The notes beneath the pieces are model-generated. The model was not told the origin of the DNA, did not search any database, and saw only the letters and a list, made by a program, of their open reading frames with translations. A program made the position numbers and the translations under genes. Below are positions 1 to 64,000 of a DNA stretch of 64,000 bases, piece after piece; the stretch's first letter is position 1, and the number at the start of each line of letters is the position of its first letter. The DNA is from Patescibacteria group bacterium (GTDB lineage Bacteria > Patescibacteriota > Patescibacteriia > UBA9934). Location of the stretch: positions 160,992 through 224,991 of the forward strand of contig JBAQTB010000001.1 in the NCBI GenBank assembly GCA_049296775.1. The letters are read 5' to 3'.

Positions 1-369
1 GTCCTTGGCTATGTCCCAGAAAAACATAAACCCGCCCTGTACCGAGGGGCCTGGATGTTTGTGTTCCCGTCTTTCTACGAGGGCTTTGGTCTGCCGGTCC
101 TTGAGGCGATGGCCTGCGGCACACCCGTGATCACTAGCGCTACCAGTGCCTTGCCAGAAATCGTGGGTCCTGCCGCCATTCTCATTGATCCATTCAACGT
201 CAACGATCTAGCCAGTGCGCTTTTGCAAGGACTAGATAGTGAGCATGGCCAAAAACTCCGTGACCATTTACGCGCCGAAGGACTTAAACAGGCACCTAAA
301 TTTAGCTGGGAGCAGACGGCTTTATTGACGTTAGCGGCCCTCAACGAGATCGACCAAAACGAAAAATAG
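1..369 (+). CDS. glycosyltransferase family 1/4, C-terminal part (5' end outside window)
   Basis: C-terminal GT1 motif [25 protein letters not shown]; ORF open at the window start. Confidence 0.7.
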
Positions 370-381
370 CCGTGTACACGA

Positions 382-2253
382 CTATTCAACCACCGTGCCT
401 TTGCCAGTTGCGAAAGTATCAGTAGGCATCTCGGTGGTGAGTGCATCCGACGCAGTCTCAACCACCCCGCCTGTCTGCGTATCTGTGGCTGTGAAAACGC
501 TACCAGAGAGTAACTTAACAAATTTATCTACGTCTTCTTCACTAGGCAGAATTTTCACCATGAACTCAGCTGAAGCGGTCTGATTGGCAGGTAAATTAGC
601 GATATTCCATTTAACAATTCGGGTGACCGGATCAAAACTCAGGTCACCGCTAGAAGCCAAAATACGGTCATGCCAAGTTATGTCTGCAGGCAAGGTCGCT
701 GACACAGAAATATCTTCCAGCTCATGAACAGCCTCAGCGATCTTCCAATAAATTTTGTAACTGGTTTCGCTGCCTACTTTAGGTGGCAATGGCCCCTCTC
801 CTAGCGGCGCGCCATTGTCCGCATAAAACCTGGCTTCAGCGGACAGATCAGCGCTAGCCTTCAGAGAGACAGGAAAGACGGGTGTCTGAACGGTCGACTC
901 ACCTACTGTCACATAAGTCGTCACCGTCCAAGCGTCTAAATCAGTGGCACCGAGGACGTCTTTAATCGGGAAGGATAGATTAAAGGTCTTTTTCTCACCG
1001 GCCTTGATGGCTCCAACTACCCCAGCATCTAACACAATTCCAGCTGACGTTAACTTACCTCCCGCTAAGGCTGCCGACTTCCAGACCAATGGCACACCTG
1101 AATCAGGCTTGAAATCAATCAACAGACTGGCGCCGGTGATCTCAGCCGCACCCGTGTTTTCTAGCCGCACCGTCAACCGAGTGGTGCCACCAAGTTCAAC
1201 GGTGGCACGGTCACTACTGCCATTAATCGCCATGGTGGTGCGCAGGTCGCTACCGGCCACATCTGTGAACGCCTGGGCACTGGACTGAGTAAACTCACGA
1301 TCAGGCGTAACAATACTGACAGCTCCGGAAAATTGCTGAATGTCACTCACTTCTGCCGTAAACGCCCCTTGCCACGTAATCTCGACACTCGCTTCAGGTA
1401 ATAATTCGCCCAGCGACCAATCTAATCCAGCACCAGCTGCTAAAGCTGGAGTGCTGTGATCGAAAATAAAACCTTCTGGAGTAACCAAGGCCAAATGACT
1501 GCCGCTGATTGGCTCTAGTCCGGTATTGGTAATCTTGGCTGTATAAGTCAAAGGCTGACCAGGCGCAGCTGTCTCCGGCCCAGCGAGCTCAAGGGTGAGA
1601 GTACTGCTCAAAGTCGTCACCTCGGCGGTTGAAATATCACTAAAAATCGAATTGAAATTACCTGGCCTGTAGGCGGCTAAGACCTGAATTTTAGTCGCCG
1701 CTGGAACGTCGCTCAACCAAATACCGTCTAAAATTAATTGCCCATCAGAATGAGGACTTAAGCTCCCCAAGGTCCAAATAAACTCATCGGAGTTAGTGGG
1801 CTGCGGCATGGCGCTAGACAAGACAAATGCTGAGGGCAAATTGATATCTAACTCTAAAGAAGCCAACGGCGTCCGACTGGGGTTAGAATAATTAACCGCA
1901 ATCTGAACGTGATCACCGCTCTTCACCTCCGGCGGCACGATAATTTCCAGAGTCAGCGGCTTGGCCTTGGTTTGCTCAGCAAAGAAAGTCGTGTAAATAA
2001 AGAAACCGCCAAAGGCCAAAATCGAAAGTAACGCCAACGCCAAAACTAATCTAGTCAAAAAGCGTGTAAAGCCAGAGCCATCACGTTTCATAACGTGCAA
2101 ATCGCTGCGATCATCACCATAAATAGCCTGAAGACCATCATCGATGGTCTTGGCTTCCTCCGCCGTCAATTTAACCCCAAACTCATGATGAGCCTTGACT
2201 GGCTTATGGTGCGGATGCTCCGGTGCATGAGAATGGTGTTTTGGCATAAACAC
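382..2253 (-). CDS. membrane-anchored surface protein with repeated DUF11/CARDB-like beta-sandwich domains and a His-rich N-terminal tail
   Basis: 623 aa; N-terminus MFMPKHHSHAPEHPHHKPVKAHH; one TM helix (LVLALALLSILAFGGFFIY); repetitive T/S/G-rich extracellular region. Confidence 0.5.
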   Translation of the reverse strand: MFMPKHHSHAPEHPHHKPVKAHHEFGVKLTAEEAKTIDDGLQAIYGDDRSDLHVMKRDGSGFTRFLTRLVLALALLSILAFGGFFIYTTFFAEQTKAKPLTLEIIVPPEVKSGDHVQIAVNYSNPSRTPLASLELDINLPSAFVLSSAMPQPTNSDEFIWTLGSLSPHSDGQLILDGIWLSDVPAATKIQVLAAYRPGNFNSIFSDISTAEVTTLSSTLTLELAGPETAAPGQPLTYTAKITNTGLEPISGSHLALVTPEGFIFDHSTPALAAGAGLDWSLGELLPEASVEITWQGAFTAEVSDIQQFSGAVSIVTPDREFTQSSAQAFTDVAGSDLRTTMAINGSSDRATVELGGTTRLTVRLENTGAAEITGASLLIDFKPDSGVPLVWKSAALAGGKLTSAGIVLDAGVVGAIKAGEKKTFNLSFPIKDVLGATDLDAWTVTTYVTVGESTVQTPVFPVSLKASADLSAEARFYADNGAPLGEGPLPPKVGSETSYKIYWKIAEAVHELEDISVSATLPADITWHDRILASSGDLSFDPVTRIVKWNIANLPANQTASAEFMVKILPSEEDVDKFVKLLSGSVFTATDTQTGGVVETASDALTTEMPTDTFATGKGTVVE

Positions 2254-2257
2254 TAGT

Positions 2258-4837
2258 TTAGTCGCGCTCTAACAACCAAGCTGAGAAACTATCGGTAGCG
2301 TTGTCGGCAGTCATTATCAAACCTTCCTGCCCGTCCATAGCACCCCACAAGGACTGAATGCCCGGTGGTAAAATCAGATTAACGCGAGTGTCCCGGTCTT
2401 GAACTCCTGACTGTTTCTGCACCAACATGGAATATTGACCGAGCTGTGAAAAACCTAGCTTAGTCTTAATCTGCTCCATGAAACTTGGATCATCCGTACT
2501 AGCAAAGACCTGTAATGGCGTCGTGTAAGTAAATGTCACCACCTCCGTCTCGCCGGAAGCTGTTTGCATCCAGTTGCCAAACACGGTTTTGCCGTCCTCA
2601 GTCCAAATATCTGTACCGCTAGCTGCGTCCTTATGCAAATCTTGCATGTTTAACTCCAAGTCCGTATCCACCCCAAGTGGAAAGTCCGGTGTCTCAAAGA
2701 GCTCGTCCGCGGGCACCTCAAAACCATCAGCAGTCACTAAAGTACTGCCCTTAGGTACGTATAAACGTAAATAATCGACATTGTTATTGCCCGTAAACAA
2801 GGTGCTCTTCAGACCACGGTGAGTTTTGGAAACCGTGACGGTATTCGTGGTGCTGCCATCTGACTCAACCTTAACATCAACGGTAATATCCTGATCAATC
2901 ACACCGTCAGTTTTGCCGCCACCTAAGTTAGTGTTAACTACCATCAGATAATCGCCACTGGTTCGCTTTAAACTGCCGGACCAACCAAAATTTTCAGCGG
3001 CTAACTGTAAATCGTCATCACGGAAATTGAGCTGAATGTCTTTCTCTTCCAAGCCCTTGGCGACCAAGTCAACCACGGCAAGCAAGGTTTTAAAGTCAGC
3101 ATCTTTAATGCGCTCCAACAGAATTGGAGCTAAGTCACCAATAATTTCCTTAGGCGCGTTCTCAACCCTGTCATACTCAAGTTCAACGATTTTTTGAGTT
3201 TCAAAAATGAAGTTCTCGGCATCAAAAGTCCGGCCGTATTCTGGCATGTCCACTGGTCCTAAGACACGTAATAATTCAGACACGAACGTGGCATTAACTG
3301 CCACTACCCCATCTGTAGTTGGTCCGCCAGCTTCAGTGTAAAACCAACGCAACTTCTTAGCCGAGGTCGGAAAGTCTGGGAACCAATTGGCATCCTGGAA
3401 TTCCCAACGAGCCTTCAAGAGCTGCATAGGCCCAGGTGCGGCCACAAAAGCTTTTAACTGACCTTGCACGTCATACGAACCACCCCCTGGCGTAAACATT
3501 CTTACAACCTCGCCGCGCTCCAAGTCCATTTCTGCAAAACTACCAATAAACCCTCCAGTGGAACGTAATTCTGTGTTGTTCTGAAAGGCTGCCAAGTACC
3601 GCATTTTATCTTCACCACCCAACATCACACTCAGAGTATCCACAAACCGGACATACTCCCGCATGGAAGAGACCACTTGAGGCGTTCTGGTTTGTAGTTC
3701 AATCACGGCGTCAACATATTCTGTCGGCACCACTCTGGCATCGACCTGACGGAGCGCAACGGCAGCGGCCTCAGCGTGAGGTAAAGCATTTTGTGTATAC
3801 GTACCCAGTAGCTCTAACTTGCTAGTCAGATCCAACGATTTTTTATTAGATAACTCATCTGCAGCTGCACTCATCACGCTCGCAGTCTCCGACAATTCCC
3901 TACCAGCCGTCACGAGGGCACGCACTGAGTCAACGGTGCGATCAGTTTGTGGAATAACGCTGGCAAGTGCCGTCACGCCGATATTCAAATCGTTCAATGA
4001 TGACTCGGCAGTGGCGAAATTCTTAGCAGCGGTAGCAAAGTCTTCCCCTGCCGAACCGAATTCTTCACTAGATAATGAAGTAGCGCCACGTAAAAAAGTA
4101 TTTAAAGCCGCCTTGCTCTCAGCCTCAATCTGACCACCGTCATCGCGTACCCCAGCCACTACTTGCATAGCGTGCAGTGGCAAAACTGCCGCCAAAGCCA
4201 AACCTACAAATGACGCCAAGGCCCGCTGCCACCCCCGGCCACGCCCCACAAACACACCAATACTTGGTGCCTGGCGCTGTACAACCACCGTCGGCGTAAC
4301 GAGTTCCTGCAAGTCATCGATCTCGAGAATCTGAACAGGCAGCTCAGCTTTGAACTCTAATGCTGGAGGAGCGGCGACCAAACTCTCTACCACGTCGACA
4401 GGCTGAACTTCTGACCAAATATCCACTGGCAAGGCGTTATCCATGACGTCCCGAGCCAATCTCACTGCCGACTTTACCGGCGCGTAAATAGCGTCGCGCT
4501 CGTCCTCCCGCAACTGATCTTTCAGATCCTCAATGGACAAGGTTAGGCCATCTGCCCCAGACTCAGCAATCATGAGCGGTGCTTCATCTAACAATTCATC
4601 GTGATCAATGATAAAGCTCTTAGCCAAGGCGGCGATCGGGTCTTCCGTGAGTGCAACGGCCTTGGCGGCTGGCTGATCCTGACGAGTAATTTTAACAATA
4701 TATGGCGAGAGTTCAACTTTATTCGTGCGCAACTGGACGCGGGCTGACAAAGAGTTATCTGGACCCAAACCAAGTAAACGCTCGGGGAGAGCGTCATCAA
4801 ATTGCGCGACAGGTTTTGGGTTCAAGCCTTTCTTCAC
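2258..4837 (-). CDS. DUF4012 domain-containing envelope protein
   Basis: 859 aa; TM segment; DUF4012-type signature NNTELRSTGGFIGSFA; lies between a glycosyltransferase and a surface protein. Confidence 0.6.
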   Translation of the reverse strand: MKKGLNPKPVAQFDDALPERLLGLGPDNSLSARVQLRTNKVELSPYIVKITRQDQPAAKAVALTEDPIAALAKSFIIDHDELLDEAPLMIAESGADGLTLSIEDLKDQLREDERDAIYAPVKSAVRLARDVMDNALPVDIWSEVQPVDVVESLVAAPPALEFKAELPVQILEIDDLQELVTPTVVVQRQAPSIGVFVGRGRGWQRALASFVGLALAAVLPLHAMQVVAGVRDDGGQIEAESKAALNTFLRGATSLSSEEFGSAGEDFATAAKNFATAESSLNDLNIGVTALASVIPQTDRTVDSVRALVTAGRELSETASVMSAAADELSNKKSLDLTSKLELLGTYTQNALPHAEAAAVALRQVDARVVPTEYVDAVIELQTRTPQVVSSMREYVRFVDTLSVMLGGEDKMRYLAAFQNNTELRSTGGFIGSFAEMDLERGEVVRMFTPGGGSYDVQGQLKAFVAAPGPMQLLKARWEFQDANWFPDFPTSAKKLRWFYTEAGGPTTDGVVAVNATFVSELLRVLGPVDMPEYGRTFDAENFIFETQKIVELEYDRVENAPKEIIGDLAPILLERIKDADFKTLLAVVDLVAKGLEEKDIQLNFRDDDLQLAAENFGWSGSLKRTSGDYLMVVNTNLGGGKTDGVIDQDITVDVKVESDGSTTNTVTVSKTHRGLKSTLFTGNNNVDYLRLYVPKGSTLVTADGFEVPADELFETPDFPLGVDTDLELNMQDLHKDAASGTDIWTEDGKTVFGNWMQTASGETEVVTFTYTTPLQVFASTDDPSFMEQIKTKLGFSQLGQYSMLVQKQSGVQDRDTRVNLILPPGIQSLWGAMDGQEGLIMTADNATDSFSAWLLERD

Positions 4838-5970
4838 AGTCTTTGAGGTCCGTGGCGTAAGTAAGTTTCTAAAGTGGCTTTGGCGGCGGCTTCCCAGTTA
4901 AAACGCTTCACCCGTTCATGACCTTTAGCAATATATGTTTGCATATCAGCTGGCCGCTCCAAGGCCTGCAGCATAAATTTGGTCATGGCCTCCGCGTCAT
5001 CTGGAGCTACGCACATAGCTGCATCTCCCAAAATCTCCGGTAAACATGAGGCGTTAGACGCTAGCACCGGCGTACCAACGTGCATGGCCTCAATTGGTGG
5101 GATCCCAAAACCTTCAATTTTAGACGGAAAGGCCAAGAGATTAGCGTGTCTGTAAAGTGCTCCGAGCTGCTCATCACTAGGTAAGTTGACCCATCTGAGC
5201 GCCTGCTCTGGCAAACCGAGACGTTTAGCTAAACGCATTAAGCGCTCCGTAAACACATCATGTCTACCCGCCAATACCAGTGAAGCTGAAGGATATTGAG
5301 CGACCACGTCCACAAAAGCCTCTAACAAAGTCTCGAGATTTTTGTGAGGGTAACGGTTACCCACCGCTAGCACATACGGCTCCAGCACACCCAGCTCACG
5401 CAAGGACACGCCCCGGCCGTCACTAGGTGGTCTAACCCCATTATGGATCACAGTAATTTTCTGCGGCTTGACTCTGAAGTGCTTGAGAATGGCTTGCTTG
5501 GTATGTTCACTGACAGAAATAATCTGCCGACTGCGGTGAATAGCATTCTCTAGGACGACTCGGAAGGCGGCGTACTTAATCCCGTGGACCAAAGCGTTGC
5601 GGGTGGTGGCGTGAGCCGAAGTTGGATCCTCCAACAAGATGAGGTCATGAATGGTCACTAGAAACGGCGTGCGGGATAAAATCGGCACGTTCCAGTGAGG
5701 AAAATGCATGAAATTCACTTTAGCCCGAGCAATTTCCTGAGGCAGTACTCGCTGTTCCGCGAAGCTGTACCACGGTATGTCTACCAAACGTTTGGTGAAG
5801 TTTGGTCGCGTCATCCGACACTCATGAAAGTTCTCCTTGCGTAAGAACAACACGTACTCATTGCTACGATCAATCTGCTCCAGATGAGTCACCAACTCAG
5901 CGACGTATCGGCCCAAGCCGCCTCCGCCGAGTTTGGGTCCATAAAACCTGGCATCGATTCCAATTCTCAT
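4834..5970 (-). CDS. glycosyltransferase family 4 (GT1 fold)
   Basis: RIGIDARFYG N-terminus; C-terminal EGFGIPPIEAMHVGTPVLASNASCLPEILGD; 4-nt overlap with the upstream gene. Confidence 0.8.
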   Translation of the reverse strand: MRIGIDARFYGPKLGGGGLGRYVAELVTHLEQIDRSNEYVLFLRKENFHECRMTRPNFTKRLVDIPWYSFAEQRVLPQEIARAKVNFMHFPHWNVPILSRTPFLVTIHDLILLEDPTSAHATTRNALVHGIKYAAFRVVLENAIHRSRQIISVSEHTKQAILKHFRVKPQKITVIHNGVRPPSDGRGVSLRELGVLEPYVLAVGNRYPHKNLETLLEAFVDVVAQYPSASLVLAGRHDVFTERLMRLAKRLGLPEQALRWVNLPSDEQLGALYRHANLLAFPSKIEGFGIPPIEAMHVGTPVLASNASCLPEILGDAAMCVAPDDAEAMTKFMLQALERPADMQTYIAKGHERVKRFNWEAAAKATLETYLRHGPQRL

Positions 5971-6076
5971 ACGGGTATTTTATCACGAGTGTGGACAAAT
6001 TGTGTTCAAACTAATCACAGGCTGATAATCCGGACGCAAAATTTAAACGACCTCCCGAGTGGAAGGTCGTGAATGA

Positions 6077-7018
6077 TTAAGGTCGAAGTTTTTTTGCGAG
6101 GCGGTACAAGCTGTACAACGCCGGATTTTTAGCGATGTCTAGAGTACCTGGCATGCGGACCGTCTCACCACCGAAACCTGTTTTAAATCGAGAGATTCCG
6201 GCCCACGGATGAGACTCGCCGGCCTCAGGTGGTGCAATGCCCCAAAAATCGTAAGCTTTGAGACCCTTGGCTTTAGCATCTCGCCACAAGAAGTCGTGCA
6301 GGGCGTAAGGCGCCATGACGTTTCTGTACAAATTACTGGAAGCGCCGTGCAAATACGTCCGCATCCCAAAGGCATCAATCATGATATTCGCCGCCAACGG
6401 TCGATCCTCATAAAAAGCCATGGCCATAAACGCGTGACAGTCTTGCCCCTTCAAAATCTGCAACATGGTGCGGTAACGCTCAATTTCATGCAGACTAAAT
6501 TTATCGCGTTCAGCGGTTTGCTGCATTAAGCGGACTAAATCGTCAAAACGTTCCAAACCAACAATACTCGCCGTCACCCCCTTCTTCTCAGCTAAACGAA
6601 TGTTATAACGCGTCTTAGCTTTCATGCCCGCCGCCAGCTCTGTTTCCGACTTGGTGAGGTCGAGAATACTCGTCACAGACGGTTGCCGATCTTTGACCTG
6701 CGTGCCTAAAGTCCAGGCTTTGGCAGGTTCAAGCTTCAGAAAAGCGCCACCGGGTAAATGCGCCTGTAAATACTCTAAAGTTACTTTGTTAGACGCAGTA
6801 CCAAGCGGTCCCTTAGGCACGTGCCAGTAATTAATCTTGAACGGCAAGGGCAATTTTACGGCCTGAGCCACAACGACTTTGCCCTTAATGAGTTCCTGTA
6901 ATCGCATGACCTCAAAACCCAAAGCCGCTTGAAACTCACCCCATTCCCAAGACTGCAAAAAGGCGCCAAAGGGCGGAGCGTGTTCAGCAACGAGCTTGTT
7001 CCAGTCAACTTGATTCAC
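6077..7018 (-). CDS. FemAB-family peptidoglycan interpeptide-bridge peptidyltransferase
   Basis: FemAB-like motifs FLQSWEWGEF and SSNLYRN...YALHDFLWRDAKAKG. Confidence 0.65.
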   Translation of the reverse strand: MNQVDWNKLVAEHAPPFGAFLQSWEWGEFQAALGFEVMRLQELIKGKVVVAQAVKLPLPFKINYWHVPKGPLGTASNKVTLEYLQAHLPGGAFLKLEPAKAWTLGTQVKDRQPSVTSILDLTKSETELAAGMKAKTRYNIRLAEKKGVTASIVGLERFDDLVRLMQQTAERDKFSLHEIERYRTMLQILKGQDCHAFMAMAFYEDRPLAANIMIDAFGMRTYLHGASSNLYRNVMAPYALHDFLWRDAKAKGLKAYDFWGIAPPEAGESHPWAGISRFKTGFGGETVRMPGTLDIAKNPALYSLYRLAKKLRP

Positions 7019-7030
7019 AAAAAAAGATAG

Positions 7031-7576
7031 CTAGTGGCGACTAATCAGCTTTAGTGCTGATTTTACTCTGTCTGCCGGCGACTCGCCAGTGACATGTGGC
7101 AAAATAGCCACAATGTCCTCCTTAGAGTACCCCAAATTTTCCAAAGCATCAGTCACGTCATCACGAACTAAACTAGATGTATCTCTATCCACCAAAACAC
7201 CCTTTAAATCTAAAATGATTTTTTGTGCCGTTTTCTTGCCGACTCCAGAAATGCTCGTAAAAAAATCTAAATCTCCAGCTTGAATATGCCGACGCAGTGC
7301 TTCTGAAGTAGCCGCAGCTAGAATCTTTTGCCCAATCTTAGGCCCAACACCCTGAACGTCAGTCAAAAGGACGAATAATTCTTTTTCATCCCGACTACTA
7401 AAGCCGTAAAGATCATGTTTATCCTCACGAATGACTTCTGACAAATAAAACTTAACCCGCTCCCCCACCTCAGCGGTAACTCTGGTAGTAAAAATCCGAT
7501 AGCCTAAACCGGAGACGTTAACTATCACTGCATCCTGCTCATACTCAGCTAAAATTCCATCTATAAAAGCCAACAT
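7031..7576 (-). CDS. ruvA: Holliday junction branch migration protein RuvA
   Basis: 181 aa; RuvA N-terminal OB fold (GYRIFTT) and helix-hairpin-helix region (GVGPKIGQKILAA..ISGVGKKTAQKI). Confidence 0.85.
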   Translation of the reverse strand: MLAFIDGILAEYEQDAVIVNVSGLGYRIFTTRVTAEVGERVKFYLSEVIREDKHDLYGFSSRDEKELFVLLTDVQGVGPKIGQKILAAATSEALRRHIQAGDLDFFTSISGVGKKTAQKIILDLKGVLVDRDTSSLVRDDVTDALENLGYSKEDIVAILPHVTGESPADRVKSALKLISRH

Positions 7577-7588
7577 ACCTTTACACGC

Positions 7589-8788
7589 TTAATCCAAAGT
7601 CAACCTTGCTTGCCTAAGCTTAGCATACGCCAACCTAGCCCGCTCCTTCAAAAATGCGGTGTGCTCACCAAAATCGGCCTGGGCGTCTGGATTACGAATC
7701 ATGGCATACACCTGCGCCATCACCTGGCCACGCACTGGGCCGTAAGGCGTTTGCAGTAACGTAAAAATCGCCTGAGCTTCAAGACCCACCTCCGTCAGAA
7801 TCTCCTGTACAGCGTGCTTATGCCCACGGCGGGCGGCCGCTTCACGCGCAGCATGACGTTCTGGCATGGCCTCTCTTTCAGAGCGGAATAAGTTAAAAAT
7901 CACTTCAGTCTCCGCCACCGGCGTGCCGTCTGACGTGCTTAAACTCCCCAGAACTGCGTCCAAGAAAACAACTGCCGGTAATAAATCTAAAAATACCGGG
8001 ACATTTAAACCCGCCTTAGCCGCCACGCCAGCCAGCGCCTGGTACCTAACCGCATCTGGCCCCTGCGCAAAGGCGCGGATAGCCTCCATGTGCGCCCTAA
8101 TCAGCTCAGCTAATAAACGTGTATGCGTGTCACTAACTTGCAAAAAGTCTAAAACCGCCTGTCTGGTGGAAGCGTAAGTGTCAGATGCGCCCGCCCTGGC
8201 ATGATCGCCGTAATGCACGGTAATTTTGTAAGTAGCGAAAAAACTTTCTGCTGCATCTTTGGCCTGATGTGCGCGACGCAATTTGTCATAACGCGTTTTG
8301 TCAGCATCTGTAGCCAGTTTCTCGGCAGGGTTAGCAAAACCTTCCGCCTCGCCCAAGCTACCCGGCTCCGCCTGAAACATGACCGTATCGATCTTACCTA
8401 AATCATGGCAAGCGGCATAAGCGGCCAAAAAAGCGCCGTCCGAGGCCAAAGTGGTCTCTAGAGCCTGAAATTCTAAAGCAAAAACTTTATCCCGAGCAAA
8501 ATCCTCAATCTGGGCTAATGATTGACCAGCACTAAACGCTTCAACGCAAGCCAACATGCGTAAGACATGGCCCGACACCAAATCCGACTCAGCATGATGC
8601 GGTGGCGACTGGGGTGTAAGACGCAAACCGCCAAGGGGCGAGGCCACTTTGACTAAGTGATCCCATAACCGCTCAGCTCTAGCCAAAGCCGCGGGGTTAC
8701 AAGCAGTGTCCTGAAGCCAATCAAACAAATACACCGTCTCCACAGCAGGAGACGGGAGCTTTTTAGTCTGTAAATCGGAATTAAACAT
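7589..8788 (-). CDS. hypothetical protein (possible HD-like motif HDLGK)
   Basis: 399-aa ORF, coding-like composition; no confident family. Confidence 0.4.
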   Translation of the reverse strand: MFNSDLQTKKLPSPAVETVYLFDWLQDTACNPAALARAERLWDHLVKVASPLGGLRLTPQSPPHHAESDLVSGHVLRMLACVEAFSAGQSLAQIEDFARDKVFALEFQALETTLASDGAFLAAYAACHDLGKIDTVMFQAEPGSLGEAEGFANPAEKLATDADKTRYDKLRRAHQAKDAAESFFATYKITVHYGDHARAGASDTYASTRQAVLDFLQVSDTHTRLLAELIRAHMEAIRAFAQGPDAVRYQALAGVAAKAGLNVPVFLDLLPAVVFLDAVLGSLSTSDGTPVAETEVIFNLFRSEREAMPERHAAREAAARRGHKHAVQEILTEVGLEAQAIFTLLQTPYGPVRGQVMAQVYAMIRNPDAQADFGEHTAFLKERARLAYAKLRQARLTLD

Positions 8789-8812
8789 GCAGACCTTCTG
8801 CCCTTAGCTATT

Positions 8813-9664
8813 TTAAGTGGAGGCTAACTGTAACATCGCCTCCAAACTGGGAGCGGGTGAACCAGGTTCTGGCGCAAAGCCCCAACACAGATCTTGCCCA
8901 AAGGTGAAACCACCAAACTTGGCGTAAAAACGTGGCGCTAACCACGAATCCTGCAATGAGACCCGCCCCGAACCTTCCAAGATCAAAACCTGCGGTGGAG
9001 ACTCATATAAATCTGCCAGCACAAAACTGAGAGCCTCCCGAATGTGCAAGTCTGCTCGTTTAGATTGTACAACTAAAAGCTCACCCACCTGCTGACGCTC
9101 GTCCCAAGCGCGTTTCGCCTCAGCCACTGCCCCCTCACTTGGAGCCCCAAGTTCATGCATTAACTCCACATAATGATCACGAATGCGTTTCTGATCGACT
9201 TTAGACAGCCCTTCCTTGCTTAACTCCCACACAAACCCGCGATCAATCATGCCAACACCTCTAACTAAAACCGGATCAAAACCAAGCTCCGTTAATTTGG
9301 TATCAGACAGGGCAAAGACCTCCAAAAACTGTTCCAGTGAACTCAAGTGCTGCATGCGATCCAGATCAGGGTAACGGTGGTGATCAATAATGACTACTTC
9401 ATAACCAATTGAACGCAATTCATCTTCAACGCTCACACCAGGAATTTCAACGATCACCACGCGAGTCGCTTGCGGATCAGCCTGCTTCAGTCTAGCGATG
9501 ACATTTGGTTCATGATGCAAACGTGCCCCGTGCGGTTGCTCTGAGACCACCACCGGAATACCGGCCGCGGCCGCCACCTTCAAAATCTGCAGAGATTCTT
9601 CATCATTCTTAGGACACAACAAGATCGCAGCAGACATACACGGGTAGATTAAAATCCGATCCAA
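8813..9664 (-). CDS. hypothetical protein (possible DHH-like motif VIIDHH)
   Basis: 283-aa ORF overlapping the ileS stop; weak DHH-type motif only. Confidence 0.35.
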   Translation of the reverse strand: MDRILIYPCMSAAILLCPKNDEESLQILKVAAAAGIPVVVSEQPHGARLHHEPNVIARLKQADPQATRVVIVEIPGVSVEDELRSIGYEVVIIDHHRYPDLDRMQHLSSLEQFLEVFALSDTKLTELGFDPVLVRGVGMIDRGFVWELSKEGLSKVDQKRIRDHYVELMHELGAPSEGAVAEAKRAWDERQQVGELLVVQSKRADLHIREALSFVLADLYESPPQVLILEGSGRVSLQDSWLAPRFYAKFGGFTFGQDLCWGFAPEPGSPAPSLEAMLQLAST

Positions 9665-12543
9665 ATGTCCTGTTCGGAAACTCGGAAGTTGGTTTGATGT
9701 TTAACGTCTGGCTGCTCCACTAGGTCCAAGGTCGAGGATAAAGTGTCGGCTAATAATGACGTCATATATTCCTCAAGCATGGTTGTGACCTCAGGCGAGG
9801 TCGACCAAACTTTGAGATTAATGCGGTCAGCAATAGTTAAGCCCGCGTCTTTGCGGAGGCCATTAACACGACGTGTCAGTTCGCGCGCCATGCCTTCACG
9901 TACCAATTCCGGAGTCAACGTCAGATCAAGTTCAACAGCAAGTTCTTCGCCCTTCAACACCGTAGCCTGCTTCACGTTAACTTCATCCAGAATAACACTT
10001 AAATAGTTCTTAGCGATCTGGCCGCTTGGCGTAACGATAGTAACGCTGCCAAGGACTTGTTTAACCGCCTTACCGGCCTGATCACGCACCTCCATAATAC
10101 GGGACACAATCGCGCGAACTTCACCCATAGCTTCAAGTGTCTTCTGATCGACCTTGGTGGCGACTGGCCAACTCTCAAGATGCACAGAATTACCCTGCCA
10201 AGCTGCTGCCGAGGCGTGTACGCCAACCACTTCCTGATACACAACCTCCGCCAAGAATGGCATAAACGGCGCCAACATCTTAGAGAAAGTTAACAAAGTT
10301 GTTCTCAAGGTCGCCAAGGCTTCAGCCCTATCCTCACCAGGAGTCTTCATCCGATCACGAGAACGTCTGACGTACCAAATCGACAGGTCGGTGATAAAAG
10401 ACTGCAACACTCTAGCCGCGTCCGCGAGTTCGTAAGCTTCAAAAGCTTGAGTCTGAGCGGTCAGAGTTTCGTTTAAACGGGCCTCAATCCAAGCATCCAG
10501 AACATGCTCATGATTAGGCTCACGACCGTCATCATGCTCAGCGTACAGCTTATAAAACGCAGTCACGTTTCTCAAAATAGTTATAAACTTCTTCCCCACT
10601 TCATCCACACCCGACTCGGCAAAGCGAATATTCTCAGCGCGTGTCACCGGCGTTGACATCAAATAGTAACGCACGGCATCTGCGCCGTATCGCTCCATGA
10701 CCACCATCGGGTCAGGATAGTTGCTCAAACGCTTGCTCATCTTCTTGCCGTCTTCAGCTAACACAATGCCATTAACGATCACGTTTTTGAACGCTGGCTG
10801 ATTGAATAAGGCCGTGGCCAAAACGTGCAAAGTGTAAAACCAACCGCGGGTCTGATCTTGTCCTTCCGCAATAAATTCAGCCGGAAACTTTTTAGCAAAA
10901 TCACCAGCGTTCTCAAACGGATAATGCAGTTGTGAATACGGCATGGAACCAGATTCAAACCAACAGTCCAGCACCTCCGGAATACGCCGGTACTCCCGAC
11001 CATCAACCGTAAAGGCCAAATTATCAATCACGTGTTTATGCAGATCATGCACCTCGTGACCAACCAATTGCTCTAACTCCGCTTTAGAGCCCAGGACAAT
11101 GATGTGACCGTCTTCCGAGCGCCATACCGGCAATGGCGTACCCCAAAAACGTGAGCGAGAAATCGCCCAATCTCTTGCCCCCTCCAGCCACTTACCAAAA
11201 CGACCCTGCTTCATGTTATCCGGCACCCAATTGATGGCCTGATTATTCTCAAGCAACGCCTCATTCATCTCCCCCACCTTTACAAACCACGACGTGGTCG
11301 CGTAATTCAACAGCGGAGTATCGCACCGCCAACAATGCGGATAACTGTGGGTGATTTTTTCTTTTGCAAAGAGTTTACCGTGATGTGCTAACCATTTGAT
11401 TAGCTGAATATCGATCTCGCTATATTTGTCCTTGGCCTTCATGGGAATACCCACCACCGTGTAACCCTCAGCCTCAAGTGGCTCAGACACTTCAGGTACA
11501 AACTGACCGTTCATGAGCACGTGAAAGAGCGGTTTTACATTTTCGGCCTCACCGAGTGCCATGTCATCCGCGCCGTAAGCAGGAGCAATGTGCACAATGC
11601 CAGTACCGCTTTCATCCGTCACAAAATCAGCTGCCACCACCCGGAAGGCGTTAGCGTGATTGCGGAAATACGGGAAGATAGGATCGTAAGTAGAGCCAGT
11701 TAATTTGTTGCCGATGAAAGTCTCCAGGACTGCATACTCCTGCTTGGCAAAAACCTGCTCAATCCGAGCAGTGGCGACCACATATTTTTGCTCCTTGCAC
11801 TCCACCAAGGAGTATTCCATGTCAGCCCCAACAGCCAGCAAAACATTGCCCGGCAGAGTCCACGGAGTAGTCGTCCAGATCAAGGCCTTAGCCCCAGCAT
11901 AAGCGCCGCTAGTCAGGTCAACCGCAACAGTCGTCGTAATATCGGTAACGTCCACGTAGCCTTGAGCAACCTCAAAGTTAGATAAAGATGTCTCACACCG
12001 CGGACAGATATGCATGGGTTTATGCCCCTCGTAAATCATGTCCTTGTTCCACAGCTCCTTGAAAACCCACCAAATAGACTCCATGAACGGCACGTCCATG
12101 GTGCGATAGGCGTTGTCCATATCTACCCAACGCCCCAATCTCCGAATCACCTTCTGCCAATCAGCGGCATACTCCAAAACTGTTGCCTCACAACTCTCAT
12201 TAAACTTACCCACGCCGTACGCCTCAATATCTTTTTTAGATTTTAAATCAAACTTTTTCTCCACGATATTTTCGATCGGCAAACCATGGCAATCCCAACC
12301 CCACCGGCGTTCCACCCGGTAACCCCGCATCGTCCAAAAACGTGGCACCACGTCCTTCATGACACTCGCCACAATATGACCGTAATGCGGCAATCCCGTA
12401 GCAAAAGGCGGGCCATCATAAAAAGTATACGGCTGCGTCACCGGACGCTCGGATACAGAGCGCTCAAAGATTTTGTGCTGTTCCCAATAGGCTAGCACCT
12501 CATGTTCCTGAGCAGAATGGAGAGATTTTTGGACATCGGACAT
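9649..12543 (-). CDS. ileS: isoleucine--tRNA ligase
   Basis: 964 aa; HIGH motif PHYGH, KMSKS motif KMSKR; class I aaRS editing-domain architecture. Confidence 0.95.
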   Translation of the reverse strand: MSDVQKSLHSAQEHEVLAYWEQHKIFERSVSERPVTQPYTFYDGPPFATGLPHYGHIVASVMKDVVPRFWTMRGYRVERRWGWDCHGLPIENIVEKKFDLKSKKDIEAYGVGKFNESCEATVLEYAADWQKVIRRLGRWVDMDNAYRTMDVPFMESIWWVFKELWNKDMIYEGHKPMHICPRCETSLSNFEVAQGYVDVTDITTTVAVDLTSGAYAGAKALIWTTTPWTLPGNVLLAVGADMEYSLVECKEQKYVVATARIEQVFAKQEYAVLETFIGNKLTGSTYDPIFPYFRNHANAFRVVAADFVTDESGTGIVHIAPAYGADDMALGEAENVKPLFHVLMNGQFVPEVSEPLEAEGYTVVGIPMKAKDKYSEIDIQLIKWLAHHGKLFAKEKITHSYPHCWRCDTPLLNYATTSWFVKVGEMNEALLENNQAINWVPDNMKQGRFGKWLEGARDWAISRSRFWGTPLPVWRSEDGHIIVLGSKAELEQLVGHEVHDLHKHVIDNLAFTVDGREYRRIPEVLDCWFESGSMPYSQLHYPFENAGDFAKKFPAEFIAEGQDQTRGWFYTLHVLATALFNQPAFKNVIVNGIVLAEDGKKMSKRLSNYPDPMVVMERYGADAVRYYLMSTPVTRAENIRFAESGVDEVGKKFITILRNVTAFYKLYAEHDDGREPNHEHVLDAWIEARLNETLTAQTQAFEAYELADAARVLQSFITDLSIWYVRRSRDRMKTPGEDRAEALATLRTTLLTFSKMLAPFMPFLAEVVYQEVVGVHASAAAWQGNSVHLESWPVATKVDQKTLEAMGEVRAIVSRIMEVRDQAGKAVKQVLGSVTIVTPSGQIAKNYLSVILDEVNVKQATVLKGEELAVELDLTLTPELVREGMARELTRRVNGLRKDAGLTIADRINLKVWSTSPEVTTMLEEYMTSLLADTLSSTLDLVEQPDVKHQTNFRVSEQDIWIGF

Positions 12544-12587
12544 ATAGGCAATAGTCTAGTGCTTACGCGCCCAAAAGTCGAGTGCAA

Positions 12588-12612
12588 CTAAAAGCCGCCT
12601 GGTGGGCGGCTA
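12588..12612 (-). terminator. rho-independent terminator after the esterase gene
   Basis: GCCGCC-cacca-GGCGGC hairpin followed by TTTTAG on the minus strand. Confidence 0.45.
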
Positions 12613-12625
12613 TTGTGAAGTGAGT

Positions 12626-13672
12626 TTATAGACTATGCTGCTCGAAAAATGGCCAGAAAATATCGACTACGGCAAAGCGGAAGTTATTGCCGTTGGGGTA
12701 CTGATGCTGCATGCGGGGAACTATGAAAAACTGGAACTCATTCGTCGCCCCCAACAAAGACGTGGAATACGTAAAGTGCGCGGTATTGTAAGCGGTATCA
12801 AAAGTATATTCATCCGCCAAGCCCTCAAACCCCAACCACCCCCGCACCATCCGCTCCTTCAACACTCCCCCATCTTGCACCGCCGATTCATCAGTTGCAA
12901 ACGCGTCAACGCCGGCACCATGAGTCAGCTTCTGATCATCAGCCCCAAGCATGATCATGACTGGCCGTGGTACAAAATTATCGATCTCGCCAGCTTGTCT
13001 GCTAGCCACAGTTTCATCTGACAAATGTCCGGAACTAGTGAGCGCAATCGCTGCAAATAAATCCGGAGCGTTAACAGCTAGCTCCCCCGCGAACGCTCCC
13101 CCGTTTGAAAATCCAGACGCGTAAACACGACTAGTGTCAGTCGCATAATTATCTTTCACAAAGCTGACTAGAGCCCGCGTAAAAGCTACGTCATCCTGCA
13201 GCACTTGGTCAGGATAAGCGGGATCCAATTTCTGAGCAAAGTCTTCCGTGTTCCACTGCGTCTTATGCTCTGCCACGTTCTGAACTACCTGCCCGTGCTT
13301 AACTTTATCATCAGCAAAGACGTGATACTTAAGGCCAGTTGGAAAAGCCACCATAATCCCTTCGGCGTCAGCCATCTTCACCCAACCAGACTCTCTAAAC
13401 ATCAGAGAGCCACTCCCATTAGAGCCGTGAAACATCACCACTAGTGGCAACGTCTGCTCAACGGCGACATTGGTCGGACGGTACACTATGAATTCACGCA
13501 TGACACCATCAACTTCCAATCTATAAGTCTGTTTACCATTAGCTGGAATAGGATTTTCGCCCGTACCACCAATTCTACCCGTGCCTGAGTCCGGCACTTT
13601 TAACAGGAAGATCGATCCGACAATCGCCACCACCATCATCAGCGCCACTACGGCCCACATTAATTTCTGCAT
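12626..13672 (-). CDS. secreted alpha/beta-hydrolase, PHB-depolymerase/LpqC-like esterase
   Basis: N-terminal TM/signal; GFSNGG (GxSxG) nucleophile elbow. Confidence 0.6.
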   Translation of the reverse strand: MQKLMWAVVALMMVVAIVGSIFLLKVPDSGTGRIGGTGENPIPANGKQTYRLEVDGVMREFIVYRPTNVAVEQTLPLVVMFHGSNGSGSLMFRESGWVKMADAEGIMVAFPTGLKYHVFADDKVKHGQVVQNVAEHKTQWNTEDFAQKLDPAYPDQVLQDDVAFTRALVSFVKDNYATDTSRVYASGFSNGGAFAGELAVNAPDLFAAIALTSSGHLSDETVASRQAGEIDNFVPRPVMIMLGADDQKLTHGAGVDAFATDESAVQDGGVLKERMVRGWLGFEGLADEYTFDTAYNTAHFTYSTSLLGATNEFQFFIVPRMQHQYPNGNNFRFAVVDIFWPFFEQHSL

Positions 13673-13742
13673 ACGTGCGAGTTTAATTACAAGCAGTTTA
13701 ACACTCCTGTAGCCTTAAACCCCACCAACCCCCAGGCGTTAA

Positions 13743-15134
13743 CTAAATACGGCCGTATTCGTCAGAAAAACGCTCAATATCATCCTCACCAAAATACGTA
13801 CCCGTTTGGACTTCAATAAACTCAAGTGGCTCGTCCGCATGATTCCAAATTCTGTGTTTAGTCCCAGCCGGCACCGTAATATGGTCACCCGCTTTCACCA
13901 CCGAACTCACGTCATCTAACGTCACCGTGCCGGTACCCCGTGTAATCGTCCAATTCTCACTGCGGTGTTGATGACGCTGGTAAGACAACAATTTACCGGG
14001 ATGCAACAATAATCTTTTGCTCTTAAAGTTTTCCGTGTTGAGTAAAATTTCAAATCTGCCCCACGGACGCTCCTCAAAGGTATGCTCTTTAAGTTCTGGC
14101 GCGTTCTCGGCTGACAAACGTTGGACGATCTGTTTCAAGCCCTGGCCGCTACCGGCCTTCATGATCAATAAAGCGTCTGGAGTGTCCACCGCAATCACAT
14201 CATCTAATCCCAAAAATACGGCCCGCTTAGCCTGCGGCGTGACAGACAAGTAAGCGTTGCGGGCGGCGTCCACTTCTAAAATCGATTCGGCCCGACTCCG
14301 TCTAGCCACCACGTCTTCCCAGCTCCCGACATCGGCCCAATCACCCAAATGCGGCACCGCTAAAATACCAGTGATCTTCTCCATGATCCCCACATCAATG
14401 GCGACCTTTGGCAAAGCGGCAAAAACTTCGGCTAAGTTGGTTAAATCCGCATCCAGTGTATTGATACGCTCCCATAACTCCGGCAAATGCGTAGCAAAAT
14501 GTTCGGCCATAACTTTAGCCGGAAAGAAAAACATACCCGCATTCCAGGCCACGTTACCTTGAGCCAATAAATTCTGTGCCGTAGCTAAATCTGGTTTTTC
14601 AATAAATTTAGTGACTCGTTGACCAGTTGGAAGGTCGGAGTCAGCCTGAAGGGCTAAATATCCGTAGGCCGTCGATGGAAAAGTTGGGCTTATTGCAATT
14701 GTCACTACCGTCTGCTGACTTTCAGCTAGGGCATAAGCAAGTTCGGCCGCTTGTCTGAAAGCTTCCGTGTCCGCCATGACGTGATCGGCATGAAAAGATC
14801 CAACAATTGTCTCGGGATCCTGGCGTAACGCAATTAAAGTCAAAAGTGCTACGGCCGCAGCCGTGTCCCTAGCCACCGGCTCCCCCACCACCCGTGTCTG
14901 TTTATTAAATCGAGACAACAACGTCCGGGTACTATCCCCATGTTGTGCACCGGTGAGGATAACTATGGGCAAATTTAACAGCTCAACACGGTTCAAAGTG
15001 TCGATCAATAACGGCTGACCCGTGCCGGCTAAATCATGAAATTGTTTAGGGAATTTTTCACGGGACAAAGGCCACAAACGTGTCCCATTACCACCACACA
15101 AAATCCCCGCTAAACGTGCTGACATACCTCTCAT
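13743..15134 (-). CDS. manC: mannose-1-phosphate guanylyltransferase / mannose-6-phosphate isomerase (bifunctional, cupin C-terminus)
   Basis: GGNGTRLWPLS nucleotidyltransferase motif; C-terminal cupin; track ORF runs to 15248 but overlaps rpiB, so the internal start MRGMSAR (~15134/15125) is more likely. Confidence 0.8.
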   Translation of the reverse strand: MRGMSARLAGILCGGNGTRLWPLSREKFPKQFHDLAGTGQPLLIDTLNRVELLNLPIVILTGAQHGDSTRTLLSRFNKQTRVVGEPVARDTAAAVALLTLIALRQDPETIVGSFHADHVMADTEAFRQAAELAYALAESQQTVVTIAISPTFPSTAYGYLALQADSDLPTGQRVTKFIEKPDLATAQNLLAQGNVAWNAGMFFFPAKVMAEHFATHLPELWERINTLDADLTNLAEVFAALPKVAIDVGIMEKITGILAVPHLGDWADVGSWEDVVARRSRAESILEVDAARNAYLSVTPQAKRAVFLGLDDVIAVDTPDALLIMKAGSGQGLKQIVQRLSAENAPELKEHTFEERPWGRFEILLNTENFKSKRLLLHPGKLLSYQRHQHRSENWTITRGTGTVTLDDVSSVVKAGDHITVPAGTKHRIWNHADEPLEFIEVQTGTYFGEDDIERFSDEYGRI

Positions 15135-15215
15135 AATTAGCACAATTCCTACAATTGGGCAATTGTAAATCAAAGCCGCCGACCACACTCGATAAGTCCT
15201 ATATACTAGTGACAT

Positions 15216-15665
15216 ATGGTAACCACTGTTTATCTGGGAGCAGATCATGCCGGCTTTGGGTTGAAGCAGAGCTTAAAGGAGCATTTAGATATGTTGGGGT
15301 TTGTGGTTGAAGACCTGGGCGCCCACGAGCTCATCTCAGACGATGACTATCCGGAATATGCCAGTGCCGTTGCTCAAGCAGTACGGAAACATCCGGGATC
15401 GTTTGGGATTCTGTCATGCGGGAATGCAGAAGGCATTTGTATAGCTGCCAATAAATTTCAGGGCATCAGAGCTGGGATTGGTTATTCAAAAGCTGCGGCG
15501 CAAACCATGCGGTCAGATGACAATGCCAATATCCTCTGCCTGCCCGGACGCCTGCCAATCAATGATGATCCCTTAGAAGTAGCCGAGGTCTTTCTGCGAA
15601 CTCCATTTTCTCATGCGCCTCGTCATATCCGCAGATTAGACGAAGTAGCTAAGCTGGACAACTAA
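15216..15665 (+). CDS. rpiB: ribose-5-phosphate isomerase B
   Basis: LGADHAGFGLK and SCGNAEGICIAANKFQGIRAG RpiB/LacAB motifs. Confidence 0.85.
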   Translation: MVTTVYLGADHAGFGLKQSLKEHLDMLGFVVEDLGAHELISDDDYPEYASAVAQAVRKHPGSFGILSCGNAEGICIAANKFQGIRAGIGYSKAAAQTMRSDDNANILCLPGRLPINDDPLEVAEVFLRTPFSHAPRHIRRLDEVAKLDN

Positions 15666-15666
15666 T

Positions 15667-16308
15667 ATGCAAATCCTGCCAGGCGTGCTCGCCTACACTG
15701 AAGCTGAGTTCAAGCAGCATCTCCTCTTTCCTGACTTCCGCGGCGTAGCACCCATGTTTCATATCGACGTCCTGGATGGCACAATGTTTAATGCCAAGTG
15801 CTGGGCGGAGGCTAAAGTTATTGGCGACTGGAAAAATTTGCCCGACATAGAGTTGCACTGCATGGTGGAAGATCCGGTAGCAGTAGCCGATGACTGGCAT
15901 CTTCATGTCCCAACCCTGAAACGGGTCATCTTTCACGCTGAGATTCACTCCCCGCTGCCAACAGTCATCAAACGTTTGCGGGCCCTGCCGGTCGAGATCG
16001 TGGTCGCTGTCAATCCGCTGACTCCGGTCGATCTTCTCAAAGGTCTAGAGATCGACGGCCTCATGATCATGGGAGTAGAGCCCGGCAAAAGTGGCCAACC
16101 TTTTTTGGGTGATGCTATTACTGCCAAAGTCAAACGGGCCAAGGCACTCTTCCCGCAACTGACAATTGCAGTCGACGGTGGCGTGACCGCACAGAATATC
16201 GGGAGTCTCAAAGCAGCTGGAGCTGATCGTTGCGTCGCTAGTTCTGCTATCTGGGGCGACCCTCACCCACTTGAGGCGTATCACGCTCTCCACAGTCGGG
16301 TGGACTGA
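15667..16308 (+). CDS. rpe: ribulose-phosphate 3-epimerase (divergent)
   Basis: FHIDVLDG, GVEPGKSGQPF and AVDGGV resemble Rpe motifs; adjacent to rpiB and transketolase. Confidence 0.6.
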   Translation: MQILPGVLAYTEAEFKQHLLFPDFRGVAPMFHIDVLDGTMFNAKCWAEAKVIGDWKNLPDIELHCMVEDPVAVADDWHLHVPTLKRVIFHAEIHSPLPTVIKRLRALPVEIVVAVNPLTPVDLLKGLEIDGLMIMGVEPGKSGQPFLGDAITAKVKRAKALFPQLTIAVDGGVTAQNIGSLKAAGADRCVASSAIWGDPHPLEAYHALHSRVD

Positions 16309-16404
16309 GGACTTTTTGTCTACAGGCGAATTGTGATATACTCATTGTAGGTTTTTTACCATAAAAAGTTACGTTCTTTACGTATTCATCCTTAACTTTA
16401 GGCT

Positions 16405-17235
16405 ATGACTCTCACTCGTACCCGCGTCACCCTTGGTGCAGCCGCCATGCTGTGTGCCGTCGCAGCGTCCGTACTGGCGTTTGCAGTGCCACAATCCCAA
16501 GCCGCTACTGTCATTAACAGTGGTGACCTAATCCGTGGCCAATCTTTTTCTGCAGTTTACTACGTTGGTGCAGATGGTTTCCGCTACGTATTTCCAAACG
16601 ACAAAGCTTATTTTACTTGGTACACCAACTTTGACACCGTTAAGGTCATCACTGACGCTGAGTTGTCTAAGATTCAAATCGGCGGCAACATCACTTACAA
16701 GCCAGGCGTAAAGATGGTGAAGATCAACACTGATCCTAAAACTTACGCCGTGGATGCAGGTGGAACGTTGCGTCACGTTGGTTCTGAGGCAGTGGCTGTA
16801 GCGCTTTACGGCTCCGCCTGGAACACCAAGATCGACGATATCGCTGACGGCTTCTTCCCTAACTACACCATTGGCAGCGCAATTACGATGATCACCGCCG
16901 ACCACACCAGTGAATCATTCTATTCGACCACTGAGGCGATGGCAGGAGCATCTAGTATTAATACTGATAAAGAGCTTCAGGTATCAGCTGATATCTCGAT
17001 CACTGATAATGGCTTCGTTCCGGAACTAATTGAAGTGGAAATTGGTCAGTCTATTCGGTTTACAAATAACGGCTCAGTAAATCATACTGCAACCGCTGAT
17101 GACTTGAGCTGGGGCACAGGCACATTGAAGCCCGGTGAAAGCTTCATTAAGAAAGGTCAGATAATCATCGATAGCTCGATGGACACGTACTTTGACAGTT
17201 ACGATAGCTCGAATACAGGCACAATTCAGTTCTAA
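16405..17235 (+). CDS. secreted hypothetical protein (possible cupredoxin-like C-terminal domain)
   Basis: Signal peptide AMLCAVAASVLAFAVPQSQAAT; no confident family. Confidence 0.45.
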   Translation: MTLTRTRVTLGAAAMLCAVAASVLAFAVPQSQAATVINSGDLIRGQSFSAVYYVGADGFRYVFPNDKAYFTWYTNFDTVKVITDAELSKIQIGGNITYKPGVKMVKINTDPKTYAVDAGGTLRHVGSEAVAVALYGSAWNTKIDDIADGFFPNYTIGSAITMITADHTSESFYSTTEAMAGASSINTDKELQVSADISITDNGFVPELIEVEIGQSIRFTNNGSVNHTATADDLSWGTGTLKPGESFIKKGQIIIDSSMDTYFDSYDSSNTGTIQF

Positions 17236-17320
17236 GAAATAATCTCGACCTAAAAAGATGCGCAGTGATGCGCATCTTTTGCTATCTGTGTGGATTGTTC
17301 AGTGCTATACTTCAAGCAAT

Positions 17321-17710
17321 ATGAAACTCATCCATTGGATAATTTTTGCGCTGGCGTTCTGGGTTATTTTGGTGCCGTTTATTGGAGATGATATTTTTTA
17401 CACGTTAGCACCTAACACCACCGCTACTACCACGGACTTGGTACGTTTATTACGCTGGGACGATCTATTTATCGGCCTAGGCATAGCCGTGATGGCGCTC
17501 GTGGTAGTTATGCTAGAGCAACCCACGGTACGCACGGCCGGATTACGCGCCATGCACTGGATGCAATTCGGTCTAGGCACCTGGATTGCAACTGCTCCAT
17601 TTGCGCTAGATTTTGACATGACCGCTTTCACATGGTCGCACTTTGTGACTGGTTTCTTTGTAGCCATCTTTGCACTCATCCAGCTCAATCTCGAGGGCGC
17701 TAAACACTAA
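17321..17710 (+). CDS. small integral membrane protein
   Basis: Four predicted TM helices; start placed at MKLIHW. Confidence 0.4.
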   Translation: MKLIHWIIFALAFWVILVPFIGDDIFYTLAPNTTATTTDLVRLLRWDDLFIGLGIAVMALVVVMLEQPTVRTAGLRAMHWMQFGLGTWIATAPFALDFDMTAFTWSHFVTGFFVAIFALIQLNLEGAKH

Positions 17711-17717
17711 TCAGCGT

Positions 17718-18602
17718 ATGCCTCACGTTCGTCAAACCATCGCACCCGTCACTGATGCCAAATTACGTAAACTAGAATTACTAGCTAACGATATTCGTCA
17801 GGATGTTTTGCGTATGCTGACCAAGGCTGGCAGTGGGCATTCGGCCGGACCGCTCGGGATGGCGGATATTTTTACCGCGCTCTACTTCCACGTCCTACAA
17901 CATGACGCCAAGAAACCACATTGGGCAGATCGGGATCGACTCTTTCTCAGTAACGGTCACATTGCCCCCATCCGGTATGCCAGCATGGCCTACGCTGGTT
18001 ATTTTCCAAAACAAGAATTAAATACGCTCAGACAATTTGGCTCCAGGCTGCAGGGTCATCCGGAATACCGTACTTTACCGGCTCTAGAGAATACTTCCGG
18101 ACCGCTCGGAGATGGTTCGTCTCAAGCCGTGGGTGCCGCTTATGCCGGCAAATTAGATAAAGCGCCGTGGCACGTTTACTGCGTCATGTCAGATGGTGAA
18201 TTAGCCGCTGGTATCACCTGGGAAGCGGCCCTGTTTGCCAGCAAGTATCAGCTGCACAATCTCACTTGGATCATTGATCGCAACAACATCCAGATCGACG
18301 GCTACACAGAAGACATCATGCCCCTTGAACCTCTACACGATAAATTTGCTGCCTTTGGCTTCAACGTCATAGAAATCGACGGCCATAATCAGCGGGAGTT
18401 CATTGAAGCCTGTGATCGCTCAAAAGCTACCTGGGAAGCCCCGACAGTCATCATTGCCCATACGATTCCAGGCAAAGGCGTGAGTTACATGGAATTTGAG
18501 CCGGCTTGGCATGGCAAACCCCCACAGCCTGGACAGGAAATTACTGCGGCTCTGAAAGAATTACGAACGCTCCACGGACAGATTAAATCAGAAATGGAAT
18601 AA
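17718..18602 (+). CDS. transketolase, N-terminal (TPP-binding) subunit
   Basis: MLTKAGSGHSAGPLGMADIFTALYF; split-transketolase N subunit; start at MPHVRQ. Confidence 0.85.
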   Translation: MPHVRQTIAPVTDAKLRKLELLANDIRQDVLRMLTKAGSGHSAGPLGMADIFTALYFHVLQHDAKKPHWADRDRLFLSNGHIAPIRYASMAYAGYFPKQELNTLRQFGSRLQGHPEYRTLPALENTSGPLGDGSSQAVGAAYAGKLDKAPWHVYCVMSDGELAAGITWEAALFASKYQLHNLTWIIDRNNIQIDGYTEDIMPLEPLHDKFAAFGFNVIEIDGHNQREFIEACDRSKATWEAPTVIIAHTIPGKGVSYMEFEPAWHGKPPQPGQEITAALKELRTLHGQIKSEME

Positions 18603-18605
18603 CTT

Positions 18606-19565
18606 ATGAAAAAGCTAAATAACAAACTTGTAAAACCCGCTCTAGCCATCAGTCTAACCATCATTGTGCTAGCGGCTGGTGTAGCCGCCATGCCCAAGAT
18701 GCGGTCCACGGACAACGTCTCGTTTTTGCCAGGCATCATGATGGACTCGGACTCCACCAAAGCCGGCGGAGCCAACGGCGAGGTGCGTCTTGGCTACGCA
18801 GAAGAAAGCATGCTCGCGGCTGACAGTTATTACATGCCCTCCCCCACGCCACCCACGGGTTACGGTGGTCAAACAGCCGCCGAGGCAGAACAACGCATCA
18901 TCAAAACGGCGGATTTAGCTCTGGGAGTTGACGGTGTCGCTGATAAAACTCAAGCCATTGCCACCTTAGCTACAGGCAAAGGCGGCTTTGTCCAATCATC
19001 AACTATCACAGAAGATACTGACGGCTACAAGCATGGCTATATCACCGTCAGAGTACCGAGCGACACTTTTGAGGCCAGTGTGGATGAGATCAAAAATCTC
19101 GCTGTCCGTGTAGACAGAGAATCAATCAACGGCACGGACGTCACCGAGCAATACACTGACCTAGAAGCTAGGTTACGCTCCGCCAAAGCACAGGAGGAAC
19201 AATATTTGCTCATCTTAACTAAAGCCGTGACCGTGCAAGACATCCTGTCTGTTCAGTCATATTTGCAAAACATCAGATACGAAATCGAAAGTTTACAAGG
19301 TCAACTCGACTCACTCGGCAATCAGACCAACTACTCCACCATTAGTGTTAGCTTGGAAGAAGAAGTGCGCGTGCAGGTCCCAACCGGAAAGTTTGATCTA
19401 GGCCGAGACATAAAATTAGCTTTGAAGTACGTCGTACTCCTAGCTCAGACGGCGTTAACGTACATTGTCTGGTTAGCGATTGTGGGTGGCGCGGTGATTC
19501 TGCCACTTGGACTGATCACAGCCTTGATTGTATGGGTCGTTCGCAAAATCGTAGCTCGACTCTAG
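18606..19565 (+). CDS. DUF4349 domain-containing protein
   Basis: N-terminal anchor, coiled-coil, DUF4349 signature NYSTISVSLEE, C-terminal TM helices. Confidence 0.65.
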   Translation: MKKLNNKLVKPALAISLTIIVLAAGVAAMPKMRSTDNVSFLPGIMMDSDSTKAGGANGEVRLGYAEESMLAADSYYMPSPTPPTGYGGQTAAEAEQRIIKTADLALGVDGVADKTQAIATLATGKGGFVQSSTITEDTDGYKHGYITVRVPSDTFEASVDEIKNLAVRVDRESINGTDVTEQYTDLEARLRSAKAQEEQYLLILTKAVTVQDILSVQSYLQNIRYEIESLQGQLDSLGNQTNYSTISVSLEEEVRVQVPTGKFDLGRDIKLALKYVVLLAQTALTYIVWLAIVGGAVILPLGLITALIVWVVRKIVARL

Positions 19566-20567
19566 TTGCTTATGCCTCTAGTTAAAGCCGCAAAATTGTC
19601 AGCCAAAGTCTTCCGCAAAGACATTCCTCAATTGCCTACCCGCAATGGCTTTGGTGATGGCTTGGTTTTAGCTGGAGAGCAAGACAAACGTGTCATGGTG
19701 CTGTGCGCCGACCTGACCGAATCAACCAGAACACAAGCCTTTAAGGAGGCCTTTCCCGAGAGATTCGTACAGTTCGGCGTCAGCGAGCAATCCTTAGCCG
19801 CCATTGCTGCCGGTATGGCGCTAGCGGGTAAAGTGCCGTTTATCGCTAGCTACGCTTGCTTTTCACCTGGAAGAAACTGGGAGCAACTCAGAACTACGGC
19901 CTGCCTACAGAATGTAAACGTGAAAATTGCCGGTGCGCACTCCGGCGTGTCCGTGGGCCCAGATGGCGCGACCCACCAAATGGTGGAAGACATTGCGATC
20001 ATGCGGGTCTTGCCAAATATGATCGTACTCGTGCCCGGCGATGCCATTGAGACCAGAAAAGCGGTACTCGCGGCAATAGACCATGAAGGCCCGGTATACA
20101 TTAGATTCGCACGTGAAAAAACACCGGTTTTCACCACGGACAAAACCCCCTTCGCTATCGGTAAAGCCCAGATTCTGCATGCCGGCAATGACGTGGCGAT
20201 CATTGCTTGTGGACCGCTCGTGTATGAAGCTCTGCTCGCCGCCAAGGAACTAGACAAGCACGGCATCAGCGCCAAAGTCATCAGCTCCCCCAGCGTCAAG
20301 CCGCTAGATGAATCTACAATCATCGCCGCCGCCAAACAATGCGGCGCGGTGGTGACTGTAGAAGAAGCTCAGTCCGCTGCCGGACTAGGTGGCGCCGTGT
20401 GTGAACTTTTGAGCGGTACCTACCCCGTGCCTGTTGAACGTGTCGGTTTGGAGGATGAATTTGGACAATCCGGCACCCCGGACGAGCTTTTAGAACATTA
20501 CAAACTCACCGCACCCTGGATTGTTAAAGCCGCCAAACGCGCGATTAAACGCAAGCTCAAAAAATAG
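19566..20567 (+). CDS. transketolase, C-terminal (pyrimidine-binding) subunit
   Basis: FVQFGVSEQSLAAIAAGMALAGKVPFIASYACF; split-transketolase C subunit. Confidence 0.85.
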   Translation: MLMPLVKAAKLSAKVFRKDIPQLPTRNGFGDGLVLAGEQDKRVMVLCADLTESTRTQAFKEAFPERFVQFGVSEQSLAAIAAGMALAGKVPFIASYACFSPGRNWEQLRTTACLQNVNVKIAGAHSGVSVGPDGATHQMVEDIAIMRVLPNMIVLVPGDAIETRKAVLAAIDHEGPVYIRFAREKTPVFTTDKTPFAIGKAQILHAGNDVAIIACGPLVYEALLAAKELDKHGISAKVISSPSVKPLDESTIIAAAKQCGAVVTVEEAQSAAGLGGAVCELLSGTYPVPVERVGLEDEFGQSGTPDELLEHYKLTAPWIVKAAKRAIKRKLKK

Positions 20568-20617
20568 TTAGGCCAAAAACTAGCTTTTGTCAGCCAAATA
20601 AGGTAAGCTGCCTCAAT

Positions 20618-21319
20618 ATGGATCTTATCCGCATTAATAAATATTTGGCAGATCGCGGGGTGTGTTCACGCCGTGAAGCTGATAAACTCATCGCGGATGG
20701 CAAAGTGCTAGTGAATGACGTGCCGGCTACGGTTGGACAGCGCGTGACTGGTGCTGAAAATATTGTTGTGGATGGTAAGTTTCTAGATGCCGTCAAACCA
20801 ACCCGAGTTTACGTGCTGTACAACAAGCCCGTTGGCGTTATTTGTTCCACTGACCCAAAGGCTACGGACAATATCGTAGAGGCTGTGGGCTACCCGGAGC
20901 GTATTTTCAATATCGGTAGACTCGATGTGGCTTCATCTGGGCTAATTATGCTCACCAATGACGGCGATATCGTGAATAAAATTTTACGTGCGGAAGGTAA
21001 GCATGAAAAAGAGTACGTGGTCAGCGTGGACAGAAAAATTACTCCGGACTTCTTGGATAACATGCGTAAAGGCGTGTTGATTGATGACGAAAAAACTTTA
21101 CCGGCTAGAATTGAGCAATTATCGGAGTTTACTTTTAGAATCATCTTGGTAGAAGGCCGGAATCGACAAATCAGAAAAATGTGTGAAACGCTCGGCTTCA
21201 CCGTGCAGTCCCTCAAGCGTGTGCGCATTATGCATCTTGAAATTGGCGGGCTTAAAACTGGTGAATGGCGCCATTTAACCGCCGGAGAAGAGGCTGAACT
21301 CATGGCCGCGATTAGCTAA
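20618..21319 (+). CDS. rRNA pseudouridine synthase, RsuA/RluB family (S4 + PseudoU_synth_2)
   Basis: S4 domain INKYLADRGVCSRREADKLI; catalytic region GRLDVASSGL. Confidence 0.8.
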   Translation: MDLIRINKYLADRGVCSRREADKLIADGKVLVNDVPATVGQRVTGAENIVVDGKFLDAVKPTRVYVLYNKPVGVICSTDPKATDNIVEAVGYPERIFNIGRLDVASSGLIMLTNDGDIVNKILRAEGKHEKEYVVSVDRKITPDFLDNMRKGVLIDDEKTLPARIEQLSEFTFRIILVEGRNRQIRKMCETLGFTVQSLKRVRIMHLEIGGLKTGEWRHLTAGEEAELMAAIS

Positions 21320-21322
21320 ACT

Positions 21323-21862
21323 ATGTCCGTGATCCTGTGGGTACTTTTTCTCTTGATCATCACCTCCGCGGCGGTGGCTGGAATGTCAGCGGCGCCATGG
21401 CTGCCCACCCTACCAAGCCAACGCAAACATTTGCTGAACAATTTACAGCTACAGCCGGAAGATAAAGTGGTTGATCTCGGCTGTGGCGATGGCTCCATGC
21501 TCTTTGCAGTCGCCAGACTGTATCCAGACACGGTCTGCGTGGGTTACGATATTTCCTTATTGCCTCTAATGCTCGGCTGGAGCAGAAAGCTCATCTTTTT
21601 CAGAGCTTACAAAAATGTCCATATTAACTTTGGCAACTTGTTCAAGCAAGATGTACGTGAATTTAACGTCATCTTTGTGTTTCTATTGTCTAAATGCTAC
21701 CCCAAACTAATCGCCAGTCTAAGTACGCAAGTAGCACCAACGACTAAAATCATTGTTGAAGCTTGGCCCTTGCCCCAGTTGCAACCCCAAGAGATTCTAA
21801 CCGCAGAAAAACTGCTACCGGTGTACATTTATTCAGGTCATGACTTACAAGTAAAGCGCTAG
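21323..21862 (+). CDS. class I SAM-dependent methyltransferase (small)
   Basis: Motif I VVDLGCGDGSM. Confidence 0.5.
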   Translation: MSVILWVLFLLIITSAAVAGMSAAPWLPTLPSQRKHLLNNLQLQPEDKVVDLGCGDGSMLFAVARLYPDTVCVGYDISLLPLMLGWSRKLIFFRAYKNVHINFGNLFKQDVREFNVIFVFLLSKCYPKLIASLSTQVAPTTKIIVEAWPLPQLQPQEILTAEKLLPVYIYSGHDLQVKR

Positions 21863-21917
21863 CAAGGTAGACTACAATTAGCTAGGGTTATTTATTCGAC
21901 CTGGTTTAAGCCTGCTT

Positions 21918-22892
21918 ATGTTAGACCTGCTCGCCGTTGGTGCGATTAAACTGGATACATTCATCGTCTTACCGGAGGCCAGCGTGGCCTGCGAGCTCAA
22001 AACTGCCGAATGTAAGCTGTGTATTGAATACGGCAAAAAGATCCCCGTCGCTGGTTTTGCTACGCAGATTGCCGGCAGCGCCCCAAACATTGCCGTTGCA
22101 CTAGCCAAAATGAACTTGAAAACGAGCGTGTCGAGCTTCATGGGTGATGATCCAGTGTATTACCAGGCCATGGCTTTTTTAAAACAATACAAAGTTTCAA
22201 CTAATTTAGTTAAGAAACTGAAAGGCTTTAGATCCAGTGCGGCGGTAGTGTTAAATTTCAAAGGTGAATCAACACAACTAGTTGATCACGTGCCGCATGA
22301 ATATCGTCTTCCTGCCAGCATACCAGCGACTAAATTTATTCATATTTCAGAGTTAGGTGGCGGCTACGAGCAGCTGTACCGTGACGCTATCAAATTAGTT
22401 AACAAAAAAGCAGTTAGACTTAGCTTCAATCCGGGCGCTATCCAAATTAAAGAACAGAAACCGGCTTTCTTTGAGCTCCTCGCAGTGACCGAAGTGCTAT
22501 TTTTGAACATGATAGAAGCTAGACAAGTCGCCAAGACAGAGAATGGAGAAGAGATTTTAGCCATCATGCTTAAACTCAAAGCTCTTGGCCCGCATTACGT
22601 GGTGGTGACTGACGGACAAAATGGCGCTTACGCCTTTGACGGCGAACAGCTAGACCACGTACCTATGTTCCCAGGCAAACGTGTAGAAGCCACCGGCGCC
22701 GGTGATTCTTTTGCGGCTGGCTTTATTGGAGCCTTACTCAAAAAACATGATCACGCGGAGGCGCTCCGGTGGGCCTCCGTCAACGCCGCCTCGGTCGTCG
22801 GACAAGTTGGTCCAACCGCAGGCTTGCTTACGCATACACAGATTCAAGCCAAACTCAAAGCCAAAAAATCCTTTAAAGCTAAGCAAGTTTAG
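21918..22892 (+). CDS. PfkB-family carbohydrate kinase
   Basis: Ribokinase-like fold; C-terminal GAGDSFAAGFIGALL. Confidence 0.75.
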   Translation: MLDLLAVGAIKLDTFIVLPEASVACELKTAECKLCIEYGKKIPVAGFATQIAGSAPNIAVALAKMNLKTSVSSFMGDDPVYYQAMAFLKQYKVSTNLVKKLKGFRSSAAVVLNFKGESTQLVDHVPHEYRLPASIPATKFIHISELGGGYEQLYRDAIKLVNKKAVRLSFNPGAIQIKEQKPAFFELLAVTEVLFLNMIEARQVAKTENGEEILAIMLKLKALGPHYVVVTDGQNGAYAFDGEQLDHVPMFPGKRVEATGAGDSFAAGFIGALLKKHDHAEALRWASVNAASVVGQVGPTAGLLTHTQIQAKLKAKKSFKAKQV

Positions 22893-22893
22893 T

Positions 22894-23733
22894 ATGCATT
22901 ATCCCTTGTTTGTTCTGCCCTTTGACCACAGAAACGGTTTAGCGAAAGATATTTTACATACCACCTACCCTTTTTCTGAAGCTGACCTGGTGACAGCTAA
23001 AGACATGAAGAAACTAGTCTTTGAAGCCATTCTGAAAGCCAAAGACAGTTACACCGGCCCCGGATCGTTAGGTTGCTTATTTGATGAAGAAACGGCTTTA
23101 GATGTGATCCATGAAGCGCAACGCGTTGGGTTACCGGTCACAGTCTCCATGGAAAAAAGTGGTACCAAGACCTTAGAGTTCATCCACGGCGAACAGTTTG
23201 GTGACGCCTTAAACGCTATTCGCCCAACTTTTGGCAAAATTTTAGTACATTATCAACCTGGCCAGGAAGCTGAAAACGCTGAACAACGTGCCCTGATCAA
23301 AACTGCCTCTGACTGGTGCGAAACCAACGGCGTGCCGCTCATGCTCGAAATTTTACTAGATAAGCCAGATGGTCATACCCCAGATGACCTCATCAAAGTC
23401 TTCACTGAATTACACGCGGCCCAGATCAAGGTTGGCGTGTGGAAGATCGAAGGTTTTGATAAACCAGAAGAATGGCAGAAATTAGCACCCGCCGCCCAAG
23501 CACCAATGATCATTTTGGGCCGCGGGCAAAATGAGACGGCCGTCATGACCTGGATTGAAGCTGCTGCCAAAAGTGGCGTGGTGGACGGTTTTGCTATTGG
23601 CCGCACCATCTTCCAGGATGCCCTCATGAGCTACCACGAAAGCGTGATTTCACGGTCTGAAGCGATTGAAAAAATCGCCAATAATTATTTGAAGTTCATT
23701 CAGCTTTGGGAAACTCATCAACTCAAAAAATAA
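22894..23733 (+). CDS. DUF2090 / LacD-like class I aldolase-fold protein
   Basis: Starts MHYPLFVLPFDHRNG (track ORF extended upstream into the kinase); TIM-barrel-like; resembles the C-terminal domain fused to IolC-type kinases. Confidence 0.45.
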   Translation: MHYPLFVLPFDHRNGLAKDILHTTYPFSEADLVTAKDMKKLVFEAILKAKDSYTGPGSLGCLFDEETALDVIHEAQRVGLPVTVSMEKSGTKTLEFIHGEQFGDALNAIRPTFGKILVHYQPGQEAENAEQRALIKTASDWCETNGVPLMLEILLDKPDGHTPDDLIKVFTELHAAQIKVGVWKIEGFDKPEEWQKLAPAAQAPMIILGRGQNETAVMTWIEAAAKSGVVDGFAIGRTIFQDALMSYHESVISRSEAIEKIANNYLKFIQLWETHQLKK

Positions 23734-23737
23734 GTGT

Positions 23738-24712
23738 ATGTTTGATATTATCAGCATCGGCGCGGCCACTCGGGATGTCTTTCTTATCTCAAGAGAATTC
23801 CAAATCATCAACTCCCCCAAATTTGTGGGCGGACAGGGAGAGTGCGTGGCCTTGGGCGGCAAGATTGATGTTGATGAAATTTATTTTGCGACCGGCGGGG
23901 GTGCCACCAATGCCGCCGCCACTTTTGCTAACCTAGGCTTTAAGAGCTCAGTCATCGCTAAAATCGGCAAAGATGAGCCTGGAGCAGCTATTCTGGCCGA
24001 TCTAACGCATTACAAAGTCGACACCAGCTTGTTGCAGATCGCTAACAAGGAGACCTCGGCTTACAGTACTTTGCTCACCACTAAATCTGGTGAACGCTCG
24101 GTCTTAGTCCACCGGGGTGCCTCCGCGACCTTTGTATCTAAAGACATTCCATGGAAGAAGCTAAACGCTAAATGGCTGTATATCACTTCACTAGCAGGTA
24201 ACTTGGACGTGTTAGAAAAACTCGTGGCCGCCGCCCACAAACAGGGGCTAAAGATCGCCCTCAACCCAGGCAAAGGTGAATTAAAACAGCCTGCTAAAGT
24301 CCGGGAACTGCTCCCTCACTTAGATGTACTATTAGTTAATCTAGAAGAGGCTCAGGCTTTAGCCGAATCAACCGAAAAAGATGGCGCCGCACTCACCAAA
24401 CTCTTAGCTCAACCCCAACTCTGCGTGATTGTCACCAACGGCTCTAAAGGAGCGCACGCTCATGCCGCGCATGACACTTGGTTTATTCGTACGAGTGGCA
24501 AGAAATCGATTTCAAGGACTGGGGCTGGTGATGCTTTTGGCTCAGGAGTGGTAGCCGGACTCATGAAAGATCTGAGTCTAGACAACGCTTTGCGCGTAGG
24601 CACATTGAACGCGGAAAGTGTCATTCAAAAATTTGGTGCTAAGGCTGGTATACTAACCAAGTGGCCGAGCAAACAACAACTAGCAACCATCAGTGTTAAG
24701 CTAGTCAAATAG
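23738..24712 (+). CDS. PfkB-family carbohydrate kinase (second copy)
   Basis: GATNAAA; GAGDAFGSGVVAGL. Confidence 0.75.
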   Translation: MFDIISIGAATRDVFLISREFQIINSPKFVGGQGECVALGGKIDVDEIYFATGGGATNAAATFANLGFKSSVIAKIGKDEPGAAILADLTHYKVDTSLLQIANKETSAYSTLLTTKSGERSVLVHRGASATFVSKDIPWKKLNAKWLYITSLAGNLDVLEKLVAAAHKQGLKIALNPGKGELKQPAKVRELLPHLDVLLVNLEEAQALAESTEKDGAALTKLLAQPQLCVIVTNGSKGAHAHAAHDTWFIRTSGKKSISRTGAGDAFGSGVVAGLMKDLSLDNALRVGTLNAESVIQKFGAKAGILTKWPSKQQLATISVKLVK

Positions 24713-24732
24713 TTGCGGCGGCCAGGAGGCCT

Positions 24733-25419
24733 ATGCAGAGCAAGTACGCCTATTTTTTTGCACTCATGAGCGGTGCTTTGGCACTAATTTTTGTCATTGG
24801 CGTCAACTTTTACGTCCAACTCGTTAAACTCTCCACGCCTTATATTGGCACTTATCAATTCAACATCAGAAAAAAGAACCCGGATAAAATTCCCAATTTC
24901 ATCACGGTCACCGAAGGCGATGAACTCAACATTTTTGAAACGGATGATGAAGGCAACTCTATCCAACTGATTTACTCTTCAAACACCAAAGATCAAATTG
25001 CCGATTTTAATCTGTTTGCAGTGCCACAAGTAAATTTTAATCAGGTTATTTACCTAGAGACTCAGCAAGACCAAGCCGGATCAATGCTAATTGTCTACCC
25101 TTTGAACTTAAGTACCGGCAGCCTAAGCGCTGCCACCCTCAACGTACCAAGTCATAGCGCCGCCGTCTCATTAGACCAAACGCGGGTAGCCGTCATTAAC
25201 AACACCGGCACCACCGCTATCTCAGCTTACGAGATCAGCACCGGTCAATTACTGGCCAGTTGGACGTTAGCTAACAACGAACGCTTTACAGAAACTTACA
25301 GTAGCAAATATACGGGCATTGGCGCGGTCTGGGTCAATCAAAACTGTTTCGAGCATCCGGTCTGGCTGAACGCCCTCATGGAAATGCGCACGTTCTGTGT
25401 CGCCGCACCAACTCCTTAA
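24733..25419 (+). CDS. membrane-anchored hypothetical protein
   Basis: N-terminal TM helix; no family. Confidence 0.4.
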   Translation: MQSKYAYFFALMSGALALIFVIGVNFYVQLVKLSTPYIGTYQFNIRKKNPDKIPNFITVTEGDELNIFETDDEGNSIQLIYSSNTKDQIADFNLFAVPQVNFNQVIYLETQQDQAGSMLIVYPLNLSTGSLSAATLNVPSHSAAVSLDQTRVAVINNTGTTAISAYEISTGQLLASWTLANNERFTETYSSKYTGIGAVWVNQNCFEHPVWLNALMEMRTFCVAAPTP

Positions 25420-25427
25420 CCTACCTT

Positions 25428-25613
25428 ATGGAAACTAGTCACAAATTTCATATCTGGATCATTTTGCTCCTAGGTTGGAACGCAATTTTACTCATCCTTA
25501 TCATGGCACTCTTGTACTTTAGACCGACACCGGACTTAAATTCGGCGGGCCTAGCGACTGTGTGCGCCAATGCCGTGCAGGCGACACTTGAGGATGCTTG
25601 TGTTAACTTATAA
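25428..25613 (+). CDS. small hydrophobic protein (uncertain)
   Basis: 61 aa, one TM helix. Confidence 0.25.
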   Translation: METSHKFHIWIILLLGWNAILLILIMALLYFRPTPDLNSAGLATVCANAVQATLEDACVNL

Positions 25614-25615
25614 AT

Positions 25616-26338
25616 ATGGATAACTCTCCCCTGCCCGGCACCAACAGCAAACACGTAGTCATGATCGCGATGCTCTTTGGGGTGTTACTTCTCACTCTAG
25701 CTGCAGTCGCCATGATCGTGACGAATAAACAGGCCCAACCGTCTGAGGCTAGTTATGCCTTGGCCTGTAAAGCTGAGGTTGAAAATGCCGTCCTGGATGC
25801 CACCCGGGAAATCGCCAGAACCTGTACGGTCAAAAGTCCAGAAACCCTAGTCCAAGTACCTGCACAGGAGAACACGCTTGGTTTTGCTTACCCGCGCGGC
25901 TGGTCAGCGCAAACTGTACGTCGCCCCTTCGGTCCACAATCATGGACGGCCCAAGTAGTTCCCGGGTATTTTGCTGGTTGCGAAGAATGTGACGGGCCAG
26001 CCATAGATGTAACCATGACAGTTGGCAATTTATCCCTCACAGAAGCGGCTCCAGCCCCAAGCTTAAATGACTTCTTGATTTCTGAATACGCCGACGGCAA
26101 CATTTATACCAATATCGTCATTGATACGGCTGAGGCTAACAATCACAAATACACCGTTACTGGCAGAATGGACGGTTTATTTACCGCGCCATTTGAAGCT
26201 ATTTATTACGGCTCAACCAACAATCCCAATACTTGGGCCAGAATTGTCTTTATTGATCTCGACCTGAACGAAACCGTCAGCAATGACGGCTGGGCGCAAA
26301 TCAAAGCCTCAATCGATACCTCAAAACTGTCTTTATAA
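25616..26338 (+). CDS. membrane-anchored hypothetical protein
   Basis: N-terminal TM helix; no family. Confidence 0.4.
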   Translation: MDNSPLPGTNSKHVVMIAMLFGVLLLTLAAVAMIVTNKQAQPSEASYALACKAEVENAVLDATREIARTCTVKSPETLVQVPAQENTLGFAYPRGWSAQTVRRPFGPQSWTAQVVPGYFAGCEECDGPAIDVTMTVGNLSLTEAAPAPSLNDFLISEYADGNIYTNIVIDTAEANNHKYTVTGRMDGLFTAPFEAIYYGSTNNPNTWARIVFIDLDLNETVSNDGWAQIKASIDTSKLSL

Positions 26339-26404
26339 ATCGATGCCTGCTCTCCTTGGGCTCGAGCGGTGTACAATACAGGGCATAATGCTCTGTATTG
26401 TTTT

Positions 26405-27391
26405 ATGGTGAAAATTTTCGTGACCAGGCTCATTCCAGATCAAGGCCTCAAACTACTCAAGGCCAAGAAAAGCCATCAGGTCAGCATCTATCCCAAAGAT
26501 CAGGCCATAACCAAGGCGGAGTTGAAGAAAAGCGTTAAAGGCATAGATATCCTGTTGCCGCTCCTCACAGATAAAATCGATGCTGAAATCATGGACGCGG
26601 CTGGTCCCAGCTTAAAAATGATCGCTAATTACGCGGTAGGTTTTGACAATATCGATCTCAAGGCCGCCAAAGAACGCGGCATCATGGTCACCAACGCGGC
26701 CGCACCCGAAGTCTCAGAATCAGTGGCCGAGCATGCCATTGCCATGATCTTTGGCTTAGCCCATAGGCTCGTAGAAACCGATACTTGGACCAGACAAGGC
26801 AAATACAAGGGTTGGGGGCCACAAAGCTTCTTAGGGCAAGACGTGTCCGGCAAAACTTTAGGGTTAATTGGGGCTGGCGCCATTGGCTCCGCACTCGCCA
26901 GACGCATGCATGACGGCTTCAACGTCAAAATTGTCTACACGGATTTACGCAAGAATCCGGTCTTAGACGCCCTGGGTGCCAAGTTCATGAAGCAAGACCA
27001 GCTCCTCAAACAAGCTGATTTTGTGAGTTTGCATGTGCCGCTCCTCCCGTCTACCCACCACCTGATCTCCACCAAAGAGTTGAAGCTCATGAAAAATTCG
27101 GCTATCTTGATCAACACTTCCAGAGGCCCGGTAGTTGATGAATTAGCGCTAGTCAAAGCCCTCAGCCAAGGCCAAATTGCGGGTGCAGGGTTAGATGTTT
27201 ACGAATGCGAACCGTTGATCGACTGCCAACCAAACGATATCTTTGAGCTTAGAAAGCTACCCAACGTAATTCTCACTCCACACACAGCCAGCGCGACCAT
27301 TGAAGCCAGACAAGCTATGAGCAGAACCGCCGCTAACAATATCCTAGCCTTCTTGGCCGGCAAACAACCTCCAAACGCCGTAAAAGCCTAA
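26405..27391 (+). CDS. D-isomer-specific 2-hydroxyacid dehydrogenase (glyoxylate/hydroxypyruvate reductase-like)
   Basis: NAD-binding GLIGAGAIGSALARR; catalytic-domain motifs; start at MVKIFVTR. Confidence 0.8.
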   Translation: MVKIFVTRLIPDQGLKLLKAKKSHQVSIYPKDQAITKAELKKSVKGIDILLPLLTDKIDAEIMDAAGPSLKMIANYAVGFDNIDLKAAKERGIMVTNAAAPEVSESVAEHAIAMIFGLAHRLVETDTWTRQGKYKGWGPQSFLGQDVSGKTLGLIGAGAIGSALARRMHDGFNVKIVYTDLRKNPVLDALGAKFMKQDQLLKQADFVSLHVPLLPSTHHLISTKELKLMKNSAILINTSRGPVVDELALVKALSQGQIAGAGLDVYECEPLIDCQPNDIFELRKLPNVILTPHTASATIEARQAMSRTAANNILAFLAGKQPPNAVKA

Positions 27392-27393
27392 CT

Positions 27394-28080
27394 ATGCCAA
27401 AACTCAACCAGCCAACCGTCATCATCAGCATCGTCATCTGTGTGATCGTACTCATAGCTGGTGGTTTGTGGGCCAAAGCCAAGCAGGCACCGCAAGCTGA
27501 TACTCCCCCAGACGTTAGCGCCGAGCCTATAGTTGAACCTGAACCAATCACCACTTTTGGCTTTTTAATGCCTACCAACTGGGCCCACCTGGAAAAGGTC
27601 GAGAAAAATCTTCAGGAGCTCACACCCAATCAGGTCATACGTTTTGGCATTGTGTCAGACCCCTTTAATGCCGATATAGTGTATTTCACAGCTATTGCCC
27701 CGGACCCGGATAACGCCGACCGTATCCTGCTTAGTGTCTATCAGCAAAACACTGTCGACTATGCTTTTACCCGCTTGTATAAACGAGCTTTTGCTAAAGG
27801 TGACATTCGTGGCATCCAACCAGAAGCTACCTACGATTTCCACGCCATCGGTTATGACAAAGGTCAGCTCATCATCTTAGCCCAGGACAACACCGACGTG
27901 ATCACTCCCTGCACAGAAATTGTCACCCTGGGCTATGCTGGGAGTGATTTAGCCAGAGAAATATATAGCCTCAATCTCGCCGACCCGTATGCCCACGGCC
28001 TGGAGGCCTACCAAGTCCCCAAAGACATCTATACAGAGGCTCGTACCCAGGAACGCGAATGTCTAGACAACACCTTCTAG
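27394..28080 (+). CDS. membrane-anchored hypothetical protein
   Basis: N-terminal TM helix; no family. Confidence 0.4.
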   Translation: MPKLNQPTVIISIVICVIVLIAGGLWAKAKQAPQADTPPDVSAEPIVEPEPITTFGFLMPTNWAHLEKVEKNLQELTPNQVIRFGIVSDPFNADIVYFTAIAPDPDNADRILLSVYQQNTVDYAFTRLYKRAFAKGDIRGIQPEATYDFHAIGYDKGQLIILAQDNTDVITPCTEIVTLGYAGSDLAREIYSLNLADPYAHGLEAYQVPKDIYTEARTQERECLDNTF

Positions 28081-28100
28081 CCCCCACCCCCGCCTGAAAT

Positions 28101-28124
28101 ATAAAACGCCCCACGAATGGGGCG
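28101..28124. terminator. hairpin terminator between the 27394 gene and tRNA-Ala (probably bidirectional)
   Basis: CGCCCCA-cgaa-TGGGGCG stem-loop with a T/A run on the minus strand. Confidence 0.5.
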
Positions 28125-28129
28125 CTTTA

Positions 28130-28205
28130 TGGTGGACTGACGGGGACTCGAACCCCGGACCCTCTGCTTGCAAAGCAGATGCTCTACCAACTGAGCTATC
28201 AGCCC
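28130..28205 (-). tRNA. tRNA-Ala (anticodon TGC)
   Basis: Reverse complement GGGCTGATAGCTCAGTTGGTAGAGC..CTTTGCAAG..GGTTCGAGTCC..CCACCA; G3:U70 alanine identity pair; encoded CCA. Confidence 0.9.
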
Positions 28206-28287
28206 TAAGCGTCAGTAGAATACTGAATTTTCGATTTTTCCGCAAGTCCCTCGGGTATTCCATTGAAACACGGTACAATGGTCGGGT

Positions 28288-30873
28288 ATGAATGAGATTT
28301 TAGCTGGCTTCAGAAAGCATCAGTTTAAAAAAATAGAGGCTCATCCCGAGACCAAGCCTGCTACCAAAACTGAGAATCGCGAAACTGCCACTCAGCAAAT
28401 CGCTGAGCAAATGATAGACATAGCTAATGAATTTGGCGTTGAAGCCTTACAGATCATACTGGCTAAAATGCAGACTGCCTTAACTGAGGGTCGCGGACTA
28501 GAGGCTGGCGAACTGGCAGAAGTGATCAAAGAGAAAGCTACTCGATCAGAATTCCAAGAAACGGCACTGAAGGCCTTTGAAGGCCTTGGCTTTGTAGAGC
28601 AACTCGATAACGGCACCGTGATTGTGGATGATCAAAAGCTCTTATCTGAATTTAGCCTCAGTCAACTACGCGATGTCGCCGGTGAAGAACTGGCCAAGTT
28701 TGGTGATTTTAAAACAGATCGCATCACTTTTTTAGGCAATGCCTTTGCAGATAAACAGGTTATTTTAAAAAACGACTGGAAACAAAACCCAGAAACACAG
28801 CCAAAGCCGCTTTTCTATCTACCTAATACACGTCAAGAATCCTTGGACATAGATCGCATTCGCGCCGCTGACTTTCATTATGGTCTCTGGGAGATCCCCC
28901 AGGCCAGTAAAGGTGCCAAAGAGCGAATAGAAGAATTATCTCAACCTGCCAGCGCTACAGAGCAGAATTATTTCGAAACCTCACTCGCGGCTGTAATTTA
29001 TCATCCAAAATTTGGCGATGCTCAGCGTGACGAACAGGGCAAACTTCACACCTATCAATCTGGCGAAAAAAAGGCTATCTCGGGTCAGTGGCTTTGGGAT
29101 CAGGGCCTTAAAATGAAGTTTACAGATGGCAAGCGTGAATTGCGTAGTAACGCCAAGGAGGTCATTCAAGAGTTTGCACCAAATATTATCGAAAATAGCT
29201 TACTTCAAGCGCAAGATTTTGGTCTTGAAAGGTCAGTAAATCGATCTCAAGAAACAGCCCGAGTCAGCAACAACGGCGTGGTGAGTATCGGAGGTGTAAA
29301 GCATTACCTCGGACGAGCGTACGCTGGGCGTGCAATTCGTATCGATGAAATTGGTGATGGCACAGCCGCATTAGTAGAACTAGCTGACAACGGTCAGGGT
29401 ACTCCGGTGGGCCTGATCGATATCTACAAAAAAGGTGATCCACGCCTAAGTGAACGAAAAACTAACACAGGCTCATTCTTTGAGGCTGGGGGTAAAATTA
29501 CCCATCCTAGAGCTTTTTCAGAAGCTGAATATCAATCACCCAAACCAAACGAAGATCCAGACGTTTTCTTTGCTCGCAAACAAAAATTCGAAGCCTTTAA
29601 TGCTGTTTTAGATTTTGATAATGTATTAAAAAGCCAGGGTTATCCGGCCATGTTCAGTCTCTCGCCAGAACTTCAGGGCAACATCAGAAATCATGGCAAT
29701 CAAATTAACAAAAATAAACAACTATATCTTAATTTTATAGATAGCTATGGCAAACCCGGCTTAGAGATAATGGCCGCGGTGATAGATAATAGCTCAATTG
29801 CAGAAAAAACCCTTGAAACCGCCCTTGCGTTGCCGGAGACAGAGCGAAATACACTCATTCCTAGACTCCATGAAGCCCTTCTAGCTCGCCATGTGGCCTT
29901 AAACGAATTAAAGGCTCTGCAGCTGGCAAACAAAGTGACGGATTTAGAAGTTAGAAAATTTACCTTTGAAATTAATCGCCGTGTCACCTCCCTACTTACA
30001 GCCGCCGAGGATAGCGCCGGGATTAGAGAAGGTTTAAATACAACTAACAAGTCAGAGGTCCTTAAACTCTTAGTAAAACAAGGGCAAGAGCTGGCTTTAT
30101 TTGCTAATATTTTTAAGGATGCCTTCAAGGGTAGTCCGGAAAACGTAATGGAAGGACTAAAGGGGGTGGAATTAAAAGTCGAGACTTGCGCAGAACTTTC
30201 AGACCTGGATAAAACTGCGATTTTAGATATTCACGCACAAAACTGGAAACAAAAACCGGATGTTTATCCAAAACTCCGCAAAGCGCTTGAAATAGCGCTA
30301 GAGTCAAACACTTCAAAAGCCTACGTGATGAAAAATGGTCATAACGTCACCGCCTTTATGCGGTTTGATCAAGTGGGCAATGACCCTAATCAACTGTACG
30401 CGGCCTCATTATTAGTTAAACCTGGGCTAAGAGGTTCGGCCATAGGAGAATCCTTCATGCGTGCCGCAATGGATGAATGTGCCGAAGATCATATTTTAAA
30501 GGCTGACTTCTTCCCTGAATTTATAGTAGGCACAACCTATGTAGAACAAATGGGATGGGTAATCACCGGTGTGGAGGAAGTGGATATTGGCAATGGTAAA
30601 ACGGCTAAACAGTTCATGATGGAACGTAATGATCGTAAAAACTTAGATTATGTAGGCAAGTCAAATAAGGATCTATCTAAGTCTAAGGGTCTAAACATAC
30701 AAACCATTGATGTACGCAACGGCACAGCCGAACTAATTCAAGCCGTAGAACAGGCCCAAGTCAAAGGCCAAGTAGTTACTCGTTATTTTGCTGATCGTAA
30801 AAACCCTAATCTGCGGACAATGGTGTTTGAGAATCGTCAGGATGAACAGATGGTACCTCAATCAAAGACATAG
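28288..30873 (+). CDS. large orphan protein (861 aa) with a C-terminal GNAT-like acetyltransferase motif
   Basis: Long ORF, no TM; C-terminal VKPGLRGSAIGESFMRAAMDE resembles GNAT motif A. Confidence 0.5.
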   Translation: MNEILAGFRKHQFKKIEAHPETKPATKTENRETATQQIAEQMIDIANEFGVEALQIILAKMQTALTEGRGLEAGELAEVIKEKATRSEFQETALKAFEGLGFVEQLDNGTVIVDDQKLLSEFSLSQLRDVAGEELAKFGDFKTDRITFLGNAFADKQVILKNDWKQNPETQPKPLFYLPNTRQESLDIDRIRAADFHYGLWEIPQASKGAKERIEELSQPASATEQNYFETSLAAVIYHPKFGDAQRDEQGKLHTYQSGEKKAISGQWLWDQGLKMKFTDGKRELRSNAKEVIQEFAPNIIENSLLQAQDFGLERSVNRSQETARVSNNGVVSIGGVKHYLGRAYAGRAIRIDEIGDGTAALVELADNGQGTPVGLIDIYKKGDPRLSERKTNTGSFFEAGGKITHPRAFSEAEYQSPKPNEDPDVFFARKQKFEAFNAVLDFDNVLKSQGYPAMFSLSPELQGNIRNHGNQINKNKQLYLNFIDSYGKPGLEIMAAVIDNSSIAEKTLETALALPETERNTLIPRLHEALLARHVALNELKALQLANKVTDLEVRKFTFEINRRVTSLLTAAEDSAGIREGLNTTNKSEVLKLLVKQGQELALFANIFKDAFKGSPENVMEGLKGVELKVETCAELSDLDKTAILDIHAQNWKQKPDVYPKLRKALEIALESNTSKAYVMKNGHNVTAFMRFDQVGNDPNQLYAASLLVKPGLRGSAIGESFMRAAMDECAEDHILKADFFPEFIVGTTYVEQMGWVITGVEEVDIGNGKTAKQFMMERNDRKNLDYVGKSNKDLSKSKGLNIQTIDVRNGTAELIQAVEQAQVKGQVVTRYFADRKNPNLRTMVFENRQDEQMVPQSKT

Positions 30874-31624
30874 GCTTGCCGCCGCCTAATTGCCAAAAAT
30901 ACTCAAACTGTGCTCGGTGTAAAGCTGCAATATTTTCGTCCTCTATCAAAACAGAGATTAATTTATTTGGTCTCAAGGTCAGATAGCTCACTTTATTATT
31001 ATAAACCTCGGTAGCCGTTTTAAAGCCAGCCGGGAAATCCTTTAAATAAACTACTTCTGTATACGGGGTAGATTGAGCCGCAATAAAATCTCGACTAGCC
31101 TGGCTATCTGGCAGAATTAACCGTTTTATAATCTTCTTTGCGACTCGTTGCTTTAAATACCCCCGGTTAATCTCGGCGATTACACCGATAACTGCCGCTG
31201 TGTCCAAAAAAGTCATAATTCCGTTAGTTGCCGCTAAAGAATCCTCCAAGACCTCTTTAAAACCCTCAGGGCCCTCAAACACCTGAATAGCTGGGCGGCC
31301 GGTGGTTAAATTGAAGGTTGAGGTGAGTTTTGGGAGTTCAGCCTTGAATTCAGCCTCTAAACGGTCTGTTTCAAGGCGTTTGGCCTCTACTAAGGAGGCT
31401 AATTTGGTTGGTTCGGCGGCCCGGTAGATCTGCAGTTTACCGGCCGTAACCGTGGCCAATCCCCTTGAAACTAGCGCGGTAAGCAAATTATAGACATTTC
31501 CACGCCCTAATCCTGAGTCTGGAACCAAATCACTGGCCTTAGACTCCCCTTTTAACAGGAGAAGTTCATAGAGTTTGGCCTCATTAGCAGATAAACCAAG
31601 TTTTTGCAGGATATGGGTATACAT
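30806..31624 (-). CDS. TrmB-family transcriptional regulator (paralog 1)
   Basis: N-terminal wHTH LGLSANEAKLYELLLLKGESKASDL...GRGNVYNLLTALVSRGL; similar to the CDS at 44673-45437. Confidence 0.65.
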   Translation of the reverse strand: MYTHILQKLGLSANEAKLYELLLLKGESKASDLVPDSGLGRGNVYNLLTALVSRGLATVTAGKLQIYRAAEPTKLASLVEAKRLETDRLEAEFKAELPKLTSTFNLTTGRPAIQVFEGPEGFKEVLEDSLAATNGIMTFLDTAAVIGVIAEINRGYLKQRVAKKIIKRLILPDSQASRDFIAAQSTPYTEVVYLKDFPAGFKTATEVYNNKVSYLTLRPNKLISVLIEDENIAALHRAQFEYFWQLGGGKPMSLIEVPSVHPDDSQTPLSAD

Positions 31625-31793
31625 ATATATAGGGTAAAGGTATCAGATTTTAGAAGTTAGAGATTAGAGTTTGAGGGTTAAATATCCTCCGCATGGCCCT
31701 AGTATACTCTTTACTGTCATATTGGGAATGGCAGGGTGTGGATAGATTCATGGCTTATCTTAGCCAAAATCTAGCATACGTGCCAGGGCGTGA

Positions 31794-31822
31794 TTGACAA
31801 AAGCTGGAAAAAATGCTACAAT
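31794..31822 (+). promoter_or_regulatory. consensus sigma70 promoter (TTGACA - 17 nt - TGcTACAAT, extended -10)
   Basis: TTGACA at 31794-31799 and TACAAT at 31817-31822 preceded by TG; no ORF follows on the + strand. Confidence 0.5.
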
Positions 31823-31829
31823 GGTTTTA

Positions 31830-32844
31830 CGAAGATGAGAACAGGAAGACTTCTAGCCTCTTCGCCCAACAGACTACATTAACTGAAACGGCGACAGACT
31901 GAACCTTCCAACAATTAGAGAGAGCCCTAGTCCACGGGTAAATGTGGATCGATGAAAGTCCCGTCTATATGTAAGTATAGATAGCGGAAGTTTCATAAGG
32001 CAGGTTTGCGTATCTCTCAAAAAGAAGACACGTAAACCTGCCTTTGTTTGTTTGTCCGAGAGAGGACGAACAAGTGAGGCGCTCGTACTGATGGGTCTTT
32101 GAGAAACGGTTCCCGGCCTCGTCTGGGAGTATCCACTAAGTGGAGAGAGACCATTTCTCGAACAACTATCAGCTCTATGGATTCCTACTTCGCTCTCCCC
32201 TCTGGGATTGAGCCTAGACAGGACCACGTCGGATTGATCAGGACCTACGTTAGCTCGATTTCGATCGAGTAGATACACGGTCAATCCCCCATTGCATCCC
32301 ATAAGAATGCAATGTGGTAATGAGTGCGAGACGGCCCAAGCCGTCTCCCCTCCAAAGCTCCGCAAGGAGCGAAGGGGGGAAGATACTTGGACTGTTCTCA
32401 CTCCTTATCACTAAAGGAGAGAGAAGCCCCTTAACAATTGAATAACAAGAGTTTGATCATCGATATCTCGATGTGTCGACTATGGAATCTCCTAGCCGCT
32501 TCCGACGCTCTGCGCCGATGAAGCACCCGCTAGACCCATGGCATCGCACGTTCTGATCCTTTGATCCTAGCCTCATAAGCCGCTTGTTTTAAACATCCGG
32601 CCCGTCCTGAAGTGACGCGCAAGCGTCTACTTCAGGGAGGAACTCTCAGTGGCTGTGACCTTGCTCTCCCCCTTAATAAGGGGGAGTTAAGAGGGGGTCG
32701 TAGCTAGTGAGAGCAGCAGAATCCCCAACGAAGTTCGAGCGCAAGCGAGAACGAAGTGGGATTGTGCTGCGCTAGTTTGTCAGGTACATCGCCGTTCAAA
32801 ACGGGCTAAGAGATTAACTTCTCATGCCCAAGAACAGCACTCGA
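31830..32844 (+). ncRNA. candidate large structured non-coding RNA (unclassified)
   Basis: ~1 kb with no credible ORF on either strand; several perfect hairpins with stable tetraloops (CTCGAT-TTCG-ATCGAG; GCTCC-GCAA-GGAGC; CCTGAAGT..GACGC-GCAA-GCGTC..ACTTCAGG; GAGACGGC-CCAA-GCCGTCTC; GGGATTGA...TCAATCCC). Confidence 0.35.
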
Positions 32845-32981
32845 GAGAGTGCACGGCAATGAATCTGACAGCAGTTTCCAGCCCAGGGATGTCGGCAATG
32901 TTGTCGATTTCCCAAACGCTGGAACACATTCCCTTTGGGGAGGTCGATTGCAAGACCTAAAATTGCAAAATGGAGTCTTAA
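32845..32981 (+). promoter_or_regulatory. conserved ~135-bp 5' leader, copy A (operator-like dyad + hairpin)
   Basis: ~90% identical to 36320-36454; contains TCGGCAATGTTGTCGA (32892-32907) and CCC-UUUG-GGG hairpin; ends at ATGACC start codon. Confidence 0.6.
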
Positions 32982-33539
32982 ATGACCCTCAATAACAGCA
33001 GCAGCGTCACCTTCCTCTCGGCAGCGGAGCTCAGGCTCCGCTGCGAAAACGAACTCCAGAAGGCCGAGGAGAACCTCAGTCGTCTGGAGTTCGAGCAGAT
33101 GGAAGCGGATGAAAAACTGTATGTCGCGACACAAGATCTGTCCGATCATCGGGCGGACGAGCTCGCACTGATGAATGAGATCAAGAACTTGAAGGAAGCA
33201 ATCAGCGCCAACCGTTGCCGCTCGGCGCAACAGATCGAAACGATGCTGAGTGACAAAGAGGAGCTGAAAATGGCGGAGGCGCGCCTCGTCTCCGCCACCG
33301 CCACCCGTCGCACCGCGGCGGAGGAGAAGATCAAGGCCTACAACCTGCTCCTGGCCGCCTCGGCGGCCACCCGCGCCGCGGAGCGGCGCGTCAAAGCTGC
33401 CATGTTCAATTCACGCCGTGCTGGGATGGAATTTGGCACGGACACCCGTGCCGGGGCCCCCACCGCCCGTCGGGCGGCGAAGGCCGCCAAGGCGGAGAAG
33501 GACCGCGCGATGCGGTCCCAAATGAAGGGCAAGAAGTAG
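32982..33539 (+). CDS. coiled-coil protein with basic C-terminal tail (island gene, unknown function)
   Basis: 185 aa; GC3-rich codons; heptad-like E/K/A-rich sequence; N-terminus MTLNNSS.. paralogous to MTHSFIN.. of the 36455 gene. Confidence 0.5.
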   Translation: MTLNNSSSVTFLSAAELRLRCENELQKAEENLSRLEFEQMEADEKLYVATQDLSDHRADELALMNEIKNLKEAISANRCRSAQQIETMLSDKEELKMAEARLVSATATRRTAAEEKIKAYNLLLAASAATRAAERRVKAAMFNSRRAGMEFGTDTRAGAPTARRAAKAAKAEKDRAMRSQMKGKK

Positions 33540-34419
33540 CCCTACCATAGTCAGACATTGCAGCTGACTTAAAGGTCTGCAAAAGGTTTCTGACTTTTAG
33601 ATAAAGTCAGCGATTGGTCCCCGCACCTGGACTACGCGTCGAGCGTTATCTCAACCAAGCCCGGAGCATAAAATGCCGGACAGCAAGAGGCGCGAGTAAC
33701 ACGCGCCAGTAACAGAAAAATTTGTTACGCCTCCCGCTTGAGGCCCAACCACCACTCTACCTCTTTGAAGCGGCAAAGATGTAGACGCTAATCACGCCAG
33801 ATTCTGCATCGAGCAGTTTCTCGATACATACATCAGGAGTTGGTCATCATGACCAAATTGAGTAAGTAGTCGCGTTGATGGGCGACGATAAAAGCGCCAT
33901 CAACCCTGCGTTGCTCTGGGGCCGAGCAACAGGATTGTGACTCCTTGATCACATGTCGGTAGTACATAACTATCATGCACACATGCACAGGTTGAGAGCT
34001 CGCGCTATGCACATCGCGTAGAGCTCTCCTTGATTGAATCACTGATTGAAAAATCGGAGGTTCTGAAAGGAAAAAACAAACACCCCCAATCAGTCTACGA
34101 ATAGTTTTTAAATTTTGTCTCAGCGCTGCGGAAACTATTAGCTTAGCTAGTTGTTTTAACAGCTCTCGGGAGAGAGCCAAGTTCAACCGGTGACTCTAGC
34201 ATAGTGCTAGGGAAAGCCGGACACAGAACGCCTAAATTGAAACCTTCAGATAAATGTTCAGACGTTAGTCGGTCTTGTTCGGGCAACCGAGCCAATCCGC
34301 CGTCAATGTGCAGAGATGCACAGCATTCAGCTGAATAAGTTTCTCTCTAGGAAAAACCTAAAATCCTGGGCGATTATCGTTCAGGTCGGCAGGCATGCCG
34401 GCAACCATATGGAGGCAAT

Positions 34420-35319
34420 ATGCGTATCAACTTCGTGTTCGGTCAGGTCGTGTCGTTCGAATCCCTCGCCGAGAACACCGTCGCGCTCGACGGTGCGGTC
34501 CAGGGGCCGAAGCTCGACCCCAAGACCCGTCGTTACAGCTTCGATCACCACGCGGATTGCATTCGTTTGATCACCCTGGCCACGTGCCAGCAGGTGTTCG
34601 CCGCGATCTTCCTCGGTGGGTTGATCGTCGACAACGAGACCACGGTGGTCATCAACGAGTTGGACGCGGACACGATCTTGTCCGTCTGGCTGTTGAAGAA
34701 CCCGGGTAGGGTCAACGAGCCGGCCGTGAAGGAGCTCGTGGACCGCGTGGGCTACACCGACTCCCACGGCCCGGCGTTCGCGCCGCACTGGCTCCACTTC
34801 CAACTCTCCAGCTGGAAGAAAGAGGATCAGACCATGGCCTTCCTCGAGAAGTGCCTCGGCCTGATCGACCAGTTTTTCGCCGGCGAGCTGAAGGAGCCGG
34901 CCGCGCGCCCGACGCGTGAGTCGATCGGATTCGGCTGGCACCCGCTGAAGGGTTGGGCGGAGGTCCAGACCCAGAATGGGTTCGGAGACCTGTACAAGTC
35001 TGGGTTCCTGGCGGGGTTCCTCGCGGAGCCCCAGGCGGACGGGACGGTGACCTACACGGTCGCCAAGAAGTCCGATCTGGTCGACTTGCCGGTCGGCCCG
35101 AGCCACGTTGACCGGAACGCCGACCCGGCGAGCTACCGGTCGGACACGGTCCTCGGCAGCCTCGCACTCCTCGAGCTCGAGGCTAACCCCTCCCAGGCGC
35201 ACAAGGCGAACTGGGGCGGAGGATCCTCAGTCGGCGGCAGCTGCCGCAACGAGGACAAGTCGGCCTCCCGGTTGACCCCCGAGCAGGTGCTCGAGGTGTT
35301 TAAGCGGTTCACCAAGTAG
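34420..35319 (+). CDS. hypothetical protein (island gene, GC3-rich)
   Basis: 299 aa; very strong third-position GC bias supports this frame over the Arg-rich antisense ORFs 34381..35202 and 34712..35167. Confidence 0.55.
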   Translation: MRINFVFGQVVSFESLAENTVALDGAVQGPKLDPKTRRYSFDHHADCIRLITLATCQQVFAAIFLGGLIVDNETTVVINELDADTILSVWLLKNPGRVNEPAVKELVDRVGYTDSHGPAFAPHWLHFQLSSWKKEDQTMAFLEKCLGLIDQFFAGELKEPAARPTRESIGFGWHPLKGWAEVQTQNGFGDLYKSGFLAGFLAEPQADGTVTYTVAKKSDLVDLPVGPSHVDRNADPASYRSDTVLGSLALLELEANPSQAHKANWGGGSSVGGSCRNEDKSASRLTPEQVLEVFKRFTK

Positions 35320-35671
35320 CGCGGGAGTCCTGGCTTGTATACCTAGGACGATCCCCCCTTTGTTCCTAACGGAACTCCGGAGGGATATAAAAACGTATAC
35401 AAAAAATCGCCGGGTGGAGTTGCTGCACAGCACTCCCCCGGCTCGCGAATCCCGATTCGACTGCACGTCAATCGGGATTCCCTTAACTGAGTTCAGAAGT
35501 TTAACTTGTGAATTGAGTTGAGGATGTACAACAAATCATCCTGCTTCTGAAACCATCTGCACGATGTGTTTCAGGGATCCTTAACTAACTTCTTGATGCC
35601 AAGCTCGAGGAGTTAGTTGAGGATCCGCTCAACATGCCCAAATCTAGCTGTGGAATGTCTCCGCAGCGCGT

Positions 35672-35932
35672 TTGTGTATATGGCGACCTCTGGGAGACAT
35701 CATGCGATGCTTTGTTGTTGAAACCTCCGGCGAATTGCCGGAAAAAAATGAGTTGAAAGACCCAGATGAATTCTGGGAATTGGAGGACGGCCTGGCCGTC
35801 CTCCTCCTCGTGCCCCGGGACCAATGTCCCGGGGAGTTCACCGCCTTTCCGGCGGTGATCGAGATTGAAGTCGTCGGGCAATGGCCCGACGGAAGTTCGA
35901 AAAAGAAAATTTGGGCTGTCGTCAAAACCTGA
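35672..35932 (+). CDS. small acidic hypothetical protein (uncertain)
   Basis: 86-aa ORF in the island; moderate coding look. Confidence 0.3.
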   Translation: MCIWRPLGDIMRCFVVETSGELPEKNELKDPDEFWELEDGLAVLLLVPRDQCPGEFTAFPAVIEIEVVGQWPDGSSKKKIWAVVKT

Positions 35933-36319
35933 CATTAGCCCAGCGCCCGCTCGCTGCCGGGCGATAAATATAGCAGTGCTTCAGAGGCTGTACGCACATA
36001 CGGCCTCTGACTACCACGTCTTTAAACTGACGTGGTCTCATCTGAGATTTTGAGTTAATGACTCGAAGTATCAGATGAGGACTCACAAACTGACATGCGC
36101 CAGCGAGACATATTTGTCCGCACACATGAAAGTAGTTTTCTCTCCCTACACCAACCCACTAGCAGGATTTTTCTATGTTTTCGAGAGTGGAATTACTTCT
36201 CTCTCGTAATCTATCTCTTGTTTACATAAAGAGATGTCGCTGTTGGGTTGCTGTGGGGACCATAAATCACCGGATCCCCCGGTGCTTTGGCGTTTCCACG
36301 GAAATGGACATGGACTCGA

Positions 36320-36454
36320 TAGAGTGCGTGTCCATACATCTGAGCAGTTTCCAGCCCAGGGATTTCGACAATGTTGTCGATTTCCTGAAAGCTGGAACAC
36401 ATTCCCTTCGGGGAGGTCGATTGCAAGACCTAAAATTGCAAGTTGGAGTCTCAA
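36320..36454 (+). promoter_or_regulatory. conserved ~135-bp 5' leader, copy B
   Basis: Perfect 16-bp dyad TCGACAATGTTGTCGA (36365-36380); CCC-UUCG-GGG hairpin (36404-36413); ends at ATGACC start. Confidence 0.6.
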
Positions 36455-36805
36455 ATGACCCATAGCTTCATTAATTTGAGTGAAGTTCGGAACGAGATCT
36501 GGTCGGTCTCGGTCAAAATGGAGAGGATTGCGAAAGTTCTGTGTCAGAAGAACCTTCGCGCCGAGCTGGAGGCCGCCCTCGAGGGGAAGGCCGCCGCCCC
36601 CCACGACCTAGAGGCGATTTTACGCCTCAACGCCGCCAGGAGAAATTTGGCGGCGGCGTTGGAGAGGGCGGGATCTTGCGATCCCGAGGCACTCCGCGAG
36701 GAAGAAAAAGTCCTCGCAGCGGCCCTCGCGGGGCTGCTGGAACGCGAGGCCCGCTGGGCCTCCGTGGTCGAGAATGAGGAGGCCGAAGCGCGTCTCCTGA
36801 GCTAA
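36455..36805 (+). CDS. coiled-coil protein (island gene, paralog of the 32982 gene at its N-terminus)
   Basis: Conserved ATGACC start after the leader repeat; the track's 36443 start is a TTG in the leader; A/E/R-rich helical sequence. Confidence 0.5.
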   Translation: MTHSFINLSEVRNEIWSVSVKMERIAKVLCQKNLRAELEAALEGKAAAPHDLEAILRLNAARRNLAAALERAGSCDPEALREEEKVLAAALAGLLEREARWASVVENEEAEARLLS

Positions 36806-36995
36806 AGCGTCGTTGGGATGCTGTGAACACCTCAGTTCACAGCATCCCAAATCTACAAAACATTAAAAATATTTTCATCGATAGAAATTTGCTTACCGTC
36901 ATAAGCAGGTTTCTCTCGAGGAAAAGTTCCTGAGAGACAATAACCGGCCCTACCCTGGGCCACGGCAGCCATGCCGATCAGCACGGAGGTGCACA

Positions 36996-38966
36996 ATGGC
37001 GAATAATTCTCACGTGTCTGTCTGCTGGGGATCCCCGGATGACCGGGGACTCGTCGGTCAGCTCGAGGGGGGCGGGCGCAAGCTCGTCCGCCTGGATAAC
37101 AAGGCTAAAATTCCGGCCGATATGCGGCCGGAACCCAACACGGTTCAGCCGTGTCGGGTGTCGCACGACACGGCTCCGGACGCCCCAGGGCGCGGCGTCA
37201 TGTTCGTGGTACCGATCGGCCCGGCGGTCGATCAAAAAACTGCCCGTGAACGGCGGATGGCTCAGAACCTGTCAGAGGTTCGGGCCGAGTGGAAGGCCGC
37301 CTGGCGACGGGCAGTGGTCTCCGACCTGACCAACTTGGTCAGCGGGTACAAGGCGAACATCGGGTACGACACCCGGTGGAACGTCGGAAGAGAGAATCTT
37401 GAGCCGCAAAACCCGCTGTTGCGGGTTGTTGATGACCAGGCGGGAGTCTGGACTAAGCCCTGTCAAAACGGGGTGTATATCTGGGAAGAGTGCGTTCTCG
37501 TCTTGCCCGAATTGGGCCAAGGCGAGGAGCTCTCCAAGCGGCTACTGGCCGCCTGGCGACAGAGCTCCTCCCTAAACGTGGGGCTCGAGAGGCTGACCGA
37601 TCTCGGTCTCAGCCTCACCGGACCCATCGACCGCACGGTCACGGTTAACGTACAGAATTACGTTATCGTGAACTGGAGCGGAGTGGTCAACGGTGAGCGC
37701 ATCACCATCGCCGAGAGGTGGTTCAAACCGGGAGACGGCGAAACTGGGGATGAAGACATCCCCGAGGTTGCCACCGCTTTGGCAGTATGGTGCAAGAAAG
37801 TCGTGGACGATTGTAGTCGTGATGAGTCCTGGGACACACTGGTCTCAGGGGTCGTGACACTGAGCTCGCACGTCACACCGACGTTCGAGTATCTGTCGCC
37901 AGACGAGCGCGGCACGCGCACGGGCGGTGGAAACTCAATCAACGTGGTGCATGTCGACGGCCAAAAAGTGGGCAATGTATCAGCCCTTTTCTGGCCCGAG
38001 GCGCAGGCCTTCTTTGGCCTGGTAGAGGGCGGCCATCACCCCGGGCTGTCGGCCCGTCAGCTCCGGGCGTTCAACCTCGCCCTATCTGACTGGACCACCA
38101 GCGGGCGACTGGGCCCTCGTGGTCGCGCAGCCATGCTGGCTGAAGCTGGGGTCAATTACGACCCAGCAGCAGTCATGGCCGCCGGAAAAACTGACAAAGC
38201 GCGGCGTGACTTTGAGGCTGAGGCCCAAAAAGTCGCCACACAGGCTGCGGAGGCGGCGGCCTTGAAAATCGCCGCCGCAGAAATCAGTAACGCGGCCAAA
38301 ACAGTTATGGCAGCGAAGCACTTCAGGTGTTTTGCGCCAACGCTGCAGGCTTTGCTGACCAGTCTGGTCAGCGAGGCCAATCGGCCATTCGTTGAAGATT
38401 ACTGGCTCTCCTGGGCGCAACGCGTGATGCTGCAAATCCAGGAAGCCACACCGGCCGCAATTGCGGCAGCTGGCCAGGAAGAGCAAGGCGAAATCCTTGC
38501 TAACTTTCAGGCATGGAAAAAGCGCAGCGGCGGGCCCACTAACAATGGACAGGGCTGGGTAATCCAACCGGACGGCTCGTGTCGAGAGCCGGACCGCATG
38601 GACAAACCCCGGCCTCGCCATGATGAGGGCACCCAACATTGGGACCTCGTCAGTGGTCCGGAACTGGCAATCTCGTGGAGCAGAGCGCACTCTGGCGCTC
38701 CCCACGAGTTCGCGGTGGCCAAGATGCCCACCCGCGACCGGATCACAAAGGCGCAACGGGCAACCGTTGTGCGTCTCCAAACGGAGATCGCAGAAGCCGG
38801 AGGCGACTGTGGTAACTGCTGGGGGCTTACCCCAGTCATCGCGGCTCCCGCACTCGCTCCGCGAGTAACGGCGCCAGCCTCACCGTCACCTGAGGTGGCG
38901 AAAGCGAAAGTATCAGCGGCTGATGTCGAAAAGCTTAGAGAAGCTCTCGGCATCAAGCGCCGCTAA
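36996..38966 (+). CDS. large orphan protein (up to 656 aa; true start may be an internal Met)
   Basis: GC3-rich frame; Ala-rich helical central region; C-terminal CGNC and Pro/Ala-rich tail; antisense ORFs 38082..38780 and 38507..38956 judged spurious. Confidence 0.5.
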   Translation: MANNSHVSVCWGSPDDRGLVGQLEGGGRKLVRLDNKAKIPADMRPEPNTVQPCRVSHDTAPDAPGRGVMFVVPIGPAVDQKTARERRMAQNLSEVRAEWKAAWRRAVVSDLTNLVSGYKANIGYDTRWNVGRENLEPQNPLLRVVDDQAGVWTKPCQNGVYIWEECVLVLPELGQGEELSKRLLAAWRQSSSLNVGLERLTDLGLSLTGPIDRTVTVNVQNYVIVNWSGVVNGERITIAERWFKPGDGETGDEDIPEVATALAVWCKKVVDDCSRDESWDTLVSGVVTLSSHVTPTFEYLSPDERGTRTGGGNSINVVHVDGQKVGNVSALFWPEAQAFFGLVEGGHHPGLSARQLRAFNLALSDWTTSGRLGPRGRAAMLAEAGVNYDPAAVMAAGKTDKARRDFEAEAQKVATQAAEAAALKIAAAEISNAAKTVMAAKHFRCFAPTLQALLTSLVSEANRPFVEDYWLSWAQRVMLQIQEATPAAIAAAGQEEQGEILANFQAWKKRSGGPTNNGQGWVIQPDGSCREPDRMDKPRPRHDEGTQHWDLVSGPELAISWSRAHSGAPHEFAVAKMPTRDRITKAQRATVVRLQTEIAEAGGDCGNCWGLTPVIAAPALAPRVTAPASPSPEVAKAKVSAADVEKLREALGIKRR

Positions 38967-39165
38967 AATCTCGGACGTCGCTCGTCGCACAACGACGACG
39001 TCCCCTTATCTGATAGCTTCAGGCTTCTCTCTCCCTGGAGTTATCAGATGAGGACCAGTGAATTCCGTTCAGTTTTAAATCATGGTGATTTGGAGCTTGC
39101 GGAAAACTGGAAATCACGGTCTTCAAATGACCGATCAACCGCGCCAATAGGCGCAAGGAGGCCTC

Positions 39166-39876
39166 ATGGTCATCGAAAAGTTTTGGACCGTTGTCGCGGG
39201 GAAGATTGGAACCGCCCATACTGGGCGGGACGGCGTCGTGCGGGACTTTCGTCCCGCCGAGATCGAGTTCTGCTCGATGAACGGAACGGTCTTATTGAAA
39301 CCGCGAGACGGCGTCACGCCAAGGGAGACATTGAAACTCTCCCGGCGTGAGTTGTCCCGTGAGCCGCTGGAAGGCGGTGAGCGGGATCGCATCACCTTCG
39401 AGGTCTTCGCGACCTTCATGGAGGTGGAGATCTCAGAGGTCAGGACCGAAGAAGTCCTGACGGCTCTCGGCAAGGAGCGTGCCGAGCAGCGGTCCGCTCT
39501 TGAAAAGCAGAGCTGGGCTGATGCCCAGCTGTTGAGAAAGGCTCAAGAGCCCGAGGACCGCCAAGCCCTCGAAAACTGGATCACGGCCCGACTGGCCGAC
39601 CCACTCATGGGCGGCCAGATGCAGGTTAATCACCTGCTCCGCAAGCCCAGTCGGGCGCGGTGGGCCGTCGGTGCCCTCGTGAGCCGATGGCTGCGGTGGG
39701 CCCCGCTAGAGGGACAGTTCAACCATCGCAACGATGTGTTGAAAGCTCTCCAGGTCCGCTCCGGATCTACGGAGTACTACGCCGGAGGGCAGCTGGTGGC
39801 AAGCCGGGTGGCGGAGGTGCTCGAAGAGCGCCGCGCCGTTCGCAAGGCCGAATGGCTCGCGCGTAACAACAAGTAA
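39166..39876 (+). CDS. hypothetical protein (island gene)
   Basis: 236 aa; RBS AAGGAGG 6 nt before ATG; GC3-rich. Confidence 0.55.
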   Translation: MVIEKFWTVVAGKIGTAHTGRDGVVRDFRPAEIEFCSMNGTVLLKPRDGVTPRETLKLSRRELSREPLEGGERDRITFEVFATFMEVEISEVRTEEVLTALGKERAEQRSALEKQSWADAQLLRKAQEPEDRQALENWITARLADPLMGGQMQVNHLLRKPSRARWAVGALVSRWLRWAPLEGQFNHRNDVLKALQVRSGSTEYYAGGQLVASRVAEVLEERRAVRKAEWLARNNK

Positions 39877-40047
39877 ACCTCCGGCTTCTTTCTTGCTTTC
39901 TGAGCCTGATCAGTAAAGTAATTCGAATGTCGCTTGCACCTGCGGCATTCGCTCGTCACGTCGTTTACATCCGACGTGACCTCATCCGATACCTTGAGAT
40001 TCTCTCTCGCTCGAGGTATCAGATCAGCTCATGTGTCAGCATGAAAA

Positions 40048-40085
40048 ATACGATCGATCCAAAACTGGAACGATCGTATTTTTTG
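40048..40085. terminator. bidirectional hairpin terminator at the right edge of the GC-rich island
   Basis: ATACGATCG...CGATCGTAT 9-bp stem followed by TTTTTTG; abuts the VanW stop. Confidence 0.5.
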
Positions 40086-40086
40086 T

Positions 40087-40977
40087 TTATTGCATGATCA
40101 CGGTAGCGCCGGGAGGGGGCAGATATTTCATCTCAGAATGATTCTCGCATACCAGAGTATCTCTCAAGAGATTGCCGGTACGACGATCGATAACTTGTTG
40201 AAAAAGTTTATTTTCTCTGTAAAACTTACCGGTTTTTTGGTCGTGAATAAACTGGTGATCTCGTTCAATGATCGAATAAGCAACCTTAGGCTCATGACTG
40301 GCCCGGAGTTCGCCACGCAGAAATTTATCATCAACCCAAACTACAAGCTCAAAATCCGTTTCCGTGTCATTCCGGAATTGGAGATCGACGTAATTATAGA
40401 AAATCGTGGCACCACTCGCAAAAGGCAAAACCCTTCCCGAATCCGGGAAAGCATCAAAGCTATGACGGTACCGTTCTGTCACTGTAAGCGGAGAATGCAA
40501 CGCCATCCAGTAAAGTAAGTTAGCCATCTGACACAGCCCTCCCCCCACACCTTCAATCACTTCTCCATTGGAAAGCAGGATCCCTGGCAGAAAACCACGC
40601 TGAGCTGTAGGGCGACCCACTAACTTCCAGAGTGAAAAAGTTTCACCGGGCTTAATAATTATCTTGGTGATCTCTTTGGCAGCCAATTGCAGATTCGTGA
40701 TCTTATTGTGTTGTAAACGCATGTCAGTGTTACCCAGCTTGCGCAATAACAATGACTTATGCGAGTAAACTTTAAACGGTAAAGGTGCCTGACTACGCTC
40801 ACTAGCGTAGCAGGTAGCGCCAGTACGCCAAACAAACTGACGCTGCAAGCGATGATGCTCAATAGCCAGCTGACGAATGACTGGATTTTTCTTTAATGTC
40901 GATAACATAAAACGGCTAAGTATACTCAAAAAAGCAACTTTTGTCAATCGCTTACCTTGTATAACGCTACCGTACAA
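40087..40977 (-). CDS. VanW-family protein
   Basis: VanW core GVGGGLCQMANLLYWMALHS; N-terminal hydrophobic segment. Confidence 0.75.
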   Translation of the reverse strand: MYGSVIQGKRLTKVAFLSILSRFMLSTLKKNPVIRQLAIEHHRLQRQFVWRTGATCYASERSQAPLPFKVYSHKSLLLRKLGNTDMRLQHNKITNLQLAAKEITKIIIKPGETFSLWKLVGRPTAQRGFLPGILLSNGEVIEGVGGGLCQMANLLYWMALHSPLTVTERYRHSFDAFPDSGRVLPFASGATIFYNYVDLQFRNDTETDFELVVWVDDKFLRGELRASHEPKVAYSIIERDHQFIHDQKTGKFYRENKLFQQVIDRRTGNLLRDTLVCENHSEMKYLPPPGATVIMQ

Positions 40978-41036
40978 AAGGTGTTACAATGGCGCTATTC
41001 CTACGCCATTATTGCCGTGGTCTATACTTACCGTAT

Positions 41037-42410
41037 ATGAAATCCCTAGTCTTTCTCACTGTCGCCCTAAGTTTCCTAGTCATGCAGCAGGCACAAGCCG
41101 CAAGCAACTATGAACTTAAGGTGTTTACGCAGTCTGGCGAGTTAGTTAGGTCATTTGTACCGTTCACGGAAGGGACACCCGGTAGCGTCACAGCTGCTGA
41201 TCTTGGCGCTGATGGCGTAGCTGAGATTATCGTGGGGGCGGGTTACGGCAGTCAGCCGCTCGTACGCGTTTTTCGTCAGGATGGGTCGATAATTGGAGAG
41301 TTCATGGCGTACGGTGAAACCTTTAGGGGCGGGGTCAACGTGGCTACTTGCGACTTAGACGGCGATGGCAATAGCGAAATTGTCACTGGAGCTGGCTATA
41401 CCGGTGGGCCCCACGTCAGAATCTTCAAGAATGATGGAACGCCAACTGGAGTCTCGTTCTTTGCCTACGGTGAAGCCTTCCGTGGTGGCGTGAATGTGAC
41501 CTGCGGAGACGTTACGGGTGACGGGATCGCAGAAATCATCACGGGTGCAGGCGTAACCGGCGGACCGCATGTCAAAGTCTTTAACGCAGCTGGCGCTTTA
41601 CTTGATGAAGCTTTTAGCGGCTCGGCTAGTGAGTCCACTGGTGTGTTTGTCACGCTTGGTGATACAGACGGCGATGATCAGCTCGAAGTCTTGGCCTCGC
41701 CCATGGCATATGCACATCCGAGCGTAACAATTTTCGCGTGGACCAACGGCGCTCTCAAATATCGTCAATCACTGGCTACCGGTACCGTACCAACTCACGG
41801 CTCCCCCCTTGCCGCTTTCGATATCGACAATGACGGAGCGGACGAAATTGCGGTGAGTGATGGCGCTTTCGGCAGTAGCGTAATCGATGTCTTAGAAACT
41901 GTGGGCAATACTACGGCGAGTATCGAAACAAGTTCACTCACCGCCGGCTTTTCTTTGGTGCCAGCAACTCTTAAAGACGATGCATCCAATCATTTGCTCG
42001 TACTCGCAGCCACCACCCAGCTAGTGGATGCCACGAGTGAAAAATATATCGTGGTCGATATTTCCGAACAGCGTCTTACGGCCTTTAGTAACGGTGTCCC
42101 GGTGAATACTTTTCTAGTGTCAACTGGAGTGAACGGCTGGAATACTCCGCAAGGCACGACCACAATCACAGCCAAAATTCCGATCATGGATTACACCTGG
42201 TTTTACGGCGCTGGTAATCCTAACAATTACAGTTTGCCAGACGTACAGTGGAACATGCGCTTCCGTAACCACTACTATTTGCACTCGGCATACTGGCACA
42301 ACAACTTTGGTCATCAAATGAGTCACGGCTGCGTCAACATCAGTGTTCCAAATGCTGAATGGCTATTCAACTGGTCAACAGTTGGTACAACGGTGACGGT
42401 ACAAAATTAA
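41037..42410 (+). CDS. FG-GAP repeat protein with C-terminal L,D-transpeptidase (YkuD) domain
   Basis: Signal peptide MKSLVFLTVALSFLVMQQAQA; repeated DGDG..E..TGAG FG-GAP units; catalytic SHGCVN in C-terminal YkuD; track ORF starts at 40989, but an extended -10 TGtTACAAT at 40982-40990 favours 41037. Confidence 0.75.
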   Translation: MKSLVFLTVALSFLVMQQAQAASNYELKVFTQSGELVRSFVPFTEGTPGSVTAADLGADGVAEIIVGAGYGSQPLVRVFRQDGSIIGEFMAYGETFRGGVNVATCDLDGDGNSEIVTGAGYTGGPHVRIFKNDGTPTGVSFFAYGEAFRGGVNVTCGDVTGDGIAEIITGAGVTGGPHVKVFNAAGALLDEAFSGSASESTGVFVTLGDTDGDDQLEVLASPMAYAHPSVTIFAWTNGALKYRQSLATGTVPTHGSPLAAFDIDNDGADEIAVSDGAFGSSVIDVLETVGNTTASIETSSLTAGFSLVPATLKDDASNHLLVLAATTQLVDATSEKYIVVDISEQRLTAFSNGVPVNTFLVSTGVNGWNTPQGTTTITAKIPIMDYTWFYGAGNPNNYSLPDVQWNMRFRNHYYLHSAYWHNNFGHQMSHGCVNISVPNAEWLFNWSTVGTTVTVQN

Positions 42411-42573
42411 ACACACGCAAAAAAATAAAAGTTATACACAACACACGATTATATTTCGTGTGTTGTTCATTTTTTATCGCTATACTATTGTCAACGTCAT
42501 GAACTACCTCGTGACGCACAAATGGAAAACTTTTTTCGAAAAGTTTTCTTCTAAATCAGGAGGTGCATAATCT

Positions 42574-42735
42574 ATGGCAACTAAGAAAGCCAAGAAGCCT
42601 GCGAAGCGTAAGGCAGCAGCAAAGCGTAAGCCAGCTGCAAGAAAGCCTGCGAAGCGTAAGGTTGCCGCCAAGCGTAAGCCAGCTGCAAAGCGCAAGCCAG
42701 CCAAGCGTAAGGCCGCAGCTAAGAAGCGTCGCTAG
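42574..42735 (+). CDS. 53-aa Lys/Ala-rich basic protein (histone H1/Hc1-like DNA-binding protein)
   Basis: AGGAGG RBS 10 nt upstream; MATKKAKKPAKRKAAAKRKPAARKPAKRKVAAKRKPAAKRKPAKRKAAAKKRR; tandem 21/42-nt repeats; terminator follows; below the 60-aa ORF-track cutoff. Confidence 0.55.
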   Translation: MATKKAKKPAKRKAAAKRKPAARKPAKRKVAAKRKPAAKRKPAKRKAAAKKRR

Positions 42736-42740
42736 TTACA

Positions 42741-42803
42741 AAAATCCTCGAGCGAGAAGCGCATCCATTGGAGGAGGTGCTGCTCACCGAGGATTTTTTC
42801 TTT
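42741..42803. terminator. rho-independent terminator after the small basic-protein gene
   Basis: AAAATCCTCG...CGAGGATTTTTTCTTTTT. Confidence 0.5.
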
Positions 42804-44037
42804 TTAACTCGTTTTTATTGAAGATTTTAACACTTCCAAAGATCCCGTCGTAACCCGGAGCAATGCTTAGCTCCCCCGCTCTCACGCGCCTGATAGCTTC
42901 CGCAATCTCTGCCCCAACTGACGCAGAGATATCGGCAATGGAACGGTCGAGTAGAATAGCAAATTCATTCCCGAGTTTCTGTAACATCAATTCGTACGTA
43001 GCCGAAACTTTTTTTGACTTGGTCGATTTCACGCCATAAATTTCTGCCAAAATTTCCGGGAGCGGCACAATACATTTTTGCGGCACGTGATAACTCGGCA
43101 TCACACTCAACTCACGATCACGCAAATCTGCAACGCGTGACATCACACCAATCGTCAGTGGCCGCTGACACTTAGGGCACAAGCCGCCAAACTTTTTAGT
43201 CTCCGTCGGGTCGAGAGAGACACCACAGTCTGCGTGACCGTCAGAATGATATTTGCCTTCCTCAGGATAAAACTCAATGGTATACAAAAATGATTTGGTG
43301 TCTCGTTCACGCAAGACGCGCATAAAGCCATCAAATGAGAACTGCTCAGGAGATATCTCAAACACATTCGCCTCACGACCAAACTTTTCTGGACTATGCG
43401 CATCAGAATTTGAAATCAAAGACATTTGGTCGAGCATCGAGCAGGATCGGTTCATCAAGGCGTCACTAGATAACCCGGTTTCGATGGCGAAAATATGCGG
43501 TGACATTGAACCAAAACAATCTTCCAACGTATCAAAGCCGGACTTAGAACCAAACACAGAAAACCATGGCGTCCAAGCATGTGCAGGAATCAAAACGATC
43601 CGCTCATCAAGATCTTTGAGGCGTTTATACAGCTCCTCCGAATCTAGTCCCAGAATTGGTCGACCATCAGCACGTAAATTAAAACCCGCCGCCAGCAACC
43701 AAGCATTGATACGTTTAACTACCTCCAGAGAAGGCGCAAAAATCAAATTATGGACTCGTCTAGTCTTACCGTGGCGACTATAAATTTGAGACACTTCGGT
43801 GGTCAGCATGTAGCGCATGTCACCAAAACTGCCATCAGCCAACTTGTACAAGCCAGGCTCAGCCTCAACTAACTTACTCTCGATCTCCTTAAACCAAATT
43901 GGATGAGTAAAATCGCCCGTACCTAAAACATTGACACCTTTCTTTTGGCACCAGAGAGCATTGTTCTCCAGGGTCAACAACTGTGAACAGGCTCGAGAAA
44001 ATCTAGAATGGACATGCCAATCGGTAATACAGCGCAT
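42784..44037 (-). CDS. PHP-domain nuclease, endonuclease Q (EndoQ/TIGR00375)-like
   Basis: N-terminus TDWHVHSRFSRACSQLLT matches EndoQ PHP motif D-H-HS+FS-A-S; C-terminal zinc finger C..C...CPKC. Confidence 0.5.
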   Translation of the reverse strand: MRCITDWHVHSRFSRACSQLLTLENNALWCQKKGVNVLGTGDFTHPIWFKEIESKLVEAEPGLYKLADGSFGDMRYMLTTEVSQIYSRHGKTRRVHNLIFAPSLEVVKRINAWLLAAGFNLRADGRPILGLDSEELYKRLKDLDERIVLIPAHAWTPWFSVFGSKSGFDTLEDCFGSMSPHIFAIETGLSSDALMNRSCSMLDQMSLISNSDAHSPEKFGREANVFEISPEQFSFDGFMRVLRERDTKSFLYTIEFYPEEGKYHSDGHADCGVSLDPTETKKFGGLCPKCQRPLTIGVMSRVADLRDRELSVMPSYHVPQKCIVPLPEILAEIYGVKSTKSKKVSATYELMLQKLGNEFAILLDRSIADISASVGAEIAEAIRRVRAGELSIAPGYDGIFGSVKIFNKNELKRKNPR

Positions 44038-44043
44038 ACCAAC

Positions 44044-44667
44044 CTAAGTAGACTTGGCAATCCGTAATTTGAGGCAAACCACTAACATGACGATCCCAGT
44101 CACCATGGTTAAGCCCTCACCCACCGTAAATGAACGTAGGACTGTAAATTTGATAATGGCGTGTGCCGCCAAACTTCCCGCTAACACCAAGACACATAAA
44201 CCCACCAATCTCACGCGCATGACCTGGGACCACAGCACGTCAGCCAGCAAGACTAAACCAGCTAATATCGCGAGAAGTGCCTGATTAATGCCAAGTAAAT
44301 AACTTAACAAGACTCCAAAGATCACCAATTCACGTAATCCCCGTCCCACCTCACCAGCCTTGCCCGTAAATCTGAGACTAAACAGATACGCTGCAAACGT
44401 AATCAGTAAAATTATCAACCAACGAGACAATGCCGCATTCAAATCACTTGTGATAACACCAATGCCCCTAGCGCCGTTCATGGCATCAACCGTATCTCCC
44501 AAAGTTAAAATGAGAGCAAGCGGCAATAACCCCAAGGCAATTTGCGCCGCTAGAAAGGGTATACCCCACCAACCCAAAGCCTGGAACACATCGCCGACGG
44601 CCTGGCCGAAGCTAACTATTTGCGTGGCGCCGCGCTGTTTCAAAGTGTGTAAATAAGTTTTAAACAT
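44044..44667 (-). CDS. integral membrane protein (Yip1-like, uncertain)
   Basis: Five predicted TM helices. Confidence 0.4.
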   Translation of the reverse strand: MFKTYLHTLKQRGATQIVSFGQAVGDVFQALGWWGIPFLAAQIALGLLPLALILTLGDTVDAMNGARGIGVITSDLNAALSRWLIILLITFAAYLFSLRFTGKAGEVGRGLRELVIFGVLLSYLLGINQALLAILAGLVLLADVLWSQVMRVRLVGLCVLVLAGSLAAHAIIKFTVLRSFTVGEGLTMVTGIVMLVVCLKLRIAKST

Positions 44668-44672
44668 AGAGC

Positions 44673-45437
44673 TTAGTCAACTAAACGCTCCCATAAGGCT
44701 AAAAACAAGCCCCTCTGGGTCACGTAAATGCCGGGGTTTTCTATAATCAAACCCACCAACTCACCATCTTTATCTAAAAAGATATTCGCCACCTTGCCAT
44801 GATAGATCAAAATGTAGGTCGGGGTGCCCTCTAAACCAGAAATATATTTACGTTCATCCAAACCGGCCGTTTTGCCACCCTTACCAATGGAAATATTCTT
44901 AACGTGAATACCAGCCGCCAAACGCTTCTCCGTATAATCATGAAAAGAGTTGTACAAACCGGCCTCACGGACTGAACTTGAAGAATACACAAAATATTCC
45001 GGCTTGTCCGCCTTCACTACCGTCTCTAAAACATCTTCTAAAATTGCTCTAACGCCTTCCGGACCCTCATACATCCGCGCCGCCGGCTGCCGGGTACCCG
45101 CCGAGTAACTAGCCTCTAACTCAGCCACTACGTGGGTTAAATCACGGGTAGCCTTATCGATCTCAGCTGCGCGTGCCCGGGCCAATTCCTGCAATCTAGC
45201 GGGCGGTGCAGCCACAAAGAACTGCTTAGTTTCACGATTATAAAAATGGACTAACTCCAAAACTTGTAAATGTTTCAACGTGTCGTAAACCGTGCCGCGA
45301 TTAATCCCAGTCAAACTCGCCAATTGTCGCACCGAACCCGGACCCTCCCGCAACAAGGTCAGATACAACGTCACGTCCTTGGGAGACAAACCTAGCTCCC
45401 CCAATACCTCTTCCAAAGGACGTGTTAAAACGCTCAT
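44673..45437 (-). CDS. TrmB-family transcriptional regulator (paralog 2)
   Basis: wHTH LGLSPKDVTLYLTLLREGPGSVRQLASLTGINRGTVYDTLKHL; same architecture as the 30806 gene. Confidence 0.65.
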   Translation of the reverse strand: MSVLTRPLEEVLGELGLSPKDVTLYLTLLREGPGSVRQLASLTGINRGTVYDTLKHLQVLELVHFYNRETKQFFVAAPPARLQELARARAAEIDKATRDLTHVVAELEASYSAGTRQPAARMYEGPEGVRAILEDVLETVVKADKPEYFVYSSSSVREAGLYNSFHDYTEKRLAAGIHVKNISIGKGGKTAGLDERKYISGLEGTPTYILIYHGKVANIFLDKDGELVGLIIENPGIYVTQRGLFLALWERLVD

Positions 45438-46189
45438 AGTGATTGGTTAAAAACTCTTTCAGCCCGGGCTAATTCCTCCGGCGTATTAATCCCGATCACC
45501 TGCAGTGCATCAACCGTCTCTGTCACAATCGCGATTTGCGTCAATCTAGCTCGTTCGACCAAGTCAGTGAGGTAATATTCCCCGCCAGCGTTTTGATTGG
45601 TCAACAAATCTAAGTTTTCCCACACCCAAGGCGCTGGAAACACATAAATCGCCGGATTGAGTTCCAAAATTGCTCGCTCAGCCTCAGTAGCATCTTTGAA
45701 TTCGCGTAAATCAGTCACCTGACCGTCTGCATTACGTAGCACTCTACCCCACGCTTTGAAACCTTCATATTCACCGGCAAAATTTGGCACTGTGGCCGTC
45801 AACATGACCAAAGCATCTAAATTCTGCGCCGCTAACTCAACTAGGCTTCGCATGACGTCAGCCGGAATAAACGGATGATCTCCATACAGCACCAACACCT
45901 TATCAGCTTGCTGACACACGTCCCGTGCGGCTTTAAGAGCATGTCCTGTGCCAAGTGGCTCAGTCTGCAGCACAAAGTCCGCTCTGTCTCCTAGTGCCTG
46001 CCTAAAGAGCTCCAAGCTGTCAGGCGCAACCACCACCACCGGCTTGGTCTGAATCCCCGCAATTTCTACCCGATCCAGCAAATGCTCAATCATTGGCTTA
46101 CCCGCGACTTTCACCAACGGTTTAGGCACCTCTGCTTGCATACGCTTACCCTTGCCAGCCGCCAAAATCACCACTCTTGTGTCTGACAT
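45434..46189 (-). CDS. sugar-phosphate nucleotidyltransferase (GlmU N-terminal-domain-like)
   Basis: ILAAGKGKRM signature; YGDHPF; start at MSDTRVV. Confidence 0.6.
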   Translation of the reverse strand: MSDTRVVILAAGKGKRMQAEVPKPLVKVAGKPMIEHLLDRVEIAGIQTKPVVVVAPDSLELFRQALGDRADFVLQTEPLGTGHALKAARDVCQQADKVLVLYGDHPFIPADVMRSLVELAAQNLDALVMLTATVPNFAGEYEGFKAWGRVLRNADGQVTDLREFKDATEAERAILELNPAIYVFPAPWVWENLDLLTNQNAGGEYYLTDLVERARLTQIAIVTETVDALQVIGINTPEELARAERVFNQSL

Positions 46190-46341
46190 AGAATATCTGT
46201 CAACTTTTATACTGACATTATGCTGAACTCCCCCCATAAAGTAAAGCGTGGCTTAGATTAGGCAATAAATAGCTATAACGCGTTGACAAAAAGCTTATTT
46301 GCTAGTAAATAGGTCGTACCTGTTTTGACCTAGGAGGCGGA

Positions 46342-46662
46342 ATGACTGTCGACGCCATTTGCGAACGCCTGCGTAATTCAACCTTGGAAAACGGTGAATC
46401 CGTGCAGGTCACAGCTGGGTACCGCCTGGTTTTCATGCCTGGGCACAACAACTTCACCTACTACCTGCAGATCTACGTCATGCGGCATTCACTACCAACC
46501 TTCGTGACTTGGCGCGAGCTAGACCGAATCAAACTACCGATTACCATCGCTGCTGAGGCCACTTGGTTGGCCAAACAAATTGCGCAACACTTCGGACTGA
46601 TCGAAATCGTCCAAGAAACCATCAAACCGGAAAACAAACTATTCGAACTGATCGATGTCTAA
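46342..46662 (+). CDS. small hypothetical protein
   Basis: Strong RBS TAGGAGGCGGAATG; terminator follows. Confidence 0.4.
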   Translation: MTVDAICERLRNSTLENGESVQVTAGYRLVFMPGHNNFTYYLQIYVMRHSLPTFVTWRELDRIKLPITIAAEATWLAKQIAQHFGLIEIVQETIKPENKLFELIDV

Positions 46663-46672
46663 AGAAATACGC

Positions 46673-46722
46673 TACCCCGCACTGTGAAGGGCCCGCCCCA
46701 ACACCTTGCGGGGTATTTTTTG
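46673..46722 (+). terminator. rho-independent terminator
   Basis: CCCCGCA...TGCGGGG followed by TATTTTTTGT. Confidence 0.5.
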
Positions 46723-46740
46723 TATTCGATATAAACAAAA

Positions 46741-46772
46741 AAGCCGAGCCTGAGCTCGGGTTTATTGTTATA
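46741..46772 (-). terminator. rRNA-operon terminator after 5S
   Basis: Minus strand: CCGAGC-TCAG-GCTCGG followed by CTTTTTTGTTT. Confidence 0.55.
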
Positions 46773-46775
46773 AAA

Positions 46776-46896
46776 AGTCTCATTGTCCTGGCGACAACCT
46801 ACTCTCGCCACTCTTGACTACCATCGGCTCATGCAGGCTTAACGACCGTGTTCGAGATGGGAACGGGTGTGGCCCTGCAGAAAGTGTCACCAAGAC
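46776..46896 (-). rRNA. rrf: 5S ribosomal RNA
   Basis: Reverse complement contains CCGATGGTAGT and GCGAGAGTAGG 5S motifs; ends approximate. Confidence 0.8.
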
Positions 46897-47094
46897 AATA
46901 CTACCTTTTATCGGAAACAATCCAAGTTTTTCATCTACGTTGTCAGAAACCTCCGTCGGACTCACCATAGGATTTACCTACACCTCGTCCTTACTCGGTT
47001 TCTTCCTAGTAGCTGATAAAACTTAATTATTTCCGTCGTAATGACTCGTTATAGAGGAAAGTAACCATCATTGCTGCGCTCAACTTTTGAGCCG

Positions 47095-50148
<3,054 letters not shown>

Positions 50149-50404
50149 TGAAGAAATCGTGATACATTAATGATGGTTATTTTTTCTCTATAATCATCTT
50201 ATTCGACGTATTCAATTGTGAACGTTCAGAAGTGAACTTTCGACTTGTCCCGGACGTATCCGAGGGATCCATCAAAGGGTCGCTTCTGAAGGGGACGATT
50301 CCCCGTAAATTGCTGCGGAATAGTATCGAATCTAATAAGGACTGTCAAGCACTGGGGTGTGAAGTGAATTTAGCCCTTGAATCTGAAGTTTTTCTCTGCT
50401 AATC

Positions 50405-50836
50405 TTGGCTCTTATGTTTAAGATCACCTTTATTTCCGTAGGCGGGCTACCCAAGGGCCCTCTTGATAACCTGGGGACTGATTTTGCAACCCGTTTGAAA
50501 AAATTCACTGAAATAGACTTCCGCACTATCAAAACAGCCGACCGCATCAAGGAGACCATCCCGAAGGGTAGCTACGTGGTAGTTCTAGAAGCGACTGGCA
50601 AACAATTTACTTCAGAAACCTTTGCAACCAAACTACAAAACTTAGTCGATACCGGACAAAGGCTGTGTATCATTTTAGGTGGGCCGTTTGGCGTGCCTGC
50701 TGAGATCAAAAACTCTGCCGATCTGCTCCTGTCCCTCTCCCCCATGACCACTACTCACGATCTGGCACATATTTTCTTACTAGAACAACTTTACCGCGCC
50801 TTCACGATCACAAAAGGCATGACGTATCATTACTAG
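50405..50836 (+). CDS. rlmH: 23S rRNA (pseudouridine1915-N3)-methyltransferase RlmH (SPOUT)
   Basis: 143 aa; RlmH-like length; conserved ILGGPFGV and C-terminal ..KGMTYHY. Confidence 0.8.
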   Translation: MALMFKITFISVGGLPKGPLDNLGTDFATRLKKFTEIDFRTIKTADRIKETIPKGSYVVVLEATGKQFTSETFATKLQNLVDTGQRLCIILGGPFGVPAEIKNSADLLLSLSPMTTTHDLAHIFLLEQLYRAFTITKGMTYHY

Positions 50837-50847
50837 TTACACACGAC

Positions 50848-51291
50848 TTAGCATGACCTGAGCAGGTCGCCCCTGCGGGCCTCCTCCGACGCCCCCTTAT
50901 TCCCCCTCTTCAACAGAGGGGGCGTGCTGGCTCGTGAATGGATCGATGACTTAAGGCGTTGTAAAACGTTATCGATATCGGTAAAAATTTCGTCGTTAGT
51001 AAAACGGATAGTTAATAAACCAAGGCCTGCAAAATAGGCCGTCCGTTCATGGTCGTAAACGCGGGCCTCAAGCGAGTTGTGATAACCGCCATCAACCTCA
51101 ATGACCAACCGCAAACTGGGTACATAAAAATCTGCAATATACTTACCAATGTTGTACTGACGTCTAAACACCGTATCCAAAACCTGCCGACTACGCACAC
51201 GATTCCAAAACATCTGTTCAGCCTTAGTTGGTTGATTTCTTAAATCTCGGCGCCGTTCTTTGCTCCATGCTTGATTAAATATCTTCGTCAT
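50848..51291 (-). CDS. DUF559 endonuclease-domain protein (Vsr-like fold)
   Basis: DFYVPSLRLVIEVDGGYH DUF559 signature; framed by inverted repeats. Confidence 0.7.
   Translation of the reverse strand: MTKIFNQAWSKERRRDLRNQPTKAEQMFWNRVRSRQVLDTVFRRQYNIGKYIADFYVPSLRLVIEVDGGYHNSLEARVYDHERTAYFAGLGLLTIRFTNDEIFTDIDNVLQRLKSSIHSRASTPPLLKRGNKGASEEARRGDLLRSC
50888..50924. repeat. left inverted repeat (24-bp perfect core GACGCCCCCTTATTCCCCCTCTTC + hairpin) flanking the DUF559 gene
   Basis: Reverse complement matches 51330-51353 exactly; adjacent CCCCCTCTT-caac-AGAGGGGG hairpin. Confidence 0.8.
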
Positions 51292-51310
51292 ACTGCGATT
51301 AATTACGAGT

Positions 51311-51353
51311 GGCTCGCTCCCCCTCTTGCGAAGAGGGGGAATAAGGGGGCGTC
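51311..51353. repeat. right inverted repeat (GAAGAGGGGGAATAAGGGGGCGTC + hairpin)
   Basis: Perfect reverse complement of 50888-50911; CCCCCTCTT-gcg-AAGAGGGGG hairpin. Confidence 0.8.
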
Positions 51354-51501
51354 GTGACGCGCTGCAAGTCAGCTTACGAGCCTAAAAACAACTCAAACTC
51401 CACCAAATAAATGGGGAGTTTGAGATGTATCGCCGAGCCTTAGAGTAAGGCTATAACATCAAAGGTTATCTTAACTGTCAAACTTTTAATTGTGTATGAA
51501 A

Positions 51502-52326
51502 CTATTCAGCTGGTGGCGTGAACTGTACCGGCGAGATGTAAAGAGGTGTCGAGCCGTTCCATTTCTTCAGGATCTCGTACTGAAGGTAAGCTTCATTGCC
51601 GTTTAGGATGGGGCCGAGCAATTTGATTCTGGCGATTTCGGCATCCGTCATGGTGGTCTGTGTTTCCGCTTCAACTTTAGCGGTCTGACGTTTGATCTTG
51701 GCAAGTTCCAGCTCTTTATTCGCCATGGCCTGCGCCACTAAGGCGTCTTCAAACGCAGCAGAAAAACCAACGTCGATCACGGCGACCTCGTCAATGACGA
51801 CACCGCTATCCGTTAATTGTAAGTTGATCGCGTCTAAGGCGGCCTGACTAAAAGCGGCTCTGTAAGTGACAAGATCTTCAGCTATAAATTGAGCGGCAGC
51901 AATGTTGACCGCCTCTTTCACAGCTGGATCAAGCATAACCTCTTCAACCTGCCGACCCACCGACGCATACAACTCATGCAATTTATCAGCTTCAAGGCGG
52001 TAACCCAAAGTAAGTTTTACCGTCACTAACTGCATGTCCTTAGTGACTACACCCACTGAAACATCATGTGATTGAGTACGGGTATCGAATTGATGGACGC
52101 GTAATAATGGGTATTTGAACTGGAAGCCTGGCTTGAACTCCTCAGACTGTAAATCGCCCATGAAAGTTGCCACGCCCTGATGTCCGACCGGAATGAAAAC
52201 GACTGGAGAAAAGATTATAGCTAAAGTTACTAAAATTACGGCTGCCACTGACCACGGAAACCAGAGTGACCGTGTCAGACCGCGCTTAACTGGTTGTTCC
52301 TCAGGAGAATCATCAAAGAAATTCAT
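51502..52326 (-). CDS. SPFH/band-7 (prohibitin/HflK-like) membrane protein
   Basis: N-terminal TM followed by SPFH domain GHQGVATFMG..FQFKYPLL. Confidence 0.7.
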   Translation of the reverse strand: MNFFDDSPEEQPVKRGLTRSLWFPWSVAAVILVTLAIIFSPVVFIPVGHQGVATFMGDLQSEEFKPGFQFKYPLLRVHQFDTRTQSHDVSVGVVTKDMQLVTVKLTLGYRLEADKLHELYASVGRQVEEVMLDPAVKEAVNIAAAQFIAEDLVTYRAAFSQAALDAINLQLTDSGVVIDEVAVIDVGFSAAFEDALVAQAMANKELELAKIKRQTAKVEAETQTTMTDAEIARIKLLGPILNGNEAYLQYEILKKWNGSTPLYISPVQFTPPAE

Positions 52327-52360
52327 AGTGTCCGCATCTTGCTGCGGACAACGGAGATCG

Positions 52361-52993
52361 TCAAGTATGTTTGGGCAAACGAGATAAGAATGCTTTTAAC
52401 AAATAGTCGACCTCAACATTAACTTTCTCCCCCACGCTCTTCTGACCCAAAGTTGTTACCGCTAAGGTATGCGGTAAAACGTAAACATCGAAACAAAAAG
52501 TTTGTGGGCAAGTACTGCCGGGCTGGAGCTCTGGATACGCCACCGGTTCACAAACCGTCAGACTCACGCCATCTAGCGTAATCGAACCCTTATGTACGAT
52601 CTGCTGCCCAACCTCTGATGACACCCAAAACCGCACGCGCGTATTTTCACCCACTGTGTCTTTGGACAAAATTTCGGCCGTGCCGTCTACGTGTCCCTGG
52701 ACCAAATGACCGCCCAACTCATCGCCTATACGTAAAGGAGTTTCAATACACACGCTGTCGCCTACTTTCAACGATCCAAAAGTAGACAGACGCAAAGTTT
52801 CTGACATGACCTCAAAAGTCAGACCGTCAGGCTCAATGTTTGTGATCGTTAAACATACCCCACTGACCGCAACACTGCCACCAATAGTTGGATTTGGCAC
52901 CAAGACTCCAACCTCGATTTTTAAAACTTGATAATCTGGGCGATTATCTACCGCAAGTATTCTGCCAAGGCCTTTAACGATGCCTGTAAACAT
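52361..52993 (-). CDS. ribE: riboflavin synthase
   Basis: MFTGIV start; two lumazine-binding repeats. Confidence 0.85.
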   Translation of the reverse strand: MFTGIVKGLGRILAVDNRPDYQVLKIEVGVLVPNPTIGGSVAVSGVCLTITNIEPDGLTFEVMSETLRLSTFGSLKVGDSVCIETPLRIGDELGGHLVQGHVDGTAEILSKDTVGENTRVRFWVSSEVGQQIVHKGSITLDGVSLTVCEPVAYPELQPGSTCPQTFCFDVYVLPHTLAVTTLGQKSVGEKVNVEVDYLLKAFLSRLPKHT

Positions 52994-53008
52994 AATCCGA
53001 TAGCTTGT

Positions 53009-53605
53009 CTACTTAATAATGTCAGCGTATTCGTCTGCCAAAGACATGCCGGGCGCATAAATAATTGGCTCATTTGCGACCTTCAAAATAGCCTCCAGAA
53101 TGACGGGCTGTTGTTCAGCCTCAAAATGACCACCCACTGCTGGTGTCACCAAATCGGCATGGAAAACCTGCGCGTATTTGTCGGCATGGGCCACCGGAAT
53201 CACCGCGTCATCTTGCGCATGGACCACCACAAATTTGGAAGCGCGCCACATTAAGACATCGTGATCTAATTCGGTCAAAAAGAAACTGCGGAACTTTTCA
53301 TCTTTAATCATCCAGGGGGTCGAAATCAAGACGCAGGCATGCGGCGTAGTTCTGGCCTCGGCCGCCTCCAGTAAACGCAAAGCCGATGCTCCACCCAAAC
53401 TATGACCAACGATAATATCCTGATCAGACAAAGGGCCAACCGCCTCTAATAAAGCCTTAGTCCAGGCATCACGGTCTGGATTTTCAGCGTCCGGCAATTC
53501 CGGCATCAAAACTTCAAAGCGGTGGTCTGTCAGCGCACGCTGCAACCACGGCCAGAAATGAGTTTTAGGTGAGGCTTTAAAGCCGTGGACTAAGATAATA
53601 CGCAT
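53009..53605 (-). CDS. alpha/beta-fold serine hydrolase (YdeN-like)
   Basis: MRIILVHGF start; GHSLGG nucleophile; the track's 60-aa N-terminal extension looks non-coding. Confidence 0.6.
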   Translation of the reverse strand: MRIILVHGFKASPKTHFWPWLQRALTDHRFEVLMPELPDAENPDRDAWTKALLEAVGPLSDQDIIVGHSLGGASALRLLEAAEARTTPHACVLISTPWMIKDEKFRSFFLTELDHDVLMWRASKFVVVHAQDDAVIPVAHADKYAQVFHADLVTPAVGGHFEAEQQPVILEAILKVANEPIIYAPGMSLADEYADIIK

Positions 53606-53702
53606 ATTTGCGACCGAGCCTAACACAAACCCGCAAAAAACGGAACTCCCACAGTATAAAAAGAAAGATCGCTGCCCTGGACTCAGGCAGCGATCAAGTA
53701 GG

Positions 53703-54380
53703 TTATGAGTCAGCAAGGAGCTCACGCAACTGGTGCACATTGACCGCCGAATGCCAATGATTGAAGTCACTAGCACTGAGCGCATGATGCTTGCCCTCTG
53801 GCCAGGCGACTCGGATGCGCCTCACTCCAGTCAGAGCACGACGCACCAGCTCCAACCACTTCTGATTATCATCAATCAAGGTCACCCGAGCTTCTCGCAG
53901 GTACGGCCGGATACAATCCGACTTATCCGCTTTGGGCGACACACAGTGCCGGTCCTGGATCTGAAATAAATTCTCCAGGCCCAGTAGACTGAACTTCCAC
54001 ACCTGGTAACCGATGTCACCACTCGTGATGAGTACCAGCCTGACTCCGAGTGCTTGTCGCTCCTCCAAGAATTCACGTATGCCGGGATACAGCAAGTCCC
54101 TAGCTTCTCCTTGCACATGCTTGGTCAATTTCTCCTGCAGAGCCGACCTCTCAGATGGCTCTAAGTCCAACTTCTCAAACCAAGCTTGGGGCGAGAAAAG
54201 CTCCTGCCTAACCTGCTCAAAAGTCGCCAAGACCTGCTCGGGTGAACGGCTAGAATGTTCAGCGACGAAGCCGCAGACCAAGCTCACGAACTTCATCGTT
54301 CTCAAAATCGTATCGTCCAGATCCCAGCACTCAACAAGGGAACATGCAGACATGATGACCTCCGAGAAATAGACGACCAC
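53703..54380 (-). CDS. HAD-superfamily hydrolase
   Basis: Motif I CWDLDDTIL; Rossmannoid layout. Confidence 0.5.
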   Translation of the reverse strand: MVVYFSEVIMSACSLVECWDLDDTILRTMKFVSLVCGFVAEHSSRSPEQVLATFEQVRQELFSPQAWFEKLDLEPSERSALQEKLTKHVQGEARDLLYPGIREFLEERQALGVRLVLITSGDIGYQVWKFSLLGLENLFQIQDRHCVSPKADKSDCIRPYLREARVTLIDDNQKWLELVRRALTGVRRIRVAWPEGKHHALSASDFNHWHSAVNVHQLRELLADS

Positions 54381-54436
54381 AGGCTAACACGCCGGCTTTA
54401 AAAAGCAAAATCCCCTTCACTGAGGGGATGTTGTGG

Positions 54437-54580
54437 TATTCGACTTGCTTCGCGCTCCTGCTGGTCGGAGACCATGAGCGAGCGATGCCTGACGATAAGC
54501 CCTTCGATGAACTCAGGGCATTCGACTCACTTCGTCTTCCCAAGTGGTCGGAGACCATGAGCGAACGAAGTGAGTCGAAT
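54437..54580. repeat. tandem ~83-bp repeat (two units) with a 16-bp perfect inverted-repeat hairpin abutting the tRNA-Leu 3' end
   Basis: 20-bp direct repeat TGGTCGGAGACCATGAGCGA at 54462-54481 and 54545-54564; ATTCGACTCACTTCGT (54520-54535) / ACGAAGTGAGTCGAAT (54565-54580); diverged copy ATTCGACTTGCTTCGCG at 54437. Confidence 0.7.
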
Positions 54581-54664
54581 GGTGGGCGAGGAGGGACTTG
54601 AACCCTCACGACCGAAGTCACATGCTCCTAAGGCATGCGTGTATGCCAATTTCACCACTCGCCC
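54580..54664 (-). tRNA. tRNA-Leu (anticodon TAG), class II with long variable arm
   Basis: Reverse complement GGGCGAGTGGTGAAATTGGCATACAC G CATGC-CTTAGGA-GCATG, long variable arm, GAGGG-TTCAAGT-CCCTC, CTCGCCC-ACCA. Confidence 0.85.
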
Positions 54665-54996
54665 GCTACTAAAACCTATCCAAGTTTGCCGGCTACGTTG
54701 TCGGTGACTTCCGTCGGATTCGCCGTATATCTATATACGCCTCACCCTTACTCAGTCCCCTCCTAGTATCCGACAAACTTAATAGGTTTTCTTGTGCACC
54801 TGAGTAAAGTTAAATCGTCGGTATCTTAACAGAAAACTGGGAAATAGTCTAGGGTGGGAGACTTATCCACCTTGGATAGTTGATGAATTTAGAACTTGGT
54901 GGTGGAATAAAAGCACAATCAGACTCCCCATTACTTAATCGTGATGGGGAGTTTCTGTTTGTCATGGCGCCGTGTTCATTCACAACTTATTAACTT

Positions 54997-57186
54997 ATGA
55001 TGAAAAGCTATGGATTCCTTGGATTCATCGGGCTCACCGGTTTGTCCGCTATGTTTGCTCTATCCGCCAGTGCGCAAGACGCACCCCACGTCTACATCTC
55101 AGAAATCAACTGGGCCGGATCGAGCCTCTCAACATCAGACGAATGGCTAGAGCTAGTCAACGTAGGTACAGAAGCTGTCGACCTCTCTCATTATGTGCTG
55201 ACAGGTACAGCCACAGGCGACGGAGCAATAGAAATCGCCGAAGGGACATTATTACCCGCTGGAAAAACCTTGTTAATCGCTAATTACGCTGCAAACGACC
55301 CTAAATCAACTCTCCTCATTTCCCCAGATCTCGTTACGACCGCGATTTCCCTACCGAATAGTGCACTCGAGATTTTCCTTACCACTCCAGAGGGAGTAGT
55401 TATAGATAGTTACAGCGATAGCGGCACTCCAGATTACGGAGCCAATAACCCTAGCACTTCTATTGAACGTCAACTCACTGATCTCAGCTGGAACTCCAGC
55501 CAAAGCTCAAGCGGGCTAAGTGTAGCCGCGCAACTTGGAACTCCGGGTAGCGTGAACTTGCCAACCCCAATTGTCATTGATGACCCAGCACCAGTTGAAC
55601 CCGAGCCAGCAACAGAACCAGAGCCCGAACCGGTCATCATTATCGACCCTCCGGCAGAAGTTCCCGAACCCGTAGTGGTCACGGACATTAGCTGTCCACC
55701 ACCGGTAATTCCGGTATGTCCGGAAACTATTCTTGTTCAAGATAGTGTTCCAGTCACGCCAGCTATCAGCACACCCGCAGAACCGGTAGTAATTATAGAA
55801 TCTCCGGTGGTTACAGAGGAAAATCCAATTATCGACCTACCAGAAACCAGCACAGAAGTGCCGGTCGTGCCAGTGGTGGATACACCTAGTGTTCAAAAAA
55901 TCCTGCCAGGAGAGCTAGTCATCAATGAACTCGTCAGCGATCCACTGGACGGTGTTGAGTGGGTAGAATTCCGCAATCAGAGCACTCGTACTCTCGATCT
56001 AACTGGCAGCACCTTATTAGACGCCAGCGAACGTGTGTCCGAACTGCCAGACGTGGAACTTGCACCTGACGCCTTAGTGGTGATCGAAAATCCGAACGGC
56101 AATCTCAACAATGGGAGCGAGACCATCTCACTGTTCGACTCATATGGGACTTTGCTCGACACAATATCTTATGGCTCGGACCAAATTCCAGCCCCACAGG
56201 ACGGTGAGTCCTTGGCTAGGAATGAAGTCGGTGCGTGGCTAATTACCACCGCCACATATCAGCAACCGAATATCTTCAGCATCGAGTCCGGCACAGTACT
56301 CACACCAACTGAACAAGTCTCCGATCCTTCTGACTCTACAGATAATCAAACTTATGAAACGAACTCAAACGACGCTAATTCCCCTCTCGGCGATTCTGGA
56401 ACCGCTCCGGAAGGAGTGGCAGCGACTAACGACGCTGGAGCTGCCTCAGCCGAACCCATTCACCGGATTGTGGCGATTGCGAAATCCATAAGCGCTAGCG
56501 TGCAACCTGCCGCTAAGACCACCAAAGCCAAAGACGCCGCTCAAGCTACTGTCATTAGCGGCACTGTCGCAACCTTGCCAGGCACTTTTGGCAAGCAAAC
56601 CCTGTTCTTGGACGGCTACGAAGTGTACTTCAATGCGGCCACGTGGCCAGAACTAGCCGTGGGCGATATCGTGCAAATGAGCGGCACAAATGGCGTCAGT
56701 AATGGCGCGACCCGACTCAAGCTTGCGAATGCAGAAGCCATCAGCATTACTGGCCACACCGATCTTGTACCTACACCGTTGGATGGCAGTGAAATTAGTA
56801 CCGCTAAACATGGCTCGCTAGTCTCCGTCTCTGGCACAGTGACCGGTAAATCCGGAGATAAACTCATCATTCTGACAGAAGATGGCACCCAAATTACCGC
56901 CGTCAGCAACAAACGCACTGGCGCGAACTGGAGTGACGTACAAAGCGGCTCAATTATTGTGAGCGGCATTCTGAAACACACCGACTCGGGGACCACACTC
57001 AACATTCGAGACAAAGAAGATATTCACTTCACTCCTAGTCAAACCGCTACCATCACACAACTACAGAAACCCAAAGTCAAAACTAGTCCCCTAGTCGGTG
57101 GCGGCCTGTTAACTGGCAGCCTAGGCGCACTTGGAACTTGGTACATTCGCACACGTATGGGTCTACTGACCTGGTTACCCTTCTAA
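54997..57186 (+). CDS. cell-surface protein with two lamin-tail domains (LTD), Pro/Glu-rich linker and C-terminal membrane anchor
   Basis: Signal peptide; LTD motifs YISEINWAGS..DEWLELVN and LVINELVSDP..VEWVEFRN; PEPEPATEPEPEP linker; C-terminal hydrophobic GGGLLTGSLGALGTWYI. Confidence 0.7.
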   Translation: MMKSYGFLGFIGLTGLSAMFALSASAQDAPHVYISEINWAGSSLSTSDEWLELVNVGTEAVDLSHYVLTGTATGDGAIEIAEGTLLPAGKTLLIANYAANDPKSTLLISPDLVTTAISLPNSALEIFLTTPEGVVIDSYSDSGTPDYGANNPSTSIERQLTDLSWNSSQSSSGLSVAAQLGTPGSVNLPTPIVIDDPAPVEPEPATEPEPEPVIIIDPPAEVPEPVVVTDISCPPPVIPVCPETILVQDSVPVTPAISTPAEPVVIIESPVVTEENPIIDLPETSTEVPVVPVVDTPSVQKILPGELVINELVSDPLDGVEWVEFRNQSTRTLDLTGSTLLDASERVSELPDVELAPDALVVIENPNGNLNNGSETISLFDSYGTLLDTISYGSDQIPAPQDGESLARNEVGAWLITTATYQQPNIFSIESGTVLTPTEQVSDPSDSTDNQTYETNSNDANSPLGDSGTAPEGVAATNDAGAASAEPIHRIVAIAKSISASVQPAAKTTKAKDAAQATVISGTVATLPGTFGKQTLFLDGYEVYFNAATWPELAVGDIVQMSGTNGVSNGATRLKLANAEAISITGHTDLVPTPLDGSEISTAKHGSLVSVSGTVTGKSGDKLIILTEDGTQITAVSNKRTGANWSDVQSGSIIVSGILKHTDSGTTLNIRDKEDIHFTPSQTATITQLQKPKVKTSPLVGGGLLTGSLGALGTWYIRTRMGLLTWLPF

Positions 57187-57208
57187 TTTTATCCTTCACT
57201 AAACGAAT

Positions 57209-57451
57209 ATGACCGCAGATGCAAACAAGCAGAACTGGTTAGACAAATTGACTGAGCGCTTTGATAGCCTCATGACTAAGTTTGATATGCCAGAAGATAT
57301 GCGCCATGAACTTGAATCTTTTGTGCTCACAGTAGCTAAGGAGCAATACATTTCTGGCAACAAGTCTGGAATCTCATGGCTCCGCAAACAGGTGGGCGCT
57401 AAACCAGGCCAACTTCTAGCCGCCATTGATGCCCCAGCGCAAACCGCTTAA
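57209..57451 (+). CDS. small hypothetical protein
   Basis: 80-aa ORF followed by a terminator. Confidence 0.35.
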   Translation: MTADANKQNWLDKLTERFDSLMTKFDMPEDMRHELESFVLTVAKEQYISGNKSGISWLRKQVGAKPGQLLAAIDAPAQTA

Positions 57452-57473
57452 ACGTTAAGAACGGTAAATCGCA

Positions 57474-57503
57474 AAAACCAGCCATGCACTTGGCTGGTTT
57501 TTG
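57474..57503 (+). terminator. rho-independent terminator
   Basis: CCAGCCA-tgcact-TGGCTGG followed by TTTTT. Confidence 0.55.
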
Positions 57504-57530
57504 ACGTCCGTGGCCTGTCATGTTACTGTA
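57502..57530 (+). promoter_or_regulatory. putative sigma70 promoter for tRNA-Gly (TTGACG - 17 nt - TACTGT)
   Basis: -35 at 57502-57507 overlaps the terminator T-run; -10 at 57525-57530; tRNA starts at 57542. Confidence 0.35.
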
Positions 57531-57541
57531 TTTGGCGCATG

Positions 57542-57616
57542 CGGCGGTAGTTCAGTGGTAGAACATCTCCTTGCCAAGGAGAGGGTCGCCGGTTCGAGCC
57601 CGGTCCGCCGCTCCAA
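57542..57616 (+). tRNA. tRNA-Gly (anticodon GCC)
   Basis: GCGGCGGTAGTTCAGTGGTAGAAC A TCTCC-TTGCCAA-GGAGA GGGTC GCCGG-TTCGAGC-CCGGT CCGCCGC T CCA. Confidence 0.9.
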
Positions 57617-57620
57617 AAAA

Positions 57621-57646
57621 CTTCGACTTCGGTCGAGGTTTTTTGT
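57621..57646 (+). terminator. tRNA-Gly terminator (UUCG-capped hairpin + T-run)
   Basis: ACTTCGAC-TTCG-GTCGAGGT followed by TTTTTTG. Confidence 0.55.
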
Positions 57647-57674
57647 TTAGCTATGCTATAATTAGCCCAAGATT

Positions 57675-58712
57675 ATGCATCATGGTCACAAACTAATGTG
57701 GTTAGCGGGAGGCCTGGGAGTTGGTCTATTTTTTGCCATGTTCTTTTTTGTACCTAAACCGGGCGAGCTCCAAATCCCCTACTTTTTACAGGTTTATTTA
57801 CCTCAAGCCGCGGATAAAGCCATTGCGGACGTGCCAGCCCCGGCAGAACCCAAAATTACCATGACCTTTGTGGGCGACATTATGTTAGCGCGAGCCGTAG
57901 AACGTTCTATCGTCGCCAATGGTACGGACTGGCCATTTGCTGAGCTTGGCAACTTGTTTGCAGACTCAGATTTGGTGATTGGCAACCTGGAAGGCACCGT
58001 GAGACCCACACGCAACCTGGAAGTCGTTAATCAAATGGTGTTTGATACCACGCCAGACAATATCACCATGTTAGCCGAAACTGGTTTTACCCACTTATCC
58101 TTAGCTAACAACCATACTGACGATTACGGCCCTCAAGTCACATTGGAAACACGACAAAGTGTCGCTGAAAATGACATGACCCCATTTGGCGACCCCCTGA
58201 GTGGAGGGAGTTTTATTGCACGCGAAAATCTGAACGGTTTGTCCGTGTCTTTAATCGGATTCCACGCTTTTGGTGAAGACACTGAGAATATTTTAGCCGC
58301 CATTACTTCTGAAGCTGAACAAGGGAGATTCGTAATCGTTTACCCACACTGGGGTGTAGAGTACGCCACCACGGCACCCGGCGTAGAAACTACGGCCGCT
58401 AAACACTTCGTGCAGGCTGGAGCTGACTTGATCATTGGCGCACACCCACACGTCATTCAAAATATCGAAATTATTGATGGCGTACCGGTGATTTACTCCC
58501 TGGGCAATTTCTTATTTGACCAAGATTTCTCAGCGGAAACGCGCCAAGGACTCACCGTAAAGGTCACTTTAACCCCGGAAAATATTCAACTAGATTTTAC
58601 CCCGGTAAGTATAGTAAACAGACAGACTTTCCCCATGGAACAAGTAGCCGCTGACAAACTTTTGGCAGATCTGGATTTAATTAATGGTAGTCTCAGTGTC
58701 CCTAGGCAATAA
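57675..58712 (+). CDS. CapA/PGA_cap-family metallophosphatase (poly-gamma-glutamate/capsule biosynthesis-like)
   Basis: N-terminal TM; VGDIMLAR, GNLEG and LANNHTDDYG motifs. Confidence 0.75.
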   Translation: MHHGHKLMWLAGGLGVGLFFAMFFFVPKPGELQIPYFLQVYLPQAADKAIADVPAPAEPKITMTFVGDIMLARAVERSIVANGTDWPFAELGNLFADSDLVIGNLEGTVRPTRNLEVVNQMVFDTTPDNITMLAETGFTHLSLANNHTDDYGPQVTLETRQSVAENDMTPFGDPLSGGSFIARENLNGLSVSLIGFHAFGEDTENILAAITSEAEQGRFVIVYPHWGVEYATTAPGVETTAAKHFVQAGADLIIGAHPHVIQNIEIIDGVPVIYSLGNFLFDQDFSAETRQGLTVKVTLTPENIQLDFTPVSIVNRQTFPMEQVAADKLLADLDLINGSLSVPRQ

Positions 58713-59150
58713 ACCAAATTCCGTTAATGCACCGCGCAAACCTGGCTTCTTTACTTCCCAAGCTTGATCGACAAGTTGATTTGGTGTCCCCCACTCTACT
58801 TGAGAAAATTCACGGTGATGGCGATCTAAATGAAAATCACAGTCCGGAGACACTTTAAACAGAAAGAATTGCTGCTCCTGACCGGTAAAACCTAACCGTT
58901 GTTGGAATTCCAGCGGCCACACGTAACGGTATTTAGTTTCTGAACTAGCGATAATCTCAAATTGATTAGGCTCTAAGCCGATTTCTTCATGTACTTCACG
59001 AATAGCTGCTGCAAGCGGAGTTTCACCCGCATCAATACCGCCCTGCACCGTCTGTGCCGTACCGGATTCATCATCAACCCGACGACACAACAAGACCCTA
59101 CCCAGTCCATCGGTAATCAACACAGCTACATTTGGGCGATATTTGTCCAT
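58677..59150 (-). CDS. NUDIX hydrolase
   Basis: Nudix box GGIDAGETPLAAAIREVHEEIGL; start at MDKYRPN; the track's N-terminal extension would run into the tRNA. Confidence 0.75.
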   Translation of the reverse strand: MDKYRPNVAVLITDGLGRVLLCRRVDDESGTAQTVQGGIDAGETPLAAAIREVHEEIGLEPNQFEIIASSETKYRYVWPLEFQQRLGFTGQEQQFFLFKVSPDCDFHLDRHHREFSQVEWGTPNQLVDQAWEVKKPGLRGALTEFGLLPRDTETTIN

Positions 59151-59162
59151 AAGGCAAAAAAT

Positions 59163-59193
59163 AAAACACGAAACCGAGAGGCTACGTGTTTTA
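59163..59193 (-). terminator. tRNA-Leu(TAA) terminator
   Basis: AAAACACG...CGTGTTTTAT hairpin immediately 3' of the tRNA on the minus strand. Confidence 0.5.
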
Positions 59194-59280
59194 TGGTACC
59201 GGGAGTGGGACTCGAACCCACGATCCATTTCTGGAAGCAGATCTTAAGTCTGCCGCGTATACCAACTTCGCCATCCCGGC
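59194..59280 (-). tRNA. tRNA-Leu (anticodon TAA), class II
   Basis: Reverse complement GCCGGGA TG GCG..CGC G GCAGA-CTTAAGA-TCTGC, variable arm TCCA-GAAA-TGGA, GTGGG-TTCGAGT-CCCAC, TCCCGGT-ACCA. Confidence 0.85.
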
Positions 59281-59409
59281 GTACCAATTGATTGTTAGTT
59301 AACGACAGCCAGTATGTCACTTCTCTTAGGAAAGATCAAACTAGGCCCTAATCGGGGCCTGTCCCCTGTTTATTTTGCGTGGGTCTGAGGGGTAAAGTAA
59401 GATGGGGCT

Positions 59410-60444
59410 ATGATTGAAGAGCAAGCGCCCTTAAAAACTCCTAGAGAAGTGGCTCCAGAAGCCGGCGAGGAGGAGCAAAAAATTGAAAACCGCTTGCGTC
59501 CTAGCAAGCTGGAAGATTTTGTTGGCCAGGACGAGCTTAAAGAGAATCTAGATATCTTTATCAATGCTGCCAAAGGTAGAAATGAACCACTCGAGCATAT
59601 TTTGCTCTACGGCAACCCAGGCCTAGGTAAAACCACACTAGCCCACATCATTGGAGCGGAAATGGGCGCTAACGTTAAGGTTACCAGCGGCCCAGCCTTA
59701 GAACGAGTTGGCGACCTAGCCGCCGTACTCTCCAACCTAGCTCACGGCGATATCTTATTTATCGACGAGATTCACCGCATGAATCACAGTATCGAAGAAG
59801 TGCTGTACCCGGCCATGGAAGATTTTGCTTTAGACTTAATGGTTGGAAAAGGACCATCGGCTAGAACGTTGAGACTGGCGCTGGAACCATTTACGATTAT
59901 TGGTGCTACAACCAGACTCTCTCTCCTCTCAGCGCCGTTGCGCGACCGCTTTGGTTCCACCTTGCACCTGAATTTTTACAATGAGGCTGATATGGCCAAG
60001 ATTGTCAGCCGAAGTGCCACGATTTTGAACATGCAAATTGATAATGAAGCTGCAGAAACTATTGCTAAGCGCTCCAGACGCACGCCGCGTATTGCTAATC
60101 GACTCCTGAAACGGGTCCGTGACTACGCGCAAGTCAAACATGAGGGCCAGGTGACTAAATTAGCGGCTGATGGCGCGCTAAGTATGCTGACTATCGATCA
60201 CCTAGGACTTGATAGTGTCGACAGACACCTGCTCGCGACGATTATTGATAAATTCCAGGGGGGACCGGTTGGACTGGGCACTCTGGCCGCCGCCACCCAA
60301 GAAGAAACCGATACCATTGAAGAAGTTTACGAACCGTTTCTGTTGCAATTGGGCTTTTTGGACCGCACGCCCCGGGGACGCGTGGCCACGCCCTTAGCCT
60401 ACGAACACCTAGGCCTCAAAGGTAGCCGAGTAAACCCAGAATAA
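59410..60444 (+). CDS. ruvB: Holliday junction branch migration helicase RuvB
   Basis: Walker [10 protein letters not shown]; AAA+ sensor regions; RuvB C-terminal winged helix. Confidence 0.95.
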
Positions 60445-60464
60445 GTGTTACAATAGGTGCAATT

Positions 60465-60728
60465 ATGTTCTCCTTCCCCTTAGCTTACGCCTTGATCCCG
60501 TTTCTTTTAGTCGTTTTGTTCGCAATTGTATTCTTGTTTTTTAACTTATTTCACATTCGCCGCTACGCCATCAGATCAACCGGCACCACTTTTTTGTGGC
60601 TCAGCTATATTGTCTGTTTCGGTTTGATCCTGGGTTTATTCGGCAGTTATTTAGCGACCATCGACTGGAGTCGAGAAATTCAGGTCAACGATTTGTTACC
60701 AGATTACCAAAGTTCTAGTCGACTATAA
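60465..60728 (+). CDS. small membrane protein
   Basis: 87 aa, two TM helices. Confidence 0.35.
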   Translation: MFSFPLAYALIPFLLVVLFAIVFLFFNLFHIRRYAIRSTGTTFLWLSYIVCFGLILGLFGSYLATIDWSREIQVNDLLPDYQSSSRL

Positions 60729-60737
60729 CCTACTTGT

Positions 60738-61325
60738 ATGTTGTGTCTTGATGAACTCCCCAACAGCCTCCCGGAAGAAGAAGTGCAGATCTTCTTAAGA
60801 CGCCATTGGATTGAATTGCTACGCATCGCTCTATTTATTGGCCTGATGTTACTTGTCCCAGTGGTGGTAATCGGTTTTACCAACTTTGCCGGGATACCCA
60901 TTGGCCAGCACCCGTTCTGGGGGCCAGTCAGCGCGCTCATGCTGGCCAGTTATCTCCTAATTGTCTTCACTTTAGCCATTACCGAAATCACCGATTACTG
61001 GTTAGATGTCTGGATTGTCACCAACGAACGTGTGATCAACTCCGAACAGCACGGTCTGTTCAACAGACTGGCCTCGGAAGTACAGCTAGAACAGATTCAA
61101 GACATTACTAGTGAAACTAAAGGCTTCTTGGAAACATTTCTGACTTACGGCGACGTTTATGTACAAACAGCCGGTGAACGGGAACGTTTCCGCTTCAAAA
61201 ATGTCGACAACCCTGATGATGTAAAAATTACGATCAGCGATCTCGTTAGAACATGTAAAAACACTCACCATCACAACCCGGGAAGTAGCGCTAAAGAATC
61301 AGGCGCGGCTAACATCAAGATTTAA
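60738..61325 (+). CDS. bacterial PH-domain (bPH_2/DUF304, YdbS/YdbT-like) membrane protein
   Basis: Two TM helices then YWLDVWIVTNERVI...GDVYVQTAG. Confidence 0.6.
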   Translation: MLCLDELPNSLPEEEVQIFLRRHWIELLRIALFIGLMLLVPVVVIGFTNFAGIPIGQHPFWGPVSALMLASYLLIVFTLAITEITDYWLDVWIVTNERVINSEQHGLFNRLASEVQLEQIQDITSETKGFLETFLTYGDVYVQTAGERERFRFKNVDNPDDVKITISDLVRTCKNTHHHNPGSSAKESGAANIKI

Positions 61326-61357
61326 AACACGGAGCCAATTGGCTCCGTGTTTTTTTC
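61324..61357. terminator. bidirectional terminator between convergent genes
   Basis: ACACGGAGCC-aatt-GGCTCCGTGT with T-runs on both strands. Confidence 0.6.
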
Positions 61358-63189
61358 TACTGCCACTGTTTGGCTAGATCGACACCTGTGTAAAAGTATT
61401 TGAGGATATAATCCCATGAATCACCGTTATTGGCCATACATAGGGCACCGGAAGCAGACATACCCACACCATGTCCCCATAAGGTTTTACCGGCATCACA
61501 AGGCACGGCTACACCTTTGGACCATGGAATATTGCCACCCCAGACCTCACTCCAATCTCTGGTTCGACCGTCTGAACGTGAGAAGTAAGCGGTAATGGCG
61601 GTCGCACCTTCATAGGTCACAATCCGACCACGTGTAGCCTCAATCGCCTCAGTCAGCTTAGGCGTAATTTCTTCCTGCCCGTACCCGCGATACACCTGAT
61701 CTAAATAAGCATCCACGTGATAGCCCTCAGCTTTATGCTTAGTGGCGCGCTGCCAGTGGTAAAAAGCGTAAGTGCGGGCGGCGGTAATCAAAGCTTTCTG
61801 AAACTCTAGGTGTGATGCGTTCGATGTTTCGGCTAAACCGCGCAAGTAATACTCCATGCCGAGCTCATTAATCAGCCAAGTCCGGTCATGAGTGGTGTTA
61901 TACCGGAGCTCGAGTACGTTTCTGTAAGTATTACTAGCCCGTGACGCGCTTCTGGTTTCTCTAGCGTCAAAGTTGGTAATCGTCATGACCGCATCTTTCA
62001 CCACCGGCACAAAACGCAACGGCGAGCTAGAGCGCTGATTATCCGCGCCATAAACATACTGACCATTTACGTAAGCCGCACGGACTTTCTGCTCCTTAGT
62101 ATATGACCCGAGCAACACGCCGTCAGTGTTTCTTAACTCAAAATCGCTTTGATAAGAAGTAATATAAACTTCATCATCAGTTTCTTCATCAACAATCAAA
62201 ATCCCTACCCTCATGGTCGGCTCGGCAATGTAAGCCACGGTGTCTTCTTCAATTACCGGCGCCCGCACAGCCTCAGCTGCACCCTCTGTTACAGTCGTGG
62301 GTAATTCCACAAAAGCATCCGGCACTTCCTGACCATTGGCAGTTAATTGAAATTTAGCCGTGTGCGTGCCATTGGCCCTGGGCGCAGTAAAGAAAAAATC
62401 GACCAACGCCGTTTCCCCCGGCTTAACGGTCCGGCCAGACACAAGCGCAATCTGACTCCCGTTCCAAGTGGCATGTTTAAAACTTACGGTATCAGCAGAG
62501 GCCACACTGACATCTGGCGCTTTCAAGCCGAAAGAAGTCCAAGCTGTGGTGCCTGTGTTCTTAAAAAGTGCCGTAAATGACACGGTTTTACCAGCCTTAA
62601 CCCGCAAACTCGTCGCGGTCTGAGTGATAAGTTGAGCCGTGTAGCCGGCACTACTCTCTGGCGTAACTTGGTCTGTTGGCGCCGTGACGGGAGCCGCGGA
62701 CTGTTCCCTAACCTCAATTTTCAGAGTAAACTCACCACCCGGAATCCAGGCCGTACCCTCTGAAGCTAAGCTAAAAGTTTCAGAATAAGTACCGGTCTTA
62801 GTGGGTGCGCGTAACTGGAACGCCAGGCTGCCCGTAGCTTTTGGGGCCACACTCGGCTCAATTAGGCGCTTAACTTGTGATGGCGACAGCCAAGTTCCCG
62901 GATCAAAGGAACTTGCTCTATACTTAGGGCCGTGGGTGTAGAGTGAAATATACCCAGGGCCATCATTCTTCCAAGTGGTAGTACCTGTATTTTGGAAGGT
63001 GACTGTGACAGTCTTAAGTTCACCTGGCGCCATGCTCAAAGTACCGCCGCCGGTAGTTGAGACCCGCGTGGTCGATAAACTTGCCGCCTGTACAGAAACC
63101 GGCACCGCGGCACACAATAGCGCCAATAACAACCCGATCGAAGTAAGTTTTTTGAGAAAATTCGACATAATACTATTTGAGTATAACAT
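61357..63189 (-). CDS. SpoIID/LytB-domain protein with N-terminal CARDB/NEW3-like beta-sandwich domains
   Basis: Signal peptide; C-terminal SpoIID motifs YYLRGL..ARTYA and AYFSRSDGRTRDWSEVWGG. Confidence 0.75.
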   Translation of the reverse strand: MLYSNSIMSNFLKKLTSIGLLLALLCAAVPVSVQAASLSTTRVSTTGGGTLSMAPGELKTVTVTFQNTGTTTWKNDGPGYISLYTHGPKYRASSFDPGTWLSPSQVKRLIEPSVAPKATGSLAFQLRAPTKTGTYSETFSLASEGTAWIPGGEFTLKIEVREQSAAPVTAPTDQVTPESSAGYTAQLITQTATSLRVKAGKTVSFTALFKNTGTTAWTSFGLKAPDVSVASADTVSFKHATWNGSQIALVSGRTVKPGETALVDFFFTAPRANGTHTAKFQLTANGQEVPDAFVELPTTVTEGAAEAVRAPVIEEDTVAYIAEPTMRVGILIVDEETDDEVYITSYQSDFELRNTDGVLLGSYTKEQKVRAAYVNGQYVYGADNQRSSSPLRFVPVVKDAVMTITNFDARETRSASRASNTYRNVLELRYNTTHDRTWLINELGMEYYLRGLAETSNASHLEFQKALITAARTYAFYHWQRATKHKAEGYHVDAYLDQVYRGYGQEEITPKLTEAIEATRGRIVTYEGATAITAYFSRSDGRTRDWSEVWGGNIPWSKGVAVPCDAGKTLWGHGVGMSASGALCMANNGDSWDYILKYFYTGVDLAKQWQ

Positions 63190-63197
63190 TACCCCGT

Positions 63198-64000
63198 ATG
63201 AACGTAGCTAAGGCCTTTGCCAAAAATTCAATCCTGCAGCTAAGCGGCAAACTGTTTGGAACGTTGCTGGGGCTCTTGACCTTCTGGCTTATATTACACT
63301 TTTTTGACACAGATGGCTTTGGGTTATTCACGACCGCCATGACCTACGTAACGATTTTCGCGATTATCGTAGATTTTGGGCTAACCCTGACCACCACCCA
63401 GCTCATTTCTGAGGCCGGTGCAGATGAAGCTAAATTATTGGGCAACTTGGTAAGTCTCAGAACGCTCACGGCCGTAATTTTCATGTCACTCTGTCCGATC
63501 ACGGCGGCTTTCATTCCTCAAAGTGAAGGCATCATGAATTTGATCGTACTCGGCTCAATCACGTATTTCATTTCTGCCGTGGCCCAAATGTTCCAAGGCG
63601 TGTTTCAGAAACGGCTGAATATTGGCATGGTGGTCGTGGCAGAAACGGCTAACCGCGTTATTTCAATCACTGGAATCGTCATTGCAGGTTTAACGGGTGC
63701 CGGGATTGTGGGCGCGACCGTGGCGTTCTTAGTCGGGATTGTGGTGCAGCTCATCATCATGCTCGGCGCCACTAACCAGCATGTGAAGTTTAGACCGCAA
63801 ATGGATTTGGCGGTGTGGGCCACCATTATTAAACGCAGCTGGCCAATTGGTGTCTCAATTTTATTCAACTTGCTTTATTTACGTGGCGATATTTTCTTCA
63901 TGTGGATTTTTGGCATCTCACCCACTGAAATTGGTCAGTACGGCTCGGCTTACAAGGTTGTGGATGTGGTGACCATGTTGCCGGTGACACTCATGGGACT
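63198..64000 (+). CDS. oligosaccharide/polysaccharide flippase (Wzx-like, MOP superfamily), 3' end outside window
   Basis: Starts MNVAKAFAKNSILQLSGKLFG; multiple TM helices; ORF open at the window end, so absent from the track. Confidence 0.6.
   Translation, partial: MNVAKAFAKNSILQLSGKLFGTLLGLLTFWLILHFFDTDGFGLFTTAMTYVTIFAIIVDFGLTLTTTQLISEAGADEAKLLGNLVSLRTLTAVIFMSLCPITAAFIPQSEGIMNLIVLGSITYFISAVAQMFQGVFQKRLNIGMVVVAETANRVISITGIVIAGLTGAGIVGATVAFLVGIVVQLIIMLGATNQHVKFRPQMDLAVWATIIKRSWPIGVSILFNLLYLRGDIFFMWIFGISPTEIGQYGSAYKVVDVVTMLPVTLMG

Follow-up and report, generated by a model that had tools for sequence, protein, structure and literature searches.

What does a stretch of about 1 kb without a credible open reading frame (ORF) encode in a genome of only ~1 Mb whose genes are tightly packed? 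This question is raised by a locus in a Patescibacteria metagenome-assembled genome, examined here within a 64-kb window (the whole 64,000-nt stretch of DNA that was analysed). The first-pass annotation of this DNA had proposed a large, ornate structured non-coding RNA of the OLE/GOLLD/ROOL size class, and this proposal has been borne out by 12 homologues, by compensatory changes in 77 of 190 consensus pairs, by the absence of coding signal and by the lack of any match in Rfam. Judged from its sequence and from that of its relatives, the locus is the gene for a previously undescribed large structured bacterial RNA that belongs to no known family. The identical sequence is also present in a Logan assembly made independently from this sample, so the locus is not an assembly artefact.

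Promoter, regulatory block and coding capacity

The RNA gene is preceded by a sigma-70 promoter at 31794-31822 on the plus strand, which the first-pass annotation had already recognised as pointing into the ORF-free region. In this promoter, of the form TTGACA-17-TG-n-TACAAT, 17 nt separate TTGACA (31794-31799) from TACAAT (31817-31822), and a TG makes the latter an extended -10 element; besides the TG, 11 of the 12 consensus positions match. The architecture TTGACA-17-TGnTAnnAT is kept in ten of the 11 loci with upstream sequence (related loci are designated here by L numbers). In L014, the promoter reads TTGACA-17-TGGTATAGT, with a G in the last position of the -10 element. Transcription of the RNA likely starts at about 31829.

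Divergently from the RNA gene, a TrmB-like winged-helix regulator of 272 aa is encoded on the minus strand (30806-31624; Pfam PF01978, E = 2e-15), and each of the 11 loci with upstream sequence has an orthologue in this divergent arrangement. A total of 37 orthologues of this regulator are present in the protein database and, where the source is named, all belong to Patescibacteria or Uhrbacteria; a scan of the GTDB species representatives for the TrmB protein found nothing. Comparison of the 11 loci reveals a conserved block between the regulator gene and the RNA promoter (31727-31786, plus strand), made up of AATGGCAG (31727-31734), TGTGGATAG (31737-31745), the palindrome GGCTTATCTTAGCC (GGCTAA-NN-TTAGCC; 31752-31765) and AGCATACGTGCCAG (31773-31786). 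These elements follow the same order in most of the loci and are degenerate in a few, such as L006. Their conservation and position suggest that they may be operator sites, and that the TrmB-like protein would regulate the RNA promoter. The left side of the RNA thus shows a fixed synteny with host genes, which comprises the TrmB-like gene and usually also a gene for a GNAT protein. For the 861-aa neighbour, structure prediction followed by fold search recognised just a generic C-terminal GNAT domain, and searches of PDB sequences with this protein and with a 299-aa protein gave no match.

Between 31830 and 32980, TAA, TAG and TGA stops occur in all six frames. Recoding therefore cannot yield an ORF there, and an alternative genetic code was ruled out on the same grounds, as each frame also holds the three stop types in other ORF-poor stretches. 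Substitutions fall on codon positions 1, 2 and 3 in nearly equal numbers (39, 42 and 41), without codon periodicity, and the lengths of the indels in the RNA region are not multiples of three. An overlooked or decayed protein-coding gene could be sought in a minus-strand ORF of 175 aa (31874-32401), of which the closest relative, L014, has a similar counterpart; however, this ORF is absent from the other relatives and has no Pfam match. The view that this ~1 kb holds no credible ORF is thus upheld by the stops and the lack of periodicity, and the overlooked protein gene that had been named as one of the findings that would refute the RNA proposal was not found. Chance structure, in turn, is opposed by covariation far above that of controls (see below). 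As far as sequence data allow, the coding and chance readings are refuted, and the probability left to them is negligible.

Fold, covariation and relation to known RNAs

Eleven further distinct homologues of the RNA have been found (12 with the window), one of them from Candidatus Uhrbacteria. With a DNA pattern that combined two invariant blocks of the RNA, five metagenome loci and one genome locus were found, and a scan of IMG/VR with two RNA patterns gave no matches. In nhmmer searches, L014, L012 and L005 were detected with E = 4.5e-152, 3.3e-100 and 1.1e-73, respectively, and the covariance model R1, whose core is the hairpin at 31998-32043, finds exactly one copy per locus (E = 1e-19 to 3e-30). 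The identity of aligned RNA columns is 77-84%, compared to 71-77% for the DNA of the neighbouring TrmB gene. The RNA spans ~950-1,050 nt in the window and roughly 1,300-1,500 nt in more distant relatives.

The predicted minimum free energy (MFE) of a 1162-nt segment is -478.8 kcal/mol on the plus strand and -466.3 kcal/mol on the minus strand, and 300-nt windows taken on the plus strand across 31750-33100 show MFE z-scores of -3.6 to -8.4, as opposed to about 0 for neighbouring coding DNA; for the ~1-kb ORF-free stretch the scores are -5 to -8. The many G-U pairs and the direction of the promoter establish the plus strand as the RNA strand. A consensus fold, designated A7, was derived from a full-length alignment of six sequences and contains 190 pairs in 21 helices, 77 of these pairs showing compensatory double changes. 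In this alignment, 93.7% of cells are paired, versus 39-43% in slid controls, and none of 500 shuffles reached the observed values, although the six sequences of the full-length structure, like the 12 of the family, are mutually related and the shuffle statistics overstate their independence. Automatic RNAalifold prediction from MAFFT alignments of the whole set of 12 found just the best-conserved helices, since these alignments are poor elsewhere, and for this reason the full structure is based on the six to eight closer sequences.

The conserved core, of ~950 nt (31829-32776, plus strand), can be divided into several domains. Domain 1 (31901-32184) is multi-branched, with hairpins at 31930-31950, 31952-31996, 31998-32043 and 32044-32077 and an arm at 32088-32172; among eight sequences, 26 of its 61 pairs show double changes, and 91.8% of cells are paired, versus 38-48% in slid controls. 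The hairpin at 31998-32043 is the most conserved of all, since every one of the 12 homologues has its 17 bp and its invariant apical AUCUCUC loop, and L021 and L024 show covarying pairs in it. Domain 2 (32231-32314) is formed by the pairing of GGAUUGAUC with GGUCAAUCC around a UUCG hairpin (32253-32270), together with a second hairpin (32290-32314). Its A7 helices 9-11 have double changes in 4/6, 3/7 and 6/7 pairs, with 94-100% of cells paired. Domain 3 (32315-32446) comprises a near-invariant core, GUGGUAAUGAGUGCG ... CACUCCUUAUCAC, into which a variable arm is inserted, and then the conserved strand GGAGAGAGAAGCCCCUUAACAAUUGAAUAA; it can be aligned in all 12 homologues, in which GAGUGCG and CACAAyU are invariant, and compensatory changes affect nine of its 17 pairs. 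Domains 4-7 (32455-32769; A7 helices 15-21) include a long arm (32455-32566), a nested GCAA hairpin (32600-32641), a long hairpin (32643-32713) and a terminal hairpin (32714-32769). Double changes occur here in 4/4 pairs of helix 17, 7/10 of helix 18, 10/15 of helix 19 and 7/18 of helix 20, and by eye the terminal hairpin and some of helix 20 can be made out in L011, L013 and L006 as well.

Beyond the core, a lineage-specific 3' domain (32777-32876, plus strand) holds a UGUCAG...CUGACA closing stem and a GAGA-capped hairpin (32837-32852). Conservation of this domain is confined to the window, L014 and L005; L012, L016 and L018 either lack it or differ in it. The end of the RNA, originally set at 32844, has consequently been replaced by two limits, namely the end of the core at ~32776 and, in the three loci that share the 3' domain, a boundary at ~32876.

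Of the individual helices that had been read from the window, the UUCG hairpin, the AUUGCAU/AUGCAAU hairpin (32290-32314) and the nested GCAA hairpin are real and covary, and the hairpin described as CUCCCCCUU turned out to be the tip of the covarying helix 32643-32713. The hairpins GAGACGGC-CCAA-GCCGUCUC and GCUCC-GCAA-GGAGC are located in an expansion common only to the window and L018; the long-range partner of GAGAC in the consensus fold is UUCUC (32395-32399). For UCAAUCCC, covariation favours GGAUUGAUC (32231-32239) over GGGAUUGA as the partner.

None of the RNA families known to Rfam accounts for this structure. At gathering thresholds, Rfam 15 recognises only 23S, 5S and four tRNAs in the whole window; with permissive filters, 31600-33100 yields only chance-level miRNA/sRNA matches (E of at least 0.12), and in the homologous loci (11-12) only two tRNAs were detected, outside the RNA, and no family on it. 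The cmscan suggested at the outset has therefore returned no family for either the window or the homologues. The release includes OLE, GOLLD, ROOL, HEARO, raiA, RNase P, tmRNA, SRP and 6S RNAs, as well as group I and II introns and self-cleaving ribozymes. Moreover, literature searches turned up no account of a large RNA from Patescibacteria or Uhrbacteria.

An extremely divergent and expanded form of a universal RNA (RNase P RNA, tmRNA, SRP RNA or an ORF-less group I/II intron) was nonetheless considered. RNase P RNA is likewise large, multi-domain and transcribed from a strong promoter, and two strings of the window, GAUGAAAGUCCCG (~31952) and ACGGGCUAAG (~32801), resemble the two strands of its P4 helix, which are universally conserved (CR-I and CR-V). 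In addition, the rRNAs of bacteria of the candidate phyla radiation (CPR) are known to carry insertions, and the 23S gene of the window has insertions too. However, GAAAGUCCCG, the RNase P-like string, forms the 5' side of a local hairpin with covariation (A7 helix 3, in which AUGAAA/UUUCAU is replaced by CAGAAG/CUUCUG), and it is not conserved, being GAAGUUCCCUU in relatives and GAAGUUCCC in five of them. Its supposed partner, the CR-V-like string ACGGGCU, sits in the 3' domain, which L012, L016 and L018 (half of the group-A relatives) lack. A P4 pseudoknot between GAAAGUCCCG and ACGGGCU was ruled out on the basis of the local hairpin. A P1/P2-like closing helix between AUGAGAA and UUCUCAU was also discarded, as the second strand is part of a local GAGA...UCUC hairpin, longer in L014, and L005 is without the 5' partner. 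The RNA is ~2.5 times the length of RNase P RNA, and its invariant blocks match none of the known conserved regions of RNase P and are unrelated to them. No tmRNA or tRNA was detected by ARAGORN in 31500-33200, and no Rfam tmRNA model matches the RNA region; for all of these universal RNAs and introns, no Rfam model scores E <= 10 there, even with permissive filters. The initial rejection of RNase P RNA and tmRNA is thereby supported, and descent from any of these universal RNAs is very improbable.

The RNA has instead the properties that describe the class of large ornate non-coding RNAs: a length above 500 nt, covarying helices, conserved unpaired blocks and no coding capacity. Like OLE, GOLLD and ROOL, which measure about 0.6-1 kb or more, it has dozens of covarying helices with GNRA or UNCG caps, highly conserved single-stranded blocks and a narrow taxonomic range. 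It is not a homologue of any of them, as none of their covariance models matches. It also differs from them in its host, Uhrbacteria-like Patescibacteria, and in its genetic context, with a fixed divergent TrmB-like gene and a GC-rich array downstream; GOLLD and ROOL occur in prophages or in tRNA-rich surroundings, and OLE shares an operon with oapA. According to these data, the RNA almost certainly represents a real and new family of structured RNAs, and it probably acts in its own right as an RNA.

The downstream GC-rich array

As noted in the first-pass annotation, the RNA lies immediately upstream of a GC-rich island. In the window, this island is an array (32982-40040, plus strand; 56-62% GC) of co-directional orphan ORFs of 185, 299, 86, 116, 656 and 236 aa, for which no match was obtained when five of them were tested in Pfam and PHROGs and all six in PADLOC and NCBIfam. 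The region downstream of the RNA is GC-rich in ten of the 11 loci with downstream sequence, mostly 0.55-0.63; the value for L013 is 0.45 (over 855 nt), and the sequence of L012 ends before the array. All array genes point the same way in the window, L005, L016, L014 and L010, as do most of those in L018, L021 and L024. The contents of the arrays are highly variable and include toxin-antitoxin genes (PIN, HicAB, HepT), and protein families are common to the arrays of L004, L005, L006, L016, L018 and L021. The 656-aa protein (36996-38966, plus strand) has an N-terminal S1-like OB fold, a domain that binds many RNAs, and its family was seen in only five arrays. A 150-nt 5'-UTR element (32839-32988, plus strand) overlaps the 3' domain of the RNA and enters the first array ORF; a second copy, 88% identical, is located at 36314-36461, and the element also follows the RNA in L014. 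A diverged second copy of the RNA at 35320-36440 was ruled out, since only these last 150 nt are repeated.

The array genes are followed by hairpins with the consensus CCUCAUCYGA...UCAGAUGAGGAC in their stems and CUCUCUC in their loops. The one at 36034-36082 (plus strand) shows the conserved basal stem GGUCUCAUCUGA...UCAGAUGAGGAC and z = -7 to -8, and further copies are found at 39003-39055 and 39978-40030; in the window, no copy of the motif was seen outside the array. The arrays of L005, L016 and L004 contain the 11-mer CAGATGAGGAC four, three and two times, respectively, each time on the same strand. By eye, CUCUCUC occupies the apical loop of nine of 12 array hairpins, and exact CTCTCTC is missing from the arrays of L018 and L021. 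A hammerhead-like reading of CAGAUGAG in these hairpins was dismissed, as an A replaces the invariant U of CUGAUGA and none of the ribozyme models matches.

The RNA, for its part, is enriched in unpaired blocks of the complementary motif GAGAGAG, with 2-8 copies per RNA against ~0.1-0.6 expected. Of the seven copies on the plus strand of the whole 64-kb window, five lie within the RNA, two of which are plain GAGA-capped hairpins. One array loop (39023-39035) is complementary to the RNA (32415-32427) over 13 nt, of which a k-mer scan shows 12. The complementarity of CACGUCGGAU to array hairpins applies only to the window's own elements, and not to those of L005, L016 and L004, and has been treated as chance. 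Both motifs, GAGAGAG and CUCUCUC, are short and invariant.

The fixed host synteny on the left and the GC-rich variable array on the right indicate that the RNA is a chromosomal gene that heads the array. It had also been suggested that it could be the RNA component of a mobile island; this idea is supported only in part, as the RNA does head a variable GC-rich array, but no evidence for mobility of the island emerged: no integrase, transposase or IntI recombinase was detected in or beside any array (with Pfam, PHROGs, PADLOC and NCBIfam, and with Pfam lists for related loci), and IMG/VR gave no match. In some respects the locus resembles the tmRNA and tRNA genes that anchor genomic islands, as a structured RNA holds a fixed chromosomal position, a variable and compositionally deviant region extends from its 3' end, and its extreme 3' part differs between lineages. 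It departs from them in that no integrase was found and in not being recognised as tmRNA or tRNA by ARAGORN or Rfam. A direct repeat of the RNA 3' end at the far end of the island was not found, the 150-nt repeat being the 5'-UTR of two array genes.

This resemblance underlies the possibility that the RNA is an independent trans-acting molecule, such as a self-assembling RNA or a lineage-specific housekeeping ribonucleoprotein (RNP), with a function unrelated to its neighbours. The array would then adjoin it only because highly transcribed RNA genes, like those of tRNAs and tmRNA, are hotspots for recombination and insertion. The fixed left and variable right sides, the hotspot-typical toxin-antitoxin genes, the change of the 3' domain between lineages exactly at the RNA/array junction and the opposite orientation of the downstream genes in L006 and L011 would all fit. 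A variable array with toxin-antitoxin genes is also compatible with a simple recombination hotspot unrelated to the function of the RNA. Furthermore, OLE, GOLLD and ROOL have been seen by cryo-EM as RNA homo-oligomers, which they form without a dedicated operon (PMC12286853). Nevertheless, the missing integrases and transposases and the empty IMG/VR scan speak against a hotspot. The arrays, moreover, have conserved hairpins and gene families of their own that recur from genome to genome, the hairpin motif of the window was seen nowhere but in the array, and the strand asymmetry of GAGAGAG and CUCUCUC is left unexplained. An unrelated trans-acting role is therefore regarded as possible, at a probability well short of even.

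Conversely, the RNA could be a giant cis-acting 5' leader that only controls read-through, stability or translation of the array genes. In most loci no intrinsic terminator follows the RNA, no good plus-strand promoter was found inside the array, and coding sequence may begin very close to the RNA, as in L018, where a ribosome-binding site and an ATG come directly after the last helix, or in L005, with an ORF ~50 nt past the 3' domain. However, a conserved same-strand gene downstream, the mark of a leader or riboswitch, is lacking: the first gene differs between loci, and the RNA is kept whatever gene follows, including L006 and L011, whose next genes run the opposite way. L012 shows by eye a weak hairpin and U-run right after the core, which the terminator scan does not call, and ~190 consensus pairs plus invariant single strands far exceed the needs of any known leader. 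The retention in L006 and L011, together with the single copy per locus, argues that the RNA is a gene of its own and more than a leader, and a purely cis-acting role is unlikely.

Possible function and significance

The reading that we favour, which has about an even prospect of being correct, is that the RNA constitutes a stand-alone folded RNA or RNP hub that is functionally tied to the array, is not an mRNA and is more than a leader. It could work as a scaffold, as an RNP or possibly as a ribozyme. The absence of a terminator after the RNA in most loci and the essentially promoterless array suggest that it may be the 5' module of the array transcripts, or that it is made together with them. 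Its conserved unpaired GAGAGAG strands would be docking sites. One of them probably makes a tertiary contact with the invariant UCUCUC hairpin loop of the RNA itself, and the remaining strands could be free for the CUCUCUC loops of the array hairpins and/or for the array-encoded S1-domain protein. Through this docking, the array transcripts would be coupled to the RNA in their processing, stability or translation. A coupling of the RNA to the array through GAGAGAG/CUCUCUC pairing or through the S1 protein is proposed only tentatively.

A bolder version of the hub proposal arises from the comparison with chromosomal integrons. As in integron arrays, the genes are co-directional and largely promoterless, they are orphan and toxin-antitoxin genes whose repertoire varies between relatives, repeated imperfect palindromes whose ends are conserved come after the ORFs, and one strong promoter lies at the head. 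Unlike in integrons, no IntI-type recombinase was found, and the head is a 1-kb structured RNA gene instead of intI/attI. The array hairpins, with their CCUCAUCYGA...UCAGAUGAGGAC consensus and CUCUCUC loop, also differ from attC sites. The paired loci that were compared (L024/25/26, L018/19, L021/23 and L016/17, the latter 99.98% identical) are identical or nearly so and thus uninformative on cassette turnover. It is conceivable, but quite improbable, that the RNA organises, or even catalyses, an integrase-less cassette system of Uhrbacteria-like Patescibacteria. It would recognise cassette hairpins by their CUCUCUC loops and CCUCAUCYGA/UCAGAUGAGGAC stems through its GAGAGAG strands, and direct hairpin processing, expression and even cassette capture and shuffling. 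If true, the integron platform would have a counterpart built around an RNA.

Bacterial RNAs that are large and intricately folded are rare and, to our knowledge, every earlier class (rRNAs, RNase P, group I and II introns, tmRNA, OLE, GOLLD and ROOL) has brought new biochemistry or a new RNA architecture. In this case, a lineage that, as far as we know, has not yet been grown alone devotes ~1 kb of a ~1-Mb genome to an RNA whose nucleotide conservation matches that of the adjacent protein gene and which has a dedicated conserved regulatory region, an investment that argues for an important function. The RNA offers a defined target for cryo-EM and for ribozyme and RNP searches, and it draws attention to a cassette-like array of orphan genes, unnoticed until now, that has conserved hairpins of its own. 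Should the RNA and the array prove coupled, they would represent a new way to organise accessory genes around an RNA.

Promoter, coding capacity and upstream region

The RNA gene is preceded by a promoter at 31794-31822 formed by TTGACA, a 17-nt spacer and TACAAT with TG ahead of it, which the promoter scan rates as 11/12 plus an extended -10, the A at ~31829 being the likely start of the RNA. The form TTGACA-17-TGnTAnnAT has been kept across the 11 loci with upstream sequence, the only exception being L014 (one of the contig loci of relatives), where the -10 ends in G, not T. The first-pass annotation had described a consensus promoter leading into a stretch with no credible ORF, and both descriptions agree with these data. 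No credible ORF has been found between the RNA start and the ATG at 32982, and TAA, TAG and TGA are all present in every frame of both strands, so a recoded stop codon cannot account for the gap. The 175-aa minus-strand ORF at 31874-32401, which had already been regarded as implausible, has no family match, and in the comparison with five relatives its substitutions are evenly distributed over codon positions (39/42/41 versus the closest one) and the lengths of its indels are not divisible by three. These stops, substitutions and indels argue against a coding gene, and the probability that the stretch is either a coding gene or a structure arisen by chance is negligible.

A TrmB-like gene (30806..31624, minus strand, 272 aa) is divergent from the RNA in all 11 loci with upstream sequence. 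The 170 nt between this gene and the promoter hold ordered blocks common to most of these loci (31727-31786), namely AATGGCAG, TGTGGATA(A/G), the 14-bp palindrome GGCTAA-NN-TTAGCC, and GCAT.C.TGCCA. Judging from its sequence, this region looks like an operator for the divergent TrmB-like regulator. On the other strand, TGTGGATA(A/G) reads as the DnaA-box-like TTATCCACA; the GC skew shows no sign change in the window, and hence there is no evidence of a replication origin. Beyond the TrmB-like gene, 10 of the 11 loci encode a protein of 740-916 aa (truncated at 563 aa in L014), with a GNAT domain recorded for six of them. In the window copy (861 aa, 28288-30873) nothing can be recognised beyond a generic GNAT acetyltransferase fold at the C-terminus, the 650-residue N-terminal part having no match. 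Another gene of the TrmB family (254 aa, about 44673-45437, minus strand; L002:8262-9026), with PF01978 and a weak HVO_A0114 match, is located ~5 kb past the downstream gene array and adjoins a nucleotidyltransferase gene.

Homologues and consensus structure of the RNA

The window proteins correspond at NCBI to a MAG of "Patescibacteria group bacterium", on a 455,697-nt contig. Homologues of the 656-aa protein encoded downstream (36996..38966) were the first route to related loci, leading to contigs L005 and L006, each with 1.3-1.5 kb free of genes after a TrmB-like gene. With nhmmer, this stretch of L005 matched 31698-32871 of the window (E = 3e-80). A DNA pattern built from two blocks invariant in three sequences, AGAGAGCCC N{52,82} CAGGTTTNNNTATCTCTC, matched at least five metagenome contigs and at least one GTDB genome, Candidatus Uhrbacteria UBA10169, while the TrmB-like orthologues (37 in the protein database) led to four more distinct loci. 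The family thus comprises 12 distinct, related RNA sequences (window, L014, L012, L005, L018, L016, L021, L024, L010, L011, which equals L015, L013 and L006), and its taxonomic range, obtained from collection scans, is a lower bound. No match to two RNA patterns was obtained in IMG/VR. A covariance model of the most conserved 134 nt finds exactly one copy per locus (E = 1e-19 to 3e-30), with no second match in the 64-kb window.

The full-length structure is derived from the six closer sequences, as MAFFT aligns the distant group poorly except at conserved blocks. RNAalifold yields 21 helices with 190 pairs, 77 of which show compensatory double changes, versus 9-16 in controls with partners slid by 1-3 columns. 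Standard pairs occupy 93.7% of cells in this structure and 39-43% in the slid controls, and none of 500 column shuffles reached the observed values. Domain 1 (31901-32184) can be followed in eight sequences, in which 26 of 61 pairs are compensatory and 91.8% of cells are paired (38-48% in slid controls). The Domain 3 core, consisting of GUGGUAAUGAGUGCG ... CACUCCUUAUCAC and then UUCACAAUUGAAU, is present in all 12 sequences, with 9 of its 17 pairs compensatory and several strands invariant. The plus orientation follows from the many conserved G-U pairs. The conserved core ends near 32776, its terminal hairpin (32714-32769) being recognisable by eye also in the distant group, and 32777-32876 forms a separate small domain restricted to the window, L014 and L005. 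Between the genomes compared, identity is 77-84% over aligned RNA columns and 71-77% over the neighbouring TrmB gene DNA; the RNA is under a constraint at least equal to that of this protein gene.

Several of the helices initially proposed from the sequence alone (the UUCG hairpin, AUUGCAU/AUGCAAU, the nested GCAA hairpin and the CUCCCCCUU hairpin tip) lie in covarying helices. The long-range helix of UCAAUCCC has to be re-drawn, its partner being GGAUUGAUC (32231-32239) and not the upstream GGGAUUGA, and both GAGACGGC-CCAA-GCCGUCUC and GCUCC-GCAA-GGAGC are part of an expansion that the window shares with L018 only.

The minimum free energy over 1162 nt is -478.8 kcal/mol on the plus strand and -466.3 on the other. 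In 300-nt windows covering 31750-33100, the z-scores of the plus strand lie between -3.6 and -8.4, compared with ~0 for the coding DNA immediately upstream in the same scan, and the sequence is identical in an independent assembly of the same sample. Values of -2 to -6 on both strands persist at 33100-34750, ORFs included, so unusual foldability extends beyond the RNA gene. Another ORF-free 0.9 kb (33540-34420) shows no more than weak similarity to L005 and L018.

A divergent version of a universal RNA is very improbable. Rfam 15 at gathering thresholds recognises only 23S, 5S and four tRNAs in the whole window; with permissive filters, the RNA region gives nothing beyond chance-level miRNA-type matches (E >= 0.12), and the RNA of the related loci has no match at any of them. 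ARAGORN finds neither tmRNA nor tRNA in the region, and tmRNA had been discarded from the outset, as had RNase P, a rejection supported in both cases. The P4-like GAUGAAAGUCCCG is the 5' arm of a covarying local hairpin (AUGAAA/UUUCAU to CAGAAG/CUUCUG) and is replaced by GAAGUUCCC in relatives, and the second P4-like strand, ACGGGCU, sits in the lineage-specific 3' domain. The literature searched mentions no large RNA from Patescibacteria. The large structured RNA originally suspected is supported by covariation far over slid and shuffled controls and by the lack of an Rfam family. As for the rRNA genes of the window, 23S and 5S are located at 46786-50129 on the minus strand with no adjoining 16S within the window, and the 23S bears several 50-60-nt insertions versus the bacterial model.

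The GC-rich array downstream of the RNA

GC content reaches 56-62% at 33000-40000, compared with 42-51% in the surroundings, and the ORFs of this array (32982..40040; 185, 299, 86, 116, 656 and 236 aa) are all on the plus strand; those searched have no matches in Pfam, PHROGs, PADLOC or NCBIfam. The DNA 3' of the RNA is GC-rich in 10 of the 11 loci with downstream sequence (0.55-0.63 in most); the 855 nt downstream in L013 have 0.45, and L012 stops before this region. The 656-aa family occurs in five arrays, the 133-162-aa family in three, the 236-aa family in two, and BLASTP places the 299-aa family in the window and L018, L016 showing an N-terminal match by eye. PIN, HicAB and HepT genes are interspersed among the orphan families of the relatives. 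The layout resembles that of a cassette array, in which co-directional orphan ORFs are each followed by a very stable hairpin (window 32982-40040; L005:3500-12825; L016:1-4700; L004; L021; L024), and no recombinase associated with it has been found.

These hairpins are long (z = -7 to -8), match no Rfam family, and share across genomes a basal stem, CCUCAUCYGA ... UCAGAUGAGGAC. The 11-mer CAGATGAGGAC is found on the array coding strand twice in the window, four times in L005, three times in L016 and twice in L004, genomes whose proteins are only 37-57% identical. A direct repeat of 150 nt (32839-32988 and 36314-36461, 88% identical) supplies a gene of 185 aa and a different one of 116 aa (ATG at 36455) with their 5'-UTR, RBS and start codon, its first copy overlapping the 3' domain of the RNA; comparable repeats exist in L021, L024 and L005. 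The two window copies interrupt short-read assemblies of the window's sample, with contig ends at ~32966, 32939 and 36412.

The array coding strand has almost no sigma-70-like promoters, most loci lack a canonical terminator 3' of the RNA, and in L018 an RBS and ATG directly follow the last RNA helix. Nonetheless, the genes that come next in L006 and L011 are encoded on the opposite strand, so that the RNA cannot be a leader only; a purely cis-acting leader is improbable. VanW and YkuD/FG-GAP genes lie at the far array end in the window (40087-42410) and on the opposite side, past the TrmB and GNAT genes, in L016 and L018, which indicates that the locus has been rearranged around the RNA/array unit. 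The leading alternative, rated as less likely than not, is that the RNA acts in trans without any relation to the array, its gene just marking a recombination hotspot.

Possible coupling between the RNA and the array

Each RNA homologue contains 2-8 copies of GAGAGAG, versus ~0.1-0.6 expected from dinucleotide-preserving shuffles (an earlier count used mononucleotide shuffles); as many copies as observed appear in no more than 1-4 of 500 shuffles. Five of the seven plus-strand copies of the 64-kb window are inside the RNA, those at 31918, 32143 and 32417 being conserved and unpaired in the consensus fold. CUCUCUC, in turn, is enriched in the arrays and nearly absent from the RNAs, and appears by eye in the apical loop of 9 of 12 array hairpins. 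The most conserved RNA hairpin (31998-32043) has an invariant UCUCUC loop, and an array hairpin loop (39023-39035) shares 13 nt of complementarity with 32415-32427 of the RNA (12 in the k-mer scan). These motifs suggest, but do not show, that UCUCUC-type loops may dock onto the GAGAGAG strands, one such loop being internal and the others perhaps belonging to the array transcripts. The two sides of these short complementarities are invariant and therefore show no covariation. The array-encoded 656-aa protein, with an N-terminal S1-like OB fold (AlphaFold2 mean pLDDT 59.8; blockwise mostly 62-87 over residues 1-390), may likewise be a partner of the RNA. The mechanism preferred here, though at a low probability, would couple the RNA to the array through co-transcription, docking of hairpins or the S1 protein.

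Altogether, Uhrbacteria-like Patescibacteria almost certainly possess in this RNA a new family of large structured RNAs, with a conserved and probably regulated promoter of its own and a fixed chromosomal position, and it is predicted, with reasonable confidence, to function as an RNA in its own right.

Follow-up and report, generated by a model that had tools for sequence, protein, structure and literature searches.

Two similar segments in the 64-kb stretch of Patescibacteria DNA analyzed here (the window) may well be copies of a lineage-specific, structured 5'-UTR module that was duplicated by recombination and acts as RNA. We assign this reading a probability of about 0.5; with only two copies, it is unproven. 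Most probably the leader is a module that acts at the RNA level, not a DNA site for a repressor. The module would comprise the last hairpin of a long structured leader RNA and a three-hairpin 5'-UTR; it would run through the Shine-Dalgarno (SD) sequence GGAG and the AUG and stop four bases beyond. Copy A would occupy the ancestral position, at the end of the ~1-kb head RNA and before the first gene of an array, and copy B would have been placed before the fourth gene through recombination or gene conversion, a direction of copying that we infer; two unrelated ORFan genes would therefore have one translation-initiation region in common. The module would work as sense-strand RNA of a long polycistronic transcript from the promoter at 31794, presumably transcribed as one operon. 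In this transcript, a stable long hairpin and two short hairpins would form a folded block before the SD, which would be exposed or weakly sequestered. The likely effect would be equal mRNA processing or stability and an equal translation rate for both genes, possibly with an island-encoded RNA-binding protein as partner. Features of the locus are listed in the table.

Table. Features of the island and of its duplicated leader (window coordinates; helices as predicted).
Feature	Position	Strand	Remarks
TrmB-family regulator gene at island border	30806-31624	-	TrmB domain; divergent from island
Palindromes CTGTCA-N9-TGGCAG and TGGCTTATCTTAGCCA	31714-31734 and 31751-31766		Upstream of island promoter
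Sigma-70-type promoter TTGACA-17-TACAAT, extended TG	31794-31822	+	11/12 match
Head, ~1-kb conserved non-coding leader RNA, five GAGAGAG loops	31830-32837	+	BLASTN blocks vs L083 and L005
Last head hairpin GCACUC-GAGA-GAGUGC and linker	32838-32869	+	Weakly conserved 5' part of unit A; 86% identical to L083 3474-3567 (BLASTN)
Leader copy A core	32870-32988	+	SD GGAG 32972-32975, AUG 32982
Copy A helix P1 (tentative)	32871-32876/32961-32966	+	
Copy A helix P2	32877-32882/32918-32923	+	
Copy A helix P2a	32886-32889/32910-32913	+	
Copy A helix P2b ("dyad")	32892-32897/32902-32907	+	
Copy A helix P3	32931-32933/32938-32940	+	
Copy A helix P4	32941-32945/32954-32958	+	
Copy A mini-hairpin GGAGUC/GACCC	32972-32988	+	
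Gene A, 185-aa Ala/Glu/Arg-rich ORFan	32982-33539	+	GC at codon positions 1/2/3 0.61/0.46/0.79, coding-type
Intergenic hairpin with loop UAUGCACAUCGCG	33994-34028	+	BLASTN block 33985-34037 vs L004
299-aa divergent DHH/DHHA1-like phosphoesterase candidate	34420-35319	+	
76-aa cassette gene	35702-35932	+	41% identical to L083 7593-7868
Cassette-end hairpin of island family, CUCAUCUGA...UCAGAUGAGGAC	36037-36082	+	
Degenerate copy of head-terminal hairpin, GGACUC-GAUA-GAGUGC	36311-36342	+	5' part of unit B
Leader copy B core	36343-36461	+	Copy A helices at +3473; SD 36445-36448, AUG 36455
Gene B, 116-aa Ala/Glu/Leu/Arg-rich ORFan	36455-36805	+	GC at codon positions 1/2/3 0.67/0.44/0.74
656-aa protein, conserved in four islands	36996-38966	+	Tentative N-terminal S1/OB-like RNA-binding fold
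Cassette-end hairpin with CUCUCUC loop	39005-39055	+	
236-aa cassette gene	39166-39876	+	31% identical to L083 8371-9009
Last cassette-end hairpin, partly degenerate	39981-40030	+	Marks island end

Extent of the duplicated leader

An earlier note on this DNA had described two similar segments, and pairwise alignment confirmed the duplication. The cores of copies A and B, which are direct repeats, align over 119 nt without gaps and are 92% identical (110/119); identity is about 87% across the full spans that the note had compared. A weaker 5' extension (32838-32869 vs 36313-36342), identical at 22 of 32 positions (69%; shuffled mean, 16.7), brings the duplicated unit to ~150 nt in all and includes the hairpin GCACTC-GAGA-GAGTGC in copy A and GGACTC-GATA-GAGTGC in copy B. 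The copies had been said to end precisely at ATGACC; identity in fact continues through ATGACCC (+7) and then drops to 57%, compared with 53% for shuffled sequence. Along the unit, identity is thus stepped, rising from 53% (chance level) to 69% and 92% before returning to 57% (chance level). This profile argues for constraint on the core, or conversion, rather than uniform decay.

The short elements all lie where the earlier note had put them. The dyad is perfect in copy B (TCGACAATGTTGTCGA, 36365-36380) and matches the palindrome at 15 of 16 positions in copy A (TCGGCAATGTTGTCGA, 32892-32907). Both copies have the GGAACACATTCC element, two TTGCAA hexamers, and a short hairpin, CCC-TTTG-GGG in copy A and CCC-TTCG-GGG in copy B.

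A 21-mer and a 30-mer taken from the repeat each have exactly two occurrences in the 64-kb window (0 in 100 shuffles), and a covariance model built from the two copies matched only these two sites there. No match or complement to the leader of at least 12 nt was found elsewhere in the window. With two copies only, both inside the island, the unit does not resemble REP/BIME or MITE-type dispersed repeats, and no terminal inverted repeats surround it. Neither the leader nor the dyad turned up in the orthologous islands or in any collection searched. The earlier note had made its case depend on conservation upon alignment, which is real, and on the presence of the dyad at homologous loci, from which it is missing. 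It had also considered the element unrelated to the rest of the window; this holds for sequence but not for context, since copy A is the 3' continuation of the conserved structured head and both copies lie in a hairpin-organized island.

The genes behind the leaders, which had been called paralogous, have no detectable relationship. BLASTP gave no alignment between their products at E ≤ 100, and they resemble each other in composition only (Ala/Glu/Arg-rich). Both are ORFans, with no homologues but themselves in protein libraries of 5.8 billion and 1.8 billion sequences, and gene A matched no protein family.

Predicted fold and the operator question

The fold predicted on the sense strand has three hairpins, and the 16-bp dyad forms the tip of the longest, an interrupted hairpin (P2-P2a-P2b) with 16 to 18 pairs over ~47 nt, broken by asymmetric internal loops. 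Helices P2/P2a/P2b, P3, and P4 were predicted for each copy alone (z of -2.6 and -4.1) and in the two-copy consensus (30 pairs), and they were kept in both the MFE and centroid structures of the 291-nt context (z of -7.05 and -5.19; 0/200 shuffles each), where P1 was not stable. The antisense strand folded worse (z of -1.0 and -2.0). A mini-hairpin is predicted to pair the SD (GGAGUC) with GACCC of codons 1 to 3 (-5.3 and -7.7 kcal/mol), and the 3' limit of the repeat (+7) coincides with it.

Differences between the copies spare the predicted pairs: nine of the 11 differing columns are unpaired, and in the other two pairing is kept (G-U to A-U and G-C to G-U), a count biased toward "no broken pairs" because the structure was predicted from the same two sequences. 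With two copies only, no leader pair has changes on both sides. Of random mutants of copy A with nine substitutions, only 0.5% preserved its structure to the degree that copy B does. Simulation in the opposite direction (B to A) and the tests based on MFE were weak (p of about 0.06 to 0.12); three of the four tests were marginal.

The 92% identity could also reflect recent duplication or ongoing gene conversion without function. In that case, recent ectopic recombination or gene conversion would have copied ~150 nt that supply a ribosome-binding site and do nothing else, and structure would appear preserved because the copy is young. We regard such a neutral by-product as rather unlikely. It is in keeping with the lack of homologues elsewhere, the mere 8% divergence between the copies, and the marginal simulations, and also with orthologous islands L083 and L005, which lack this leader, so that the island can work without it. 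Uniform neutral decay of one duplication, however, does not predict a core that is 92% identical beside a 5' stretch of 32 nt at 69%, and the sparing of base pairs by all 11 differences and the coincidence of the 3' end with a structural element also speak against it. So does a parallel in L005, which has a 67-nt leader of its own in two copies (at 15682 and 16174, 96% identical, ending in ...GGAGGCyAAsATGGCC) that precede different ORFs.

Searches against Rfam 15 found no family at the gathering threshold in the window, and the matches at E ≤ 10 were chance microRNA or sRNA matches far below threshold. Neither leader has a plus-strand terminator-like site, as an intrinsic-terminator attenuator would, and no U run follows P3 or P4, the next bases being AGGUCG and AAAAUUGC. 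The irregular predicted hairpin of ~20 bp between cistrons does fit an RNase III-type site, assuming a single transcript, as the promoter and terminator scan suggests.

A riboswitch-like sensor of a ligand or protein, with a three-way junction aptamer controlling the SD mini-hairpin, seems highly improbable. In its favor, a three-way junction is predicted in which loops and junctions are invariant, the SD is able to pair with codons 1 to 3, and, judging from sequence, an alternative pairing between the GCAGUU strand and the P4 loop GAUUGC would be possible. Nevertheless, P1 is unstable in context, Rfam gave no family match even at E ≤ 10, the downstream ORFans have no metabolic theme, and there is no homologue family on which to show a conserved pocket.

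The earlier note had proposed a shared leader that is either a repressor-controlled promoter, with the 16-bp dyad as operator, or a cis-acting RNA. The RNA half is plausible and is preferred here; the operator half found no support. Under the operator model, a dimeric repressor would bind the dyad in double-stranded DNA and co-regulate two promoters. The dyad has the size of an operator (~14-20 bp) and is perfect or nearly so, and the island is bordered by a TrmB-family regulator gene. On the other hand, a consensus scan of 31500-40200 left 32500-33000 and 36000-36460 free of promoter-like sites; those closest to the leaders are at 32431 and 33948. The ~300 nt preceding each copy yielded no predicted sigma-70-like promoter, and neither dyad adjoins -35/-10 elements. 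The dyad is only the tip of a longer hairpin with asymmetric loops, and its single mismatch in copy A is a G-U wobble, a pair in RNA only. It occurs nowhere else in the window, and it is missing, along with the leader, from L083, L005, and L084, which keep both the TrmB gene and the head. The island proteins have no DNA-binding Pfam or NCBIfam domain, and the TrmB gene is 1.2 kb from the leader. Better placed are the two palindromes at 31714-31766, near the head promoter, which are conserved in a three-way alignment with L083 and L005 and are candidate operators for the divergent TrmB-family regulator. We thus consider an operator at the dyads very unlikely.

The surrounding island

The TTGACA-17-TACAAT promoter is the only strong promoter-like site in the scanned region, and both hexamers are conserved in L083 and L005; it is likely the start of the island transcript. 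The head RNA downstream has no ORF under any stop-codon reassignment and no Rfam match. RNAalifold on three sequences predicted 228 pairs in it, 43 of them with changes on both sides.

The array behind the head is GC-rich and foreign-looking, with all genes on one strand and intergenic regions of 190 to 880 nt. The cassette-end hairpins lie on the coding strand every time. As a family they have changes on both sides in 8 of 20 pairs, an invariant U-G pair, and a score reached by 0 of 500 shuffles. The loop region at 39022-39034 is a perfect 13-nt complement of the head loop at 32416-32428, and loop UAUGCACAUCGCG recurs on a different stem in L005 (about 15607-15643). A host terminator (40044-40083) lies just past the last cassette-end hairpin. 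Those island proteins that can be assigned look RNA-related, as RNA-binding or RNA-processing factors: DHH-like, tentatively S1-like, and, in sister islands, a DEAD/HA2 helicase.

The repeats could instead be a recombination substrate, serving as homology arms to delete, duplicate, or swap cassettes. The block between them (3,473 bp) holds gene A, the DHH-like gene, and the 76-aa gene, and its exchange would change the ORFan coiled-coil gene directly behind the head RNA and promoter, a cassette-switching design akin to orphan toxin or pilin cassettes. This is unlikely, although several observations suit it. The repeats are direct, and their homology ends sharply just inside the ORFs. In the orthologous islands the first ORF is replaced between conserved non-coding flanks (for the window and L083, 86% identity upstream, 81% downstream, and no protein similarity), and cassette order is shuffled among islands. 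In a separate assembly of the same run, the break falls precisely at the repeat (L001, L130). Against it, no population variant without the block was seen, these genes being present in one sample only; none of the six island proteins matched a recombinase; and repeats of 119 to 150 bp are short for efficient RecA recombination. Recombination at the repeats is compatible with, and not exclusive of, an RNA function.

More tentatively, the leader may be one piece of an undescribed, RNA-organized cassette island of Patescibacteria, in which head and cassette-end loops interact and leaders are portable. Such an island would consist of the conserved promoter, the ~1-kb structured head with its GAGAGAG loops, and GC-rich, fast-turnover, one-strand cassettes, together with the covariation-supported cassette-end hairpins, whose loops have the complementary CUCUCUC, and RNA-handling proteins of its own (S1-like, DHH-like, and DEAH-type helicase). 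The loops might interact by RNA-RNA kissing or guided processing, and shared leaders might be portable 5' modules for cassette expression and exchange.

By itself, a lineage-specific structured mRNA leader copied once is of moderate interest and not surprising, but it offers a clean natural example of one translation-initiation module forced on two unrelated genes. The RNA-rich island is the more novel object: at this locus, conserved in several Patescibacteria genomes, the ORFs are less well conserved than the non-coding RNA structure next to them. Patescibacteria are uncultivated, with reduced genomes rich in unexplained introns and "dark" genes. If the island reading is true, such a self-contained cassette island structured by RNA would amount to a new type of platform for accessory genes and a tractable target for metatranscriptomics.

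Comparison with known systems

The island resembles integron arrays, including integrase-less CALIN clusters, in that its genes are mostly small and largely ORFans, point the same way, and follow a single promoter. Behind each gene stands an imperfect hairpin, conserved at its base and variable in the middle; the order of cassettes changes from genome to genome, and sister islands carry toxin-antitoxin cassettes. Unlike attC sites, however, the island hairpins lack R''/R' core sites (RYYYAAC...GTTRRRY) and end in CCUCAUC...GAUGAGGAC; their bases read CCUCAUCYGAU...AUCAGAUGAGGAC, and the leader hairpins also lack R''/R' motifs. No integron integrase is among the island genes, although a Phage_integrase fragment lies at the far end of sister island L133. 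The intergenic regions far exceed typical cassette spacers, a 1-kb structured RNA stands in the place of attI, and the duplicated leader has no integron counterpart.

The repeated operators of temperate phages, such as the lambda-type operators and mycobacteriophage stoperators, overlap or adjoin promoters and are conserved over short sites only. Like them, the leaders place a short palindrome before more than one gene of a foreign island. Here, however, the conserved blocks are 119 nt long, there is no promoter and no recognizable repressor, and the dyad has only two copies, both within a larger fold of RNA type. Shared upstream homology serves for recombinational switching in orphan or silent cassette systems, such as CDI/Rhs orphan toxin tips and pilS/pilE; their shared segment is coding, and their variable parts are homologous protein families. 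The likeness is a conserved segment that gives way abruptly to unrelated sequence and is directly repeated in one locus. Here, by contrast, a non-coding leader is shared together with 7 nt of ORF, and switching variants were not seen.

Intercistronic RNase III hairpins and 5' stabilizer hairpins are known from the phage T7 R sites and ompA-type 5' stem-loops. The leaders resemble these as irregular stem-loops of ~20 bp between cistrons of one same-strand transcript with a single strong promoter; the element precedes the SD and AUG, and the design is repeated at several genes. There is no sequence relation, and any cleavage or stabilization of the leader would be hypothetical; what is duplicated here, moreover, is an entire ~150-nt module with its start codon, at 92% identity and in two copies only. 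The head, finally, is like the ornate large bacterial RNAs OLE, GOLLD, and ROOL in its length of ~1 kb, its many conserved hairpins with compensatory changes, and its association with foreign or mobile DNA. It differs from them in matching no Rfam model, in having only three alignable homologues, and in being contiguous with a protein-coding array, of which it is probably the 5' leader.

Extent and predicted fold of the duplicated leader

Two leader copies, copy A upstream of gene A (185 aa) and copy B upstream of gene B (116 aa), were delimited by repeat search and alignment. They form an ungapped direct repeat of 119 nt with 92% identity (110/119) that, judged from its sequence, is non-coding. 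A 21-mer and a 30-mer from the repeat each occurred exactly twice in the 64 kb and 0 times in 100 shuffles. An earlier note had described in both copies a 16-bp dyad, read as an operator, along with GGAACACATTCC, the hairpins CCC-TTTG-GGG and CCC-TTCG-GGG, and two TTGCAA hexamers; all of these are present where it had placed them. It had also let the similarity end precisely at the ATGACC start of each gene: the start codon is indeed included, and identity runs on through ATGACCC, 7 bases into each ORF, beyond which it falls to chance level (57% versus 53% in shuffled sequence). On the 5' side, a weaker homology (22/32 identical; shuffled mean, 16.7) contains a small hairpin (copy A, GCACTC-GAGA-GAGTGC; copy B, GGACTC-GATA-GAGTGC). 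Since homology reaches upstream at lower identity, the duplicated unit measures ~150 nt, small hairpin included, and the identity profile along the repeat is stepped. A second assembly from the same sequencing run is broken exactly at the repeat (loci L001 and L130), indicating that the reads do contain the repeat; no new arrangement emerged from it. No terminal inverted repeats were found around the duplicated unit by repeat search, and no further copy or complement of the leader of at least 12 nt, as expected of a trans-pairing partner, occurs within the window.

Coordinates and layout of the leader, head, and island features (window positions unless a locus is named)
Feature	Position	Strand or region	Sequence or remark
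Direct repeat, copy A / copy B	32870-32988 / 36343-36461		
5' homology, copy A / copy B	32838-32869 / 36313-36342		
Dyad, copy A	32892-32907		One mismatch
Dyad, copy B	36365-36380		Perfect
P2		Leader, sense strand	UCCAGC/GCUGGA
P2a		Leader, sense strand	GGGA/UCCC
P2b		Leader, sense strand	UCGRCA/UGUCGA; pairs as in the two-copy consensus
P3		Leader, 3' of the long hairpin	CCC-UUYG-GGG
P4		Leader, after P3	AGGUC-GAUUGCAA-GACCU
P1 (tentative closing helix)		Leader, followed by single-stranded tail with SD and AUG	GCAGUU/AAUUGC
Palindromes	31714-31766		CTGTCA-N9-TGGCAG and TGGCTTATCTTAGCCA
Island promoter	31794-31822		TTGACA-17-TACAAT, near-perfect
Head, three Patescibacteria genomes	31830-32870; L083 2540-3570; L005 7870-8770	Non-coding	
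GAGAGAG	31918, 32058, 32143, 32417, 32843	Head	
CTCTCTC	36199, 39027, 40002		
Cassette-end hairpin	36037-36082, 39005-39055, 39981-40030	Coding strand	
Cassette-end hairpin, other loci	Five in L082, five in L083, three in L005		13 copies
First-cassette flanks	32779-32870 and 33889-33952; L083 3474-3567 and 4143-4205	Non-coding	86% and 81% identical
L005 duplicated leader	L005 15682-15748 and 16174-16240		67 nt, 96% identical
23S and 5S rRNA genes	46786-50129	Minus	

The sense-strand fold is predicted to be alike in both copies, with a long interrupted hairpin made of the stacked helices P2, P2a, and P2b. By this model, the "operator" of the earlier note would be the P2b tip of the long hairpin. 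P2, P3, and P4 persisted in a 291-nt context, in MFE and centroid structures alike, and the 291-nt segments were far stabler than shuffled sequence (z = -7.05 and -5.19; 0/200 shuffles each). The antisense strand folded worse (z = -1.0 and -2.0), and the G-U pairs of the sense fold become C-A mismatches on that strand. Nine of the 11 differing columns are unpaired, and the two paired ones stay paired (G-U becomes A-U in the dyad, and G-C becomes G-U). In a simulation that gave copy A nine random substitutions, only 0.5% of the mutants held the structure of A as well as copy B does; weak results came from the reverse test (11.5%) and from MFE-based tests (5.5% and 9%). At the 3' end, a pairing is possible between GGAGUC of the Shine-Dalgarno (SD) region and GACCC, which consists of the last base of the AUG and the four bases after it; the first two bases of the AUG would lie in the loop, and the predicted energies are -5.3 and -7.7 kcal/mol. 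This pairing offers a structural rationale for the 3' limit of the repeat.

Our main reading, to which we assign a probability of roughly 0.5, takes the duplicated segment for a structured 5'-UTR module that acts at the level of the sense RNA, within a long transcript of the island (presumably a single operon), and that was copied by recombination or conversion. Its effect might be on processing, stability, or translation, conceivably through a protein partner. The alternative of a recent duplication that has no function we regard as unlikely.

Downstream genes and searches for relatives of the leader

Genes A and B look real: each has a GGAG SD sequence 6 nt upstream of its ATG, and GC at codon positions 1, 2, and 3 is 0.61/0.46/0.79 in gene A and 0.67/0.44/0.74 in gene B. 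Their description as paralogues was not supported, as BLASTP returned no alignment between them even at E ≤ 100. No homologue of either was found, both being ORFans in libraries of 5.8 and 1.8 billion proteins, and exact-protein look-ups returned matches from the same sequencing run only, giving no route to other leaders. Eight nucleotides past the stop codon of gene B lies a perfect 16-bp-stem hairpin, TTGGGATGCTGTGAAC-N6-GTTCACAGCATCCCAA (36813-36850), without a U tract.

Three candidate coding readings of the repeat were rejected. Minus-strand ORFs (32814-33230 and 36173-36604) cross it, and nearly all copy differences would be non-synonymous in them; plus-strand ORFs over copy A and copy B use different frames; and the mini-ORF ATGGAGTCTTAA, present in copy A, is lost in copy B.

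Searches for the leader elsewhere returned only the genome of origin. This was so for BLASTN with the leader against 81 loci and with the whole island against 87 loci, and for the covariance model R1, built from the copy A/copy B pair, against 44 sources (~716 kb); the related loci for these searches were drawn from genome and assembly collections. The 21-mer of the repeat had 0 matches in IMG/VR, and the 18-mer GGTCGATTGCAAGACCTA had six in JGI metagenomes, all attributable to chance and with dissimilar flanks. Rfam 15 gave no match at gathering threshold over the whole window and nothing at E ≤ 10 on 31650-33000 and 32500-36600. Neither leader copy contains an attenuator- or terminator-like hairpin with a U tract. 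A riboswitch-like sensor has in our estimate the lowest probability of the readings considered here.

For several hundred bases around each copy, a promoter scan detected nothing promoter-like. The earlier note had proposed a repressor acting at the dyad; the dyad itself is real, and the model fails on promoter proximity and on conservation; we hold it to be very improbable. Two palindromes (table), located between the promoter of the island and the TrmB-family gene that diverges from it, make stronger operator candidates than this dyad.

The island, its candidate head RNA, and its cassettes

The island occupies ~31.8-40.0 kb of the window, which comes from a Patescibacteria MAG, and has six genes, all on the plus strand. 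GC3 is 0.64-0.90 in island genes (32982-39876) versus 0.39-0.57 in host genes in the rest of the window; the same contrast is seen in orthologous islands of diverged genomes, which argues that it is maintained and not merely the mark of recent import. Intergenic regions of the island (190-880 nt, ~48-51% GC) have no ORFs under any stop-codon reassignment. The promoter that opens the island diverges from a TrmB-family regulator gene. In the sister islands L005 and L084, on other Patescibacteria contigs, the order is GNAT gene, TrmB (minus strand), and island, and in the sister island L083 a methyltransferase gene replaces the GNAT gene next to TrmB and the island. Elsewhere in the window are 23S and 5S rRNA genes; the 14 kb of the window upstream of these genes contain no 16S gene. 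At 3,028 nt, the 23S match is longer than its 2,925-nt model, which suggests ~100 nt of insertions.

The promoter, the two palindromes, and ~1 kb of non-coding sequence, the head, are kept in L083 and L005. RNAalifold on the three heads predicted 228 pairs, of which 43 have double-sided changes that preserve the pairing, a figure biased by covariation steering the choice of pairs and by n = 3; these changes are concentrated in clear local hairpins. The head had no Rfam match, and a 15-mer from it had 36 chance matches in IMG/VR without extended similarity. On the modeled structure, the head is a candidate for a new large structured RNA or giant 5' leader. Copy A directly continues the head in the 3' direction, and the 92 nt before it are 86% identical to L083, the head of which runs into another, shorter leader. 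From this contiguity with the conserved head, we infer that copy A occupies the ancestral site, copy B being derived. The 5'-UTR module would then have been copied from the junction of head and first gene to the fourth gene, via recombination or conversion.

Many cassette genes are followed by a module ending in ...AUCAGAUGAGGAC, on the coding strand in every case. Its layout, CCUCAUCYGAU...loop (often CUCUCUC)...AUCAGAUGAGGAC, defines an island-specific hairpin family, also found in the related locus L082. In nine aligned copies of the 20-pair hairpin, 88.8% of cells were paired and 8/20 pairs were changed on both sides, with one U-G pair invariant. The covariation score was reached by 0/500 shuffles, and slid-register controls gave 34-44% pairing; covariation in this family is strong. 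Immediately 5' of the cassette-end hairpin there is what looks like another conserved type of intergenic hairpin: the loop UAUGCACAUCGCG is shared by hairpins at window 33994-34028 and L005 ~15607-15643, and their stems (GAGAGCUC... versus GGAGAACCG...) differ in a mutually compensating manner.

CUCUCUC occupies the apical loops of many cassette-end hairpins, and the complementary GAGAGAG occurs in the head, where five of the window's seven copies lie. This polarity is the same in L083 and L005; RNA pairing between loops is one possible explanation, and inverted DNA sites are another. Perfect complementarity over 13 nt exists between the head loop at 32416-32428 and the cassette-end loop at 39022-39034 (maximum in L083, 12 nt); by our estimate, its extension past the 7-nt core is not significant for a search space of this size, and we treat it as a lead only. 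In the TrmB-adjacent island of L084 (7519-13934), many cassettes (PIN, HicAB, and unknown genes) are on the minus strand, and the 27-nt motif TCGGAGCGAGAGAGAACTCACTTCGAA occurs five times on the plus strand, so that the coding strand of these genes carries CUCUCUC; a cassette and its hairpin can thus be inverted together.

Cassette order is shuffled between islands. The first ORF differs wholly between orthologous islands within conserved non-coding flanks (185 aa versus 135 aa in L083, both Ala-rich, without similarity), and sequence comparison suggests that this ORF was exchanged while the non-coding frame around it was conserved. L005 has a duplicated leader of its own, with copies ending in GGAGGCyAAsATGGCC (SD-ATGGCC) and two different ORFs behind, the second of which a toxin-antitoxin insertion has cut short; the sharing of a leader is thus seen more than once among these islands. 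The repeat might serve as a recombination substrate for cassette switching. This is distinctly unlikely as an account of the leader and would not conflict with an RNA role.

At a different host locus, L133 carries an island with a DHH-like gene. It includes a head-like 1.7-kb non-coding stretch (6824-8519) with four GAGAGAG and no sequence similarity to the head of the window, and at its far end a tyrosine-recombinase (Phage_integrase) fragment (15879-16376), a hint that the islands are or were integrative elements.

Comparison with known systems

Island proteins had no match in Pfam, PHROGs, PADLOC, or NCBIfam, and no defense-system, phage, or NCBI family name could be given to them. The sister islands encode a DEAD/Helicase_C/HA2 helicase, and the assignable island proteins look RNA-handling. 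Phage and plasmid collections gave one weak jumbo-phage match and no plasmid match, and our literature search found nothing relevant on cassette islands or large RNAs of Patescibacteria. In these islands RNA structures are better conserved than ORFs, and loop motifs are complementary. We tentatively raise the possibility, at less than even odds, that the island is an undescribed RNA-organized cassette platform of Patescibacteria, which would be of high interest if true. Because there are only two copies, the leader cannot be established as a family. It is a private, new example of a familiar kind, the structured mRNA leader, and the island that surrounds it is the more unusual of the two.

Follow-up and report, generated by a model that had tools for sequence, protein, structure and literature searches.

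Organization of the locus

This locus opens with a strong promoter and an undescribed structured RNA of ~1.15 kb, followed by a series of GC-rich genes with conserved hairpins between them. The window, meaning the whole stretch of DNA analysed, comprises 64,000 nucleotides of a Patescibacteria genome, and positions are counted from its first letter. Loci in other genomes carry L numbers. The features are:

28288-30873, plus strand: 861-aa protein with a GNAT domain (Pfam Acetyltransf_1); host-like GC, GC3 0.39
30806-31624, minus strand: TrmB-family regulator (Pfam TrmB, E 2e-15), divergent from the RNA promoter
31751-31766, no strand: palindrome TGGCTTATCTTAGCCA, probable operator, with conserved spacing to the -35
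31794-31822, plus strand: sigma-70 promoter, TTGACA-17-TACAAT with a TG extension (11/12 consensus positions)
31829-32981, plus strand: structured leader RNA, type A, ~1.15 kb (nhmmer, covariation, folding z-score)
31997-32044, plus strand: long conserved hairpin in the leader, AAGGCAGGUUUGCGUAUCUCUC...ACGUAAACCUGCCUU (helix 3); apex contains UCUCUC
32314-32411, plus strand: covarying helix with invariant GUGGUAAYGAGUGCG ... CAYUCCUUAUCAC (helices 4-5)
32870-32988, plus strand: 119-nt direct repeat, copy 1 (92% identity between copies)
32982-33539, plus strand: 185-aa Ala/Glu/Arg/Lys-rich protein with a basic tail; GC3 0.80
33540-34419, plus strand: non-coding spacer of 880 nt, host-like GC
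34420-35319, plus strand: 299-aa protein; GC3 0.90
35573-35632, plus strand: intergenic hairpin, variant CCUUAACUAAC...GUUAGUUGAGGAUCC (covariance model R1, 29.8 bits; folded)
35672-35932, plus strand: 86-aa protein; homologue at L003 7593-7868 (tblastn, 41% identity, E 2e-12)
36030-36090, plus strand: intergenic hairpin CUCAUCUGAG...UAUCAGAUGAGGAC (R1, 65 bits on plus vs 39.5 on minus)
36343-36461, plus strand: 119-nt direct repeat, copy 2; a partial leader 3' domain begins at ~36311
36443-36805, plus strand: 120-aa Ala/Glu/Leu/Arg-rich protein, starting within repeat copy 2; GC3 0.74
36813-36850, plus strand: perfect 16-bp hairpin with no U-run (inverted-repeat listing, I17)
36996-38966, plus strand: 656-aa protein; homologues P0002-P0004, 37-57% identity
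38998-39063, plus strand: intergenic hairpin, CUUCUCUCUC loop (R1, 78 bits on plus vs 28.5 on minus)
39166-39876, plus strand: 236-aa protein; homologues at L003 8371-9009 and L130 15255-15977
39974-40038, plus strand: intergenic hairpin, UUCUCUCUCG loop (R1, 73.7 bits on plus vs 30.4 on minus)
40044-40083, no strand: bidirectional terminator-like hairpin, 18-nt arms flanked by an A-run and a T-run (I12)
40087-40977, minus strand: VanW

The six plus-strand ORFs have the sizes given in the first-pass annotation, and its two TrmB paralogues lie at 30806-31624 and 44673-45437. The clean bidirectional terminator that it placed beside VanW corresponds to the terminator-like hairpin at 40044-40083, which closes the array. 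Among the 36 window ORFs scanned we found no integrase or transposase, in agreement with its claim. The annotation had missed the 1.35 kb between 31625 and 32980, which contain the promoter and the structured RNA, together with the 119-nt repeat and the intergenic hairpin family.

Promoter, probable operator and leader RNA

The promoter at 31794-31822 is the only strong one in 31.5-40.3 kb, and it is kept as TTGACA-N15-TGGTAnnnT in 8 loci. The probable operator stands precisely 27 nt 5' of the TTGACA in six loci. Judging from adjacency, TrmB would be the protein acting at this palindrome; this regulator is found at the same position in L003, L004, L127, L129, L130, L132, L135 and L137. The GNAT-domain protein is also a conserved syntenic neighbour, with homologues adjoining TrmB in 7 loci.

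The start of the leader RNA (31829) was placed from the -10 element. Using nhmmer, we detected this RNA in 6 loci, and a covariance model of its 5' domain recovers it in only 8; a comparison with Rfam gave nothing relevant at E<10. Its folding z-score is -7.9, and indels within it are mostly non-multiples of 3. Compensatory changes are present in 67 of the 269 predicted pairs, with 94.5% of alignment cells paired vs 37-41% in slid controls; they are also found in 24/45 pairs of the core alignment of 9 sequences (0/500 shuffles were equally high) and in 15/23 pairs of helices 4-5. The pairs were counted in the very alignments, small ones of 4-9 sequences, from which these structures had been derived. 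The leader is enriched in the motif GAGAGAG, present five times. A divergent form of the leader was recognised by eye in L133. No copy was detectable in the gaps of L130, L135 and L136, so the link between RNA and cargo is not universal.

At its 3' end the RNA passes into the first ORF by way of that gene's Shine-Dalgarno sequence and ATG. No recognisable consensus terminator separates the two in any locus inspected, which suggests that the RNA and the genes are co-transcribed.

Repeat and intergenic hairpins

Copy 1 of the 119-nt repeat takes in the leader 3' end, a UUGCAA hairpin and the translation start (Shine-Dalgarno sequence and start codon); conservation of its final 36 nt extends to L129. 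One further GAGAGAG lies in the 880-nt spacer, where a stretch of 64 nt is also conserved in L003.

The intergenic hairpins form a family (R1) with the ends CCUCAUCYGAU...AUCAGAUGAGGACCGAU and a variable apex, which is a CUCUCUC loop in 11 of 21 copies. These 21 copies are on the plus strand, where scores are far above those on the minus strand, and all lie inside islands; across 741 kb of control loci there were 0 matches. Their covariation score is 0.407, vs 0.05-0.09 in slid controls, and copies are homogenised within a genome. The CUCUCUC loop and the leader's five GAGAGAG motifs have complementary sequences, and the 3' arm of the hairpins contains an SD-like GAGGA and an AUG. The hairpin at 38998-39063 has three G.U pairs on the plus strand.

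Composition and coding content of the block

The island of high GC content that had been reported here is confirmed as a compositional anomaly by windowed GC, GC3, tetranucleotides and codon usage, with 57.4% GC in 32982-40085 vs 48.9% for the remaining window. The reported value of 60-65% holds inside five of the six ORFs (0.609-0.646), not for the 86-aa ORF (0.536) or the spacers (46-51%). Since 500-nt windows drop to 0.46-0.51 between ORFs, the block is a mosaic and not uniform. Regarding GC3, the six ORFs give, in order, 0.796, 0.900, 0.621, 0.736, 0.683 and 0.755, vs 0.38-0.63 for the other 45 ORFs of the window; 'near-saturated', as it had been called, fits the 299-aa ORF only and not the other five. 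Third-position C+G rises from 0.50 in the background to 0.75 in the block, with TTA usage going from 0.24 to 0.01 and CTC from 0.15 to 0.40. The tetranucleotide distance of the coding parts is 0.46-0.71, vs a background of 0.226 +/- 0.031.

The six proteins had been described as orphans, and they indeed lack matches in Pfam, PHROGs, NCBIfam and PADLOC. The label does not suit the 299-aa protein, with at least 145 homologues, or the 656-aa protein, with about 15 representative clusters of homologues. The motifs FDHH, NDxDADT and WGGG are invariant in the 299-aa family. The AlphaFold2 model of this protein has a pLDDT of 95, and Foldseek and Pfam gave no match for it. It is probably a divergent DHH-like metal-dependent phosphoesterase, the closest known system being the DHH/DHHA1 phosphoesterases (NrnA, PAP phosphatase, GdpP, PggH, RecJ).

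The 656-aa protein has an S1/OB-like N-terminal domain, for which AlphaFold2 gives a pLDDT of 64-86 per block of 10 residues (residues 1-80). It further contains a conserved core of ~390 aa, helices rich in Ala and a 'GWVIxPDG' domain, and its C-terminal tail is basic. Its C-terminal domain also occurs in L136 and its tail in helicase-adjacent proteins; one relative has both in common with proteins adjacent or fused to DEAH helicases. Besides, an Ala-rich first ORF follows the RNA in L129, L127, L003 and L132. The 185-aa and 120-aa proteins were called coiled-coil on composition only. For the 236-aa protein, the search gave no homologues beyond those in L003 and L130.

The same locus in other Patescibacteria

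A large GNAT-domain protein, a divergent TrmB, an ORF-free gap of 1.1-1.7 kb and GC-rich genes follow one another in at least 10 independent Patescibacteria assemblies. This layout recurs in L003, L004, L127, L129, L130/131, L132, L133, L135 and L137, and GC jumps there too. Across loci, host GC3 is 0.24-0.53 and cargo GC3 0.74-0.93; for the 299-aa family (7 genomes) the values are 0.76-0.93 vs 0.24-0.53 in the flanks. PIN toxin genes inside the islands show a GC3 of 0.37-0.40. High GC3 is a property of the shared cargo gene pool, in hosts of 39-54% GC.

Four of the six cargo proteins have homologues at the same locus in other Patescibacteria, and the closest relatives of the cargo proteins are all Patescibacteria or uncultured-metagenome sequences. 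We found no close high-GC homologue outside the CPR, where relatives are at most 40% identical. The TrmB orthologues of these Patescibacteria are themselves only 23-64% identical. The phylogeny of the 299-aa family is incongruent with that of the flanking TrmB, and cargo families common to several loci differ in gene order (e.g. the window vs L003). From the trees and the varying gene order, the cargo does look horizontally exchanged.

Interpretation and alternatives

We conclude, with a probability of about 0.62, that this GC-rich block represents the cargo part of a Patescibacteria locus conserved across the lineage, and neither a one-off foreign insert nor a mis-assembly. TrmB would gate a single long transcript, whose leader would fold as a large scaffold or regulatory RNA and whose intergenic hairpins would act at the RNA level. 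Because their 3' arm may sequester the SD-like GAGGA and the AUG, the hairpins could serve intercistronic processing, stabilising or translation control; they might also mark the borders where gene modules shuffle between lineages. With a DHH-like phosphoesterase, an S1/OB-fold protein and several Ala-rich products, of which one is basic-tailed, the encoded set looks directed at nucleic acids, and DEAH/HA2 helicases are present in relatives; most likely, therefore, the unit is a module of RNA and protein. Its hypervariability and its enrichment in toxin-antitoxin genes suggest a role in genetic conflict.

It is unlikely, in our estimate, that the locus is an integron-like cassette platform, in which the hairpins would be DNA-level recombination sites, functional analogues of attC, and GC-rich promoterless cassettes from a pool shared by Patescibacteria would be shuffled behind one upstream promoter by a recombinase encoded elsewhere. 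Such a platform would account for the single strong promoter, the small co-oriented ORFs of unknown function and the imperfect palindrome, conserved at the ends and variable in the middle, that bounds each gene or gene pair. The within-genome homogenisation of the hairpins resembles that of attC sites in sedentary chromosomal integrons, toxin-antitoxin modules of differing composition are interspersed, and an integrase fragment lies at the end of the L133 island; the different order of families common to the window and L003, and the incongruence of cargo and flank trees, fit as well. However, there is no tyrosine recombinase beside the array or among the 36 window ORFs scanned, and the hairpins end in CCTCATC / GATGAGG, which departs from the attC R'' / R' consensus, RYYYAAC / GTTRRRY. 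A sense-strand RNA fits both the G.U pairs and the covariance-model scores, which are far higher on the plus strand, and among homologous genes the hairpin on the 3' side has been inherited separately from the gene.

We regard as quite improbable that the RNA comes from a separate ncRNA gene of the core genome, with its 3' end used as a hotspot of integration in the manner of tRNA and tmRNA genes, the cargo being unrelated mobile DNA and the 119-nt repeat an att-like scar. The repeat of the RNA 3' end does flank a 3.47-kb segment with three genes, breaks in Logan unitigs coincide with both copies, host-like GC is found in the RNA and not in the cargo, and cargo content differs among relatives. 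Against this, there is no integrase, and both Ala-rich ORFs have their Shine-Dalgarno sequence and start codon within the repeat, which may thus be a duplicated module for expression. In addition, no locus inspected has a terminator between the RNA and the first ORF. The leader also bears GAGAGAG motifs complementary to the hairpin loops, and R1 hairpins with CUCUCUC loops were found only in islands that a type A RNA leads, or where the contig is too short to include the RNA.

The hypothesis of the first-pass annotation, recent horizontal transfer into this genome with an actinobacterial host or another high-GC organism as the donor, is disfavoured and very improbable. GC3 and codon usage do resemble those of a 60-65% GC genome, and no curated family was matched. 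However, the same families, hairpins and leader occupy the same locus in many divergent Patescibacteria, close homologues are all from Patescibacteria or unassigned metagenome contigs, and non-CPR proteins reach at most 40% identity. The annotation itself had held that close CPR homologues at the same locus would argue against recent foreign origin, and with homologues of four of the six proteins there, an acquisition special to this genome is not upheld.

Finally, the chimeric assembly join that had been offered as an alternative is hardly credible. The composition does change abruptly, and the repeat at 32.9 and 36.4 kb breaks up unitig assemblies, but at least 8 independent assemblies, drawn from four sources, reproduce the junction from RNA to GC-rich ORF. 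On the right, an independent Logan contig extends across the junction into VanW. Both here and in L129, the 3' end of the leader passes without a break into the first GC-rich ORF, by way of its Shine-Dalgarno sequence and ATG. The junction of TrmB, gap and GC-rich ORF is seen in L003, L004, L127, L129, L130, L132, L135 and L137 (JGI, ENA, NCBI and Logan assemblies). As Logan unitigs break exactly at both copies of the repeat, the left junction here rests on the MAG contig and on synteny in other genomes.

Comparison with known systems

The array resembles sedentary chromosomal integron arrays and CALINs (attC clusters lacking an integrase). Both have one promoter at one end, co-oriented and compositionally deviant ORFs of mostly unknown function, and imperfect palindromes with conserved ends and a variable centre that bound the ORFs and are homogenised per genome. 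Toxin-antitoxin modules are interspersed in both, and the chromosomal position is conserved with a content that varies among relatives. Unlike integrons, this locus has no IntI or attI, its platform being TrmB and the 1.15-kb structured RNA. Its hairpins deviate from the attC R-box consensus at their ends, look optimised for the sense (RNA) strand and contain an SD-like sequence, and its intergenic spacers are long, up to 880 nt.

As in tRNA/tmRNA-anchored islands, a block of foreign composition lies directly 3' of a structured RNA whose 3' end is repeated (119 nt) within the block. Here, in contrast, an integrase is missing, the anchoring RNA is neither a tRNA nor a tmRNA, a translation start lies within the repeat, and the block is punctuated internally by its own hairpin family. 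Phage early operons with RNase III hairpins and REP/BIME elements also present repeated, strand-specific, imperfect stem-loops of ~20 bp between cistrons, in the phage case on a single strongly promoted transcript, as predicted here. The hairpins of this locus differ in sharing CUCUCUC apical loops and conserved ends across genomes, and processing is hypothetical for them; the context is chromosomal, with no PHROG matches.

Regarding the RNA itself, large ornate bacterial ncRNAs (GOLLD, ROOL, OLE, HEARO/omega RNA, raiA) are likewise very large, densely structured and covarying, and were found by comparative genomics. They too have variable or mobile gene neighbourhoods, and short motifs recur in them through which tertiary or intermolecular contacts could be made. 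The leader RNA matches none of their covariance models and, unlike them, is longer (about 1.15 kb), is so far restricted to Patescibacteria, and stands 5' of a gene array as its leader, together with a TrmB regulator and a probable operator of its own.

Features and composition of the locus

The GC-rich block lies behind a head region that the first-pass annotation overlooked, 1.35 kb long and reaching from TrmB to the first GC-rich ORF. The features of the locus are the following.

30806-31624, - strand, TrmB gene
31751-31766, palindrome
31794-31822, + strand, promoter
31829-32981, + strand, leader RNA
32870-32988 and 36343-36461, direct repeat of 119 nt, copies 92% identical
32982-33539, + strand, ORF of 185 aa
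33540-34419, non-coding spacer of 880 nt
34420-35319, + strand, ORF of 299 aa
35672-35932, + strand, ORF of 86 aa
36443-36805, + strand, ORF of 120 aa
36996-38966, + strand, ORF of 656 aa
39166-39876, + strand, ORF of 236 aa
35573, 36030, 38998 and 39974, + strand, intergenic hairpins
40044-40083, terminal hairpin

Window genes carry the locus tags WAZ14_00965/980/985 in the NCBI MAG. The GC content is 57.4% in 32982-40085 and 48.9% in the remaining window. A compositional island is thus present, as first described, although the jump to 60-65% claimed for it was somewhat too high and the rise is patchy, with values by 500-nt windows of 0.57-0.67 over coding stretches and 0.46-0.51 in the spacers (33.75-34.25 kb and 35.25-36.5 kb). 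The GC3 of the six ORFs, in order, is 0.80, 0.90, 0.62, 0.74, 0.68 and 0.76, compared with 0.38-0.63 for 45 other window ORFs. Codon usage changes from background to block (TTA from 0.24 to 0.01, CTC from 0.15 to 0.40 and AAG from 0.39 to 0.62), and the coding parts lie at a tetranucleotide distance of 0.46-0.71 from the window background, versus 0.226 ± 0.031 for background 2-kb windows, so that both measures set the block apart from the rest of the window. GC-richness is limited to the coding modules and extends neither to the leader and the spacers nor to the hairpins (GC 0.41-0.61) or the toxin-antitoxin genes. The terminal hairpin at the block's end and the two TrmB paralogues flanking it at a distance were found as originally described.

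Regarding the spacer at 33540-34419, which separates the 185-aa and 299-aa genes, its GC is host-like and a 64-nt stretch within it (33889-33952) is 81% identical to positions 4143-4205 of L003, a comparison locus from another assembly. This spacer may hold a second RNA element.

A structured RNA downstream of a conserved promoter

The region has a single strong promoter, at 31794-31822, which reads TTGACA-17-TACAAT with a TG extension (11 of 12 consensus positions) and is kept in eight loci as TTGACA-N15-TGGTAnnnT. All six loci with the type A leader carry the palindrome TGGCTwAynTTAGCyA, always ending up at exactly 27 nt on the upstream side of the -35 hexamer.

Positions of the palindrome
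Window, 31751-31766
L003, 2483
L127, 3883
L129, 2623 (reverse complement)
L132, 7838
L137, 6299

A regulator probably binds the palindrome, and by its adjacency TrmB is a candidate for that role. The TrmB ORF (-) and the GNAT-domain ORF (861 aa, +) are convergent and overlap by 68 nt at 30806-30873; seven loci show the same synteny of these two genes.

The ~1.15 kb downstream of the promoter show 62-75% nucleotide identity between loci, with indels whose length is in most cases not divisible by three and with 14-23 stops in every frame. RNAalifold, applied to four full-length leader sequences, gave 269 pairs in 40 helices, and compensatory double changes occurred in 67 of these 269 pairs. Paired cells made up 94.5% of the alignment, compared with 37-41% when partners were slid by 1-3 columns, and no shuffle matched the observed values. 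A nine-sequence alignment of the core, including two more divergent types, had compensatory changes in 24 of 45 pairs (none of 500 shuffles was as high), and compared with dinucleotide shuffles the fold of the core is better by 7.9 SD. On this comparative evidence the stretch is a structured, non-coding RNA, which we assign to the + strand from its G.U pairs and from the promoter. An apparent homology of the - strand ORF at 31874-32401 is nucleotide conservation of this same RNA.

Rfam 15 gave no match at gathering score over 31.6-40.1 kb, and at E<10 only chance miRNA and snoRNA matches of at most 23 bits. No covariance-model match was obtained for known families (GOLLD, ROOL, OLE, HEARO, group II intron, RNase P, tmRNA and riboswitches). 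We also rejected RNase P because conservation of the GAAAGUCC-like stretch does not extend over the whole family, a group II intron because there is no domain V, a TIGR-Tas array because tandem short repeats are absent, and a DGR or retron because there is no reverse transcriptase.

A covariance model of the 5' domain finds the leader RNA in eight loci only and does not detect it in the comparison loci L130, L133, L135 and L136 or in the IMG/VR contig L139. The divergent form in L133 was recognised by eye, and the ORF-free gaps of L130, L135 and L136 have no detectable leader homologue. We therefore describe the association of RNA and cargo in these sequences as frequent and not necessarily universal. 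The leader sequence pattern had no match in IMG/VR, and an 18-nt degenerate pattern gave only chance matches over genome contigs. Two of the comparison loci deserve a separate remark. In L133, positions 6905-7230 hold two tandem promoter-plus-5'-domain modules with a divergent, type C leader, and the gap encloses a GC-rich ORF of 63 codons (7960-8150). In L004, a run of Ns at 7097-7205, with a duplicated stretch of ~60 nt on both sides, lies inside the type B RNA; this scaffolding gap falls at a repeat and leaves the RNA of L004 incompletely known.

A repeated leader end and a family of intergenic hairpins

The last 36 nt of the leader, nearly identical in L129, consist of a UUGCAA hairpin, GGAG and ATG, and we found no consensus terminator between the leader RNA and the first ORF. 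The 119-nt direct repeat is a second copy of this leader 3' end with its translation start, so that one copy stands before each of the Ala-rich ORFs.

Between the genes lies a hairpin family of the form CCUCAUCYGAU, variable apex, AUCAGAUGAGGACCGAU (as DNA, ends CCTCATCYGAT and ATCAGATGAGGAC; 21 copies). A covariance model built from six copies located all of them in intergenic positions within islands.

Copies of the hairpin on the + strand
Window, 4
L003, 7
L002, 5
L132, 4
L137, 1

Scores on the + strand are far above those on the - strand (e.g. 78 versus 28 bits), and there was no match to the model in unrelated control loci totalling 741 kb. Stem covariation was 0.407, compared with 0.05-0.09 in slid controls, in an alignment that was itself fitted by the model. 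Copies are nearly identical inside one genome and different across genomes. The 120 matches of a hairpin 14-mer in IMG/VR were due to chance, and the covariance model supported none of the 80 loci tested. The 3' arm carries an SD-like GAGGA followed by an AUG, which is sometimes a real start codon and sometimes the start of a five-codon uORF. Two such conserved uORFs (ATGAAGTTTTATCCGTAA and ATGAAATGCTATTCGTAA) lie directly past two hairpins of L003, at 4357-4374 and 8294-8311, with the start codon after the GAGGA of the 3' arm.

The motif GAGAGAG occurs five times in the leader, and nine of its 13 matches on both strands of the 64-kb window fall within the locus, a sixth copy being in the 880-nt spacer (34170). 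Its complement, CUCUCUC, is present in 11 of the 21 apical loops of the hairpins. This pairing potential bears on an alternative view of the locus, a possible one, in which the leader 3' end is a tRNA-like integration hotspot: the 119-nt repeat speaks for it, but this view leaves unexplained both the complementary motifs and why leader type and hairpin family occur together.

Outside the locus, the only matches to the hairpin model in the window were two weak ones (16-20 bits, one per strand) at 49.84-49.90 kb, in the 23S rRNA gene. This gene (47102-50129) and the 5S rRNA gene (46786-46894) lie together on the - strand with no adjoining 16S gene. The 23S match spans 3028 nt versus a 2925-nt model, and the gene may carry ~100 nt of insertions. 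A DUF559/restriction-endonuclease-like ORF (50848-51291, -) lies ~0.7 kb upstream of it.

Proteins of the array

The six proteins had no match in Pfam, PHROGs, NCBIfam or PADLOC. They had been described as orphans, which is right as far as curated families go; not all of them are without relatives, since the 299-aa protein has at least 145 homologues and the 86-, 236- and 656-aa proteins have relatives in L003, there in a changed order. A word-indexed search gave three homologues of the 656-aa protein (37-57% identity) and no further ones of the 236-aa protein. Residues ~1-75 of the 656-aa protein are a candidate RNA-binding domain of the S1/OB-fold type, which would form an S1-like OB barrel of five strands. 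PADLOC models of known anti-phage defence systems gave no match for the six proteins, the toxin-antitoxin modules of relatives' islands are absent from the window, and no PHROG match below E 0.029 indicated structural, replication or integration genes of a prophage or phage satellite. PDB sequence searches with the array proteins returned nothing.

The 299-aa protein may be DHH-like in fold, with a motif order that is not the canonical DHH/DHHA1 I-IV plus GGGH: DHH (42-44) precedes NDxDADT (79-85). It had no match to the Pfam DHH/DHHA1 profile, its Foldseek search gave nothing significant, and the neighbourhood of a Sericytochromatia homologue was uninformative. By tblastn against annotated phages we obtained one weak, unannotated match. 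Distant relatives (28-45% identity) are found in the IMG/VR contigs L139-L145, which are jumbo-phage-sized (131-409 kb) and have a GC of 27-64%. In six of these seven (L140-L145) the GC of the gene is roughly that of its surroundings, and therefore GC-richness is not intrinsic to the family. L139 differs in having a patchy GC pattern like that of a CPR island.

The 185- and 120-aa proteins are rich in Ala, Glu, Arg and Lys, a composition from which alone they were called coiled-coil; a basic tail is present in the 185-aa protein. Large island proteins that differ in other respects have a common C-terminal tail, a Pro/Ala-rich linker followed by [DE]-L-x-x-L-x-x-x-[FLW]-G-x-K-[KR]-[KR], which looks like a docking or targeting peptide.

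Occurrences of the shared tail
Window, 38900-38966
P0002 and P0003, homologues of the 656-aa protein
L132, 13936-15540
L133, 13511-15289
L136, 4255-5844

The same locus in other Patescibacteria

Contigs with homologues of the 656-aa and 299-aa proteins repeat the layout of the window: a large GNAT-domain protein (750-916 aa), TrmB on the opposite strand, an ORF-free stretch of 1.1-1.7 kb, and co-oriented cargo genes with a GC 10-25 points above the flanks. The hosts are deeply divergent, their TrmB orthologues being 23-64% identical. Since the layout recurs in such hosts, the block is no assembly chimera, nor was it acquired recently by this genome alone. The first-pass annotation had proposed recent transfer from a high-GC donor, possibly the host; the closest homologues of the block proteins come instead from Patescibacteria or metagenomes and sit at the same locus in related CPR genomes, which argues against such a donor. 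As for its other proposal, a chimeric join, the right junction is spanned by an independent Logan assembly of SRR28012402 (656-aa gene, 236-aa gene, VanW, YkuD and onward) and the left type of junction is seen again in at least eight other assemblies. The Logan unitigs of this run break exactly within both copies of the 119-nt repeat, to which their fragmentation is due: L266 covers window 32939-36439 and ends inside the repeat copies, and L001 begins at window 36412, inside the second copy. The left junction thus has no independent support in this genome and is backed by comparison with other assemblies. The 3.4-kb segment between the repeats is a separate unitig, which fits a tandem chromosomal layout as well as an excised circle. 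For MAG curation, islands of this kind should not be thrown out as contamination or chimeras.

The GC3 of the hosts is 0.24-0.53, yet that of the 299-aa homologues is 0.76-0.93; PIN toxin genes within the islands have 0.37-0.40. The tree of the 299-aa protein is incongruent with that of TrmB, and the pair formed by the window and L132 is the closest in TrmB (64%) yet one of the most distant in the 299-aa protein (56%). From these comparisons the cargo appears to be exchanged, but among Patescibacteria. A study of horizontal transfer in Patescibacteria reports many genomic islands and transfers mostly within the phylum, and the window locus is absent from its account (PMC12455944). Our literature search found no description of the leader RNA or the locus, and nothing specific on a large ncRNA or GC-rich island of this type in Patescibacteria/CPR.

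Interpretation and comparison with integrons

A promoter, a probable operator and a regulator, all conserved, make up the locus together with a new large structured RNA and a hairpin-punctuated array of co-oriented GC3-rich genes whose content varies between lineages. The whole unit would be made as one transcript under TrmB control, the hairpins would act on RNA (on its processing, stability or translation), contacts of the leader with them may form through GAGAGAG:CUCUCUC pairing, and the array proteins would act on nucleic acids. A conflict-type accessory module is weakly suggested by the hypervariability, by the enrichment of toxin-antitoxin modules in relatives and by how rare the families are.

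A more far-reaching interpretation, to which we give roughly one chance in four, is an RNA-anchored gene-cassette array, a novel system in Patescibacteria in which a TrmB-gated, ornate RNA of ~1.15 kb is the platform for hairpin-delimited, GC3-saturated modules circulating among CPR lineages. The leader could serve as a scaffold, or it could be a master regulator that reaches the intercistronic hairpins by GAGAGAG:CUCUCUC contacts, and it might even be a partner in hairpin recombination. It is directly testable, given its conserved promoter, operator and dedicated regulator. To our knowledge, bacterial structured RNAs above 1 kb besides rRNA are extremely rare; the new large RNA classes OLE, GOLLD, ROOL and HEARO each led to new biology. 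There is also a CPR-wide puzzle in one set of families keeping a GC3 of 0.75-0.93 in hosts of 0.24-0.53, and the locus lends itself to testing whether GC-rich islands stem from a foreign pool of genes, from GC-biased gene conversion at a recombination hotspot, or from selection on codons or mRNA. The Patescibacteria radiation consists of episymbionts that depend on DNA uptake, and an integron-like array without an integron integrase could reveal how accessory functions are exchanged in reduced genomes.

An integron or CALIN has the tyrosine recombinase IntI beside its array, whereas here the promoter is flanked by TrmB and the GNAT-domain protein; as the first-pass annotation had stated for integrases, none of the 36 window ORFs scanned has a Phage_integrase or rve domain. 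In a consensus comparison of the 21 copies, the ends of the hairpins depart from the attC boxes R'' (RYYYAAC) and R' (GTTRRRY). The sedentary chromosomal integron is the closest formal counterpart, although two of its defining features, IntI and the attC R boxes, fail here. The architecture of one strong upstream promoter and hairpins between co-oriented genes would suit such an array, whose cassettes are predicted by analogy to be mobile and to have no promoters of their own. If the RNA-anchored interpretation is true, this would be an integron-like system in which the organising element is an RNA instead of an integrase.
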